DNA from: Amphiscolops sp. MND2022
Lineage: Eukaryota
Length of the DNA stretch: 64,000 bases
Reading direction: 5' to 3'
Assembly (NCBI GenBank): GCA_964187785.1
Contig: OZ076409.1
Location: 68,698,001 to 68,762,000, forward strand
Shown: positions 1-64,000 of the stretch, in pieces
Position numbering within the stretch: position 1 is the first letter of the stretch
Layout: every line of letters begins with the position of its first letter
The notes under the pieces: generated by a model
Told to the model about the DNA's origin: nothing
Database searches by the model: none
Seen by the model: only the letters and a program-made list of their open reading frames with translations
Translations under genes and position numbers: made by a program

Positions 1-1714
1 GACTAATAGAATACAGAAGCAAAAAGTATATTTTCTCACAATTAATTGAGAACACAGACTTCATATAATGCTTTTACCTAAGTTACAAAAATCACAACTC
101 TAGCAAAATTCATACAAGAATTCTTCTAAGATCTTGTAAGAAAATGCATTTTTAGAATCTTTCATTTTTTTTGCATTTTCTGCTTCAAAAAATTTTGGTC
201 GAAATAACACATCACATTTTTTGCAAGAACTTCTTGCGAAAAAAAATGCATTTTTTGCAAAAATGTTATCAGAATCTTGTAAGAAATGATCGACATTGTA
301 ACAAATTTGCAAAATTTGCGATTCTTGTACAAACTTGTCAGGTTCTTGTAAGAAATGCAAAGTTGACAAGAATTTCGGAAGAATTTTGCAAGATTTGTAA
401 TTCTTGTAACCTAGGGTTAATAGGGAAAAAATCAAACATTGTTTGAAGAATATAGGACGCAATACATCAATTTGTCAAGATGATGCATCTGGGGAATTTT
501 TTGAACAGTGGGCTGTCTTTCTAATAACAGAATGCTTTTGATAAAAAAACTCGGTGGCTGTGAATTTGGATCGGATTCTTTGTATAGAATATACTATTCA
601 AACAAACAGATGTGATAATTACAGCAGAGACTCAGTGGCACTTTGATATTTTTCGTATGCTGTTAGAAGAGGGATTTAGGAACAAACTGAACGCATCAAT
701 AGTTTGACAAAGAAAAGGTGACAGAATAATCTCAACTAAAACTACTTCAACAGATCTGAAAACAATTTCGTGCATAAAGCATTCTAAAAACAATATCGAA
801 ACAAGTACTTCTACCACATTCTCCTTGGTGAAACCTGATTGAAACGAAACGTCAGTAATTTGATTTTTGAATGGTTCAAATTGAACAGCCTGGGAAAATC
901 GACGCCCCGCTCAAAGCTCGAAAAGAATATATGTTTAAATGAATATGTTCGAAAACTATTATTGAGAAAACACTCATCAATCCCACACAATCAAACTATG
1001 CGGGCGCCCAGTTGTTTCAACTGCAAACATCGAAAAACTAAAACTTGTGGGAACGAAACATTTATTCAAAAACTTTTTTTCATCAAAAAGCTTTGGGAAA
1101 GTTGTCCAGGACTGAAAACATAAAAAAAATCAAAAGGTGACGCTTTGGTTAAATTTTCAAACGTCAAACAATACCACAGCATTCATAGGGGACCCTTTGG
1201 ACTCGTCAAATTGTTTTCGAACCCACTGACAACTGTTTCCCAGAAACATTGGCTAACCACTACGCTAAGTGAAAGTACAATCCAGAATGCATCCAATAGT
1301 TTCAGGTTCAAATTAATGGAAAAACTTTTTTGAGAAAAAAAAGGCCGGCAAAAACAACACAGTACTGTCTTATGCCATGAAGGGGACTCTTTGATCTCCT
1401 GGTTTGACGTAAAAAAAGACTGAATTGAATTTTAAGAATTGACTCTTCATTCAAAACTCGAAGCTTATTTGGGAAACAATTTTCAGGAATTTTACTACAA
1501 GACCTAGTAACTAGCGAAAATGTTGCAGCGATATTGTCTTTTCTTTCACAACCTACAGAGAAGTACTGAAACAATTAGCTCAGCAGAATAAAATTTTCGA
1601 AATAAAAAGGCAAAAATTGAGAATTGTTTCGGCCAGAAATTTGGATTTTCTATCCTAACAGCAAAATCCAACACATAACACACAACCCACAACACACCCT
1701 TTGATAGTTGGGTT

Positions 1715-2250
1715 GAGTGGTTGGCTTAATAGCTTATCTACATTTGGCATGTGTGGTCTTTTCTTTATATCACTCTCATTTAGTTTCCAAGCGTCTTACG
1801 CAATTTTCACCGATTTATCATATTTAACAGTAATGCCTACCGGGGATATGAAAACGTCTTCTTCGATTGTTTCTAGTCTCTTTTTCCAAACGGTATGGTG
1901 TCGGTCTGGCGTTTTGTTGTATTCGGTAACATCCCTGCTTTACTTATTTTTTCCTTTCAGTATTTGGATAGTGTGGTTCAATTCGAGAAGTTCTGGAATT
2001 TTCTTTGGATGCTTTTGGTTAGTTTTTGTTTTTGGCCAATAAAATTTTGTTCATGGTGATGGGTAGATTTTTCAGCCATTTAACACCTAATGGTGGTGTG
2101 ATCTTGTTTCTTCATAATTTTTTCTGTTATTAGTGGTGGTAGGTTTGCTGATTTGCCGTTGTATTCACCGCCGACCCAATTACTTACCTCAAAATTACGT
2201 TCTTTTTTGAGTGTATTGACATCTCTCTTCGAGCGGTTGGATATCTCCCG
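1715..2250 (-). pseudogene. Degenerate Ty3/Gypsy pol fragment (N-terminal part of reverse transcriptase)
   Basis: Minus-strand translation with stops/frameshifts gives IQQNARPTPYRL and DVFISPVGITVKYDKSVKIA*DAWKLNESDIKKRPHMPNVDKLLSQ, resembling the Gypsy RT pattern QKARPIP...SPVVITVKKD.SVKIALD.RKLN....MP. Boundaries approximate. Confidence 0.7.
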
Positions 2251-2259
2251 TTATTTTTA

Positions 2260-5200
2260 CTTCAAAAAAAGTTCATCAAGACCAAAAATCGTTGTCCAAT
2301 AGCTGTTTATGATGAAATAAATGCGTTTTTTTCTGAAAAAAGACCTAAAAATGGCAAAAAAACAAAAAATTTTACGTTTTTCAAAGTATTCACGCATTTT
2401 CGTCAAATTTTTGACAGACTTTGTGGATTGGATGGTTTTGAGGGGTCAACAAGGAAAGATATGGTTGTCCAGTAGTCGTATTTGAAGAGTTTTTTTCTTT
2501 TTTCAAAATGAAAAGGTCTCAGATTGACACTAAAACAGACAAAAATCTCAATTATTTCCAATGTTAAAAAAATTTAAGCATTTTTTCCAACTTTTCGACA
2601 AACTTTGTGGATTCAAACGTTGAAAAGGGTCAACTAGGAAGAAATTTGTAGTCCAGTAGGCTTTTCCGAAGAGTTTATTGCAATTTTCTAAGTGACATTG
2701 TCTCAAATTGACACCGAAATTGAGAAAAGTCCAAAATTTTTCCATGTTTCAAAGATTTTGTTTGCGTTTTGGTTAGAGTTTTGACAGACTTCGTAGATTG
2801 GAAAATTTTAAAAGGTCAAAAAGGAGAAACTTGGCTGTCCAGTAGTCTTTTATGAAGAGATAATTGCAATCATCTGAATGAAAAAGTATCAAATTGACAC
2901 CATAAAACACAAAAATCTCAAAACTTTCCAATTTTCAAAGACTTTATGCATTTTTTTCCAAATTTGCGACAGACTTCGTCAATTGGAACGTTGAAAAGGG
3001 TCAACAAGGCAAGAATGTTTTGTCCAGTATGCTTAGAAAACAGATAAATGCGGTTTTGTAAACGAAATTGGTCCGCAATTGACATTAAAAGAGACAAAAT
3101 TTCGAAATCTTTCAGATTTGCACCCTTTTTGTTCAATTTTTGTCAAAATATTGATACGCTTCGTGGACTAGAGTGTTGAAACGCCTAAAGCACGAGCGAA
3201 TTTGTTGTTTTGGTGAGCTTTCGTTACCAGGTAAGGTCAATTTGTAAAAGCAAAATCCCTCAAATTGACCTGAGTTGTATAAAAAATTGAAGTTTTTGTC
3301 GTTTTTGATGCATTTTTTGTACATATTCCCAAAAAATGTCGATCTAAGTTCTAACCCAAACATTTCAGTAACGAATGAAAGAGCTTTGCAATAAATTTTT
3401 AAATATAAGATTTCAGTGTTTTGCATCAAAAACACTCCAAGATGACTCCAAAGCAGCCGAAAAGTTTCAACAACTTCGTTGTTGTGCAACTTGTGTACTT
3501 TTTTGAATCGTTTTGGTCTCAGAGTGTCCACAAGCGTTCAACAAAGACTGAACTCATAATCCAATAGGCATATAAAGGAATTTTTGCCGACTTCGGTTGG
3601 AAACTGGCTGAAAAGTGACCGCAGAAAGTGGAAAGTTTGGAAACTTTTGTCGATTTCCGGCATTTCCAGAGGTTTTTTAGTTGAGATTAGAAAATTTCGG
3701 CAAAGTTTTATTTCTGGTAAAATTTCGGTTTTTCAAAGTTTTTACGCATTTTTTGTCAACTTTTTGACAGCCTTTGTGGTTTTGAATGTTTTAAGTGGTC
3801 AGCAAGGAAAAGATTGGTTGTCCAGTAGTCATTTTCGAAGAGTTTTTTTTGCAAAAGGAAAATGTCTCAAATTGACACCAAAACAGACAAATATCTCAAT
3901 TATTTCAAATTTTAAAAAAATTCAAGATTTTTCCAAATTTTTGATCGACTTTGTGGTTTCAAACGTTGAAAAGGGTCAACTAGGAAGAAATCTGTAGACC
4001 AGTAGGCTCTTCCGAAGAGTATATTGCAGTTTTCTACGTGACAATGTCTCAAATTGACATCGAAATTGACAGTCCAAAACTTTTCCGATTTTCAAAAAAA
4101 ATTTTTGCGTTTTTGGTTGAAGTTTTGACAGACCGTGGATTGGAATGTTTCAAAGGGTCAAGAAGGAAAAAGTTGGTTGTCCAGTAGTCATTTATGAAGA
4201 GATAATTGCAATCTTCTCAATGAAAAAATGTCAATTTGACACCAAAAAGACAAAAAACTCAAAACTTTCCAAGTTTCGAAGTTTTTATGCTTTTTTCCGA
4301 ATTTCCGACAGACTTCGTCAATTGGAACGTTGAAAAGGGTCAACAAGGCAAGAATGTTTTGTCCAGTATGCTTAGAAAACAGATAAATGCAGTTTTGTAA
4401 ACAAAATTCGTCCGCAATTGACATCGAAAAAGACAAAATTGCGAAGTTTTTCCAATTTTTACTCTTTTTGTTCAATTTTTGTCAAATTATTGATACTCTT
4501 CGTGGACTAGTGTTAAAACGCCTAAAACACGAGCAAAGTTGTTGTTTCGGTGAGCTTTCGTTTCGAGATAAGTTCAATTTGTAAAAACAAAATCCCTCAA
4601 ATTGACCTGAATTGTTAAAAAATTTGAATTTTTTGTCGTTTTTGATGCAATTTTTGTACATATTCCAGAAAAACTTCGGTCGAAATTCCAACCCAATTGA
4701 CTTAGTAACGAATGAACGAGGTATGCAATAATTTTTTAAATCGAAGATTTCCGTGTTTTGCATCAAAAACACTCCAAAATGACTCCAAAGCAGCCGAAAA
4801 AATTCAACAACTTCGTTGTTGTGCAACTTGTGTACTTTTTGAATAGTTTTGGTCTCAGAGTGTCCTCAAGCGTTCAACAAAGACTGAACTCATAATCAAA
4901 TAGGCATATAAAGGAAAATTTGCAGACTTAAAGTTGGAAAATGGCTAAAAAGTGACCGCAGAAAGTGGAAAGTTTGGAAACTTTTGTCGATTTCCGGCAA
5001 TTCCAGAGATTTCTTAGTTGAGATTAGAAAATTTCAGTAAAGTTTTATATTTGGTAAAATTTCGGTTTATTAAACTTTTTACGCACTTTTCGTCAAATTT
5101 TTGTCAGACTTTGTGTATTGGATTGTTTTAAGTGGTCAGCAAGGAAAAGATTGGTTGTCCAATAGTCGTTTTCGAAGAGTTTTCTTTGCAAAAGGAAAAT

Positions 5201-7720
5201 GTCTCAAATTGACACCAAAACAGTCAAATATCTCAATCATTTCAAATTTTAAAAGATTCAAGATTTTTCCAAATTTTCGATCAACTTTGTGGTTTCAAAC
5301 GTTGAAAAGGGTCAACTAGGAAGAAATCTGTAGACCACTAGGCTTTTCCGAAGAGTATATTGCAGTTTTCTACGTGACAATGTCTCAAATTGACATCGAA
5401 ATTGACAAAGTCCAAAATTTTTCCGATTTTCAAAAAAATTTTTTTTTGCGTTTTTGGTTGAAGTTTCGACAGACCGTAGATTGGAATGTTTCAAAAGGTC
5501 AAGAAGGAAAAAGTTGATTGTCCAGGAGTCTTTTATGAAGAGATAATTGCAATCTTCTCAATGAAAAAGTATCAAATTGACAACAAAAAGACAAAAAACT
5601 CAAAACTTTCCAAGTTTCGATAATTTTATGCTTTTTTTCCGAATTTCCGACAGACTTCGTCAATTGGAACGTTGAAAAGTATCAACAAGGCAAGAATGTT
5701 TTGTCCAGTATGCTCAGAAAACAGATGAATGCAGTTTTGTAAACAAAGTTTGTCCGCAATTGACATCGAAAAAGACAAAATTGCCAAAGTTTTCCAATTT
5801 TTACTATTTTTGTTCAATTTTTGTCAAAATATTATTACTCTTCGTGGACTAGTGTTAAAACGCCTAAAACACGAGCAAAGTTGATGTTTCGGTGAGCTTT
5901 CGTTTCGAGATAAGTTCAATTTGTAAAAAAAATCCATCAAATTGACCTGAATTGTTAAAAAATTTGAATTTTTTGTCGTTTTTGATGCAATTTTTATACA
6001 TATTCCCGAAAAACTTCGATCGAAATTCCAACCCAATTGACTCAGTAACGAATGAACGAGGTATGCAATAATTTTTTAAATCGAAGATTTCCGTGTTTTG
6101 CATCAAAAACACTCCAAAATGACTCCAAAGCAGCCGAAAAAATTCAACAACTTCGTTGTTGTGCAATTTTGTTCTTTTTGAATAGTTTTGGTCTCAGAGT
6201 GTCCACAAGCGTTCAACAAAGACTGAACTCATAATCAAATAGGCATATAAAGGAATATTTGCAGACTTCAGTTGGAAAATGGCTGAAAAGTGACCGCAAA
6301 ATGTCGAAAATTTGGAATCTTTTGTCGATTTCCGACATTTCCAGAGAGTTTTTATTTGAGATTAAAAAAGTTCAGTAAAGTTTTATATTTGGTAAAATTT
6401 CGGTTTATTAAAGTTTTTACGCACTGTTCGTCAAATTTTTGTCAGACTTTGTGAATTGGAATGTTTTGAGTGGTCAACAAAAAAAGACTGGTTGTCCAGT
6501 AGTCGTTTTCGAAGAGTTTTTTTTGCAAAAAGAAAATGTCTCAAATTGACACCAAAACAGACAAATATCTCAAATATTTCTAATTTTGAAAAAATTAGGA
6601 ATTTTCCAACTTTTCGACAGACTTTGTGGTTTCAAACGTTGAAAAGGTTCAACTAGGAAGAAATCTGTAGTCCAGTAGGCTTTTTCGAAGAATTTATTGT
6701 AGTTTTCTAAGTGACAATGTCTCAAAGTGACACCGAAATTGACAGATGTCCAAAATTTTTCCAATTTTCAAAAATCATTTTTGCATTTTTGGTTGAAGTT
6801 TCGACAGACCGTGGGTTGGAATGTTTCAAAGGGTCAAAAAAGAAAAAGTTGGTTGTCCAGTAGTCTTTTATGAAGAGATAATTGCAATCTTCCGAATGAA
6901 AAAGTATCAAATTGGCACCAACAAAAACAAAAATCTCAAAAGTTTCCAAGTTTCGAAGATTTTATGCTTTTTTCCAAATTTCCGACAGACTTCGTCAATT
7001 GAAACGTTGAAAAGGGTCAACAAGGTAAGAATGTTTGGTCCAGTATGCTTAGAAAACAGATAAATGCAGTTTTGTAAACGGAATACGTCCGCAATTGACA
7101 TCAAAAGAGACAAAATTGCAAAATCTTTGAGATTTTAACTCTTTTTGTTCAATTTTTCTCAAAATATTGATACTCTTCGTGGACTACATTGCTAAAACGC
7201 CTAAGGCACAAGCAAATTTGTTGTTCCGGTGAGCTTTCGTTAAGAGATAAGTCCAATTTGTGAAAGAAAAATGCCTCTATATGACATGAATTGTCAAAAA
7301 AGTTTTTGTCGTTTTGATGCAAGTTTTGTACATTATTGCTAAAAATTTCGCTCTAAGTTCCAACCCAATCAACTCAGTAACGAATGAACGAGCTGTGCAT
7401 TAACTTTTGAAAGAGAAGATTGCAGTGTTTTGCATCAAAAACACTTGAAAATGACTCCAAAGCAGTCGAAAAATTTGGAAACGAAAACTTCGTTTTCGTG
7501 CAACTTGTGTACTTTTTGAATCGTTTTGGTCTCAGAGTGTGCACAAGCGTTCAACAAAAACCGAACTCATAATCAAATAGGCATATAAAAGAATATTTGC
7601 TGATTTCTGTTGGAAAATGGATGAAAAATGACCGCAAAAAGTCACAAATTTGGAACCTTTGGTCAATTTCCGACATTTTCAGAGAATTTTTATTTCAGAT
7701 AGGCGAACTGCGGTAAAATA
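2260..7720. repeat. Higher-order tandem repeat: about 4 copies of a ~1337-bp unit that itself contains ~185-bp subrepeats
   Basis: Marker ggtctcagagtgt..caagcgttcaacaaa recurs near 3521, 4857, 6196 and 7534. Subrepeat marker ggtcaac..ggaa...tgtccagtag...aaattgacac recurs near 2443, 2627, 2813 and 2998, and at equivalent positions in each unit. Confidence 0.9.
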
Positions 7721-9459
7721 AGAGCTTCGAAAATCACGAGATAATAAAACTAATTCCGAAGCACGTTTTTTAAAGAAATGCCAAATTTAGGGTCGGAAAT
7801 TCCTTTGAATTACCCCAATATTGGAAACACTGAGAATTTTCAATTTTTTTACCTTCCAGGCAATTTTTTGTTCACTTTTTCAGCTTCCTTGCATAAATTG
7901 GTTTTAAAAACTCAACAATGACGAATTCGGATTTCTCCAGTAGGCAATTTTGATGAGATAACTGCATTTTTTGTTGGAATTGGCCTCAAAACACCCAAAA
8001 GTCCATGAAACATCAAAAAAGCACGTTGTTTGACAAAGTAATTCCAACGTATGTTCAAATCACGGATTTTGTTTAAAAAATAGAACTGCGAATGACCCGA
8101 GCGATTAAACAAAGTGGTATTCGAAACGCAATTGGGGGAAAAGGTTGAATGAAGTTCATCGAAATTACAACAAAATTGGCATAGTTTCCAAACTTTTTTC
8201 ATTTTCCACAACATAGTCCCAATTTTGGACACTTTAGGAAAATTTACTTCAATCAGAAAGATATCAGACAAGTTTATTTGCACAACTTTCAAAACCTTTA
8301 TTGAAAACGTAAATTTCGACCTCATTTGTCCAACATTCAAAAACATCCAAGAAAAATCACTGGATATGGAGTACACTTTCCAAAGGAAAATGGTTCGAGC
8401 TACTTCTTGGGTTAGAACATGTCAACATTCAACAACAGCTAAACTCGGTGTCCAGTAGGCTTAATTTTGAAGCTACATCTGTAGATTCATGTTAGAAAAG
8501 TTCCTCAAGTTTATCCCAAAGTTTTACACTATTTCCAAAATTTGACATTTCTGGTTAAACTATGTGCAATAAATTAACAAACCGGGAATGCTCAATGTTT
8601 CTCATTTTGCAAAGTACCTAGTTTCAAGCTTTTGCCACTTCCTCAGTGCCAAGGATTACCTCAAGAAGTTCGTCTGAGACTAGGAAACCACTTTTTGATC
8701 AACAGGAATAACAAAAACACCCATTTTCAAAGTTTTTCTCTGGCCGAAATGTGCTATGGAAGCAAGGGGTACTCTTTGCACAAATGGAAGTTTCGGAAAA
8801 TCGGAAAGACGCACAGACTTAAAAAAACTGAAAGGAGGTAATTTGCTCAATCAATAAGAAACCTCGTCAATTGCATATGATCAAAAATAACAGAGAAGTC
8901 ACCCTCAAGACTCGGGAAACCTATTTCTTTTACCAAAAACATCAAAAACTAAAAATTCGCACAAAGTGTTTCTCGAACATTTTTTCAAAAAAGTTATTGA
9001 AAATTTTCTTTTTTCTTGGTGAGTGGCCAGCTTTCACCGAAAGTATGAACTAGGGCTTTCCTTTGAAAAGAGCTAAAATGATTGAAATTTTTCCTTTCTT
9101 CGAAGTTTTTTGCGTTTTATAGTGCATTCGCTATTCTTGAGCCCCAAATTTATTTAGGTGTAAAGATTGGGGCAAAAAATATATGGACCTCAACTTTTTC
9201 ATATTTTTTTTTAAAAAATTCCTCCCTCGGTAAGTTGCATAGTGCCGAAAAAAAACGAGAAGTGGTCAGCTATCGCAGAAATATTACATTAGGGATTTCC
9301 TTTGGAATGGGCTACGATGAATCAGAGCTTTCTTTTTTCGAACTTATCTGCGTTTGTATTGTGCATTGGTTATTCTTGAGCCTCGAATTTATTTAGTTGT
9401 AGAACAATTTGGGGCGGAAATTTTCTCGGCGCTCAGCGGGCGTCTTGTATATAGTAATG

Positions 9460-10340
9460 TCATATGACTTTATTGTGACCTAATCTTTCAGCTCGATACC
9501 GTAATATTCGTCTTCTTTTGGTTGTATTCGGTTGATTTGTGTTATAGGTTTGCCCAGGTTCGCTTTTTTCTTCCTTCCAGTTTGCGTCTTCCAAGTAGTT
9601 TTTTCTTCTCTTTGTGTATGTTGTTAATTTGCTGCGACATACCCGTGCGAAAAGGCCCGTTCTTCGACAGTTGTTGCATTTTGCTATTGTTGTGGTGTCT
9701 GGTTTTGTCATCCGTAGAATCTACAGTTTTTCTTGTTTGTTTAGCCCTCCAAACTGCCGTACCTCAGCTTGGTCCTTGGGTAGTCTTGGATCTGGCGTCG
9801 GTGATTTTTTGGGTTGGTCTTTGTTTCACTTCTATGCCCTTTACTAGTGCCTGTGGTAAGGTTGATCGTTTATATCATCGGTCGTAGCTTTTCTTGGGTG
9901 ATTACATCCAACGTTGATCTGAGGTGGTTTAATGTTTTAGTTTTGCGTTTTGATCATTTCCCTGGAGCTTCTTGTTGGTGATGCTGGTGATGAATTTGGA
10001 TTTCAATAGATCCTCTTGTTTTGTCTTTGAACTCGCAATACCCGTGTTAATGTTTCCTTTTGTGATGTTTTCGGTTGCTGACGTTCCAGCACTAAGAGCT
10101 GAAATCTTGTCTGAGCTTTGGTTGTTTCTGTCCAACTTTAAATTTTCGCCCGTAGGTACTGCTTCACCGTCATATTTCTTTTAAATCGACGTCTTGGATT
10201 CCGTTGCTTTAAGGCCAAAGTTTTCCGGTCCATTCGTTTGGTTAATATAGTTTCTTACTGTCAAATCCGTAGTCTTTTAGATATGGTGCTTCCAATGTTG
10301 ACTATTCTAATGGTTAGAAAGAAGCAATTTGTTGAGGGAA
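9460..10340 (-). pseudogene. Degenerate LTR-retrotransposon gag remnant with a decayed CCHC zinc knuckle
   Basis: ORF 9460-9711 contains AKCNNCRRTGLFARVCRSK (Cx2Cx4[H>L]x4C). Upstream frames are broken. Boundaries approximate. Confidence 0.55.
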
Positions 10341-13300
10341 AACACTATTTTAGTGCGCCATGTTAAGATCTGTTTCTTACGGTTGAGAAAAACCAAAACT
10401 ATTTCAACAAGACGTCCACTGACCAGCAGGATATTTTCCGTCCGAACTGTTCTAGCAATGAGACTTTTTGTGAGGCACTATGAAAAACGCATAGAAGTTT
10501 GATGAAAAAGGTTTTAAAACGTTTCGAGAAATGTCCTCCCTCTTCAGAAGGAAACACTGCGACATCACAAAACACCCAATTGATTTTTTTTGTTGACTTA
10601 TGTGGATACCAAAACCTAAGCAATCAATTTTGTTAACAATTTTTTCGCGGAGTTGCCAAAACGTATGTCAAAATTTGGAATAAATTGCTTTTCCGACAAG
10701 TTTGCCTTCATTTGAGGAACGATTCTAAAAAACTGCAGGTTGCTTTTCAAAAACGTCTATTGGGTACAGGATCCAATAGTTCGTGGTTTACAAATTTGCT
10801 CGAAAGGTTCATAAAAAAGTATAAAAACTTTTCAAAAACAAACCACTTCAATTTTCCCATGTTTCAAGTCGTTCTGGCGAATAGTTTGCATACAAAATTG
10901 TAATTTGTTTTAAACATTCTGCAAGCTTGTTTCCAACGATTGAAACTTCTCAAAAACCAAGGACTCAGCATTCAAAAACGTTGATTTTAGATTTTATCCT
11001 TTCTGATTCATTAGGATCTTTCTTTAAGTGTTTTGGAAGCAAAATACTGCAACACTCTTTTTTCAAATTTGCATACTGCATAGCTCGTTTGATCGGTATT
11101 GAGTCTTTTGAAATTTTTCAGTCACTAAATTTTCAGAAGTTGTACACAAACTGCAGGAGAAACTACAAACTGCGAAGATTTGAGTTTTGATCTTTGGGGG
11201 TGGAAGTGAGGCATGCTTCTTATGGTAACTTGCATTGACAATTTCAAACAGTTTCACTGTAAACACGTTAAACTTTTAATTCAATCTTTTAAAGTTGTAA
11301 GTGACGAATTGTTTCGAAACTGTGATTAAAAATGTCTTGAAATGCTCAAATATTTGAAAAATTTTGACTTTTAGGATATTCTGCGGTGATTTTGTGGCTC
11401 TTTTTGAACATGAAGTTGCAGTTGTTTTTCAGTAGGACTACTATGTTTGCCTTTGTTTGCTGTTGATTGTTTTCATACTTCTAATGTGCGAAGTTTACGA
11501 AAATTCCATCAAAGTTCGTTTTTTGGAAAAGTTTCGGATTTTCGACTCATTTGAGCATTCTGAGATATTGTTTTTTCCAGAAAACTACAAAGTTACTCTT
11601 CAAAAGGCAAACTGCATAGCTTGATAAACGGTCAGGAACTTTAGGACCATCAATTTCACGAAAAGTTTCACAAACAATCACTAAAATTGTAAAAAAGGAA
11701 ACTTTGGATGTTTTTTACTCTTTTGCGATTTATCCTGAGACATTTTCCAACACAAATCAGCAAATTCTTCCCACAAACCACAAAAGCCTACTGCATTTCA
11801 TTTGCACTTTTTGTTGACCCTGTTTATTGTTAACAAGCTCAAAACGTTCCGAACAGTTCGTGTACTTTGCACGAAATAGTCAAAGTTTCAATTTTTCTAC
11901 TTTCCAACTCAAATGTATCGTTTTGAAGTTTCTCTGATGTAAAACATGGAAAACTTCTCATCAAAAAGGGACTACAAACCTGATTGTTTCAACTTTGATT
12001 GTTTTGAACCTTCTAACGAACAAAAATTTCCAAAAACGGTACTGAAATAACGTAGAGAAACTACATGAACTGGAAATTTTTGGACTTTACATCAAATTTT
12101 GTGGCAAATTAAAGCATATTTTTTATCTGAAACCGGCATTTATGCCTTTAAACAGCCTACTGGACAACGCATTTAGTTGTCGTTGGACAGTTTCAGAGTT
12201 CTAATCCAAGAAAATTTTGAAATTTTCACAAAAACCACGTTAGAAATTCAAAAATGTTTAAATAATAATGATTTTTTGACCTTTTTGTGGCCATTATTGC
12301 AGTTTTCTCTTACAAACTGCATTCATCTCCCCGAACAACCCCATTGGACAACAAATTCAATCGTAGTTGAACGTATTCGACGTTTTGATCAATGAATTCT
12401 CTTGAAGTTCTCAAAAGTTGCATTAAACCATGAAAAATCGGTAAATTTTGGGATTTTGTTCTCTTTGGTCGCAATTTGAACCTTTTATTCATTAGGAAAC
12501 TGATTTTACTTCCTAACAAACGCCTCCCGGGCAGCGAATTCTTTTGTTGTGGTACGTTTCACCATTCTAAGCTACCAAGTCTCTCAAAAAATAGACAAAA
12601 CTCGCAGGAAAACTCTAAATGTCAGAATTCTGTCTATTTCGGTCTGAATTCGACAAATTTTTGAAAACAAATTGCATTTATTTCTCCGAAAAAGCCTCTT
12701 GGACAACCAATTCTTTCCAAGTTGAACGTTCTCAACGTTCTAAGCTAGTAAGTGTATCAAAAATTTGACAAAAAGTGCATAAAAATGTGAAAAATCTTAA
12801 CATTTTGGATTTTTTTTCAATCTCGGTCTCAAATTGAGGCATTTTTTCAATAAAAAATTGCGTTTATTTCTTCAAAAAAGCTCTTGTATAACAAAATTTC
12901 TCCTTTTTGAACCTTTTCATTTCTAAGCCACTAAATCTATCGAAAACTTGACAAACATTGCATTGAAAGGTTAAAAATCGGAAGCTTTTGCAGTTTTTAT
13001 ATTTTTGGGGTAATTTTTAAGTCAGTCTGGGGTCTTTTGAGTCAATCACAAAAATCCAGCGATATCTACAAAAACATATCGCAGGATCCTAATTTTAAGT
13101 CAGTTGTATTCTATCTGTGAAGCCCTTTAGCTTGGATATAAACTTGGTGCTTGGCCCGATTAATTTAAATATTTTCCTTTTCCATATGAAATATAGACGG
13201 AAAATAATTATGAGCAATTATTTTCGTTACTATTCTATATAGCATAAATTATAACAATGGTAGCAAAACATGATAAATGGATGTTACGGTCATTAACGTT

Positions 13301-14005
13301 TTGTGGTCAACAACTTTCTGTCATATAGAGTTTAATTTAGGTCAGTTGTCTGGTGGTCATGTGTTCCTGTATCCCACATATAGAATATTCTAGAAAATTC
13401 CAGAACGATTGTTCTGTTCAAGAAGAAACAATAGCATAAATCAAATGCGGTAGATAAATAAAGAGGTTCTTATAACCAAAGAAAACCGCAATTAGTTAGG
13501 TAATTGTTCATTTTTTCCGACGTCTTGAAAAACAGGACGCTAGCCCAATTTTTTGTTTTTGTGCAAATCTTAAATTGAGGCGACAGATGGCTCGCTTGGA
13601 CAAAAATCTCTTCACAAACTCGACTGTAGCTCCAGGTTGAACATATTTTTTCTTTATTTCTTGGTCATTTTCTGTTTATCGTGAAATAAAAAGTCGCCAT
13701 TTTCAAAACAATAAAGAATAAAAACTTTTTAATCTATGCCGTAACAACAAATGATTCCGACCCCGGGTGTTATTTAGAAGCTTTGTGCTTCAGTTTTACG
13801 TCAGAAGATTTACGTCAGAAAATATTTTTTTAACGATTGGGAGAGCAAATAATAATCAATCACTCATACTCTTACTTTTCCTTTTCCTGGTCAACTCACT
13901 AAAATTGGCTGCCCATATTCACAGATTAAACTATTTCAAACTAAAACTCGCTCTTATATTAATTATAAAAATTGTTGTAACATTTCGGACAGTTTCGACC
14001 AAAAC

Positions 14006-15580
14006 ATGGCTTCGGTGGAATGGGAAAACATTTCTTCAACTCTGAATCTTGAGGAGGAAAACTTGGAACCAGGATGGTTTGAGAAGACAGAAAGGTTTCT
14101 TTGGATTCCTGCCCAGGTTTTGATAATCTGCGAGCTGCTGATTGGATTATCTGGACTCGTTTTCAATTACTTCGTGCTGGATGTTTCCAAAAGGAACCCA
14201 CAACAGAACTCTGGATCATTCTGGATGGGCCACGTTGCAACTTGGGATACCCTGTCTCTGGTTTTGATGATACCTCAAATCATTGCCACACTTTTTTTCA
14301 AACAAGATTTACGAACTCTGGGAGGCCCAGTTTGTAAGATTATTCCCTACGTCTGGTGGGCTGTCTCCATGAACACAAACGCCCATATGGTGGGAATGGC
14401 TGTAGATCGGGCACTCAACATTTCATTCCCTGATTGGCATTTCCCAAAATCCTGGAAAAAGATAATCCCAAAGATCTCGATAGGATTGACTGTGCTTCAT
14501 TTCGCTCTGGTCATTCCAAACCTGGTTTTCTTCGAGCTTGAAGACTCGGTTTGTGAAATGAGATCACGTCACACTGCTATAATGAGAGTTTATCAAGTCT
14601 TTGTGTCAATAATGGTCAGGTGTGTTGGAAATACAGTTGCAACTGCAGTTGCTAGTTTGGTTTTTATTCGGAAACTGCGCGAAAGACGTACCCCGAAAGT
14701 TTCCACCAAACCAGAACAAAAACAAGCAACCGAGATAAACGCAGATTCAGTTGGGGACACGAAAAAGAAGAAAAATTCTGATCGCGAGGAAACAAAAACC
14801 AAATCCAATACGAATGAAACCCGAAATTTGGATGAAACAGATGAGCCAGTGGAGTCATATCAAACTGACTTCATCTATTGTGGACCCAACAACTCTATCC
14901 CAACGAACTTTGTGGGAGCACGTAAAGGGGGAGAAGTTTGCATTGAAATGAAAGCAATTGTCAGCAAAAATTCAAATGGTGGTAACACAAATGGCATGAA
15001 GTTTGGGGTCAGCAACCAAAGTTTCCAGGAAACTGAGTTTGGCGGAACTGACAGAGAGCAAACATCGAGCAATATCGAAGCCGACGGTGACGTCACAATT
15101 GACGTTGAGCTTACAAAGTCACGTGACCAAGCCACTAGCAGCCAAAGCAATACTGCAATGACATCATCACGGGACGTAATGGATTTGAAAAGCAAACTAG
15201 CTGGCTCTGAAACGATAAAGATTTCCAACTCCAATCCTGTTGTTTTGGATCACGGTGTTGGCAAAAATGAGACCAACACTGACAAAAAAGAGAACAAAAA
15301 GAAGGAAAAAGTTGCGCCAGTTTTCAGCCCAGAAGACATCACAGCGATTCGAACCTTGTATTACGTCAGCCTCTTCTTCTTGTGCACCAATTCCACGTCG
15401 ACGGTTCTGTTCATGCTGAAGGAAAGCATCTTCAATTCTGAGTCGCCAGCAGCGCTAAAAAGTTTCCTGGAAAACTTGGCAGGTGTGTTAATTGTGAGCA
15501 ATCACGCCTTCAACTTTTTCTTCTACCTCAGGGGGAGATGTTTCAAAGAAACTTTCAAGGCACGGTGGATCAATCACTGA
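14006..15580 (+). CDS. Intronless class A (rhodopsin-like) GPCR, orphan/peptide-receptor-like, 524 aa, with very long ICL3
   Basis: Seven hydrophobic segments; TM1 GLVFN; TM2 ATWD; TM3 Cys (PVCKI) and AVDRA (DRY-like); ECL2 Cys (SVCEM); TM7 NHAFNFFFY (NFxxY variant); N-terminal NIS glycosylation sequon. Confidence 0.88.
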   Translation: MASVEWENISSTLNLEEENLEPGWFEKTERFLWIPAQVLIICELLIGLSGLVFNYFVLDVSKRNPQQNSGSFWMGHVATWDTLSLVLMIPQIIATLFFKQDLRTLGGPVCKIIPYVWWAVSMNTNAHMVGMAVDRALNISFPDWHFPKSWKKIIPKISIGLTVLHFALVIPNLVFFELEDSVCEMRSRHTAIMRVYQVFVSIMVRCVGNTVATAVASLVFIRKLRERRTPKVSTKPEQKQATEINADSVGDTKKKKNSDREETKTKSNTNETRNLDETDEPVESYQTDFIYCGPNNSIPTNFVGARKGGEVCIEMKAIVSKNSNGGNTNGMKFGVSNQSFQETEFGGTDREQTSSNIEADGDVTIDVELTKSRDQATSSQSNTAMTSSRDVMDLKSKLAGSETIKISNSNPVVLDHGVGKNETNTDKKENKKKEKVAPVFSPEDITAIRTLYYVSLFFLCTNSTSTVLFMLKESIFNSESPAALKSFLENLAGVLIVSNHAFNFFFYLRGRCFKETFKARWINH

Positions 15581-15871
15581 AAACGGAATGGACCCGGACT
15601 GGCAATCCACTCTACTACCTACTACCCCCCCCCAAAAAAAAAAAAATCCTTTTAAAAACTGAATCCTAAACAAATGAATTTTAATTGAAAATATCTTTCA
15701 GTATTTTCTCAAGCTAACGATATTATTTTGCATTATTTTAATGACGTCACATTGATACATTCTTGCAATCACCTACTACGTTTTCCATATTTTTCAATGT
15801 TTCGACAAATCGCGACACGTGCGTGGGAGAAGGGATGGACAAAGAGCCTAACATGCTACACTACTTACCAC

Positions 15872-16251
15872 CAGGGTTGTAAAAAATATATATTTATATT
15901 TAAATATATTTATATTTTTAAATAAATATATTTATTTTTCGACTCAAACAAATAAAATACAATATTTTAAATGTTGAATAATTTTTAGAAATGTTTTGCA
16001 TAGCAATGCTTACACAATTTACACAGAAATGCTGACGATCAAAGAAAGCGAGTGTTGCCAATGCATTTCGAACAACAAGTCTTCCTATTTGCTAACAAAC
16101 GTTTATGGAACATTAAAAATGTGGACAACGTTGATGCTAAAATTGGATGAATATATTTTTTTACAATGAAAATACCTATTTTTTGAGGAAGTCATATTCA
16201 TAAAAGTATTTTTCTTCCAAAATATATTTAAATTTATTTTTTACAACCCTG
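15872..16251. mobile_element. hAT-like MITE
   Basis: TIRs cagggttgtaaaaaata / tattttttacaaccctg; 8-bp TSD cttaccac / cgtaccac (7/8 match). Confidence 0.75.
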
Positions 16252-16269
16252 CGTACCACTGACCATTGG

Positions 16270-17775
16270 CGGAAACTATTTCGGATCTGCAGCTGTTTCT
16301 ACCGATTCACGGTATACTGAATCAGCCTTCGAAAACAACTCGAACTGATTTTTTAACAACTCATGCATGTTCATTTCTTTCCCCTAATTTTGAATAACCC
16401 GAACCTGTTAATAGACCGAATGTGTTATACACCATTGGTTGGACAAATGAGAATAAATATTTTTATTAGGATTTTTAATGTAATTATGATGACAATTTTC
16501 ATTAATTCATGCGATGTCACATGAGAGCATTTCCTAGGTAATGGGCCAGTAGCAGAATGTAAAAGTATCTTTCTTGGTGCTTTCGAGGGGAAGTTTAAAC
16601 GATTGCTTTATTGAAATTTTACCTATTTTCACATCCAGTCTCCAAAATCTCCAGCTCTTCGTGAAGTATATCAACTTTGGCAGGTAACCGTTTTCCGCAA
16701 CTCTTAGGGTTGATAAGCACAATTGCGTAAGTGTTTAACACTAGTGTTTCCAATTTTAGAAATGGAATTGTTACTTTTTGTACTCATTACTTGACTCAAT
16801 CCATCAGATCGCGCAGAGTTTCAGGTTTTCGGTGGTTTACTTCCAAAATTCCGTGTCCTCAAGACCAAAATCAAAGGGATTCCAGTCGGTACTTTATGGT
16901 GGCCAGTTGAGCCCGGTTCAAGAAGAGAACAACAACTGTCCAAATTTGGTTTAATTTTCCCCATCATAAGATTGATCGTGGTATGGTGCTTTGTCTAATC
17001 GTGCATAATTAGCTAACTGTAGGTAGCTTTGAGGAGACCATCAGAAAAAGAAACTCTATTGGAAAAACTTCGTCTCTTGTTTAACCGATCCATATAAAAA
17101 AGTTGCGAAATAAAAATAACAGATTTATTTTTCGGCTCTGTGCGACGTTTTACGAAAATTTGTTTCGTTTCTTCAGAGGTTCGTTGCTTCGGTTTTTGTT
17201 GTATTTATTTTATAAAACGCGTTTTACTAGCCTAAAGAGCCGAATATTTGGTAATTTTGGCACTGTGCAACATTTTCGAAAACAAAACGTTTTCCGGAAA
17301 AAATCACAATATCGAGTTTTTGTTATATTGAAAGTTATGAAAAAGTCTTTTCTTGAACCTGAATGGTCCCCTTTGGAAATTTTCTGTTGTAACAGTATAC
17401 GAAAAATGTCGTGGAGCCACCGCGCTTTTCTATCTGATATAGTATCAGCAAATCAGCTACAGCGCTTTTTTAAATCTAAGACAGCTTTTATAGTTTATAT
17501 TTTAAAAAAATACATTTTGACGCCACTCAGATTCGTACGAACGGAAACAATTTCGGATCTGCAGCTGTTTCTATCGATGTACGGTACACTGAATCAGCCT
17601 TCGAAAACAACTCGAACTGATTTTTTAACTACTCCTCGTGCATGTTCATTTCTTTCCCCTATTTTCGAATAACCCGAACGTGTTTATTGACCGAATGTAT
17701 TATATACCGGACAAATGTGAATAAATATTTTTATTAGGAATTTTAATGTAATTCTGATGACAATTTTCATTAATT
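16270..17775 (+). repeat. Two dispersed direct copies of a ~235-bp repeat (about 16270-16506 and 17541-17775)
   Basis: cggaaac.atttcggatctgcagctgtttcta...gacaattttcattaatt is present twice with high similarity. Confidence 0.8.
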
Positions 17776-19294
17776 ATTTTCGAACCCCACCAACATTTGG
17801 GTTTTCTGGCATTCTGCAACAATAATTTTTCCTTTCGCCAATGAGTCCACTATACAGTTTTTTGACAATGGGCTATATAGTTTTGGCACTGTCTTCACGA
17901 TTTTTAGCAGTGAGATAACCCTTGAGCATATACAAGAGACATACGTACAAGAGGCATTACGTACGTAACTCAACGAAGACCAGTAGAATGAGACGCAATG
18001 AGTTGTGTTTGATAAACTAAAAGTTTTTCCAAAAATATGTTGCACAGTGTCGAAGTAGAAAGCTTTGTCTACTTTTGCCAGAAAAAAGTCGTGTAAAAAG
18101 CAGACCACTCAGTTTTAGTCCTGTCGTATAACAGAGAAACGTGCCCTTGTAATTTGTCAGATAGTGAACGAAAGATCACAGAGCTGCCTGGCACGAAAGT
18201 GTATATTTAGTCGCCGCTTTCTAAAGGAAAAATGTCAGACTCTTACACTGACCTTTTTTTATTCAGACCACAGACCTCACACTGATAGGTCCACTTCAGC
18301 TCCTGGAACCACTAAAGCCAAGTCCAGCTAATGCAAACTTTGCGCAAAACGTCCCTCTTTCATGTTTTACTTTTTTAAGGAAACCTACAAATCCGGACGA
18401 GACTAAAGGTTCCTCCTTTCAATTTTTTTCGGCACTTCGTGACTTTTTCCTCCAAAAATGTTTTTTCTTTGTTCCCAGTTGGCAAAAAATGTGTTTCCGA
18501 GCCTTGTCGAGCTTGAAAGGCGCCCTTTGGGTGTCTCAAAATTGCTCTCAGAGCTCTTCATAAATTCATCCTGGGCATATGATAAATTTTTGTACTTTTT
18601 GAGCCTTAGATATAGCGCCGACGTTACACTGAGCTGTTAAAAATGTAGATGGTTGTAGTTCTTATTTCTTTTATCGAGCACATAAGAATCCTAAGATTCT
18701 TAACAGCAAAATCGTCTGAGGTACCAAGTTCACTGACTAGCTAGCTTCTTCCAATATCTCTGAGATCTGAGATCTCAGTTGGGTACTTCTTTCAGATAGA
18801 AACCGTTCTTCAGTTGAGATTCTAAGTTTCTTCGAGTAGATACATTCTACAAAATCATCAATGATTATAATTAGTTATATTGACATTCTAATTAATCAAA
18901 AGCGACAACAGTTAGATGGTTTACTAATTATATTGTCACAAAGTATTAATTAAGTTATCTTCAAGTGTCAGCAATCTAGTCAACTTCACTTAACTACGAA
19001 ATGAAGTGACATATGTTTTTCTAAAGTTGGGTGATTTCAAGTTTAAATAGATATTTGAAAGTTCTTGAGGACATGCATCATGGCATTACAACACGTTCTC
19101 GTCATGTTTTGCTCGCTCTAACAAGGTAACAGCGTTCGTTAACGCAGCTACCATAAAGCTCAGCACCTCATGAAAATCTGGAAATGAGCAATGTTCTTGG
19201 CTATTGACCTTTTTCGCTTCAATTTGTATGAACTTTGACATATGTTTAACAAATTGTATCAGAAGATAATGAAAGATGATCGAAAGATAAGATA

Positions 19295-19823
19295 ACAAGC
19301 CGGGAACGACCAAAGTTGGCGCTATATCTAAGGCTCAAAATTGTAAGAAGGGGATCCTTTGGGCTTGGCGAAACTCCAGTTGGTTGCAAAATATGAAAAA
19401 AATTAATGGGGGCCCTCGGGAGATTTTCAAAATTTCCAAAAATTTTTTTAAAATGAGATTTTTGAACAGTGTCAGTCTCGAAAATTATGAAACGGGGGAT
19501 ACTTTGGGATTTTTTGACATCCATTGTGTTGCAAAGTAGCGAAACAAACGAAGGGGTCATCCTTTCTTGGAATCTAAAAAAGTTCAAAAAAAGTCGCATA
19601 GTGCCGAAACAAATCCGAGTGAAAACACCAAAAGGGGGTCCTATGTTTTCGAGGCTCTGGACGTCGATGTTTTTGTTTTGGACGAGGTCCTGGCGTTTCG
19701 AGTATGTTTTGGACGTCCGTAGTTCACGTTGATGAATTAAAGATTGGAGCGATCGCGTTGAACTGACGAAAACAAATAACCACAATAAGAGTCGTGCATT
19801 TTCTCTGAAAACGCCGACTAAAA
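19295..19823 (+). mobile_element. Non-autonomous Helentron-type (HINE-like) element; copy of an abundant family
   Basis: Starts aacaagccgggaacgac..aagttggcgctatatctaaggctc and ends aaaacgccgactaaaa. The same family occurs at ~18400-18622, 21530-22205, 23080-23450, 36250-37620, 39520-40175, 57845-58275 and 63716 onward. Confidence 0.6.
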
Positions 19824-20456
19824 ATGGCGAAGAAATTTTCCCTCAGCAGAAATACCTCAACTCAGAACTGATGAAACTCGAAGATTACATAAAAACCTAG
19901 TTTTGTTCAACTGTTTTCGATGGTACAGGATCTGACAAGAATGTGTACACAGTTGAAACTTTAGACCAACAGTAGCACCCAATTTTAACATTTTCCAAGG
20001 ATATTTCTTCAATTCAAAACTGATACAATGCGTTCAGGATAAAAAGTCGAAAAATCTCACAGTGCCGAAAACAAATTGAAAAGGGGGACCCTTTTTTATC
20101 GTCCGGTTTTGTAATGTTACGCTAAGAAAGGAAAAACTGTCACAACCCCACTGTTGTGTTGGAGCCATGGGGCAACTCGTAAGGAAACTAGAAACTGCCA
20201 AACCCGATTTTTAGCAGATTATCAACTTAACTTGTTCAACAAGGACTATAAACTAATCCCCCTAACATCATAACTTAGTCATGTAATTTCATATTTGTTG
20301 TTCTTATTTCAAACTGAGTTCTGTTTTACATTGTTATACATTTGAAGTATTAGAAGCGTAAAGTTCATTCATCATTAGATACTGATCTGACTCATAATTC
20401 TTGTTCACACAGTTTGTTAGAGCTAAATTTATGCTAATATGTGGAACTTGAACAAA

Positions 20457-20661
20457 TTATACGTCACTATGCGGATCGAGGTGTGACGACTATACGTCAC
20501 TATGCGGATCGAGGTGTGACGACTATACGGCAGTATGCGATCGAGTAAAGGCGAGTATGCGGCAGTATGCGGATTACAGATGAAGAGTATGCGGCAGTAT
20601 GCGGATCGAGTAAAGACGAGTATGCGGCAGTATGCGGATTACAGATGAAGGGTATGCGGCA
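20457..20661. repeat. ~30-33-bp minisatellite within the putative LTR
   Basis: tatacgtcactatgcggatcgaggtgtgacgac x2, followed by several gagtatgcggcagtatgcggat-type units. Confidence 0.85.
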
Positions 20662-20811
20662 TCCTGCTGTTCGAGCAGTGACGTATCTTCGTCATTATGA
20701 GTTTTTACCTGGATTAGCTATATAAAGTAACTACGTGATTCTCGGCTATTGGATAACTTTTGAAATACATTTCATATGACATTTAGTGCTATTTCTAGGG
20801 TTCTACCATTC

Positions 20812-21011
20812 NNNNNNNNNNNNNNNNNNNNNNNNNNNNNNNNNNNNNNNNNNNNNNNNNNNNNNNNNNNNNNNNNNNNNNNNNNNNNNNNNNNNNNNNN
20901 NNNNNNNNNNNNNNNNNNNNNNNNNNNNNNNNNNNNNNNNNNNNNNNNNNNNNNNNNNNNNNNNNNNNNNNNNNNNNNNNNNNNNNNNNNNNNNNNNNNN
21001 NNNNNNNNNNN
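20812..21011. other. Assembly gap (200 N)
   Basis: Run of n characters. Confidence 0.99.
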
Positions 21012-24000
21012 CATTGTATTTTCTGAGGAATGACTTTAGGGAAAAGGAGTGTCATGATATCATTTTTGGAGCTATTTTGCTGTAATTTAAAAAACCCGGA
21101 TCATAAACAAAAACTACTTTCATCAAGTGCAGTCGTTTCACGAATTGACTTCTTTTCATAACTGCAAATCCTTCGTACCGTCAGTTTCATACTCTCTAAT
21201 TTGATTTCCTTGAATTTGCTAGACAATTCAAATTCTTCCCCAAAAAGCCAGAACCTATTTTCTGTTGAGCAAAGATGGGAAAAGAAGAAACAGGAGACAA
21301 GTGAAATTGAAAAAGACATTCGGGATCCAAAAATGAGAGGTCTATAGGAGTTCGCACATCTAATAACAAAATTCCAGAATCAGAAAACGACGATAATCCT
21401 CTCAGAGCTTCAAAAATGAAAGGTTCGAAACATCCAGCCAAATCATTGTACCAAAACGAACTGAACTTAGAAGACGGAATAATAGCTTCAGAAGAGGATT
21501 ATCACAACAACTGTTTCAGTTTCCTGGCAACGTCTCAAGTCGGCGCTGTATGTAAGGCTCAAAAAACTCAATGTTTCTGAAATATGGCCAGAACGTTATG
21601 AAAAATTCTATTGACGAAACCTAATATCAGGCGAAAAATGAGAAATTTGAAAGTCTCGTAGTGCCAAAAAAGGTGCCAGGGATGACACTTTGGTCTCGTC
21701 CGGTTTTGAATGTTACGTTACACAGAGGCGAAGCGGTGCTTCGCAACACATGACGAAGACATCGATTATTTTAATATGCGTTTATATATTATTTTAATCG
21801 CATGCGTATATATTCAACAGTTCAACTTTGTTCAATAACGTCCCTATGGCACAGTGGTCAACACTTATGTCGTGCAATCGGGAGGCTGCAGGTTCGAATC
21901 TCTCTGGGGTTTTGGGTTTTTTCTAAAAGGCGCTCATTATGAAGTTGACTATAGTGGAAAAAAACTTACTTAGCTGGACTGCAATGCACATTGACTTCGT
22001 CATGTGCAATAAAAATAAAAAAGAAAATGAAAAGGGGTCCCATTGCAATAACTTGGATGCGTTTCCCAGGTATTCGTATAGTTGAACAAACTGAACAAAC
22101 TAAAATTTCGTTGAATTCGAGCCTGTCTTGAAGAAAAACAAAAAAAAGAAAAAAATCAAGCGACTGTATTAGTCGGGCGTTTTTCATATAAAAGCGCCAA
22201 CTAAAAACCTAAAAACAAATCAGCCTAGGCATGAATCCAATACCCATATCGTATATAGTAAAACGTAGAAAAATTCCAAAAATAGGCCTCTGTCAGAGTT
22301 CTAGAGAAACGAAAAATTTTAGTTTCATCACAGTAAATGTCTTCTCCAACTTCTGCCAATAGCAACTAGAAGCGCGGTTGGAAAGCTGGAAAACATTTTC
22401 CACCAAATTCTAACGGTTTAACGCAAATTTCTATGCCCTGTGGCAGGATCTGGGAAGTAGGAGTGCGTGCATTTGAGCCTTATCTTTTGAACCATGTTTA
22501 AACCTTATTTGAACCTTAATTTTTCAGCGTGCAAATGTAGAGAGGAGACTAAAGAGTTATCCTCTCTGGGTCTTTCCGGCTCTGTGTCTCCTTCTGAAAT
22601 TCTTAATCAAATGGTCACCCCTTTGAGCCATACAATCTTTTTGCAAGCGAGTTTTTCGAATCTCAAAGATAGATTTTGACAAGTTCGGCAGAGTGGAACT
22701 TTTGAATTTATTCGGGCGGATTTTCTGACATTTTAAAGAAATTGTTTCTCACCATATAGTTGTCTCAGCGTGGGAGTTCACAACAAACAAGGGTGGGAGC
22801 TGCTGTTATGTTCCAAGTTGAAGTGAGAGAACTTTTCTCGGATACATTTTTTTTCGTTTACTCCTTATTCAACTTCTCTTGACATGAGCATATTAGCATT
22901 CAATTTTTTTCGTTTTCAAGCTTTTGTTAAGCCATGTTAAAATTGTTTTGAGTCAGGGACGTAGATTACAAAAATGCTGCTCATCCATAATAATTACTTT
23001 TCCGAAATAGGCCACGTAAAAAGATGAGCGGAGAAATACGTACATTTAAATTGCCTTTTGAGACACGCTAGTGCAGGCTCCTGGCGCGTTAAAAGGGGAG
23101 ACGTTTTGGAGACTTTCGAAAAATTTCGAAAAAAATCAAAAAATGAGATTTTTGAATATTGTCACAGTGCCAAAAAATGTAAAAGGGGGGACCTTTTGGG
23201 ATTTTTGAACATCATTTTGTTGCAAAATATTGAAACAAATGAAGGAGGGCCCCTTTGGTGCAATCCAAAATTCTTCAAAAAAAGTCTCATAGTACCGAAA
23301 ACAATCTAGGTGAGATAGCCAAAGGGGGGATACTTAGTATGTATTCGAGGTTCTGGACGTCGGTTTTGTTTTTCGTTTTGGACGAGATTCTGAGGTTTCG
23401 AGTAGTTCAAGTTGAACAAATGAAAAAAAGTGGACCTCAGGCGTCTAAAAAACAAATCATTAGAGGCATTGTAGTTGCCAACTTCAGTGAACGTTGCCTT
23501 TTCGTTTTCAAACTATTGAGTTTTGTGTCAATTTCTTTCCCGAAGCTTTCAAAACAGTGTGCGAAAAAAAAATCTTTTAGCATATATCAAATTGCTATTC
23601 AAGTACCAACCTAACTTACGAGGTACCAGAAAAGAGGCCTCCTCTTGGATTGAAATTGAGCTCAGTGCTGACGAAACCTTTGGAAAAATATTAGGAGTGT
23701 CACTGAAGGGAAGATTTTTTATTTTCTTGAAACCAAGAGGCTAAAAAACTTTCTCATACAAAACTTGAAAAAAGTGTGTACTAAAAGCCCTACTGGACAG
23801 GCCCAGCGACCAATGCGCTTGTTCTGTTTCCGTGGAATCGTGAAGTAAAATCAGGTATGATAGCTTTTCAGTGTCACGGAAAAACTTGGGAGGCAAAATA
23901 TATTTAAAAAACTATTGATCAAGTACAAACACGGCTTCATTCTTCGACATTACCTTTTCCTTAAAGTTAATGCTGAAAGGTTGTTAGACGTACTCAAATC

Positions 24001-25741
24001 AGATCAAGATTTGAGTTTTTCGGCGCTGTGCCTTTTTGTCAAGAAATATACCAATTTGGTTTTTTTATGCCTTCAGTCGGTGAAAATTTTCTTTTGAGCC
24101 TAAAGGGCATCTTTGAGATTCAGAAGTTTTCTCAAAAGCAGTCCCGGAACATAACCAAATTAATCAGCATTGTTTGAGCCTGGGACAGGGCTCCGACTTT
24201 ATACCTTGTCGTCTTGTTAAGTTATTACAAAGGCATCAAAATCACTTCTAACTTGGAATCTTCAATACTAAGACCAATTGAATTCTGATTTCGATTAAAC
24301 TTGCTACATAAATGTGGTTGCAATTTTTCCCACACAATTTTTATGCGAAATGTTTGAGATGAAGGCTACACGGATACAGAAACTACATGAATGTGTAGTT
24401 TCATCAGAAATTCAGTTCCACTATTGCAGAAATATTTTTACAAGTGAGGTTTCAAAACCATATCCTAATTGCCAAAAATTCCGTAGCTCACTTAATTTTG
24501 CTCGTCTCTTCGTTTAAAACACGTTCAAACTAAAAACTGTTCATTGCATTATTGCGACAAATGGAGAGCAAATTGGTTAAATTTTGTACAAATAATTTGC
24601 AAACTCATAAGAAATAGTAGTTGTGAAGTTTTGAATGTACAAACAAACAATTTGATAATCATTGAATGGTGCCAACAGAAAGCGCTTTAAATTGAAGTCC
24701 TATGAGCAAAATGGAATAGGCGTGAATGGAATCATTTCTACATTTTAGATCACAATCAATATCCAAAATTGATTAGAACGATCGGTATTGATTGATTCAG
24801 CACTAGAAAATCAAAACTGAATTTGAAATTTTATGAATATCTCATCTCGTTTTAGTGGAACTCGACCGAGTAATAAAGTTGCTTCAAGGCGATAATACAC
24901 GGAAACAGGTTTCGAGAGGACAAAACTTGAAAATGAGCTGCCGATGTGTGAAGTTTTTATGACAGTTGAACTATACATATCACTCGTACTAGTGATCACT
25001 TAAGCATGATTTTGCAAAACTTGAAAGGTTTTAGATGCTGAGTCAATGGGAAGTACAGTTATACATGTACCAGTGGATAAATTAATCACTTGTACACGAT
25101 TTGGAAGAACTAAAATAAATGCTCAAAGCGTAGCTCAATAGAAGCTGGAAAGTTAAATGGATATGTTTGCAATACATTTCAAATTAAATGAAGAGGGGTT
25201 GTCGTCTGATCTTCAAGATCCGATCATTTGCTGATGTGCTGCTCGAACGTTTGGGTCGATGCCAACTCAGTCTCGGTTTTCGCTGTCACGTCTAAGGTCG
25301 TCTGTACTTCGTCTGAAACATTAAATGCCATGTTAACATATCTTCAAAAGGTTTTTAACATGTTCAAAAAAATTGAAGAGCGCTCAATACGGAAAGGTGA
25401 TGAAAAATGAAGAGAACGAGTAGCTGGTACAATTACAGCCCAAAATCCGAAACAAAACAAAACGACTAAAGTTTTTCAGAGTATTCGACTAGGTATTTCG
25501 TTACTATTTCATCGAATGACAGAAATGATGAACCAAATGAAACAGAAAAATTTAGATACTGATAATTTAAAAAAAACTTTTTATGATTCGCATTAGAGCT
25601 TAGATTATACACTACACAATTATTGTAGAAGCACAAGATATATATAAGGCTAGAAAAGTGAAGACTTTCATGCTACAACTTTCAATTGAGGAAGAACGAG
25701 AATGGAAAATGAAGAATTTAGGGTTCTAGATATGAACGTAG

Positions 25742-26181
25742 CGTGTCCGTTTAAGTTCGCCACATATAAGTTAGCCCGTAAATCTTAGCCATATTTAATT
25801 TAGCCACCATATATGTTCGCCACATACAAGTTCGCCACATTTTCGGCCAATCAAATTCGAGCATTCAAAATTACGATAACGTAGTCAGATATGTTCACAT
25901 ACCCCTAGTGCCTTAAATGCAGGAGCGAAGCGAAGCGGAGCGACGTGCCATATGGCCATGCCTCAATGTTGCTACTTGGCGAAGGGAGCGAAGCGACCGA
26001 GCCATACAACAAGTATGCTAATCGCCACTAAATATAACCAAATGAAAATAATCGCTGATATGGAATTCTTTCATTAGCTGAAATGTGGCGAAAATAAACG
26101 TGGCGATCTTATATGGTGGCTAACTTAAACGTGGCTAAGTTTTACGGGCCAACTTATACGTGGCGAACTTACAACGGCACC
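25742..26181. mobile_element. MITE with long, internally repetitive TIRs
   Basis: Arms taagttcgccac.tataagtt.gcccgtaaa.cttagcca... and their reverse complement at the right end; direct TSD gaacgtag at 25734-25741 and 26182-26189. Confidence 0.8.
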
Positions 26182-27788
26182 GAACGTAGAAATGATGTAA
26201 GCCAGGCATCATTTGATGGGTCTATTTTAAAACTAGCACCCAAGGGAAGAATCTGCGCGAGATAGTCTCAAACGAGAACGTGGTGACTATTATCGAGAAG
26301 CTTGTTAAGTGAATGATGAGCAATCTACATGTATGTCAAGCACTTTCAAGCCATTTCAAAGCGAATGATTTTGTCTTCGCTTACGAAATTCACTGCCTTG
26401 TTGAAGTTGGAATTGTCCCGAAAAGAATCCCCTGCGAAAATCATTTATCGTAAAAACTTGGTAGAGTCAAATGCAAGGATACGTTTGATATCAATGTTCT
26501 AATTCAGGTTCGGTTATTGTTTGTTGCCTTGCTTCAACACCATAGAATTAGAATTACGGAATCTATGCAGCAATTGTAAATGTAAATATGTTAGAAATGC
26601 CCCAATAGTTTCATTAAGGTGAACGACCACTAATTTGCGTTGTGCTGCAACTAAACTGTGACATCGCCAATATTGAGTGGTCGGCCGCTAATATTGAAAG
26701 CGCTAATCTGTCCCATTTCTAAACTTGTTTTCACTCTAGAATTCAATTTCTTCACTCAGAAACTCCTAAAGGACTGATGGCCCTTTTTGAATTGAAGTCA
26801 AAGTAACTTTTGCAACAACATTCCGTTGGCGGAAGAAGTGATGTTGGATGATTTGTTGCCGACCGCTAGTGAGCTTACACTAACGGTGTCAATTGAAACT
26901 ACTCTAACTACATGTGAAGGTTGGTGCGACATGCGTTTGCGTCTACTTTAATCTGACCGTTTGGGACAGAGTTTCGTTTGTCCGCAAAGGGAGCATGGCA
27001 GCTCATACGATGACGTTTCTACTTGTAGCTCCTCCACGGGGTCTTCGAAGCCTCGACACCACGAAACCGTGGAAGTGGGCTTGCTGGAATTGTTCACAAA
27101 AATATTAAATACGTTACACAAAAGGCAAACCGGCAAAGAAAGGTGCTATGAACTAGATAATGACCAGTCACTGAAACTTAGTAATAGAAGATGAGTTTCG
27201 GTATGGAAAACTGTGAAGGTTTCACATCAACTGAAGCACGCATTAAACATATTCTTTCAACGAACGCACGTGGGGTGAAAATTTTCAGGATGATAATGGT
27301 TTAGTTGAGCTTATTTGTATTTTCGATATAAACACTACATCGCTCATTTGTGATTTACAACGAAGAGCCCAATGGAAAAGCCCTATAAGTTTGGTTTAAA
27401 TATCGATCCAAAAGTTAACTTGAGAGCACGGAAAAATTCCAAGCATGTCTTATAGGCACGAAGCTAATCAACTCAAAATGCACTCAGAAAAACATCATTT
27501 CCTTTTTCATGCTGTGTCGTACGCTCACTCTAGGATGAAATATTGATGAAGTGAACATGCAACTAACCATCGAATGTCAGACAGCCTACTTTCGGTCCTG
27601 TATTGAATACTGCAACTCAAAATTGAAAATAAAACAAAAAGCGTGAAGGCATTGAAGATCTATACGATTATATAGATGATATGGTCAGTAGAAGGGAATC
27701 GCTCGCATGAAACAAGTGAGTTCGACGAAATACCCAGGTTTCATGTGAATTGGGTTATTTTACATAAACGGTCAAAAAAGTTACGTAC

Positions 27789-27848
27789 CGGGTTGGACTT
27801 GAGTATCTGCCTTGTTTGATTCTTCTCAAGTCCTGTTCAACTCGTTCC
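27789..27848 (-). CDS. CEP135: CEP135 exon (ERVEQDLRRIKQGRYSSPT)
   Basis: AG/GT boundaries; phase-compatible with the upstream exon. Confidence 0.75.
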
Positions 27849-30800
27849 CTGTGAATGAAAGTAAAGGCTGATTATGCAAAAATAATCGATTTTCAGAAAA
27901 AATAGGTCTTCATTGCTCTTTGACTGCTCTTACCTCTCGAACCTTTCGTTGGTCAATTGTCGTCGGCACCTTTCCAGCTCAGCCTCGCATGTTCCCAACC
28001 GGGTCTTGAAACTTTGAATTTCTCGTTGCAACGAGCCGCTAAAAGTAAAATTCTTATTAACCAATAACAGTAAGATTTACATAGAGAAAATTAGACGCAT
28101 TGCAAGTTGAGTTCTCAAAAATTTAAGGTTCTCTAATCGAACTTATACATCCATTATGACATTGCAACTAAATGAGTTACTTGAGAATTAGGAGGACTTG
28201 AAATTTTGTTTGATTGGATGTTGAAGAGGTAACCTTTTGTTTTCTGACAGAGACAGACGTTCCTTGTAAAGCTGAAGTTCCGTTTCCTTTTCCTGAGACG
28301 AGAGTTGTGATGCGAACTCCTTCTCCCTATTGGCCGTCAGCAGGTCTTCCAGGTTCTTGATCGTTTGGCTCTCAGACTCGCACTGCTTCTTAAGCAGTTC
28401 CACTTCCTGTCTGCAGTCTTCAAGCTGGTTCATCAGCTGAAAACATAACACCCACATTCTTTCACATATCAATAACACATTTGACAATCAAACAACAATC
28501 GAATATAGTCTTACAAGCTACATCCTATAGCTGTGATAAGCAAATGGTAGTAACGTATAATCTACAGAACGTCGCGAGCCTTGAATATGGAGAAAGCGGA
28601 CTTTGGTATGAGCCTATTTTTATGAGCCCTTGCAGAACACTTTTTTCCTGGAAATCAGTGCTCAACGTTTTGGCTGTGTTGCAAAATATGGTTTTGACTT
28701 CGCTAGTTGTTTTCTCTAATCGCTGAACCGCTAATTTCGAATTCGTTATTTCGCTGAAATTTTTTCTTCAAACTATTCAATGTTTGACTTCTTATTGATA
28801 ATTTCAAGTAAAAGATATTTCTTGCATAATTTAGTTTTTGCAAAAGACTGGAACCTTTCATACCGTGTGGGTTTCACAAAGGTATTTTGTTGGAATTTTT
28901 CGAAATTCATTTTGAAACCACGTGTATACTCAGGAAATGTTGATTTTGGACATGCTATTAGTTGCCGCTAATTTGAATGACTGAGAAAATTCCATTGCCG
29001 CCGCTAATTCCCTAAATCGCTAATTAGCAGTATCAAAACTCTGATATGCGATACATGTGATCAATTTTCTTATGAAAGGAGATAATGCCTGAACATCACC
29101 TGATCGGCTTCGATGTTCTTCTGGGCCAGTTTCCTCTGCAAGGAGTCTTTGGTGGAGTCCAACTTGACACACAGTTCCCTCACAGCTGCCAGATCACTGA
29201 GCACGGCATCCTTGTCATGCTGCAGAGACTTAATCTGGTTCTCCAGACTGCCCATCGTCGTACTCTGCTTGGACAGCTGCGACTCGTACTGCATTGTGCT
29301 TTCTTGGTACTAGAAAACAACCCACGTTACCAGTTCACATTCGTGAAACCAACGCTCGGAAAAATGTTTGATACTTCAATTGGTTTCGCAACTGTTTTTT
29401 GAAGAAAATGACAACATGTCAGTGTCCAAAAAATATCCGAAGGAAGATCCTTTGGGGTCAAAGAGCATTTATCTGACTGATAAATCAAACAAAGTGAAAA
29501 CCCTCCTGAGGAAAAACTTCCAGCAAAAATTTGAAGAAGAAAGGGAGCCCTTTAGACAAAGAGCTACTTCCCAACTGGAAACATCCAAAAGAATGAAATC
29601 ACACAGGTCGATCGGATTGAAAACAAAAAAACAAGGTAAATCGACGAAAAGCCAATATAATAGTCGCGTTTTATTTTATAAAGCGCCGATTCAAAACGCT
29701 ATTTCGAATACACACAGCTCTTGAAAATAAGAAAGTAGATGGGAAATTAAAAGGTTTCTTGAAACCTTACAGGTGATTCTAAGAATAATCCAAAGTAGTT
29801 AATGTGATCTTAATCAATTTCTTTCCAATGAAAACTTAACAACTCATTGGACGTTCAATATCAAGAGCTGTTCATGCAAACCGAGGTCATAGTGAATTAC
29901 ACACACCAACGAAGAGCTCTCTAAAACAATTCACTTAAAACTCCACAGTTGTAAGAGATCATCAGAAACTCACCTCCTTGATTTCTCGATCCATCTCCCG
30001 GATTCTATCTTCGAGCCTTCTAATCTCTCCTTCCTTCGAAACTATCTCTAATCTAGCAGAAGAGAGTTCAGTCTGGTATGTCTGGGAGTCGTTCTCGTGT
30101 CTGGAGCTCTCGGTCTGGGCTTGTCTGTAAGAACTCAACAGATGGTTCTTTTCTTGTTCCTGGGCCGCGATTACGTCTTCTTGTCGCTGCAACTCCTTGT
30201 GACAGGCCATAAGTTTACCCTTCAGCTCATCACGTTCTTCTTCTGTCCGGGTCAATTGTTGCGACAAGGACTGAAAATGTAAATCTTCGTTTGTTAATAT
30301 GACTGAAGCGTCCGATGGTATAGTGAGTCATCAAATTACGATGTTGAGTACTGAAGAGATGAAATCCTGAGATGAATTGTTTCAACCTCTGCCATATTTT
30401 TTTTCGACTAATATAGAGAGAATCAATTTATCACTGCAAGCATAGAGCGAACTACACAATCAGTGTTCAGGTAAAAAGGGGTGTAAGAAAAAAGTGGAAC
30501 AAAGTGCACAAAATCATGAAAGTTGAATGTTTCAGAAGTTTACATCTGATACACCATCAATGACTCATTAGTTTTTCGCATAGTTAATATTAATCACTCC
30601 ATGCTAAAACGCTCGAAAATTACACCTTGAGCTATGGGCAAACAAATGAAGATACATTATTCAGTTTTTAACTGACTCAAGACTAAGTTCATTTATATTG
30701 ACGATAGATGATGCATAACATTCACAACTACGATCACTCCAAACTCTGCGTTGAGACACTGAGATGACCCTTCATGAATAGGTTGAAATCCAAACCTTAC

Positions 30801-33800
30801 CCAATATTTGCGATAGCGTGGCATTTCAAGCATGCTCTGTAAAATGAGAAGTAAAAAACTCACTCTCAAAAAGACAAGCCACATGATAATCAGAATAAAG
30901 GAAAGAAGAAAGTGGGCAAAATGACAAACAAAATGGGAACCTTCAAACGTCAAAACCAGATGATAAAATATACAAACATAGACACTTAGTCACTCGAATG
31001 AAGAGTTGGGCTCCATGAATAGCATTGCGAAACACGCGTAAAAACCAAGACTAATTGTTCAAAAAACTACATGTTTTGAGTTATGGGGCTTAAAAAGGTA
31101 CGTTCTAGAACATTTCTGGTACCTTTACCTTTAATTTTAAAAAGTGTTTTTGAGGATTTCAGATTGATGAACTTTCAGCAATATTTAATAAGATTCGATA
31201 AACCCTATCAGAAGCTTCGAATTTTTCAACAAGTGTGGTTTTACCTGGCACTCTCTGGTCATTTCTCCCAGGTCTTCTTGGAGTCTCTTGATCTCGATGG
31301 TGGCCGAATCCTTCAGTCTGGAGATCTCTTCCACCTCATAAGTCTTCGAGTCAAGTTGGCGTCTGAGAGATTTGATCTCCCGTTCTCTAGCTGCGATTGC
31401 GTCATTGAGGTTCAAAATCTGCTGCTCGTTGTCACCCACTTCAGCGTTCAGGGAGTTGATTTGATGCGCCTAACAAAACGAAGTTCATAAAATGTTTATA
31501 TTGAAAATACTGATTGACACCTATCTAATTCTTCAGATATTCTATTAATACCACTTATGGACAAACAATTAATACCAATAAACTTGGAAGAACCCAAGTC
31601 AGCTTTCACTCAACGATATCCTTAAGTTCAATGCATTTGAAACAAAAGTGGTTTCTTGTTTTTTTTTCGCAATAAGAATTTATGATGCGTCCTAAAAAGC
31701 GCAAAAGGGCTCATTTATGTTGAAAATTCGACATCAAATGGGTTCTCCCCCGTCGATACCGAAAACTTTATTCAACAAAATTTACCTTATTATCGAGGTC
31801 AGAATTGAGAGAAGCAATCTTCTCCACTTTGAGGTCCAGTTCGCACTGCAGAGCATCCTTCTCGTGGTCCAGGCTGGCAATGATGCCCTTCAGTCTCTGC
31901 ACCTCCTCTTTCTCCTTCTTCAACTGAGCGCGAGTAGAGTGCAGGTCGATCTCCAACTTGGCTCTAGCATCCTCACATATGCCCAGTTCTTGGTTCCTCT
32001 TGTCTAATTTGTACCTCGTTTCTTGCAGACTCTTTTCTGTTTGTTCGACGAGCATCCTGCGATTAGAGAAAAACTATCCACACCCAACCTTCAACTGTTT
32101 TGAGATCGAAAAACATTAGTGTGCTTCTTCAAAACACAATTACTCTAAAATTAACGCTCTTTTAAAAAAGAGGGTTTCTCCGTCATACTATTTCCTTTCT
32201 TTTCAAACTAATTTATGTACCTTCTCATTTTCTATTGATTTCATTTTGGGGTATCTACAAATGGGTAGAAAGTGACGATTGCGATTACTGACAAAATTAC
32301 CATTTTACTTACACCAACATTGAAAATTATGCGCACTAATTCAACTAATTCACACTGTTGTGCATAAAACAAGCACATAACTTTACCTCAACTGATTGGA
32401 TTCTCCCTTGAACTCGTGAGCTTCGTCCTCGACGCCCCTGATTTTGAGGCTCTGTGAGTTGACCTGGTCTTCGAGACTGGCCACCATCTCTCTAAGAGAC
32501 GCCACTCTTCTCATCAGCTCATCTCGCTCCGCCTCCACTGGACGCAGTCTCTGGTACAGCTCCTCGACCTTCAACCAACAACACGGTACATAATCGCCAC
32601 TATCAACAGAAATGTTTGAAGAAGGCATTTTCGAACATCTATTCTCTCTAAACCTCTCAATTTGACTCCCTTATTTGCTATAAAACGTCTAATCTTCAAA
32701 TTAGCGAATCGTGTTATTTTAGAGGTGCTCCACGGAAAGTAGAGACCTTGGTTTTGTTTTCGAATAGAAAAATTGAAAATTTTTAATTTAGGGCCTTTTT
32801 GTGCACCATCTTGAAATAGGAAACTAAGAAAATTCATCAAACTGAGATACTAATTGACTAAACCTGAATATTCAAATAACTGAATTATTCATATTGTTAC
32901 TAAAAACTGTCCAGATCCTCTGGCAATAGGTAAATTCATTGGACAAGAATTTACAATAAAGTTGCGAAAGTCGGCATGTTCGAAGTTGTAATTAACAAGA
33001 GTTCCAAGGTTTCGTGATTCCGGAGATAGGCAAAGATAGACTCACTGACTTACATGTACCTGATGGCGGCTATGTTGCTGGAAAAATTGATTTTGAAATT
33101 GACGTGAATCAGCTAACAGTTCAATGATTCTGTTTACCTGCAGTTTTTCTTACTTCTTACCCAAAGGCGATCTCAAACTAGAACTTCGCAGGCGCACTTC
33201 ATATATCGAATCTGGCCCATACTGGCAATGTCGAAACGTATAAGTAGAGTTAATTTACAAATCCCGTTCTTGAAAATAGTAAGAGCCCTCGCAATTTCCT
33301 CAAATTATTCGATTAGACCTCCCCTTTAATTATGGGTAAATAGGCGCACCCATAATTTTGCTGCATAATGTTGCCATGAAAGGGTTATCATGAGTATTTA
33401 CCTCACTCTCCAATCGTGCTTTGTTGCTCACGTGACAAGACTGCTCATTGGCCAATTTGTCTCTCAGAGCATCTCGCTCGGCCGCTGTTCGTCTCAGCTC
33501 GGCCAATGCGTCATCGCGCTCGTTCTCGATTCTCTGAAAAAATTAAATCATTGTTTCATTCGAACAGGAGCTGTATTGAAACTTTCGAATTCGTCTTCTA
33601 AAAGCGTACTGGATAGCTAGTTCTTTCGTCGTTGAACTCTTTGGATACTGTAACCCACGAAAATATTCAAAAACTGTACAAAAATTGCAAAGTAAAGGTC
33701 AAAATTGAAAATATTTTTTTTACTATTCTGGGGTCATTTCTATAAAAAGTTCAAATATCTTCATACAAATAAGCTCCTACGAAACACGAGACACTAAATT

Positions 33801-36800
33801 TATGGTAGTTGAATTCTGCGGAACAACCTCCAAAATTTGGGTATAAAATTGGAATATGGGCAAACTTTGTTTTAAAAAAACCCGGCTCAGTTAGTATTCC
33901 TTTTCCATATGAATAATGAGATTTTGTAAATGAAATCGCGAGTTTACTATAGTCCCTGGTTTTAGAACGACGACCGCTAAGCACCGGGATATTTTCCACC
34001 TTCTTCGCCTTCACCAACTGAGCCATAGTTATTTTGGGAGGGGAAATAGGATTTAAAGTAAATTTATAAGATTGAGTGATTTTAGATCTTATTCCCTTTA
34101 GATATTATTCCCGTCCTGAAATTTTAGATCTTATTTCCTTTAGATCTTATTCCCATTTTTGACTTCAGATATTATTCCCCCCTCTAAGCTCTTTTAGTTA
34201 TTTGACTATTTTAGTTACTACTAACTAAAATAGTCAAGTAACTTATAGGTGAGGTCGAAGAAACTGGAAAATTTGGAAAAAAAACGCAACACAGATTATG
34301 ATTTTCCTACCCCATTATATGTGGGCGGAAAAGAACAGTGCCTAGTATCCCAGTGCTTCTCTGGTTTCCTAACAGAAAACTAAATACATGGCAGTGTCAC
34401 TGCATCCTTTGCTCTATCGTTTCTCAATTAATTTCTTCTCAATTAACCTGTAGAATAGCCTGTGCAGCCTGCGAGGCCTTAGCATTCTTGGGACTCTTCA
34501 TCAGCTCACGTCTGAGTCTCTGAGCCTCGTCATTGGCTTGTTCGTAGAGACTGCGAGTCTTCTCGTTCTCCTGGGTGAGGATCTTCACATTGGTCTTGAT
34601 CTCACTCATGTGCCGCTCACACTTGTCCAACATGGCCTGCAGCTCCTTGTTCTCCCGCGTAAGTCGCCTCACTTCCACGTCTGTCGACATCTGAAGCAAC
34701 ATTTCAAATCGATTCACCTACATCAAAACAACTGAGACTGCAGGCACAAAGAAAACAAGGCGTCCGCTGAGCCGAATTATCTTAGGAGGCGAATTTTCGA
34801 GGCTCAATGATAACCAATGGACGTATGCCAATTAACCTTAAGTTGGCCAGGAAAAATCTGGTTCCATCCAAAAATCGGGTGCTTCAACTTTAAACCGCAA
34901 TATCTCCTGAACTATTCAAGTCCGACAAACGATTTATTGTCTTTAAAGTGATTCGCCGCACTGGCTCCGAACTTTGCGCCAAAACTTTGCACGCGTCGTG
35001 TCTCTGCTTGCTTTTCAGCATGTTTCAAAACATGCTGGGGCCGCTTTGACCCAATGTTGATACCAGTGGGATAAAAGGGGCACAAACGAAAACTGGGAAA
35101 ACGGAAAATCTGCACTTATTTTTCTTTTAATTTTTTCGCCTCATTTTCTGGATTTTGGAGACATCACGTCAATTTTCCGTGAAAAGGCGCCGAATGCTAT
35201 GCAATATTGTCTGAAACTCTAATTAAAGGGTTTGCTTTACCATACAATCAGCTGGTGCGTTAAGAATTTGCAGAAACTAAATGTGCCAAATTTGGCACAT
35301 TGGCCAAGTTAAGGTTAAAAGTTTGAAAAATCTGCGGCTTTTTGGTTACTTTCAGACACTTTTTGAAAATTTCCCTAATTCTGTTAAGTAGCTAATTGTT
35401 AGTCATCAAACTCTGTGGATATCCATACACACGGAAACACTATCAAAAATGAAATAAATGCATGAAACGGTAAAAAATAAAAACTAGGGCATTTCCACCT
35501 CTTTTCGGGGCACTTTAGAGTTCAGGCACTTTTATTCGGAAAGTTAAAGTATCTCCATAAATATAAATGCTGCAAACCTAACTTTTTTCGCTGTTAAATT
35601 TCGTGGAAGAATCTTTTGAGTTTAAAATTGAAACAAAGCAAAATTTGAAAAACGCGAGATTGATTTTTCTTTCCGCGTGAAGTATGGGTGGAAAAAATAA
35701 GGCGGGTCAGAATCCAATTAGCATTTTAAAAATGGACGAGAATTCAGTGTTTTTAGCAGCTCATGAGGCAATTAAAATAAATTGGATCAGCCTTTTGTTC
35801 ATAAACTTATTTATTTAGTGTTCAAATTAGTATTCAAAAACTTAATGAGTCTGTCAACTATTGACAAAAAACTTTCTGGTAAATATTTGTTCATAAACTT
35901 ATTTATTTAGTGTTCAAATTAGTATTCAAAAACTTAATGAGTCTGTCAACTATTGACAAAAAACTTTCTGGTAAATATATGAACTGAAAGTCTCAGGAAA
36001 TTTTTCAAATTGGATATATCCCACATCCATTAAATCTTCTTCCCTCGCAGAATCAGGTTGGCTTTTTCAATTTTAAAAATGAATAAGGACCGCGCTCTAC
36101 AAAACCAGATTTGTTAGCAATAAGTGATGATTGCACATTATTTAGCGAGAGGGCCAGCCCAAAAATGAGTCTTGGAAGTGGCGTCATCGCGCTTCAAGCT
36201 GCAGAGGCTCCTTGCAGTGTCAATAACGGTCCAGTAAAATTAAATAGGAACAAGACGAGAAGGTTTAAAGTCGGCGCAATATCTAAGGCCCAAAAAGCGC
36301 AGCTTTTAAATCTGTTAAAACGGGAACCCTTCGGGCTTTTTGAAAATCCAGTTTGTTGAAAAATATCAAAAAAATTGAAGGGGGACCCTTTGAAGGCAAA
36401 AAAAAATCGAAAAGTCGCAGTGCCGAAAAAAATTGCTCGAAAAAGTTTCTGGCTAAAGCAAGGACTCGAACCCGTGACCACTGGGTTCACCGTACACTGA
36501 GTAAAGACTGTACTGACGAGTACACGTGAACGAGTGAAGTCTGTAAAAAGTGGTACATACACGATGAGGTCTGTGGTCTGACGAAAAAAAAAGAAACAAG
36601 ACGGGAACGTCTAAAGTCGGCGCTATATCTAAGGCTCAAGAAGCGCAAAGTTTTCTAAATATGCTCAGGACGTATTCATGAAAAGCTTTGAAAACACTTT
36701 CGAGACACCCAAAGTGTGCCTTTCATGCTCGATATGACTGGAAAATCACTGTTTCCCGACTGGGAGCAAAATAAAATTTGAAAATCCTTTGGGATTCATT

Positions 36801-39800
36801 AACATACATTCTGTTGCAAAATATCAAAAAACTCGAAGGGGGGACTCTTTTGAGACCTTAAAAAATTTTCGAAAAAAAAATTCGCAGTGCCGAAAAAAAA
36901 ATTGAAAGGGGGGACCTTTGGTCTCTTCCGGTTTTGTAGGTTACGTAAAAAAGGTTAAAAATGATAGGGGGGACCCTTTGCACAAAGTTTCCATTGGCCT
37001 GACTTGGCCTGAGTAGTCTTATCAGTTTTTGTAAAAAGTGGTACATACGCGATGAGCTCTGTGGTCTGACGAAAAAGAAGAAAAAAAAACTAGCCACTGT
37101 TAATAGTCGGGCTTTTTTCCTTAAAGGAAAAGGCGCCGACTAAAAACAAGACGCGAACGTCTAAGGTCGGCGCTATATCTAAGGCTCAAAAAGCGCAAAA
37201 CATTTTTGAAAACTTGAAATTTTTTGATTTTTTTCTTCCAGAAAATGTCGCATAGTGCCGAAAAATATAAAAGGGGGGCCCTTTGGGCTTTATTAACATA
37301 TATTCTGTTGCAAAATATCAAAAAACTCGAAAGGGGTTTTTTGAGACATTAAAAAATTTTCGAAAGAAGTCGCACAATACCGAAAAAAAGGGGACCCTTT
37401 AGTCTCGTCCGGTTTTGTAGGTTACGTTAAGAAAGTAAAAAATGAAAGGGGGGACCCTTTTGCACTAATTTCCGCTGACCGAACTTGGCCTTATGGTAGT
37501 AGTTTTAGTAGTTTCGATTGTAAGAAAAGTGGCCCAATCAGAGTGAGATTGTAGTCTGACGAAAAAAAACTAGCCACTGTAAGAGTCGGGCACTTTTCAC
37601 TAGAAAAGCGCCGACTAAAAAACACCAAAGGGGAATTTTGTGCTAAAAACGATCATCATTTAAAAATATATAAAAAAAACAAATGGCGGGCCTTTTTGGA
37701 AAAAAGGCCCCTGCGGGGCGCATAGTATTGTTTCTGCTTTTAGGCTTTCATGTTCAATAATAGGATAGAATCAATAGGATCTGGAATAACTATACACTCC
37801 TGCTAAATCATTATAAATCGCACCACAGAATTAAAGGCCGTGTAAACTGGTACAGTGATTACTGGCATTATTCACTGTACCAGTTTACACGGCCTTTAAT
37901 TCTTCGCGGACTAAAGAAAGTATAACTACTAAGCGTGGACGAAGTTTCGCATTAGCATTTCAATGCAGGCGAAGCTTTCGGCGAATGGATAATTAACACT
38001 CATTCGCTTCAGATCATGAGCTCGGCGTACGAATAATTAGGACTCGTTCGCTTCATCTCAATGACTCGGCATACGAAAGCATAATTACGAATACTCGTTC
38101 GCTTCATCTCAATAAAATCGGCGTACGAAGGCATAATTAACACTCGCTCGTTTCATCGCACGAGAAATGAATTGTAGATGGAACTGCCGAACGAAGTATC
38201 TGAGTTTTCAGTAGGTACTCGGATCACGGACAGAAGTCGGCTGAAAAAAAGTTGCTTTCAGATTTCTATATTATTCCTACTATCGCAGAAATAATAAAAA
38301 TTAAAAATTTCCCGGTAAAACGACGCACAGAAAATAACATATTAGGTTTCGAATAAGTATGTGAAAATATCCGAATAAGTATGTGAAAATAGGATTGAAA
38401 AGGACCCTTCCGTAGAAATCAAGATATTTTGGCATTCGGCATCAAAATGGTCACTTCGACCAGATTGAAAAAAAAACACGACGAAAAGTCACAACAATAC
38501 AGTACAGTGAAGAAATTATCCCCTAAACACTGAGCATCGTTATCAACCAATTAGAAATGTTTATTTTCTGACTGACACTTTCAATTTTGATTGGCGAATC
38601 AAGTGAAATCTCAGGCTCAGAAGGAACACTTCAGTTATATCCTCCGTTTTGAGCAGGTTTCCAAACTTTATTTCCTACCTTGATACATGTAAATTGAGCA
38701 ATTTTCACCTTTTGAGCCTGATATTTAAAAAACGGTTAATCATTTTTGAAATCCACAATATTCAATGGCTTCAGTAGATTTGGGGGAGTTGTTCTAGTAT
38801 AAAACTTGCCAAAAAACTGTAGGCAAAACTGTAGGTCAAAAATCGGAAGAACGGTGCAGCTGATGTCTTAGTCACAGTACTGTAGTCGCCTTTTATTTCA
38901 TAAGCGCCGACCGAAAACTAGCTGAGTCTCTACAAGGTTTCATTTGGTATAAGTGAGTTAGTTAACCTTTTCGCGCATAGGCGATCTGTTCCTGCCCTGC
39001 TCCTTCTCTGGCACATCGCTGCTCAGTTTAATCCTCTCGAACTCCCTCTTGTAGTGGTCTCGCTCGTCTTCCAGGGCTCTCACCACACTTTCCAGTTGGA
39101 TCACTTGCTGCAAAAACAACAGCCATGTATGCAAATATCAAACTTGACAGGATGTTGTTGTTCTTAATTAAGCTTAAGTTGGCCAGGAAAAATCTTGTTC
39201 CATCCAAAAATCGAGTGCTTCAACTTTAAACCGCAATATCTCCTGAACTATTCAAATCCGAAAAACGATTTATACAGCGTTCGAAAGAGGAGCATCGGGG
39301 CTTTCAAATCAATTAAACTGCTGGGCTGGGGGCCCGCTTCGCCGCACTGGCTCCGAACTTTGCGCCAAAACTTTGCACGCGTTGTGTCTCTGCTTGCTTT
39401 TCTGCATGCTTCAAAACATGCTGGGGCCGCTTTGACCCAATGTTGATACCAGTGGGATAAAAGGGGCACAAACGAAAACTGGGAAAACGGAAAATCTGCA
39501 CTTATTTTTCTTTTGAATTTTTAGGTGGCGCTTCATGAAGTGAAACGCGACTATTATAGTGACTCTTTTTTTTTCTATCCACACGAACTGACCAAAATAG
39601 CTCTACAAAAGTTCTACAAAATATTATTGCACCAAAATGCACTATTTGGTCTAGCGAACTGAACCAAAATGGTTTTACCTGTTTTTCCGCGTAACATACC
39701 AAACCGGGCGAGACCAAAGAGTCCCCCCTTTCAATTTTTTTCGGCACTGCGAGACATTTTTTTTCGGAATTTTTTTTCGAAATTTTTTTCCCCAAAGGGT

Positions 39801-42800
39801 CCCCCCTGCATTTTTTTGATGTTTTGCGACAGAATGGATGTTGAAAAACCTCAAAGGGTCCCCCCTTTCAGTTTTTTTCGGCATTGTGAGATTTTTTCCC
39901 GAAAATGAAAAAAAAAATTTTCTTCAATTTTTTCATGTTTTGCGACAGAATGGATGTTGAAAAACCTCAAAGGGTCCCCCCTTTCAGTTTTTCGGCATTG
40001 TGAGACTTTAGCGCGCCACTCGGTCCATTTTTTTAGTATGTAATTTTTTCAAAAAAAAATTTTTCGAAAAATTTTCGATTTTCGAGTACTGTAAAAGAAT
40101 ACTTGACACTTGGAAGTCTTTTTGCTATTTTTGAGCCTTGGATATGGCGCCGACTTGGGCCGGTCCCGGCTTGTTCGTCTCATTTTCTGGATTTTGGAGA
40201 CATCACGTCAATATTCCGTGAAAAGGCGCCGAATGCTATGCAATATCGTCTGAAACCCTTATTAAAGGGTTTGCTTTACCATACAATCAGCTGGTGCGTT
40301 AAGAATTTGCAGAAACTAAATGTGCCAAATTTGGCACATTGGTCAAGTTAAGGTTAATGATGATGAAACGTATCCAGCAGGACAAACGCACTCTATTGCA
40401 AAACTTGCAAGCAAATAGCATTTTAGAGGCTCATTCAAATCTTCAGTTCAAAAAAGACGGAGTACTGAATTCACAAGGTGGTTATGTAGGAATGAGTTTG
40501 AACCCATACTGAAACGGGACAAGGCTGAGTTGTTAATAGAAGCGTGTTTTTATCGCAGCGACTTATAAAGTTTGAAATTCTACCCCCTCAAATGTTTTTT
40601 GACATTATCCATTTTATTACACATTTTTTATTAGAAGGCCCATGTTTCATTAACCAGTCAAACGGTAATGCGAATGATCAAAGTGAATGCCTCTCAAATG
40701 CTTAAAAACCTGTAATACGATGTTGTGAAAAGTAACCTTGGCCTGAGTAGCTTTGGATTTGTTGCGCAAATTAGCGCTCGAGTTCAGATTAGAAGTGCGC
40801 CCCCTAGTGGGGCTATGACGAGTTACTAGATTGGCGGAGGAGACACGATTGCACAGCCTCGTTGTCGAGCGGGGTCTGTTGTTATTGTTCACAGACATCA
40901 ATTATAACCCATTAAATATTAAATATCATCTTATAATTTCATGATCTGATAATGATAACTATCTTAACAATTAGAAGTGAATAAATCAAAATATAACTAT
41001 ATTTAGATAACTAAGTCAGTAATAAATAAAAGCATAAGGAAATAATGAAGAAATTATAAGTTTAAGAATAACAAATTCGGAAATATTTGTCGCTTTTAAT
41101 CGTCATTTCAAAGCAAATTCAAAAACTCTGTTGGCCGTATATACGTAAGTTGTTCCGGAAAAAAAACAAAATCGATCACTTTTCTGTAGAACATACTATC
41201 GTGCAGAACTCCAACCAAAACGTTGAATTAGAAACGTTTAAAATGGTCTATAATGTTCATAGAGTATAATTCATTGCGGTATTTGTAGTACAAAAAACGG
41301 TGACTCATAGTCATAAAGGTGGTGTAATTCCGGCCGTCGCTGCCAGACTTACATTTATGCATTGATTGCGTAGAAAAAGCGGTAGGAACTAAACTGTATA
41401 CATTTTCCCCAAACATTCATTCCACTTTTTGCGCTGGAAAAAGGTATAATCCAACATTGCGACCAAACGAACAATACAGCACTGTACTCGCGCCAGCCAG
41501 TATGCGTTGCATTGTAAAAATGAAATATTACGTAACACTGTATTTACGTTCATTTTACTACAACTTATTTTAAATCATTGGCAGGTGCACTTATATTTTC
41601 CTCCAGTACGTGTCATCTCCCCACCCCTCCCCATTTCAATGCTTCAAAGAGGTACAAATATGAATAGAAGTAGTCAAGATTATGTGCCGACAACAGTACG
41701 TTAGATTTTTGTAAAAAAAACATCAAAAATCAATATTCCAAAATGGTTTTTATTTGATACTGGAGATCAACATACAGGTTTTTATGAAATTGAATGAGAC
41801 AGACAACAGGGAACAATACTCATAATAAAAAGAGGAGAATGCTAAAGCATGATTTCATTTTCAGGGTAAAAAATCATCAGGATAGCGAGTGATCTGTTAT
41901 TACCTGGTCTACATCAACTCTAATTTCCTCGTAAATCACCTAAAAACCAAATCAATCATTTTTCATAAGGCAAAACCAAAAAAGTTAGTTGAACCGAGTC
42001 GCGAAATTTGATCTGCTGCATTTATCAAGTGAAAGTAAGACACGGTCTAGCTCATTCAGCACCGATTGAGAAAGAAGGAACTTTGTAAAGAAAATGGTTC
42101 TAAGATATGTCGAGAGAAGAGACAGCCCTATGAGTATATGCTAGGCTGGCCAATGACATAGTGCAATAGAATCTTGAAGGCAGTAGAAACAATAATTGCT
42201 TAAGCAACTGATTGAGTACAAGCAAACCTTGTCGCTCTTGCTTGAAGAGACTTCTTTGCTTCTCATGGGAGACGCAGATCGGCCGCCTTCCTCCCTCATG
42301 CTCTTCTTCACCAGTTTCTCATTCTCTTTCTTGTAGAAGTCTCGTTCTTGCTCAATCGACTTCAGCATCTGGTTCAACCTGAAAAATAATTTCAATGTAC
42401 ACTACAACACTGCATCAAAAGTTACCATTTTAGGATATTTCGTTCACTGTTTCCAGTTAAGTGCCGTTTTCTTTTAAAATACATGGTCTCTAACGCAGGA
42501 GACTTCGATTTTTTAAACACTTGCGTTGCGTGAAAAGACGATTAAAAGGGAAATGAAAATGGATAAAATCATTTTAATAATAGCAAAGATATGAAGCTGT
42601 CAAATAAACAATTCACTGTCCCATATATCAATTTGAGTTCCAAATTATTTAGTCGAATTATTTAGGATCAAAAAATAATTCCGGAGAAAGTTTCAAACTG
42701 AAACTGGTTTCACTCTTACAGGTCGGCCCTCGTCAAAACCTGCCGCTGGTGAAGTAGTGACACGTCACTCCGGTTCGGCGAGTAGTAATCGAATTCCCGT

Positions 42801-45800
42801 TCCTAATATATAAAAACCCTAAATTTAAGCATTTTTTCCAAAAAAATCGATAAAATTGGTGTTTTTTCACTATTAAAAAATAAAAAAATTTAAGCTCGTA
42901 AAATCATTAAAAAATTAATCTTTTTTCACAAAATACCAATCAAACCATCTAAAAATCAGCCTTTTTTAACAACTGAAAAATTAACAAAATAAAAATCGAT
43001 GCACAAATTTTCCAAAGAAACATTTGTCACAAACCAAAATTGAACTAACCTCCATCGACGTATAATAGACTTATTACCACATCGTGAAGAAAAAATAAAT
43101 ACTTACCAAATGCGTTCAAGTAGAAAACACAAGTGTCCAAATTGAAAACGAGTTTTTTTCTTCATTTTTACCCATTAAAAAATTACATATAAAAATTCAT
43201 GAACTCATTTTTCATTATAGATAAATTCACGGATGCGCACAAGTGGACACCACAACTGTTGGAAAAATTACCACCATATAAATTTCAAACAGAATTTCAC
43301 GCACCAGACGGTCGTCTGACCTTGAGGTGCATTCGGAATGCACCAAAATTTCATTTTTCACTTTTCTCTCTACAGTCACAGCAAACAGCATGGCCGAAGA
43401 AATGAAACTGACAAAGAGACTTTTTCCATTCGGACTTTCACTCTTAAACATGTAGAGATTACTAATAGATCAGGAAAAAAGCCATAACTCAACGAATATT
43501 TGAGTTACAACAAAGTATAATATACCATTGAAAAGGTCTTGACAAGGGTTATCTATCTAGATACAATTAAAAAACCTAGACTGAAACTATACCATCTGAA
43601 ACTTCGAAAAACCTGAAACCCTTAAACAAGTAGAGATTATAAAAGTTCAACATATCACAGTGTATGATACATCATTGGAAAGGTCATAAAAAAGAAATCA
43701 TAGATGGTGATTATCTCCATGATCGGACATCCTCAGCTGAAACTATACCATCTCAAACCTGAAACCCTTAAACATGTAGAGATTATAAAAGTTCAACATA
43801 TCACAGTGTATGATACATCATTGGAAAGGTCTTGAGTTGGAGATCACAGATTTTGAATATTTTCATGATTGGGTACCCACAACTGAAACTATACCATCTC
43901 AAACCTGAAACCCTTAAACATGTAGAGATTATAAAAGTTCAACATATCACAGTGTATGATACATCATTGGAAAGGTCTTGAGTTGGAGATCACAGATTTT
44001 GAATATTTTCATGATTGGGTACCCACAACTGAAACTATACCATCTCAAACCTGAAACCCTTAAACATGTAGAGATTATAAAAGTTTAAGATATTACCATG
44101 TGTGATACATCATTGGAAAGGTCTTGAGTTTCTGATTACAGATTATAAAAATTTTCTTAAATGAAATATTTATCATTCAAATCTGTGGCAAATTTTAATA
44201 CCTTACCACCACAAAATTAAAATATTTTTCACCAATTTTTTGAAAAATTATAATTGAAAAATTTTTAATTAAACTATTTTTTCTTTAATAAATAGAAATG
44301 GAGAATTGTAGTATTTGTAATTTAAATTATAAAAAAGCTTTCAAGTCTGATCATCTAAAATCAGTAAAACATCTTGAAAAATTAAATCAATATTATTGTA
44401 AAAAAATGTAATTTATATATGCCTATCTCAGATAAAAGTTCTCATTTAAATTCAGATGAACATAAAAACCGCATCAATAAAATATGGTGTGAAGATTGTA
44501 GTAAATATATATCTGATACAACAAGACATTTCCAAAGTGAAATTCATTTACAAAACCGTCAACAAAACGGTATGCAAAGCCAGCGAAGCTGTATTACAGA
44601 TTTCGGTACAGCTTTGCTGCCCTCCGGTAATGGAGTAAATATAATTGTGAATGAAAACACATACAATAAACTGAAAATAAATCCAACTGAAAATCTTGAA
44701 AATCGTATAAAAGAATTAATAAGTAAAAGGTACTTTCCTCGATTTAAATATCAATTGAGTTATCTAGCTAAATTTTCAAAAATAATCAATGGAGAAGAAG
44801 TATTTAAAAGATGGATAAAATCAGATCTAATATATAATCATACACAACAAGATACTCATAACACATTAATACAGAAATTAGATGATGAACAATTAGAAGG
44901 ATCAGGTTTTGTGTTTCAAGAAATAGAAGAAGTTATATTAGAAATATATAAAGTTAAGGATATTCAAGCATCTTCATATATTGAGTTACCACCAAAATAT
45001 AAAAACAGCCAATCAATAATAAATATAAAAAATAATGATCAATTTTGTTTTCTATGGTGTATATTAGCATATTTATTTCCAGTTGAGAATAATAAAAATA
45101 TAACATCGAGTTATTCAAAACATTTTGATAAATTCAACCTAGAAGGTTTAGAATTCCCTATGAAAGTCAAAGATATTCCCAAGTTTGAAAATTTAAATAT
45201 CGGACTGTTTATAAATGTATTCGAACTCACAGGAAATGTGCTAACACCAATCCACGTTAACAAAAATTACTTACAACCACAAATAGATTTATTATTATAT
45301 CAAAATCACTATTGTTTAATAACAAAGTTGCATTGTTTAATAAATAAAGATTCACACATGAAACATGTATGTAGAAGATGTTTAACAGCATTTAGTTCAC
45401 AACCAGTTCTAATTGATCATATGCAAAGATGTATAAAACAACAACCAACTAAAATCACATTCAGTTGGAAGAATCAGTTAAAGTTCGAAGATTATTATAT
45501 GAAAGTTTCTGTACCAACAAGAGTATATGCTGATTTTGAATGTATCAATCAACCTCAAAATACTCCCAACGTGTTATTCAAACAAATTCCAATTGCAGTA
45601 GGATATTATGTAATTTCACCATTCGGAAATTATTACTATTCATACTTTGGAATAGATTGTACCACGTGGTTTGTAAATAGAACGTTAACTTTAGAAAAAA
45701 TTGCAAATAACTATTTTAAAACAAACTTAGAATTACAAATAACTCCTCAAGAGGAAGAATCATTTCAACTTGCAGAAGAGTGTTGGCTTTGTGAAAATCC

Positions 45801-48800
45801 ACTCGATGATACTAAGGTTAGAGATCATGATCATCTAACAGGAAAATACAGAGGAGCAGCTCATAATATATGTAACATAAATTGTAAACAAAGGTCATCA
45901 AGTTTTGTTCCTATATTTTTCCATAACTTTTCGGGGTATGATTGTCATCTTATATTTGAAGAACTTTTAACCGAAGCATACAATCAGAATTATAATCCAA
46001 CAATAATTCCAAAATCACTGGAAAATTATGTTAGTGTACAAGTAGGTTGTTTGAGATTCTTAGATTCATACCGATTTCTTTCTTCCAGTTTAGATAAATT
46101 AGTTAAGAGTTTAGATAATTTTCCTATCATGAAATTGGAAGGAATGAGTGATGATTTATTCAAAAAGAAATTAGCTTATCCTTATGAATACTTAAATCTT
46201 GATAACTTTCAGGAACCATTAAATCTAACCAAAGAAGATTATTGGTCAACATTAACACAATCCTATCCATCAGATGATGATATAAAAAGAACCCAAGAAT
46301 TAATTGATAAAAATAAAATTGAAAATGGAAGAGAATTAACAATGTTATATTTAAAAATGGATGTTCTTCAATTAGCTGATGTATTTGAAAACTTTGTGGA
46401 AAGTTCTACACGAGAATATAAAATTAATCCTTCGTATAGTTACTCTCTACCTGGTTATACATGGAAAGCAGGATTAAAGTTGACTAATATGAAATTAGAT
46501 TATATAAAATGTAAAGAATTATTATTACTTTTAGAAAACAATATACGTGGAGGAATTTCAAGTGTTATGGGAGATCGTCATGTGCAATCTGATGAAAATA
46601 AACAAATCTTATATATCGATGCAAATAATCTATATGGATGGGCAATGAGTCAATACCTTCCTACTGGAGACTTTAAAAAGATAAAGCTCTGTTGTGAATA
46701 TGATTCTGTACTGATGAATGAAATTAAAGAAGACATTTTCAATACACCAGATGACAATGAATTTGGATACTTTATAGAATGTAACTTAGAATATCCAGCT
46801 GAAATTAAAGAAAAAACAAAAAACTTTCCTTTTTGTCCGTATCAAACAAAAGCAGATCCAGACTTATTCTCAGCTTATATGAATAATGTAAATCAACCTA
46901 ATTACAAACCAACATCAAAACTTATGTGTGATGTAACCAATAAATCGAAATATATGATACATTATAGGATGTTTAAGTTTTATCTTAACCAAGGGATGAA
47001 AGTAACGAAGATACATACTATCTATAAGTTTAAACAAAGTCCATGGTTAGGTAAATATATCGATCATAATACTCAGAAACGCACAGTAGCGAAAACAAAC
47101 TTTGAAAAGGATCTTTATAAATTAATGAATAATGCTTTCTTTGGTAAGACTATGGAAAATGTAAGAGATAGAACCAATCTAGAATTCATTGATCATTCTC
47201 AAATAGATCAAATAATAAAAAGACAATCCAAGTTAAGTTTCAAAGGCATTGTGGATCATTATTCTAAGTTTAGTGTGTACAAGTTTGATAAAGAAAAACA
47301 GTCTTTGATAAACCAATTTATTTGGGTTTTACAGTACTAGAACTATCAAAACTATTAATGTATGAATTTTATTATAACAAATTACAACCATATTGGAAAC
47401 AATCCATACAACTACACTACATGGATACAGATTCTTTCATACTTAGTTTTGATACAAACCACCAAGAACTAATAAACTTTTTACAAGAAAACAAAGATGA
47501 ATTTGATTTCAGTGAATTGGATAAATCACATGAATTATATAATCCTATTAACAAAAAAGTTATAGGAAAAATGAAAATTGAAACAAGTCCAGTTTTGGTG
47601 TTAGATACCTTCACAGCATTACAATCAAAGTCATACTCTTTTAGTTATTATAATAATAATAATAAGAATAATAACATTCAAAAAGCGAAACAAAAAGGAA
47701 TACAAAAAGCTCCCAAATGTGAAGAATATCAGAATTCATTGTTTAATTCAGAAACATCAAGTTCTACAAATATATCAATTAGATCTAATTTACACAACCT
47801 TACAGTTGAAAAACAAAACAAACTAGCTTTGAATCCTTTTGACGATAAACGTTTGTATATAAATCCAATACAAAGTTTACCATGGGATAAACACACACAA
47901 AAAGGTGATTGTCCTTGTATATATTGTTTGAAATTAATTGGTTTGTATTATAAAGATTTAACTATAAATGTTGACGGTAGCAAGAAAACAGATGAAGAAA
48001 TTTATTTCAATGTTTGGAATTGGAAACAAGCACTCACCCATCAACAACTTGTGAAGTTGATAAGTGATCGAGCACATGTTTTATAAAAATAAATATATTA
48101 TTTTATAATTATTATTATTTATAAAAAGAAATTTATTTATCATATCAGCAAAGCTGAATTATTATATTTTTTAAATAAGGAATCTCTGATATCATTTTAT
48201 ATTATTTTTAAATTATTTTATTTATTTACTGAAAGAGCTTTGCTTATAATAAATCAAAATGCCTTTGTCCATCACTACTGATACTTATCAGTTTAGGTGT
48301 TAGGACTAGGGCATAAGCTATATAGTCTGCTACATCAATGGCTGCATTAAATATAAATTCTAATCAAATAGGTTGACTCCCGATGGGGTCTTTTTGTTTG
48401 GATAAATCAAATACATAAAAATTATAATTTGATCTGAATTTGTGCAAATCAATAAATGGATTGAGTAGATTAGTTTCACTTTTTAACAAATAGAAGTTTT
48501 CAATTTCACTGTATGCTTGATCATATTTGTCTCTATCATAATCACATTCTATTCCATCATCGGGATATTTTTCTGATCCTATTTTACAAACTGCATTTGA
48601 AACAGGTAAACGATCAAATATTGCATTATCATGTGTTTGTGAATCAATTTTATTTCTAGCTTGAAAAGCAACAATTACAAAAGTTGGTGTTGATTCTCCA
48701 CTATTACCTAATTCAAATGTCCAATTATTATTCGTGTTAACATCTTTTCTAAATACAATCCGTTCCATGTAAAATAATTCAGTTGGATCTTTGTCTAATA

Positions 48801-51800
48801 TTTGATCCATCACGAGTTGTTGGTTTTCCATTGATGGTATGTAGTGTGGAATGTACCAGATGTCTTTTATATTTATTTTTGCAGCATCTACACCATTGTC
48901 CCTTATAATAGGATCATTATTATTATTTCGTTTTAATGTGAGACTGTAACCCAATCCATAAGTTATTTTTTCTTGATCAGCGAATCCAAACAAGTCTTTT
49001 AGTTTTATTCTCACAAAAAAGGTTCCTTTCTCTGTCTTATTGTTAGTTAGTTCTTGTCTTCTGATAGTAATACTTTCTTCAAACCCATACATCAATTGAG
49101 AAGTTTGTTGAGTGCTAGTTAAAAGTTTATACATCAATGAAATTGGGTGTAGATTATCAACTTTTTCTAAATGTTTACCTGAACTAGTTGTCAGCTTAGC
49201 TTCACTAAATAAAGCAACGGGTCCAAAATTAACTAAACTTATTTGATCACCATCTGCGTATCTTGTATCATCATTTTTAAGAACTTCAAATTCTAATGAT
49301 ATGTATGAATTTTGTAAACAAATATATGCATCTTCTCTTGGGAAGATGATGGAAATGTTTGAATTATTATTGTTGATTGTAGCTAAACTACTAGGTGAGT
49401 ATTTAATAAAATCAATTTTATGAATAGGTTTATCCATAGCATATTTATTTTTCAAAGAAAATTATTCCATTTATATAGAAAAAAATATTCATTTTTTCTA
49501 CAAATCTTCGGTTTGTAAAAGAATAAATATTCATGATGATGATTTAAAATTTATACTGATTTTATTTTTACTAAATAAATTTATCCTAAAAAAGTAAACT
49601 CAGAATTGAGTTTAGTTTTATTTGTTTTATATAGATCGTAAGTTTGTTTTAATTTGTTGTATTCACTCAGATCAATTTTATTATCTTCTAAACATTTTGA
49701 ATGTAGTTTTTGGTAGTCGTGTAGTGTTCTACCAGCAAGAGTATATTTTTTAATATTGTGTTGTTCTTTTCTCTTCAGGTACTCTCCAGCAATTTTACTG
49801 ATTATACATAAACCTGCACCTATACCACTTGCTATAGGTACAACAACAAGTCCAACTCCTGTGACACTTAACGTGACACATGTTGATGATACTGCTAGTA
49901 CTGAAACTCCATCAATAGATTGAATTAAACCGTTTATAATTTTATATATTTTAGATTTCTTTTTATACTTTTTAGCTTCATGATTATAAAAATTTTGAAT
50001 ATCTTTTATATTTTGAATTGAATTATTAAAACTATTTATTTCTTTTAATCTAAGATCAAGATTCTGATCTTGTTGTAAACATGGGTACAATTTTTCACTC
50101 ATTTATTTTAAATAAAAACTTAATTTTAGTTTTCAAAAAGTATGAAATTTATCTCAGTATCGGTTAGTTTCATTCTATATTTAAGGTCAACTATATCTTT
50201 GTATTCATCTTTCTTTAAGCACTTCACGATATCTTCTCGCGTTGAATAGTCTAAATCAGATAAATAATACACACCATCTGATGTCTTTATTTCTTTTCCG
50301 TATTTTTCCAACAAGTATTCATCACTAAAATATAAGTACTCATTAAAGATTTGGTCTTTATTTTCAAATGAGTCAAACAATCCTTTGTTGTACAATAGTT
50401 GTATAACATCTTTGATGGTTTGATTTTTACATTTTTCCAATTCCGAAATAAGGTTTCTCTCAAAATGATTACGTAAAATGGTTTGTTGTTCTTCCACTAA
50501 CTTGGCAGCATCCAAAATTATTTCTTTTTTCTTTTCTAAAAATTTATTTTTAATATCTTGTTCTAAATATTTCAAATTTATTTTTATATCTTCTATACTC
50601 TTGTTAATGTCTAAGAATAACTTTGCATTGACTACGATTTGTGTTTCACCGTTGTCAAATATAATTTCTTGTAGGTTACCGAAGGTGCTTTGCATATCAA
50701 AATTTTCTAAAGTATTAGACAAATCATTAAGTTTCAAGTTAATTAATTTGGTTTGTGATTCCAATTCTTTTTCTAAATTCCCAATCTTGTCTTTTTGTAA
50801 GCTTTCGGCACTATAACCAAATTTATGAATTGACATTATTTATTTAAATATAATTACTCATAACGATGGAAAACATTCATACTTTCTAACGTTTTGTTGT
50901 TAGATTCAAAGTTGAATACACTTCTTAAAAGTTCTTGTTCATAATACTTTCCTTCTATTTGTTCGTTGTTTTCATCTACTAAACCATACGTAACTGGGTT
51001 AGTTGGATTAATTTTATGTATTTTAAAAAGTTCTCTATTCCAATTTGTTGTATAACCTTTACTATATAAATTGCGTTTATCAGGAACTCTTACATAGTCT
51101 CCCACTTGGAATTTGGGTTGTTTACGCAAAGCGCCTTCGGTGTTTTTAAACTTATTACGCAGAGCGCCTTCGGTATTGTTAGGTATTAGTTTTTGATTAG
51201 TTGACATTTCAAATGGTGTCATTTTTATTGTTCCATGCACACGATTATTATATTTTTCCATAGCAGCATCAAGGTGATTCAACCAACAAGCTTTACCTTC
51301 AATATACATTGGTTTTTTTTTTATTAGATCTAATAATGTTCTATTGAAGCGTTCAACAAAAACTGCTTTTAAATCTGAATTAGTTGAATAAATTTGAATT
51401 TCATTTTGATTAAAAAAATCTAAAAATGTTTTATTATAAAACTCTTTACCTCTATCTGACCAAATTTTATCAGGTTTTCTTTTTGCTTTTTCGATAAGAC
51501 TTTTTAATGCAGTTGTAGTACTTTTTCCTGATTTATCTTTGAGGGGAATTGCCCATGCATATTTAGTATGATTGTCAATTATTGTAAAAATGAACTTGTA
51601 GTTTTTGTTGTATTTGCTTAAACTTGAGCGATCGAACTTGCTTAAATTAAATCGATACTCCAACACTCATCTTTATAGTGAGTTTGTATTTGAATTCTTT
51701 GAAACTTCTTGATTACAGGAGAGAAAATTTCTTTAGCAATTTCTTTCTTCTTTTCACTCATTTATTTCCTAATAAATGAATAAAAATTTTTATATAGGTT

Positions 51801-54800
51801 TATTATGTGTAATTTTTATTATAGTTTTATATATTTATTGGTATTATATTAAACCTAATTATTATAAAAAATTATACCAAAAACTAAAACAATTCAAGGG
51901 ATTTAAATATTCTCATTTACAGCGAAGCTGCCCTCCGGTAACTAACAAAGAAGAACAAGAACTTACTCCACCAAATACAAATACAAATTGCCATATGTTA
52001 ATTTATGGTACTAGTGGATCAGGTAAGACTAGTTTCCTGAAGTATTATTTAGATCAAACTAAAACAAATTTTATAGTATTCGGTAGAGATGAGACTGAGT
52101 TTAAAGATAATTATATACCTTTGTTACAGTTAGAAAATATTGAAATAGAGAAACTTGCTAATAGAACTATAATTTTAGATGATGCAGGAGCATTCAAACA
52201 ACTCAGAACTAAAGTAGAAGACTTATTTCGGTTTGGTAGACACAATAATATACAAGTTCTATACCTTGCTCACTATGCAAAGGATGTTCTCCCAATAGTG
52301 AGAGAGAATTGTTTTAAATTATATATCACAATAAATAATCCAGATAGTTTCTTTGAAACCATAATACAAACTTATTCAATCAAAGAAGATCTCAAATGGA
52401 AACAATATCGTAGTCAGTTAGAATTTGGTGTAATTGAATTTGATACTAGATCACAAAAGTATAAAATACTCAGTCAAAAGTATCAACTAATCTACGATAC
52501 AACTAAACATAAATGGAGTCCTGAAGATTATGTAAAATATGAAAGTTATTTCTTTACAGGTGAAGAATATAATAAACTTAAAATATTCCTAGAAGATATG
52601 TCAGATCAAACAATTGAAATAACACCTTTTAATGTAGCTTTTTATTATGTATATTATTGTAAACAAAATAAAATCAAAGTAAATGAATCTAAAATAGAAA
52701 ATTACGTTGAACGCATGCAACAACCACTAATTTCAGATCAACTTAAAGAGGAATTTAAGGAAATTATAATTGATCAAGCAATCAGGTTCAGTAAAAGTAA
52801 TTTAAAAATGGGTCTGATTTCTTAGTAAAAAATCACTAAGCAAATTCACTAAGAGCATATATTTTTCACTAAGCAAATAAGGTTACACTTAAAACATCAT
52901 GCTCTTAGTGAATTTGCTTAGTGATTTAGTGATTTTTTACTAAATAAATGAAGTGTTTAATTTGTGGAAAAAGTAATGAAAAATCTGTCTGCTCCGATTG
53001 TGAGAATAAAAAAAGATGTAAAGTGTGTAACATACTGAAAACAACAAATGGTACAAATATAAATTGGTACAAATATAGAAACGGTAAATTGTATAGTACA
53101 TGTATAGAGTGTTTCAATAAAAAAGTAAAATGTGAATTCTGTAATAAAGAATTCAATACAACTTATTTATCAAAACATTTAAAAAGATGTAATATCAATC
53201 ATGATAATACAAATACCGAAGGCGCTTTGCGTAATGAAATTATAAATCATAATGAAAATCATGATAATAATAATTATACAAATAATATTATTACAAATGA
53301 TGATACTGATAATAATGATATTATGTTCACCGGAGGCCAGCAAAGCTGTAATCGAACATTGATAGTTGGTCCATCATTTTGTGGTAAGACCCATTTGTTA
53401 TTAAACAAATTACAATTAATTCGTTTAGATAATCCTGAACAAAAGATATGTATCATTACGAGGAGTCCGGAACAATACAATAAAATTGAAATAGAAGATG
53501 TTTCAGTGGAAGAAGATTTAGGTGATAAAAGTATTCAAGATTTTCAAAATTGTTGTGTTGTATTTGATGATATGTTAGACTCCAATCAGAAATTAATAGA
53601 TCCATTTTTTACTAGGGGAAGACATAATGATCTGGATGTTTATTATTTATCACAGTCATATTTTGATTTACCTAAAAGAACAATTAGAAACAATAGTAAT
53701 ATTATAATTTTATTTCAACAAACATTGAAAGATGTAGAACACATTTATAGAGACATAGCAGGTTTTGATATGTCTAATGATGAATTCAAAAGTTTATGCA
53801 GAGAAGCATGGCGGGATAATTATAATTATTTATTAATAAATAGGTTAGAAGATAAAAATGGTAAAAAATACATGATATGTAATGAATCCAATCTGCAATA
53901 CCAGATATTTAATCCACAAACTGATCCTTTTTAGTAAATGTGCTTATAAGACCGAAGGTGCTGTGCATGTTTTGATGTTGATTTGTTGTAATGCATTGGT
54001 ACTGTAATAATTTATCTGCAATTGCTATAATTTGTTCATTAAGCATAGGGTTATCATTTCCTCCTACTTTTTCAAAATAAAGTAGTTTTAATTGATCTAC
54101 AAGCTCATCTGGATCAGATGGAAGAAAAATAAAATTTAATCCACTTCCCAATTGGGATTGTTGATCTCGATATGTGTATTGATTAATCAAATTTTTAATG
54201 AAATAATATCTCTTTGATTTTTTATCTCCATAATTTAGATCATATTTCATATCTTTTAAAAAATTATAAATTAGCTTCTCGTTTTGTATTTCTTTATCAA
54301 GCTGTGTATAGGTTATAAAATATGAAAGATCTGGATTGTTTAAATTGTACGTGTTACCATTCTCGAAAGTCATTGTCGAACCTTTGATTAATACTTGTTG
54401 AGGATTAGTAATAGGGTTAATTGTGAAAAAATTGGAACTTCCTTCCACGGGTTCTAAACTAAATTGACTTTTGTTGTTGTCATTAAGCAAATTAGAAACT
54501 GTCTTAACGATACTAGAATCAACTGTATTTGAATTAACTAAGTTAGTAAGAACTTGATTATTACGGTTAGAAATTTTATCATATTCTTTAACTGATTTAT
54601 GTAATTTTTTATTAAGAGTATTACTCGATTCTTGTATTGCTCTAGTTTGATCTTGTATTGCTTGTGTTGTAGTTTCTGTAGAATTTCGTAGTGCTTGTAT
54701 TTGCTTTTCGGAAAGTTCTTGTTGTTTACTCTGTTTTTCCGTTACGGGTTCAAAAACTTCTTCCATATCATAATGAAAGTCTTGCTTCCCTAGTTTCTCT

Positions 54801-57800
54801 TTTAATCTTTCAGCTTTCAAAAAAGATTTTGATTCTTGCAATTTTTTAATTTTTCTAAATCATCTCGATTATGAATTGAATACATAATTTATTATTCATA
54901 AAAAATAATATTTAACTTACAGCAAGGCTGTAAATCAATGAATTTTACCCAAGTACAGGCCTTTTCCTTGATGAACAAATTTTATAATATCAGGAGCAGT
55001 TGCTGCTATCATTCGAGGATTTTTACTTGCTGCTGCAGTTCCAATATTTGCTGCTAGCTCTAATGCTCTTCCAGGATTATTGAGTATTTTCTTTCCAACA
55101 TTCTTGGCTGCCGAGCCCAAATGTTTAAAAAAATTACCCAATCCTTCTGCTTGTATTGTTTGATCTGATACAATAAGTGATTTATTTCTTTTACAAGAGG
55201 AACAAATACCTCTTAATAATTTAACAGCTGCTCCTGTTTTTTTATTTTGAGTAATATCTCCACGAATATTTATGGTAGCGGAATAATGTTTTCCACCAAC
55301 ACAATATGAATTATTTTTAAATTTACTAAAGCTCATTTCTTAGAAAAAAAATTTTCATTTTTTCTTCAGCACAAACTTTCAGTTTGCAAACTTTTAGTTT
55401 GTAAACCTTTGGTTTGTATATATATTAAATCTTGATGATTTGAATTGTAAATGCTAATGTCTCCCCGTTGAAATCAACTGGATTATGGTTGGAATCTTCT
55501 AAGAAAAATTGAATACTATCTAACCTTGTTTTGTTTATTTTTTTATACAAAATAATATTGGGTTCTTTTATAATTTTATATCCGGGAGGAGCACTAAGAT
55601 TAAATGAAAATAAAATTTGTTCTCTAATCCCATTAACAATTGAACCATCTACACAATCACATTTCAGATGAACTTTGTCTGTGGTTGTTATCATAACTGG
55701 TTTTTCTGATATATGAGTTCCTTGTATATAGTGTGTATTTGTGAATCCTAGAAGTTCATTTAATTTTGAATTAAAATAAATGGGATTAGAAGTTGTTAAG
55801 ACTGATTTCATTGATATTGTATCTGCTTCAATGTTGAATTCAAATTCAAAATCACTATCAGAAAGTTTTTGTTTCATAATTCTATTTATATCAATTAATT
55901 CGTATACTTCTGGTGGTAATTCAATTTCAACGAAGTCATTTTCAATTCCAAATTCAGGAATAATAATTGTTTTATCTTTAATATTTTGATTAATTTGATT
56001 AATTGTTTTCTTTAGTTGATCAAAGTCTTTTTCGATAAGTTTCTTATTTTTAGAATAACTATCAACCATAAAGGTATTAATTTTTTTTACATCAGAGATT
56101 TTATATAAATACTCAACATTCATTACTAATTGAGTGTCAACGTTTAATGATTTGAGTTGTTCGTCTTTTAGAAGGATTTTAAGTTTATTATTTTTTTCAG
56201 TAATGTTATATATGGTGTTGTATACTTCTAAACTTGTTACTCCCATCATCCATTGTTCAGGCAATTCCAAAGGAATATCAAATGAAAAAGATTCTTTTTG
56301 TTTATTCATTTTAAATTCTAAAGTTTCTTGTGGTTTGGATAAGGTATTTTCAACAATATCCAAATTAGATTTTGCAATACTCAATAAAAGAGATTCTTTT
56401 TTATCATAGGTTACAAAATTTGATAGATCCATTTATTAGGAGAAAAATTGTTTAAATCTATTTGCGGATATCTTATTTATAAATTCTTGGTTTTGTTTTG
56501 ATAATTTCTTTTTTGGATTATTTTTTTCTATTACTTTCTCATCAAATTGATTCTCATTGGTATTCATTGGTTTTTGAAATATTTTAAATTGAGCTGAATA
56601 AATATTAATTTTCTTCATTTAAGAATTATAAATTTTGATAGTATAAGTTTAAAACTGCATTTTTGAAGCCTATTATATTTGTGAGATATAACACATACAA
56701 ACAATAAGCTGCACAGTAACTGTCGTCTTTCTGGATTTGATATTCTGAATAGATACCTTTTTTAATGTGATTAAGTATATTTAGTGGTGGTGGACAGCCA
56801 TATGAATCAAAATAAAACTCGTTAACAAACATAACCCAATGTGTTCCTTTAGTTGGATGTAAGTTAACTATACCACTGGTGGTTATAAATTTATCATCTC
56901 TCATATATATTCCACAAGATGTGTTCATGAGTTTTAAGATTTCTTTTATTTCTACATTGGAAGTTGCTTCATTTTTTAATCTATATTTATCAACAAATTC
57001 TTTGAATGATAAATAATTCATTTAATAGTTATTTTTCCATGATTATATCTTGGTCAATGAATTTTCCATTGGAAAAACTTGTTCATCGATTTTTATTTTG
57101 TTAAATTTTTAGTTGCGAAAAAAGGCTAATTTTTAGATGGTTTGATTGGTATTTTGTGAAAAAAGATTAATTTTTTAATGGTTTTACGAACTTAAATTTT
57201 TCTTATATATTAGGAAGGGGAATTCGATTACTACTTTATTAAGTGAAAAGACGTGAAAAGACGATTAAAAGGGAAATGAAAATGGATAAAATCATTTTAA
57301 TAATAGCAAAGATATGAAGCTGTCAAATAAACAATTCACTGTCCCATATATCAATTTGAGTTCCAAATTATTTAGTCGAATTATTTAGGATCAAAAAATA
57401 ATTCCGGAGAAAGTTTCAAACTGAAACTGGTTTCACGCTTACAGGTCGGCCCTCGTCAAAACCTGCCGCTGGTGAAGTAGTGACACGTCACTCCGGTTCG
57501 GCGTAATAAATATGGTGATAAATATTGATCCTAGATAATTTCAGGTACTATTTGATCCTAGATAATTTGGCAAAATTTTCGATCTTACATAATTCGATTC
57601 TGCACAGCAATCCCTTCAATTTAGCCCCAATTATTGCCACAGCATTACAACGTCTTCAACATAAACCGAGTTTGATTTCAAGCTATATTGCAAATATGTG
57701 GGTTAACAAAACAAACGTGCTACCTGGTAGGAGACACAGATCCGTTCGCCTGTCCAGGTTTGCCGCCTTTCTTCAGCCTCATCTTTTCTAGCTCCGTCAA

Positions 57801-60800
57801 TAGATTTCGCTCTGAAACAGATTTTAACTAACCTACTTAGATACTTTTTAGTCGGCGCTTCATGAAGTGAAACGCGACTATACTAGTGACGTTTCTTCAA
57901 TCCACACGAACTGACCAAAATAGTTCTTAAAAGTTCTACGAAACTTTAAGGTGTCAAATTGGACCATTTGGCCCAAGGAACTTAACCAAAAGTGTTGTTC
58001 CGTTTTTCAGCGCAACATACAATACCGGGCAAGACTGTAGGGTCCCCCTTTCAGTTTTCGGCATTGTGAGACTTTTCGAATTTTTTTTCACTAAAGGGTC
58101 CCCTGCAATTTTTTTGATGCTTTGCGACAGAAGTGTTGAAAAATCCAGCGTGCCAATTCGGTCCAACTTTTGGGTTTTTCGGGTACTGTAAGAGAATACT
58201 TGACGCTTTGAAGTTCTTTTGCTTTTGTTGAACCTAGATATGGCGCCGAGTTATGCCGTTCCCGGTTTGTTCTTGTTAACACTTATACCAAACCAGGGAC
58301 TTACCATTTTTGGACAATTCTTCAATTCGCGCTTGTTGTTGAGCTTTTGTCTTTTCAGCTCTAGCTAGCGCTTGCTCGGCCTTTTCAAGGTCGGACAATT
58401 TAACATTTCGATCTCTTTCGGTCTTCTCGAGCCTCTTCTTGAGTTTCTCATTTTCCTAAAACCAAATTGAATACACTATTAAAACGATTAAGCTATAGTT
58501 TAAGAACATAGATCAAAGTTCTGAAATAGATTTTGTCAAACCAACTAGTTATGATCTAGTTCAGGCGGGTCGGCGCTCCGACCAAGTCTCAATTAGAACA
58601 GAATGTTCCAATACCCAAGATGATTACTTGGCTGATTTGAGACAAAAACATATAAATAGTGCCTCAAAATTTAAAGTGGGACCATCCGAGCTAATCTTAA
58701 GTGTTTCATTGCAGGGATTTTGGAGCCCTGTCTTCGACAATAGTATTGATCAAAAAACACGATTACCGAGAAATTCCGGAGATACAATAGGCTCAAATGT
58801 TCAGCACACTTACTGTTTGAGTAGCACTGCGATGCTTCTCCGTGATGCGAAGTTCAGTCTGACTTCTAAAGGCCTGGTCCTTGGCATCATGCACTTCTCT
58901 GTCGGCTATGTTCAAAGCATGTTCTTTTTCCAGACTTATCTTTTCAGCCAAACTGCAAAAATAGATATTTCATTCAGAAATTCCGAAGACAGAAAACCTC
59001 TGTTGAGCACAAAAGAATCTTTACAATCTGGTTCCAAATCGTGAACTGGTTTAAACTCTGCAAAAATGTTCTCGGAACGATTCTGTGAATGAAAAGTTTC
59101 AATTCTTTACATATAGTTTTCTGATGAAAACAGACAGAACCCAAACGATTCAAAAACAAGATGGACAACTTTGCTAACCCTTCGGTAATCTCCAACTCGT
59201 TGAGGATGTCGTTTCTTTCCTTGGTGGCACAGATGGCTTCGTGGGCTGCGTCATGTTTGCGCTCGATTGCAGCATTCAGCCTACTCTCCAAGTCTATTTT
59301 CTCTGTCTCCAGAGCTCTGTTCGCATTCTGCAGATACTCCACCTGAAATCCATGATTCAAGTTTCATGAAAATTAAATCCGCCAAAAGAAATTTGATCGA
59401 AAATCACAAATAGCAATCTCAAAGAGTTGACTCTCCAGAGTCCAATTGTTTAGAATCGAAAATTACAGCTGACAATTTCTGGGCCGATTTCATTTCCGAT
59501 CGAATTTTACAGGGCACTATAGCAATGGTATAATATGAATGAAATTTCCATTTTTTTCGATCCTAGATAAAATCAAGTCACAATTCGATCCTAGATAACT
59601 TTGCACATTTTTCAATCCTACATAATTCGACTTTGCACAGCAATCCCATCTCAAGTTCTGTGCTCGTGTTCTGCAAAAGGTCACAAAGTCAACTCAAAAG
59701 TTTACTTCGATAATGATAGTTTATGCATTTAATAATGTAACTTTTTAATCTGGACTAACAGAGTTGATTTTTTTCTAAAAACATGATCGCCGCATAACAC
59801 GGTAATGTTTCGCTCCGAAAGCTGGACAAAAACGGTGATACAAAAATAAATTGGAAATAAGTTTTCATATATTTTTTTTGGAAATATACACTACATTTCT
59901 TATTCGAATACTTGACCTACAAAAAAGACGAATGACCCTCTGACATTCTCAGGAAATCGAGCGCCACTGGAAAAATACATTTAGCTAAATTAAAATTTAA
60001 CACAAGCTTAAGCCCTCATTATATATTTTCAGCAAGCTTCATTCATCAAAAACAGTATTAAGGATGACGGTATTCTTCGCTTTTCATGTACTCAACTATA
60101 AAGTAAGACCCCGCAAACTTTTACATTTCTTATCGGGCTTGAAATTCTAATTTGTACTGAAAAGCAGCGTTTAAAGGCAGTATTTAGTTCAAGCGAATAA
60201 TTGTTTTGTAATTTACATTGCAATGGGATTAGCGGTGGTATATAAACGAGGGACGTATTTGGGGTCTTATTCTGCCAGCAGCTCATTTTCTGCAGTACTA
60301 CTCGGAGCTACAGCTCATCAATCACCTTTTTCTTTCACTTAGACTTTTCCTCTCATTGGACACATCACTTCAAGCAGTGAGTCATCGTAATCATGGGATC
60401 GAACGGAACCGCGGTCTTGTTTGATGAAGAATGGATGGAGACATTCTACGCGCCCGTAGAAGACGTAGAAAACATCCTTGTCGGCATCGTGCTCATTTTT
60501 CTCATCATTTTCGGGGTGGTGGGAAACACAACGTGTATCTACATTTTCTCGACGTAAGTTCACCTTTGAACTGAATTTAACATCAGATGGAATGTTTTTA
60601 ATTCGGAAAAAAAGTTAAATTTGTTTTTAACTGTATTCGCAAAACATCGTCATGTCTCAAAGCTTCAAAAGTTTCAGAATGTATACAAGGGGTGCATTTG
60701 AAATCTTACCATTAAAACATCAGCAGCGAATGAAAATTAGCGTGAAAGTGAAACCCAGACACTTGCTATAAAACGTTTGGGGGACCAAAAGCTTATACAT

Positions 60801-63444
60801 GCCAAAATAAGGCTGTAAGAGAAACAATGGAATGCAACCACATTTTTTCATCTCGAAAAATAAGGCTATGAGAAAAACCATGGAATGTAACTATATTTAT
60901 TACATTTTTCCTTTTCATTTACACTTTTCCTTTATTACACTTTTCATTTTTTACAGGACGAGATCACTGAGAACTCCGTCCAACTTATTGCTGCTGAATC
61001 TGTCGTGTGTGGATCTGTTCATGGTGCTCACTTGTCAACCTATGATGATGATCGCCAGCTTCCAACAAGATTGGAAATTTGGAGACTTCGGCAAGTCTTA
61101 ATTCACCTAACATGTACAAAATACTGAAAATATCAAAGTTCATATTCCATTGAAGGTATCTCTGAAATTAATATTTCTTTCAAGATTTTTTTCTGGTTAT
61201 CATTACTTGATTGCAACACTCCGAGAATTCAGCAAATTTTTTACGGCGAAATATCAAACTAAGTAACACTACCGCAAGATATTTCAGTGACATTCGTTTT
61301 TGTGCACAATGGAATCCAAAAACTAAGCATTTGTACAAATTTCAAGTTGGACATGCATAATTTTGATCAAACGTTTTTTCAGGATGTGACTTGTATGGTG
61401 CTTTTACGTCATTTGGAGGTGTAGGCTCTATTGTGTCGATGACGGCCATTGCCTACGACAGATACATCATGATCTGCTTCGCAGCTGATGCCAACAGAAT
61501 CGCCAGCAAGGGCCGATCCCTCAAGATCGCAATCATGGCCTGGGTCTACTCGTCTATGTTCGCCATTCTGCCAGCGCTCGGTATTGGAGGATTTATTTTG
61601 GACGGTAAGTACTTGAGATTTCACTTCTAGAAATTTTGGTACCCAAAAACTGCGACGAACCATTAAACACTTTTTTATGAGGTCAGTAGTCAAGATGTCT
61701 AAAAACAGGTTCTTTCAACAAAAGGTCCACGCTTCAAATAAGACGAAAACTTGTTGAATCTTTCATTTCTTTTCATTACAATCTCATTCACATGTTTGGA
61801 AGTGCTCGGAGACCTTTTCATTTAAATTTTGACTCATGAGACAATTTGTTCTAGGTTACAAGACCAGTTGCACTTTCGACTACGTGACTCAAGACCTGAC
61901 AACCCGCAGCTTCGTCATCTTCATGTACATCATGGTGTTCTGTGTGCCCATGTTGCTCAACATGTACTTCTACTACAACATCTTCGACACCGTGCGAAAC
62001 TCCGGCGCCTCCGACAAAAAGGAGAAGAAACAGGTTAACTTTACAAATAGTGTCCCGCAAAAAACCTTAAAAGGACATCTGGAAGTGTCTACTGTTGAAA
62101 CCAGCAGAACCTGATGATTTCCAAAATGCAGATAATTCGGAACTGGAAAGCTGAGACAAAATGTGTAGTTTTAATATGCCATCAAAGAAATAGGGTCTAA
62201 TCTAACGCAATGTTTTTGTCCTTCAGCAAAACAAGGAGCTGGCCATCGCCAAAGTAGGACTGACGTGTGTAGTGTTCTTCGCAATTGCATGGACTCCTTA
62301 CGCCATTGTCGGTCTCGTCGGCCAATTCAAGGGCCCCGAAAACATCACCCCCAGATGGTCCACCCTGCCAGCCCTGTTCGCCAAGTCCGCTTGTGTCTAC
62401 AACGCCTACATCTACGGGTTCATGCACCCCAAATACCAGTAAGAGCACCTCTCCTATTCATTTTTTGGGGCGAAAACTGTCGAATCGTGCCAGATTGATA
62501 GCTAATATTGTAATTAATGGCTCTGCTATGCTTCAACAAGTTGCTGTCATGCTTGACAAGGCACAAACTTCAACAAACAATTCATACAGCCACGATGCCT
62601 ATGTACCACGAAATCGATAACAGTTTCATTGAAACATTAAAGCCCAGCTACTTAACTGATGAAGTTGGTTGTATCACAAAGAAAAAACTTGAAACTAGGA
62701 CAGTTCTCGAGGACCTCACGAAGTAAATTTTTGTTTTTTTTTCAGATACCAGATCAAGAAGCGATTCCCCTGCTTCGCCACCCCAACCGAAGCATCGACG
62801 ACTGCCGGTTCTGCGTCCCAGTCTCAAGGCAACTAAACTCTCTCATCCACATCTCTCGCTAACCCTTAACTCTATCTGCAATTCTCAATGTAGCAATACA
62901 TGTAATCTGATTCCGAATACAACCGACCAGCATGCCTGTCTGTCTACCTGCCAGTATCTCTCAAATCATATCAGAAACTAGAAGTTCCTCTAAAACTTGA
63001 ACATACAGAGTCTATAGTACGCTCGTCATAATTGCACACCGCTATTACATAAATTTGAAAAAAAAACAAGTATAAAAATGAAAAAAAATGAAAAATACGG
63101 AAAACAAAGAAATGACTAAACAGTGAATGAAAAAATACCGAGTGTGCAAATATGCGCAGCCTATTCTTATTCCTAATCTAAACTCTAGGGATTTTATTAT
63201 TCCTGATCCAAATATACGCAAATTGTAAAGGTGTCTTGCATGCTCAGTTCTTCTAAATGCTTGCTGATATTTTCATTGAATGCCGTGATTATATCCCATG
63301 AATAAAAGCTGTAACCTGAAGGTTGAGATGTTGAACTAGTTTGTCGCTGGTGTGAAGTTTGGCATCAGCGGCTATGGATTCGTGAGGTCTTCCTGTTTCT
63401 AGAAGCCGAGATAACCTGTCTATTTCTTCGTCGCGCACTTCAAC
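27789..63444 (-). CDS. CEP135: CEP135/Bld10 centrosomal coiled-coil protein; multi-exon, 5' part lies beyond the window end, 3'-most exons uncertain
   Basis: GT-AG exons join in frame: 63444-63316, 59342-59179, 58952-58814, 58455-58305, 57811-57724, 42378-42228, (41939-41904), 39107-38967, 34690-34448, 33533-33402, 32568-32387, 32056-31786, 31469-31245, 30270-29974, 29309-29100, 28436-28234, 28038-27934, 27848-27789. Peptides are collinear with CEP135 as I recall it, e.g. HLNLQVEYLQNAN, SPTRLNQMLKSIEQERDFYKKE, REREIKSLRRQLD, DLAAVRELCVKLDSTKD, KNLEDLLTANREKEF, QLTNERFERER. Confidence 0.9.
27934..28038 (-). CDS. CEP135: CEP135 exon (GSLQREIQSFKTRL...QLTNERFE)
   Basis: AG/GT boundaries; resembles the CEP135 C-terminal RQISTERYERE motif. 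Confidence 0.85.
28234..28436 (-). CDS. CEP135: CEP135 exon (LMNQLEDC...LSLSENK)
   Basis: KNLEDLLTANREKEF...EKETELQLYKERLSLSE; AG/GT boundaries. Confidence 0.9.
29100..29309 (-). CDS. CEP135: CEP135 exon (YQESTMQYESQLS...IEADQ)
   Basis: YESQLS...RELCVKLDSTKD; AG/GT boundaries. Confidence 0.9.
29974..30270 (-). CDS. CEP135: CEP135 exon (SLSQQLTRTEEERDELK...REIKE)
   Basis: 99 coiled-coil codons; AG/GT boundaries. Confidence 0.88.
31245..31469 (-). CDS. CEP135: CEP135 exon (AHQINSL...EMTRECQ)
   Basis: REREIKSLRRQLD...RLQEDLGEMTRE; AG/GT boundaries. Confidence 0.9.
31786..32056 (-). CDS. CEP135: CEP135 exon (MLVEQTEKSL...DLDNK)
   Basis: LDHEKDALQCELDLKVEKIASL; AG/GT boundaries. Confidence 0.88.
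32387..32568 (-). CDS. CEP135: CEP135 exon (VEELYQRL...ESNQL)
   Basis: Coiled coil, phase-compatible; AG/GT boundaries. Confidence 0.85.
33402..33533 (-). CDS. CEP135: CEP135 exon (RIENERDDALAELRR...LESE)
   Basis: 44 codons; AG/GT boundaries; not in the ORF track. Confidence 0.85.
34448..34690 (-). CDS. CEP135: CEP135 exon (MSTDVEVRRLTRENKELQAML...AILQ)
   Basis: ELQAMLDKCERHMSEIKTNVKILTQE; AG/GT boundaries. Confidence 0.9.
34836..35314. mobile_element. piggyBac-like MITE, copy 1
   Basis: TTAA on both sides; TIR ccttaagttggcca / tggccaagttaagg; second copy at 39172-40353. Confidence 0.75.
35793..35978. repeat. Tandem duplication of ~93 bp
   Basis: tttgttcataaacttatttatttagtg...ctttctggtaaatat occurs twice in tandem. 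Confidence 0.9.
36250..37620 (+). mobile_element. Cluster of three tandem Helentron-type (HINE-like) non-autonomous elements
   Basis: Starts aacaagacg...a(a/g)gtcggcgc near 36250, 36595 and 37144; ends gcgccgactaaaa near 37144 and 37620. Confidence 0.65.
37827..37903. repeat. Perfect 32-bp inverted repeat with a 13-nt loop
   Basis: agaattaaaggccgtgtaaactggtacagtga ... tcactgtaccagtttacacggcctttaattct. Confidence 0.9.
38967..39107 (-). CDS. CEP135: CEP135 exon (QVIQLESVVRALEDERDHYKREFERI...RSPMREK)
   Basis: 47 codons, phase 0/0, AG/GT boundaries; a second ERDxYK module. Confidence 0.8.
39172..40353. mobile_element. piggyBac-like MITE, copy 2, interrupted by a minus-strand HINE-family element (~39520-40175)
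   Basis: Same sequence as 34836-35314 on either side of the insert; TTAA flanks; insert ends gcgccgacttgggccggtcccggcttgtt. Confidence 0.75.
42228..42378 (-). CDS. CEP135: CEP135 exon (LNQMLKSIEQERDFYKKE...SKSDK), immediately 3' of the Polinton-containing intron
   Basis: AG/GT boundaries; phase 2 joins to exon 57724-57811 (SPT-R-LNQ). Confidence 0.9.
42529..42780 (+). repeat. 252-bp direct repeat, left copy, abutting the left Polinton end
   Basis: Matches 57252-57503 except one visible substitution (cactctta vs cacgctta). Confidence 0.95.
42781..43015 (+). repeat. Left terminal inverted repeat
   Basis: Reverse complement of 57069-57235, with scattered mismatches and an extra ~70-bp segment after the first ~32 bp. 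Confidence 0.85.
43440..44150 (+). repeat. Subterminal tandem array, about 5 copies of a ~146-bp unit
   Basis: ctgaaactataccatct at 43581, 43737, 43883 and 44029; the two central units appear identical. Confidence 0.9.
44298..48086 (+). CDS. polB: Protein-primed family B DNA polymerase (pPolB), split by two single-base indels in A-runs
   Basis: ExoI YADFEC, ExoII HNFSGYD, ExoIII YLKMD; Pol A YIDANNLYGWAM, Pol B KLMNNAFFGK, Pol C YMDTDS. Endonuclease-VII-like insert CWLC...RDHDHLTGKYRGAAHNICN; three N-terminal C2H2-like fingers. Extra A at ~44400-44406 and missing A at ~47294-47298 (restoring DKEKTVFDKPIYLGF). ORF-track pieces are 44419-47340 and 47322-48086. Confidence 0.93.
48244..49470 (-). 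pseudogene. Major capsid protein (double jelly-roll type) with two in-frame stops
   Basis: ~408 codons: ATG GAA TAA at the start, main ORF 49455-48364, then TGA followed in frame by LEFIFNAAIDVADYIAYALVLTPKLISISSDGQRHFDLL*. Size, beta-rich composition and motifs (YISLEFEV, PTFVIVAFQ, FYVFDLSKQ) fit a Polinton MCP. Confidence 0.78.
49581..50102 (-). CDS. Polinton membrane protein, 173 aa, central hydrophobic hairpin flanked by basic coiled segments
   Basis: VSVLAVSSTCVTLSVTGVGLVVVPIASGIGAGLCII; TAAATG start. Confidence 0.75.
   Translation of the reverse strand: MSEKLYPCLQQDQNLDLRLKEINSFNNSIQNIKDIQNFYNHEAKKYKKKSKIYKIINGLIQSIDGVSVLAVSSTCVTLSVTGVGLVVVPIASGIGAGLCIISKIAGEYLKRKEQHNIKKYTLAGRTLHDYQKLHSKCLEDNKIDLSEYNKLKQTYDLYKTNKTKLNSEFTFLG
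50126..50836 (-). CDS. Polinton hypothetical coiled-coil protein, 236 aa
   Basis: Long ORF tightly packed between neighbours; heptad-like composition. Confidence 0.7.
   Translation of the reverse strand: MSIHKFGYSAESLQKDKIGNLEKELESQTKLINLKLNDLSNTLENFDMQSTFGNLQEIIFDNGETQIVVNAKLFLDINKSIEDIKINLKYLEQDIKNKFLEKKKEIILDAAKLVEEQQTILRNHFERNLISELEKCKNQTIKDVIQLLYNKGLFDSFENKDQIFNEYLYFSDEYLLEKYGKEIKTSDGVYYLSDLDYSTREDIVKCLKKDEYKDIVDLKYRMKLTDTEINFILFEN
50854..51761 (-). pseudogene. Retroviral-like (rve) DDE integrase, frameshifted by an ~11-nt insertion near 51630-51645
   Basis: MSEKKKEIAKEIFSP...ECWSIDLI (first Asp), then a frameshift, then IIDNHTKYAWAIPLK, WSDRGKEF (second Asp), AVFVERFNRTL (Glu), YNNRVH..IKMTP, KFQVGDYVR, KGYTTNW, GKYYEQEL. 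Confidence 0.9.
51776..52825 (+). CDS. A32/FtsK-HerA-like ATPase 1 with N-terminal transmembrane helix, 349 aa
   Basis: TM FYIGLLCVIFIIVLYIYWYYI; Walker A GTSGSGKT; Walker B IILDD; FRFGRHNNIQVLYLAH; PIVRENC. Confidence 0.85.
   Translation: MNKNFYIGLLCVIFIIVLYIYWYYIKPNYYKKLYQKLKQFKGFKYSHLQRSCPPVTNKEEQELTPPNTNTNCHMLIYGTSGSGKTSFLKYYLDQTKTNFIVFGRDETEFKDNYIPLLQLENIEIEKLANRTIILDDAGAFKQLRTKVEDLFRFGRHNNIQVLYLAHYAKDVLPIVRENCFKLYITINNPDSFFETIIQTYSIKEDLKWKQYRSQLEFGVIEFDTRSQKYKILSQKYQLIYDTTKHKWSPEDYVKYESYFFTGEEYNKLKIFLEDMSDQTIEITPFNVAFYYVYYCKQNKIKVNESKIENYVERMQQPLISDQLKEEFKEIIIDQAIRFSKSNLKMGLIS
52822..52943. promoter_or_regulatory. Intergenic palindrome built from CACTAAG iterons
   Basis: 29-bp perfect arms at 52830-52858 and 52899-52927, with outer arms extending to 52822/52943. 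Function is inferred only. Confidence 0.55.
52948..53934 (+). CDS. A32-like DNA packaging ATPase 2 with N-terminal Cys-rich zinc-binding region, 328 aa
   Basis: Several CxxC pairs; Walker A GPSFCGKT; Walker B VVFDD; FTRGRHNDLDVYYLSQSYFDLPKRTIRNNSN. Confidence 0.9.
   Translation: MKCLICGKSNEKSVCSDCENKKRCKVCNILKTTNGTNINWYKYRNGKLYSTCIECFNKKVKCEFCNKEFNTTYLSKHLKRCNINHDNTNTEGALRNEIINHNENHDNNNYTNNIITNDDTDNNDIMFTGGQQSCNRTLIVGPSFCGKTHLLLNKLQLIRLDNPEQKICIITRSPEQYNKIEIEDVSVEEDLGDKSIQDFQNCCVVFDDMLDSNQKLIDPFFTRGRHNDLDVYYLSQSYFDLPKRTIRNNSNIIILFQQTLKDVEHIYRDIAGFDMSNDEFKSLCREAWRDNYNYLLINRLEDKNGKKYMICNESNLQYQIFNPQTDPF
53909..54885 (-). CDS. Polinton conserved protein (C-terminal LPSDPDELVDQLKLL domain), with a probable 1-nt deletion near the 5' end
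   Basis: Likely start ATG 54885 (MYSIHNRDDLEKLK) joins ORF 54841-53909 if one A is added to the A6 run. Contains GSGL followed by FLPSDPDELVDQLKLL...GGNDN. Confidence 0.7.
54935..55336 (-). CDS. Small basic Polinton virion protein, 133 aa, putative Zn ribbon plus amphipathic helix
   Basis: YCVGGKH...GICSSCKRNKS; EGLGNFFKHLGSAAKNVGKKIL; C-terminal GKGLYL. Confidence 0.75.
   Translation of the reverse strand: MSFSKFKNNSYCVGGKHYSATINIRGDITQNKKTGAAVKLLRGICSSCKRNKSLIVSDQTIQAEGLGNFFKHLGSAAKNVGKKILNNPGRALELAANIGTAAASKNPRMIAATAPDIIKFVHQGKGLYLGKIH
55425..56432 (-). CDS. Minor capsid (penton-like, single jelly-roll) protein, 335 aa
   Basis: C-terminal KVHLKCDCVDGSIVNG...ILFSF...PPGYKIIKEP...IQFFLEDSNHNPVDFNGETLAFTIQI, typical of Polinton minor capsid proteins. 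Confidence 0.8.
   Translation of the reverse strand: MDLSNFVTYDKKESLLLSIAKSNLDIVENTLSKPQETLEFKMNKQKESFSFDIPLELPEQWMMGVTSLEVYNTIYNITEKNNKLKILLKDEQLKSLNVDTQLVMNVEYLYKISDVKKINTFMVDSYSKNKKLIEKDFDQLKKTINQINQNIKDKTIIIPEFGIENDFVEIELPPEVYELIDINRIMKQKLSDSDFEFEFNIEADTISMKSVLTTSNPIYFNSKLNELLGFTNTHYIQGTHISEKPVMITTTDKVHLKCDCVDGSIVNGIREQILFSFNLSAPPGYKIIKEPNIILYKKINKTRLDSIQFFLEDSNHNPVDFNGETLAFTIQIIKI
56436..56618 (-). CDS. Small basic hypothetical protein, 60 aa
   Basis: Fills the gap between protease and penton genes almost exactly; TAAATG start. Confidence 0.5.
   Translation of the reverse strand: MKKINIYSAQFKIFQKPMNTNENQFDEKVIEKNNPKKKLSKQNQEFINKISANRFKQFFS
56626..57021 (-). CDS. Adenain-like (clan CE) cysteine maturation protease, 131 aa
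   Basis: GTHWV (His), YFDSYG (Asp), QIQKDDSYCAAYCL (oxyanion Gln and catalytic Cys). Confidence 0.9.
   Translation of the reverse strand: MNYLSFKEFVDKYRLKNEATSNVEIKEILKLMNTSCGIYMRDDKFITTSGIVNLHPTKGTHWVMFVNEFYFDSYGCPPPLNILNHIKKGIYSEYQIQKDDSYCAAYCLYVLYLTNIIGFKNAVLNLYYQNL
57069..57235 (-). repeat. Right terminal inverted repeat
   Basis: Ends ...taggaaggggaattcgattactact; reverse complement of the left end. Confidence 0.85.
57252..57503 (+). repeat. 252-bp direct repeat, right copy
   Basis: Matches 42529-42780; separated from the right TIR by 16 nt (ttattaagtgaaaaga). Confidence 0.95.
57724..57811 (-). CDS. CEP135: CEP135 exon (RNLLTELEKMRLKKGG...VSPT)
   Basis: AG/GT boundaries; phases fit both neighbours. 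Confidence 0.85.
58305..58455 (-). CDS. CEP135: CEP135 exon (ENEKLKKRLE...EELSKN)
   Basis: AG/GT boundaries; coiled coil. Confidence 0.85.
58814..58952 (-). CDS. CEP135: CEP135 exon (LAEKISLEKEHALNIADREVHDAK...)
   Basis: AG/GT boundaries; resembles the CEP135 LETADKELGEAK region. Confidence 0.85.
59179..59342 (-). CDS. CEP135: CEP135 exon (VEYLQNANRALE...ELEITE)
   Basis: AG/GT boundaries; resembles CEP135 VDFLQQAN. Confidence 0.88.
60393..62836 (+). CDS. Rhabdomeric (Gq-coupled, melanopsin-like) opsin, 6 exons
   Basis: Exons 60393-60553, 60957-61090, 61383-61604, 61855-62033, 62227-62438, 62746-62836 join in frame. Motifs: GN in TM1, LRTPSNLLLLNL, GCDLYG, IAYDRY, TSCTFDY, WTPYA, PALFAKS (retinal-binding Lys296 equivalent) and HPKY. 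Confidence 0.92.
63316..63444 (-). CDS. CEP135: CEP135 exon (VEVRDEEIDRLSRLLETGRP...KLVQHLNLQ)
   Basis: 43 codons, AG/GT boundaries; resembles CEP135 EREIERL...GGR...EKLIAHLNIQ; not in the ORF track. Confidence 0.88.
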
Positions 63445-64000
63445 CTAAAAATGAATAATTCATAAACTAGGTGAAAAATAATTGGAGGTTAAAATGAAAA
63501 TTGTCATAAATCGCTAATTAGGAAACCTCTACAGCGAAACACAACACTATGTAAATTATCAGCTTTGAAGCGTCTCAAAAATGCTGTTTCAAACTGTCAC
63601 GGCGTACTTTGCTGGTTATTATTCAAAATTTTGAACATGTAAATCGTGTAGACATTTTTATTAGTCTTCATATTATCCCATATTACACAATTTCATTCCG
63701 CTCGAAATAATTAAAACAAGACAGGCACGTCTCAAGTCGGCGCCCAGCTTGAGGCTCAAGATGAGCTTTTTAAAATTTGCTCAATATCTCAAATAAAAGC
63801 GTACCAAAAATACCCAAAGGAGTACCTTTCGCGCTCGGAAAATTTTCTGTAAATGAAAACCTCAAAGAAACATCAAATAGATCAAAGACCTTTTTCGAAA
63901 GTCATAGAGTAATAATAATCAAAGAATTTATCAGGGTGCACTGTATTTAATTTTTCATAATTTGAGTACAATATATGCTATATAAAATCGTAGAGAAATA

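Follow-up and report, generated by a model that had tools for sequence, protein, structure and literature searches.

A Polinton flanked by a 252-bp duplication of host DNA in place of its target-site duplication: a probable one-ended integration

Most of what the accessible literature says about Polintons (Mavericks) comes from sequence data (bioRxiv 10.1101/2023.08.22.554363), and errors that arise naturally therefore offer one of few ways to see how they integrate. In surveys of Polintons with (AGT)2...(ACT)2 ends, the 6-bp target-site duplication (TSD) serves as a filter or check (PMC8097293; bioRxiv 10.1101/2023.08.22.554363) and, therefore, aberrant copies could be set aside. Aberrant integration has been reported for HIV-1 and ASLV, where a normal end is accompanied by duplications hundreds of bp long, by inversions or deletions, and by several added segments, and where, in the accessible part of the source, it had been provoked with inhibitors, mutated integrase or a defective DNA end, while 0/184 wild-type proviruses were aberrant (Varadarajan et al. 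2016, PMC5041404). In C. elegans eri-6/7, the repeats are Polinton terminal inverted repeats (TIRs) and were attributed to recombination among several insertions (bioRxiv 10.1101/2024.01.15.575659). Among non-LTR elements, the accessible text of PMC9977147 gives long TSDs for Dualen, with a median of 900 bp, and for R9, with 126 bp, which are common or normal there and are ascribed to nicks lying far apart during target-primed reverse transcription. In addition, EMALEs, which are Mavirus-like endogenous virophages, have TSDs of 1-9 bp according to the available part of PMC8547959. Within the texts accessible to our literature search, whose coverage left subscription journals largely outside, no Polinton precedent of a long flank duplication was found.

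The window analysed here is a 64,000-nt stretch of the Amphiscolops sp. MND2022 genome and contains a 14,455-bp Polinton with intact termini (AGTAGT from 42781, ACTACT up to 57235). As a preliminary description of this DNA had claimed, the element is surrounded by a direct repeat of 252 nt (42529-42780 and 57252-57503), whose two copies are 251/252 identical in the assembled contig and differ solely at 42714 (t) and 57437 (g). The order at the locus is the first 252 bp, the 14.45-kb Polinton, a 16-nt filler and the second 252 bp. The hexamers outside the TIRs are unlike each other (tcggcg versus ttatta), and the Polinton at 42781-57235 thus has no 6-bp TSD. The filler, which had been said to re-copy gtgaaaaga, was found to hold an exact 10-nt tandem slip (57243-57252 and 57253-57262), while the left joint has neither filler nor microhomology and has lost no base. 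The features of the locus are collected in Table 1.

Table 1. Coordinates of the features at the Polinton locus (positions of the window)
Feature	Position	Strand	Remarks
Candidate template of the first 13 filler nt	42022..42034	+	12/13 match; found post hoc
Left 252-bp host duplication copy	42529..42780	+	adjoins left terminus without filler
Left TIR	42781..43016	+	starts AGTAGT; ~236 bp
Protein-primed DNA polymerase B gene	44292..48086	+	three pieces, two frame changes; tblastn against relative P0001
Double jelly-roll major capsid ORF	48364..49437	-	PF21738, E 3.3e-17
rve integrase, 270-aa stop-to-stop frame	50854..51666	-	PF00665, E 1.4e-11
A32-like packaging ATPase	51776..52825	+	PF04665, E 5.4e-7
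Minor capsid protein candidate, by position	55425..56432		ORF; no relevant Pfam match
Likely adenovirus-like cysteine protease	56626..57021	-	Atlas feature matches 0.93-0.97, including Peptidase_C5 clusters
Right TIR	57069..57235	-	finishes ACTACT; ~167 bp; without ~69-nt block found on left
Junction filler, 16 nt	57236..57251	+	10-nt tandem slip reaching into start of right repeat copy
Right 252-bp host duplication copy	57252..57503	+	runs on into downstream host DNA
Dispersed host repeat with inverted arms, uninterrupted copy	57364..57620	.	probably MITE-like

The 252-bp repeat is host target DNA and not element sequence, because the complete 252-mer was found at one locus only in a genome search and a dispersed host repeat makes up its 3' half. 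The left fragment of this host repeat (42641-42780) breaks off at the left TIR; among 28 genomic copies, 19 extend into the sequence of 57510-57625 and none (0/28) into the TIR. Pattern scans gave 0 matches to the unique part of the 252-bp repeat in metagenome contigs and 0 matches to the Polinton terminus in viral contigs. The reverse-strand motif that had been likened to a host repeat is indeed the inverted arm of the repeat at 57364-57620. A GC-rich hairpin had also been proposed and was rejected as a signal, as it lies inside the host repeat, where it is usually imperfect, and shuffled sequences fold equally well (z 0.16 and -0.79). The surroundings had been called an intron of CEP135; coiled-coil-like exon ORFs do occur to either side, on the minus strand, but the gene name was not confirmed. 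These ORFs gave nothing above the Pfam threshold, and their Atlas matches were all <0.9.

The family is a Polinton family and the insertion at 42781-57235 is a non-canonical one. The element falls within the 13-25 kb size range and has TIRs, AG...CT termini and genes encoding protein-primed DNA polymerase B (by way of P0078), integrase, major capsid, ATPase and protease (by Atlas features alone), while a TSD of 5-8 bp is lacking in this copy and present in 119/125 family copies. Its polymerase is 86% identical to P0078, which matches PF03175 at 8.7e-16; a Pfam scan of the polymerase itself missed PF03175, and a PDB sequence search with it returned chance matches only. The integrase frame has no ATG ahead of the core domain, and the cysteine protease frame has no Pfam match. 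Exact termini of the left-TIR type number 169 in the genome. The left and right TIRs belong to different subtypes, with a 133-nt arm 92% and a 36-nt arm 94% identical, and such mixing is also seen in copies whose TSDs are perfect (e.g., C2:95230712 and C5:28217486). That the 252-bp repeats are more alike than the TIRs is correct as an observation but does not serve as an argument, given a median TIR divergence of 3.6% in copies with normal TSDs, among which the 5.9% mismatch of the studied copy stands at the 78th percentile. TIR divergence was rejected as a clock, as a value of 5.9% is nothing unusual in this family and gives no age.

A census covered the 125 family copies with both ends resolved, which are about half of the ~250 young copies in the genome (~250 copies per Gb), and it favours copies with intact ends; exact termini number 509 in all. 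TSDs of 6 bp were found in 118/125 copies, 114 of them perfect and 4 with one mismatch, and a 7-bp TSD in one. The aberrant copies were 6/125 (95% CI 1.8-10.2%), with a host duplication in 5/125. Besides the studied copy, these comprise direct duplications of 42 bp and of ~71 bp, each with a 2-nt filler, a 116-bp direct duplication followed by a re-copied 142-nt unit, and a 150-bp inverted duplication; in one of the 42-bp and ~71-bp cases, a single copy holds a later ~480-bp insertion. The sixth, C7:3281048, has unrelated flanks without homology within 10 kb, and its right end falls midway within a repeat, the upstream part of which is missing on the left; a deletion or rearrangement is likely. 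All five duplications have breakpoints close to an intact terminus, at a distance of 0-16 nt, and each has at least one clean joint. Mismatch rates were similar in long duplications (2/635) and 6-bp TSDs (4/708; p = 0.69, a comparison of low power), which fits both being of the same age. Moreover, 20 single ends were traced for truncated ends with long duplications and gave 0 flank duplications: 12 were normal, 2 ran into N gaps, 1 lay beyond the 10-kb stretch and 5 had no far terminus. Long flank duplication is, then, a recurrent error at ~4-5% and not the normal mode of the family.

The reading we prefer, with a probability of about 0.65, is that host DNA was duplicated around an ordinary Polinton when the integrase joined one end and repair copied nearby DNA onto the other. 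The native site is the 252 bp with the downstream DNA, where the left TIR interrupts the host repeat cleanly; after the right terminus comes the filler with its 10-nt slip and then host sequence that begins 252 bp upstream of the left-TIR cut. The locus thus has two marks of a one-ended insertion, namely a clean left junction with an intact element end and a 252-bp host duplication opposite. The integrase would have joined the left end only, which is the candidate for the joined end, while the free right 3' end may have primed on short templates, slipped once, copied the 252 bp and then rejoined the chromosome via homology. The four further long flank duplications in the same family support this model, as does the fact that 19/28 host repeat copies continue beyond the point where the right copy stops.

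Several observations at the ends bear on the one-ended model. Both Polinton ends are intact, while the aberrant retroviral end is often truncated, and this counts against the model, although the census itself favours intact ends. For the candidate filler template at 42022-42034, 2/400 shuffled 13-mers do as well in 1 kb on each side. The initial 6 bases of the filler are the reverse complement of the 6 bases past the right 252-bp copy (hexamer frequency 8e-4); one-ended integration does not predict this hexamer, and the other direct-duplication cases in the family lack it. The right terminus has homology of ≤1 nt with either of two candidate templates for the filler, so that scant priming homology also counts against the model. 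A target-site profile was built from 101 normal insertion sites and separated true from random sites (p = 7e-18), the bias of the family being C at TSD position 3 and few C at -3. In this profile, the left junction ranks at percentile 53 among random and 18 among true sites, and the far end of the 252-bp duplication at percentiles 91 and 65, respectively; of the other three direct duplications, two have a high-scoring end and one has none. The profile does not single out the integrase-joined end, and that it does not favour the left junction counts against the one-ended model.

A more far-reaching reading, which is possible but doubtful, is that Polintons have a second, replicative mode of entry in which, once the integrase has joined one end, the free end stays intact and primes synthesis that copies 40-250 bp of adjacent host DNA. 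The free end might be capped by a terminal protein and the copying might be done by the element's own polymerase; alternatively, the free end might fold to the opposite TIR and copy the first flank inverted. If so, ~1/25 insertions would end with a long host duplication, direct or inverted, and Polintons would be a steady source of local rearrangement that is missed by TSD-based annotation.

It is also conceivable, though unlikely, that the element first inserted normally and that a terminus was later re-cut, in an excision attempt or a one-ended re-transposition, and then connected, 252 bp further upstream, to the homologue or sister chromatid. Such a rearrangement would likewise place the breakpoints exactly at the terminus, and the reverse-complement hexamer gives the impression of a retained joint with a 6-nt stagger; near-identical duplications of 1.2-3.9 kb spanning a terminus in 4/113 elements show that ends do rearrange in the assembly. 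Against it, the duplications are not younger than the family TSDs, at the low power of that comparison, and the hexamer is missing from the other cases of direct duplication.

The preliminary description had offered integrase-independent capture, in which linear Polinton DNA enters a chromosome break and repair duplicates 252 bp. It is right about a large target duplication with apparently templated end joining. The slip within the filler is in its favour, and so is the left junction, which does not score as a preferred integrase site; independence from the integrase is improbable. The left joint without filler, base loss or microhomology and the clean joint in each of the five duplications speak against it, and in the accessible part of PMC5041404, retroviral DNA was almost never inserted when integration was fully blocked. 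Capture is less likely than one-ended integration, because the duplications end 0-16 nt from an intact terminus.

An assembly artefact, with filled and empty haplotypes merged and 252 bp repeated, is very unlikely. The assembly does contain four kb-scale near-identical duplications over element ends, but the 252-bp copies differ by one base, the filler is present in neither flank, and a merge would retain the 6-bp TSD that is missing here. The 42 and ~71 bp duplications, one with its later insertion in a single copy, point to a biological class. The other earlier proposal, a mobile unit with a ~268-bp spacer between the TIRs and LTR-like terminal redundancy, has the appearance of the locus in its favour and was refuted in the half of the family covered by the 6-bp TSDs of 118/125 copies and the single locus of the 252-mer, half of which is an interrupted host repeat; among 262 termini, no unrelated ones share a flank, and there is no TIR-spacer-TIR junction within 1.2 kb of any of them. 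A hybrid formed by recombination between two insertions that lay 252 bp from each other on homologues would suit the differing TIR subtypes but can practically be set aside, as mixed subtypes also accompany perfect TSDs, two insertions within 252 bp are very unlikely at the density of the family, and the filler would be unexpected.

The 6/125 aberrant copies, from half of ~250, provide a first fidelity figure for Polinton integration, and pipelines that require a 6-bp TSD would lose ~5% of full-length copies. By analogy, the error spectrum resembles that of one-ended retroviral integration and supports the view that two-end strand transfer can uncouple and be rescued by repair. The locus shares with aberrant HIV-1 and ASLV integration an rve-type integrase, one apparently normal junction, and large host changes with putatively templated segments opposite; unlike those cases, it is natural, germline and intact at both termini. 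Aberrant copies are more frequent in this Polinton family (6/125) than in wild-type proviruses (0/184; Fisher p = 0.004), in settings that are not like for like. The element agrees with (AGT)2...(ACT)2 Polintons in size, termini, TIRs, polymerase, integrase, ATPase, capsid, protease and the 6-bp TSDs of its family, and differs in having a 252-bp duplication and filler in place of the TSD. As at eri-6/7, direct repeats and rearrangements stand beside Polintons within a host gene, but the repeat here is host DNA around a single Polinton. As in Dualen and R9, >100 bp of host DNA stands in two copies around the insertion, but here such duplications are the exception (4%), and the element is a DNA element whose stagger is fixed at 6 bp. 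EMALEs are likewise virus-like elements with an rve integrase and variable TSD length; unlike the 1-9 bp given in the accessible part of their description, tens to hundreds of bp are duplicated in this Polinton family. The locus, therefore, represents an event of a kind already known, here in an element class that is new for it and at ~4-5%, and not a new integration mode or element type.

The two 252-bp direct repeats that bracket the Polinton are identical at 251 of 252 positions, and the preliminary description of the sequence, namely this repeat, the AGTAGT and ACTACT ends and a 16-nt filler, was borne out. In a genome search, the full-length 252-mer matches at the focal locus only (40 scored matches of 92 candidates), while the other 38 scored matches cover part of its last ~140 nt only, and the first 112 nt have no match at any other locus among 335 examined. 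This 3' part belongs to a host repeat that is dispersed in the genome and has inverted arms. That host repeat extends into sequence homologous to window positions 57510-57625 in 19 of 28 fetched copies and into a terminal inverted repeat (TIR) in none of the 28; the native site therefore consists of the 252 bp together with the DNA downstream of them, and the left TIR interrupts the host repeat. The 252-bp repeat is host DNA. The hairpin at its end, singled out previously, is unremarkable (z 0.16 and -0.79).

The Polinton encodes a double jelly-roll capsid protein and an A32 ATPase, likely carries a protease, and has an rve integrase whose frame lacks an ATG ahead of the core. Its polymerase gene lies in three pieces, and the polymerase is 86% identical to a relative that matches PF03175. 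Next after the A32 ATPase comes another P-loop ORF, which has a zinc finger at its N terminus, and tandem units separate the left TIR from the polymerase gene (Table). Exon-like coiled-coil ORFs of the minus strand flank the Polinton; CEP135 is a tentative name for their host gene, for which Pfam and Atlas searches gave no supporting match. Between the exons of that gene, on the opposite strand, lies a multi-exon 7tm_1 receptor gene, putatively opsin-like by its motifs.

Table. Features of the window and of family members elsewhere in the searched genome (G000; C1 to C9, its contigs)
Feature	Location	Structure
Direct repeat, left copy	window 42529-42780	252 bp
Polinton	window 42781-57235	14,455 bp; AGTAGT at 42781, ACTACT ending at 57235
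Filler	window 57236-57251	16 nt
Direct repeat, right copy	window 57252-57503	252 bp
Tandem units in Polinton	window 43609-44163	146-bp units
Second P-loop ORF	window 52948-53934 (+)	
7tm_1 receptor gene	window 60381-62442 (+)	
Tandem array	window 2273-7717	~1337-bp units containing ~185-bp subunits
Aberrant insertion	C1:1929299	42-bp direct duplication, 2-nt filler
Aberrant insertion	C4:54662723	~71-bp duplication, 2-nt filler; later ~480-bp insertion in left copy only
Aberrant insertion	C9:57078549	116-bp duplication without filler, then perfect re-copy of 142-nt unit
Aberrant insertion	C3:363917-378255 (fetched loci L120, L121)	150-bp inverted host duplication, 149/150, abutting both termini exactly
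Aberrant insertion	C7:3281048	no flank homology within 10 kb
Terminus-spanning tandem duplication	C1:66240521/66244470	
Terminus-spanning tandem duplication	C5:74957460/74958713	
Terminus-spanning tandem duplication	C6:58772834/58776328	
Terminus-spanning tandem duplication	C8:53214929/53216623	
Internally deleted copy	C8:39491098-39492830 (fetched locus L211)	1.7 kb; both termini, perfect 6-bp TSD
Three right termini	C3:40943890, 40944030, 40944168	~140 bp apart

Exact genome matches to two terminal patterns numbered 169 and 340 (reversed controls, 0), which puts the family at roughly 250 elements. Flanks were fetched for every pair that could be formed in the 169-match set and, in the 340-match set, for the part listed first. 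The 117 census rows, less four second copies of duplicated ends, represent 113 elements: 102 with a perfect 6-bp target site duplication (TSD), four with one mismatch, one with a 7-bp TSD (by eye) and six aberrant. Following 20 unpaired ends resolved 12, all with 6-bp TSDs (by eye), and left eight unresolved. The total of 125, about half of the family, thus comprises 118 six-bp TSDs, one seven-bp TSD and six aberrant insertions, in a census biased toward intact termini, which truncated aberrant ends would escape. The useful outcome is this family-wide rate: 6/125 aberrant and 5/125 with long duplications (95% CI 1.3-9.1%).

Already in perfect-TSD copies, the median difference between left and right TIRs is 3.6% substitutions, their internal blocks vary, subtypes are mixed, and only 4/106 copies have identical cores; the family TIRs seem not to have been homogenised before insertion. 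The focal TIR divergence of 5.9% sits at the 78th percentile among 106 normal copies, so the contrast drawn earlier, that the repeats are more alike than the TIRs, carries no meaning. Four of the 113 elements carry a tandem duplication of 1.2-3.9 kb across one terminus and its host flank, 98.6-100% identical where aligned, whose origin may be either biological or an assembly matter. The 1.7-kb copy is possibly a non-autonomous derivative.

The anatomy of the long duplications and their recurrence, at the focal locus and at its relatives, are direct observations. The inverted duplication on C3 may have been copied by way of the opposite TIR. For the C9 case, an alternative is that the element entered a pre-existing tandem pair and a small deletion occurred. 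Of the ends with filler, two are protease ends and one is a polymerase end. Mismatches number 2/635 aligned bases in long duplications versus 4/708 in 6-bp TSDs (p = 0.69), which fits, with low power, a common age.

At the focal Polinton, the inference is that the integrase made the left joint and that the 252-bp duplication dates from the insertion itself. Counted against an integrase-made left joint is the target profile from 101 normal sites, which works overall but gives this joint an ordinary score and the far end of the duplication a higher one. Family-wide, a weak symmetric target bias is present, with C at TSD positions 3 (41%) and 1 (31%) and few C at -3 and -4. Within the filler, an exact 10-nt tandem slip runs into the start of the right repeat copy; the first 13 nt of the filler match 42022-42034 at 12/13 positions, equalled in 2/400 shuffles and found post hoc. 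The hexamer that opens the filler is the reverse complement of the six bases that come next after the right repeat copy (local frequency 8e-4, also post hoc); it would suit a retained 6-nt staggered joint and, with that, a later or more complex event. Misassembly of the locus is argued against only indirectly. The proposal that the mobile unit carries a spacer between its TIRs, giving LTR-like redundancy, is refuted by the 6-bp TSDs in 118/125 copies and by 262 termini, among which only five pairs share flanks, each within a single element, and none has a second terminus within 1.2 kb beyond it.

The focal feature is real, as read in the one assembly, and of an ordinary kind, namely an imperfect insertion. 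For its element class, our literature search, in which subscription journals were largely missing, turned up no account of single elements flanked by long host duplications. Passages of PMC8097293 and bioRxiv 10.1101/2023.08.22.554363 define Polintons and use the 6-bp TSD as filter or check, and excerpts of other papers concern EMALE TSDs of 1-9 bp (PMC8547959), long TSDs of Dualen and R9 (PMC9977147), retroviral TSD fidelity (PMC2857682) and TIR-derived direct repeats at eri-6/7 (bioRxiv 10.1101/2024.01.15.575659). According to sections of PMC5041404, when a retroviral integrase inserts one DNA end only, the free 3' end is elongated by a host polymerase along templates close by, and the insertion is finished by recombination. 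In that account the products keep a single normal joint and show deletions, inversions or duplications that reach hundreds of bp, sometimes with several appended pieces; the focal locus and its four relatives fit the same description.

Follow-up and report, generated by a model that had tools for sequence, protein, structure and literature searches.

The 64-kb window, which is the whole stretch of Amphiscolops DNA that was analysed, contains an element of the Polinton/Maverick group (Polintoviricetes, adintoviruses). It shares with this group terminal inverted repeats with AGT-AGT ends, a size of about 14.5 kb, capsid and packaging ATPase genes and presumed polymerase, integrase, penton and protease genes, the packaging ATPase being present as two genes instead of one (Table 1). 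The GC content is 25–28% from position 44001 to 57000, against 31–44% in the remainder of the window. A direct repeat of 252 bp flanks the copy, at which no 6-bp target-site match was found. Polintons with paired ATPases are abundant in the Amphiscolops genome.

Table 1. Features of the Polinton/Maverick element (positions in the window)
Feature	Positions	Strand	Remarks
Polinton/Maverick element	42781..57235	.	AGTAGT...ACTACT ends; decayed copy; 14.5 kb
Left terminal inverted repeat	42781..43016	+	Inverted-repeat search; two matching blocks
Presumed protein-primed DNA polymerase B	44419..48086	+	Split over two frames near 47300; matches to sister elements
ORF with PF21738 match	48364..49437	-	E 3e-17; 416-425 aa in sister elements
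173-aa hydrophobic protein	49581..50102	-	Homologs also in single-ATPase Polintons
236-aa ORF	50126..50836	-	Relocates jointly with the 173-aa gene
Presumed retroviral-type integrase	50854..51760	-	5' part out of frame in the window copy; head-to-head with ATPase 1
ATPase 1, A32-type ATPase of a distinct family, predicted TM anchor	51776..52825	+	349 aa; open ORF
ATPase 1, predicted transmembrane (TM) helix	51794..51850	+	Residues 7-25; Kyte-Doolittle 19-mer 2.4
ATPase 1, catalytic motifs	52007..52309	+	Walker A 78-85, DD 135-136, GRH 154-156, H166, R176, N178
ATPase 1, C-terminal helical domain	52505..52804	+	Residues 244-343; family-specific, without confident fold match
Perfect 29-bp inverted repeat	52830..52927	.	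40-nt loop; between the ATPase 1 and ATPase 2 genes
ATPase 2, soluble	52948..53934	+	328 aa; open ORF; N-terminal zinc fingers (3-81), low-complexity linker
285-aa conserved Polinton ORF	53909..54766	-	Adjoins the ATPase in single-ATPase relatives too
133-aa basic conserved ORF	54935..55336	-	Conservation in sister elements
Presumed minor capsid (penton) protein	55425..56432	-	Likely; conserved in sister elements
Presumed cysteine protease	56626..57021	-	Likely; conserved ORF
Right terminal inverted repeat	57069..57235	-	Inverted-repeat search

Four of these genes bear names that are our assumptions: we take the split ORF to be a polymerase from its motifs and the ORF facing ATPase 1 to be an integrase, and the penton and, from its His/Asp/Cys motifs, the protease are presumed likewise. 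A Pfam search gave no match for the polymerase, integrase and putative penton ORFs; the first two have homologs in sister elements, and integrase homologs occur in all Polinton families examined. The PF21738 profile scores 63 bits, above its cut-off of 27. The 173-aa protein, which the initial annotation had suggested as possibly involved with the ATPases, must be rejected as a dedicated partner of ATPase 1, as its homologs are found in elements with a single ATPase and its gene, near the pair in the window, lies beyond the polymerase in all ten whole elements of a second subfamily (see below).

ATPase 2 carries five CxxC pairs and the motifs GPSFCGKT, VVFDD, GRH and YLSQ. It remains below the Pfam Pox_A32 threshold in a profile search, and context searches of viral contigs and phages returned no match to it. 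Its residues 201–328 share 38% identity (E ~1e-21) with the single ATPases of another Polinton family from the same genome, and it is likely the ordinary packaging ATPase. The fusion to a zinc finger had been counted in favour of an unusual translocation system; this argument does not hold, the finger weakly resembling stand-alone genes of Polinton relatives that have a single ATPase.

ATPase 1 shares with the A32-like FtsK/HerA packaging ATPases (PF04665; STIV B204; Sputnik V3) profile, fold, Walker A (GTSGSGKT), Walker B (IILDD) and the arginine finger of the GRH motif. Unlike ATPase 2, it exceeds the Pox_A32 threshold (29.8 bits, cut-off 22.8). Its structural model, of modest quality (pLDDT 63), matches STIV B204 (E 1e-5), virophage ATPases (E 4e-7) and giant-virus packaging ATPases, with 16–21% identity to the top matches. 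The ESM Atlas search returned solely Pox_A32-type clusters and the PDB sequence search solely weak P-loop matches. In contrast to other A32-like ATPases, ATPase 1 adds a predicted N-terminal TM helix, after which come a basic helix and the conserved motif F-x-G-F/Y/W, as well as a C-terminal helical domain and a second invariant arginine (R176). In an alignment of ATPase 1-type proteins (A7), counted over the 30 rows outside its first nine, the catalytic motif residues are kept in 27–30 rows, Walker A, DD, GRH, H166 and R176 being near-invariant. A32-like FtsK/HerA ATPases usually have a glutamine after strand 4, a position occupied by histidine in 29 of these 30 rows. The initial annotation had singled out the resulting YLAH as special. 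As a mark of specialization it is rejected, since at least six of the seven single Polinton ATPase types also carry histidine and glutamine is therefore not required in Polinton ATPases. The model of the C-terminal domain (pLDDT 67) had no Foldseek match at E 0.001 or better, which is no proof of a new fold. In 15 of 29 sibling loci, the single stop of ATPase 1 falls at aligned column 343, so the window copy is about 6 codons longer than most; it also has a 7-aa insert (residues 49–55) that is absent from the closest database protein.

The proposal of two divergent A32-like ATPases encoded side by side was confirmed, both ORFs being open, adjacent and co-oriented and their products sharing 26% identity over 101 aa. 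ATPase 1 falls, together with unnamed proteins of public sequence assemblies, into a clade of its own (support 100/99). An origin of ATPase 1 by duplication within this particular Polinton lineage is rejected (p-AU 3e-6); a deep sister relation of the two ATPases is not (p-AU 0.076). The helix reported at the N-terminus of ATPase 1 is conserved to below 30% identity: of the 103 near homologs with a sufficient N-terminus, 98 have a TM-like helix ahead of Walker A, and so do 24 of the 25 distant relatives. The seven other Polinton ATPase types from the same genome are single and without membrane anchor. ATPase 1-type proteins were absent from the viral contigs, prokaryote genomes and GenBank phages covered by context searches; of two metagenome scans, one recovered a single locus, and a second homolog search yielded near relatives alone among the matches listed. 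L113 is the sole distant relative with gene context, its contig ending 94 bases after the homolog; three further distant homologs are located on contigs of 28 kb (P0326), 7.7 kb (P0157) and 4.9 kb (P0331). In L113, the gene upstream of this homolog is a zinc-finger ORF without ATPase domain. A likeness of this neighbour to the zinc finger of ATPase 2 (E 0.002–0.009) is too weak to be used.

The pair is fixed. ATPase 1 lies directly upstream in all 50 loci picked by ATPase 2 (with at least 300 aa covered in 44), and ATPase 2 comes next after ATPase 1 in 30/30 loci picked by ATPase 1. The same order is found in a second subfamily (about 65% identity), in 12/12 loci and 10/10 whole elements, two sets that overlap by three elements. 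Comparison of the two subfamilies gives ATPase 1 a dN/dS of 0.058 in the core and 0.109 in the tail; these ratios are rough because dS is saturated (pS 0.66–0.79). Within subfamily 1, pN/pS of ATPase 1 is 0.24 for shared and 0.71 for private variants, to be compared with 0.24/0.70 for the integrase and 0.20/0.75 for the ATPase 2 core. The least constrained part is the TM stretch (shared pN/pS 0.44, on few sites). By these measures, purifying selection acts on ATPase 1 as it does on the core genes.

It could be argued that ATPase 1 is a functionless passenger or a recent duplicate, as many genomic copies are broken and 8 of the 29 top siblings have internal stops in this gene. The loci picked by ATPase 2 include many dead copies: ATPase 1 is unbroken in 6/50 of them versus 28/50 for ATPase 2, a count biased against ATPase 1 because its best matches were excluded from this set. 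Nevertheless, the constraint on shared variants and the rejected in-lineage duplication largely refute this explanation, which is very improbable; the retention of the gene in two subfamilies whose synonymous sites are saturated speaks against it as well.

The best reading of these data is that ATPase 1 is an acquired, membrane-tethered DNA pump that would work beside a soluble packaging motor. We hold tentatively, with nearly even confidence, that this second A32-type ATPase of a separate family, fixed next to the ordinary one and maintained by purifying selection, likely forms its own membrane ring pumping the DNA of the element. The process can be pictured as follows. ATPase 2 would stay the soluble motor that fills the capsid. 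ATPase 1 would be anchored in a membrane through its predicted helix, probably as its own ring. Its ATPase domain would face the cytosol or the nucleoplasm, a topology suggested for the window copy by the basic residues that follow the helix. By analogy with other FtsK/HerA rings, ATPase 1 would hydrolyse ATP with an arginine finger provided in trans, and it might move or hold the genome at a membrane, either at a membrane-bound assembly site or at the exit.

The initial annotation also considered a heteromeric system, in which both ATPases would build one mixed or stacked motor with ATPase 1 as membrane tether. In both subfamilies the two genes have stayed side by side and in the same orientation while others changed place, both proteins keep their arginine fingers, and the deep sister relation mentioned above would fit. 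However, their low identity and the complete, strongly conserved active site of ATPase 1 make it unlike a reduced subunit, the neighbour of the L113 homolog lacks an ATPase domain, and a strong hairpin (computed at -48 kcal/mol) separates the two genes, its inverted repeat being perfect over at least 15 bp in 62 of 67 subfamily-1 spacers. Such a joint motor is unlikely.

Alternatively, ATPase 1 might play an accessory part at the membrane, its targets being proteins or host membranes instead of DNA, for example in scaffolding of the assembly site or in manipulation of the host, and its helical tail binding partners. Related elements that share the capsid, penton, protease and 173-aa protein make do with a single ATPase, and ATPase 1 is therefore dispensable for this kind of element. 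This, and the lack of any further new membrane gene in the two-ATPase elements compared with these relatives, also counts against the membrane pump. The tail matches just generic helical repeats (best Z 5.7), and several A32-like or P-loop proteins are listed in Medusavirus, Catovirus, Hokovirus, Klosneuvirus and Fadolivirus, from which it appears that extra copies can take other roles. Against this, the A32 motif set is intact in ATPase 1 and its best structural matches are DNA-packaging NTPases, so that an accessory role, although conceivable, is doubtful.

The membrane pump that we favour would have parallels in known systems. Excerpts of Polinton accounts name one packaging ATPase (PMC11161782, PMC8502044, PMC8097293), whereas the window element has two, one of them bearing a TM helix as well as a tail of 100 aa; no description of two-ATPase Polintons was found in the literature searched. 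Of the three outcomes that would have contradicted the initial annotation (ATPase 1 missing or disrupted in most siblings, a TM segment that is not conserved, an earlier description of such a group), none was observed. Like ATPase 1, pI of inoviruses is a viral FtsK-HerA ATPase with its own anchor, of one or two TM domains according to the part consulted of PMC6813254. However, in that same part, inoviruses are ssDNA phages of bacteria with pI as sole conserved marker, while ATPase 1 stands in a Polinton context. The Zot profile gave no match on the window ATPase 1, whose closest domain is Pox_A32; two distant homologs gave weak Zot scores, below the cut-off (E 6e-4 and 3e-3). PRD1, of the same broad lineage, is described in an excerpt as packaging through a membrane conduit (PMC4267777), to which the ATPase of its packaging vertex (P9, P6, P20/P22) is coupled. 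In PRD1, anchoring is left to a separate protein and the existence of an internal membrane has been proven, whereas the window element is known from its genes; by analogy, the single chain of ATPase 1 would correspond to P9 and the membrane proteins P20/P22 jointly. Several giant viruses likewise encode more than one A32-like ATPase, but in large genomes, and with at most about 21% identity to ATPase 1 among full-length matches they offer no close relative.

ATPase 1 reveals an unnamed ATPase subfamily with at least 25 distant members, which marker-gene pipelines would score as a plain A32 match. A bolder proposal, which we consider improbable as a whole, is that it represents a family of self-anchoring viral DNA pumps, by which the genome would pass through a membrane in series with the packaging motor, either entering a particle lined with lipid or leaving a compartment or the cell, a two-motor route not described for Polintons. 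Polinton particles are described as not observed in the parts consulted of two accounts (PMC8097293; 10.1101/2023.08.22.554363), and ATPase 1 offers one small protein with which it could be tested whether Polintons use a membrane step.

The tandem pair of packaging ATPases proposed in the initial annotation is real: in the window copy of the Polinton both reading frames are open, and the two proteins are indeed divergent (26% identity over 101 aa). The copy itself is decayed, with its polymerase in two frames, a capsid gene that ends early and the 5' part of the integrase out of frame. A direct repeat flanks the element without any 6-bp target-site duplication and is read as a later rearrangement or an assembly artefact. 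Two short GC-rich motifs each occur five times in the Polinton and not in its flanks, mostly in frame within genes and once where ATPase 1 has a 7-aa insert; a motif resembling them sits near position 3198 of L113, the metagenome locus of one distant ATPase 1 homolog.

Features of the window (strand in brackets)
Feature	Position	Description
Polinton	42781-57235	AGTAGT/ACTACT ends and terminal inverted repeats
ATPase 1	51776-52825 (+)	349 aa
ATPase 2	52948-53934 (+)	328 aa
173-aa protein	49581-50102 (-)	hydrophobic
236-aa protein	50126-50836 (-)	
ORF285	53909-54766 (-)	
ORF133	54935-55336 (-)	
Spacer inverted repeat	52830-52927	perfect, 29 bp, between the ATPase genes
Direct repeat	42529-42780; 57252-57503	252 bp, 100% identical
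Tandem repeats	43440-44163	146 bp, within left end of Polinton
GC-rich motifs	44581, 44619, 48146, 50679, 51140, 51173, 51920, 53216, 53338, 53952	
Host receptor gene	14006-15580	intronless ORF, rhodopsin family
Host exons	60832-62114	presumably opsin-like

ATPase 1 carries a hydrophobic helix at residues 7-25 and passes the Pfam Pox_A32 profile, which ATPase 2 misses. The best matches of its predicted model (pLDDT 63) are STIV B204 and the packaging ATPases of virophages and giant viruses. The multi-CxxC region described in ATPase 2 comprises five CxxC pairs, weakly matched by stand-alone zinc-finger ORFs of single-ATPase Polintons (best E 4e-5; two of four matched), and over residues 201-328 ATPase 2 shares 38% identity with the sole ATPase encoded by a sister Polinton family.

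The size of the genome (1.07 Gb) and its rhodopsin-family receptor gene point to an animal host. The pair is kept across copies in this genome, where at least 116 matches to ATPase 1 were scored for subfamily 1 (the window Polinton and its near siblings) and a second group, subfamily 2 (~65% identical), occupies at least 103 places. Each of the 30 loci retrieved with ATPase 1, window copy included, has ATPase 2 downstream; among the 29 siblings, ATPase 1 is free of internal stops in 21. Independently of ATPase 1, 50 matches to ATPase 2 were taken, all absent from the ATPase 1 matches; ATPase 1 sequence stands upstream in every one (at least 300 aa covered in 44/50) and is unbroken in 6/50, a count biased downward by the choice of loci. 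The pair order is kept in 12/12 short subfamily-2 loci, and the order integrase, ATPase 1, ATPase 2, ORF285 in 10/10 whole subfamily-2 elements, all with the 173-aa and 236-aa genes shifted beyond the polymerase. Some loci (L036, L051, L052, L078, L080, L107-L108) show internal duplications of element genes, tandem or inverted, of 3-5 kb. Perfect inverted repeats of at least 15 bp are present in 62/67 subfamily-1 and 17/22 subfamily-2 spacers (longer region searched, without shuffle control) and may form a transcript-end or regulatory hairpin.

Comparison with 19 subfamily-2 copies gives dN/dS values of 0.058 (ATPase 1 core), 0.109 (ATPase 1 tail), 0.095 (capsid) and 0.154 (ATPase 2 core), which are rough because synonymous sites of ATPase 1 are near saturation. 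Among 80 subfamily-1 copies, pN/pS of ATPase 1 is 0.24 for variants shared by at least three copies versus 0.71 for private ones, the pattern of every core gene (N-terminal 47 codons: 0.44, on few sites). ATPase 1 is thus under purifying selection, and the pair is real, conserved and under selection.

A Pox_A32 search of the genome located other Polinton families. In 10 of their elements (~20 kb read, 4 extended) and in 4 more, the ATPase 1 profile matched one ATPase per element, none with a TM helix; some of these 14 elements may continue beyond the sequence read. In the nearest family (capsid 43% identical), the 173-aa protein, ORF133, ORF285, penton and protease are present. The histidine that ATPase 1 has in place of the ATPase 2 glutamine also occurs in 6/7 single ATPase types. 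The genome holds no fewer than seven additional types of Polinton ATPase; many 267-aa copies score identically, suggesting recent spread. In the single-ATPase sister family (L149, L150, L153, L158, L160), a very divergent polymerase-like ORF is followed by a 214-221-aa ORF that we take to resemble a U-box protein.

Searching 1.84 billion representatives with a profile yielded 302 matches at E ≤0.001, the best 150 of which, mostly fragments, were examined; a further search added eight full-length proteins. Of the distant homologs, 25 in number and 26-52% identical by BLAST, 24 have a TM-like helix ahead of Walker A. Walker A, DD, GRH, H166, R176, N178 and residues of the tail hardly vary. These homologs are unnamed or "hypothetical", on contigs mostly below 8 kb; to P0326, the closest among the matches examined, none of the 117 scored matches in this genome exceeds 58%. 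L113, the sole such locus with context, is AT-rich and 3.3 kb long; a zinc-finger ORF lies upstream of the homolog, and the contig breaks off 94 bases after it. In a tree of 29 rows, with long branches and no outgroup beyond this genome's Polintons, the 20 ATPase 1-type rows all group in a single clade (100/99) separate from ATPase 2 and the seven single ATPases. Joining this genome's two ATPases was rejected (p-AU 3e-6, 20 rows); ATPase 2 as deep sister of the entire ATPase 1 family was not (p-AU 0.076, 20 rows). ATPase 1 represents a TM-anchored A32 subfamily, apparently undescribed so far, within an otherwise ordinary Polinton. No two-ATPase Polinton is described in the available portions of the literature searched (PMC11161782, PMC8502044, 10.1101/2023.08.22.554363, PMC11131425, 10.64898/2026.06.19.733378, PMC3671162, PMC8097293, PMC4124505, PMC6813254, PMC8575486, PMC4267777), and one may be annotated in supplements, Repbase or subscription journals.

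With its active site complete and conserved, ATPase 1 looks like a working enzyme and not like a reduced subunit. In FtsK/HerA rings, according to the available text of PMC4124505 (on B204), the arginine finger is supplied by a neighbouring subunit. The stretch following the helix is strongly basic in the window copy (distant homologs show a mixed charge pattern), which would orient the ATPase domain toward the cytosol or nucleoplasm. An accessory role of ATPase 1, not on DNA, seems unlikely, and that ATPase 1 and ATPase 2 form one mixed ring appears rather improbable. The conserved active site, the basic residues after the helix and the arginine-finger precedent make a membrane-tethered DNA pump the tentatively preferred reading: ATPase 1 would have been gained by the lineage and would pump DNA at a membrane, and ATPase 2 would remain the soluble motor alongside.
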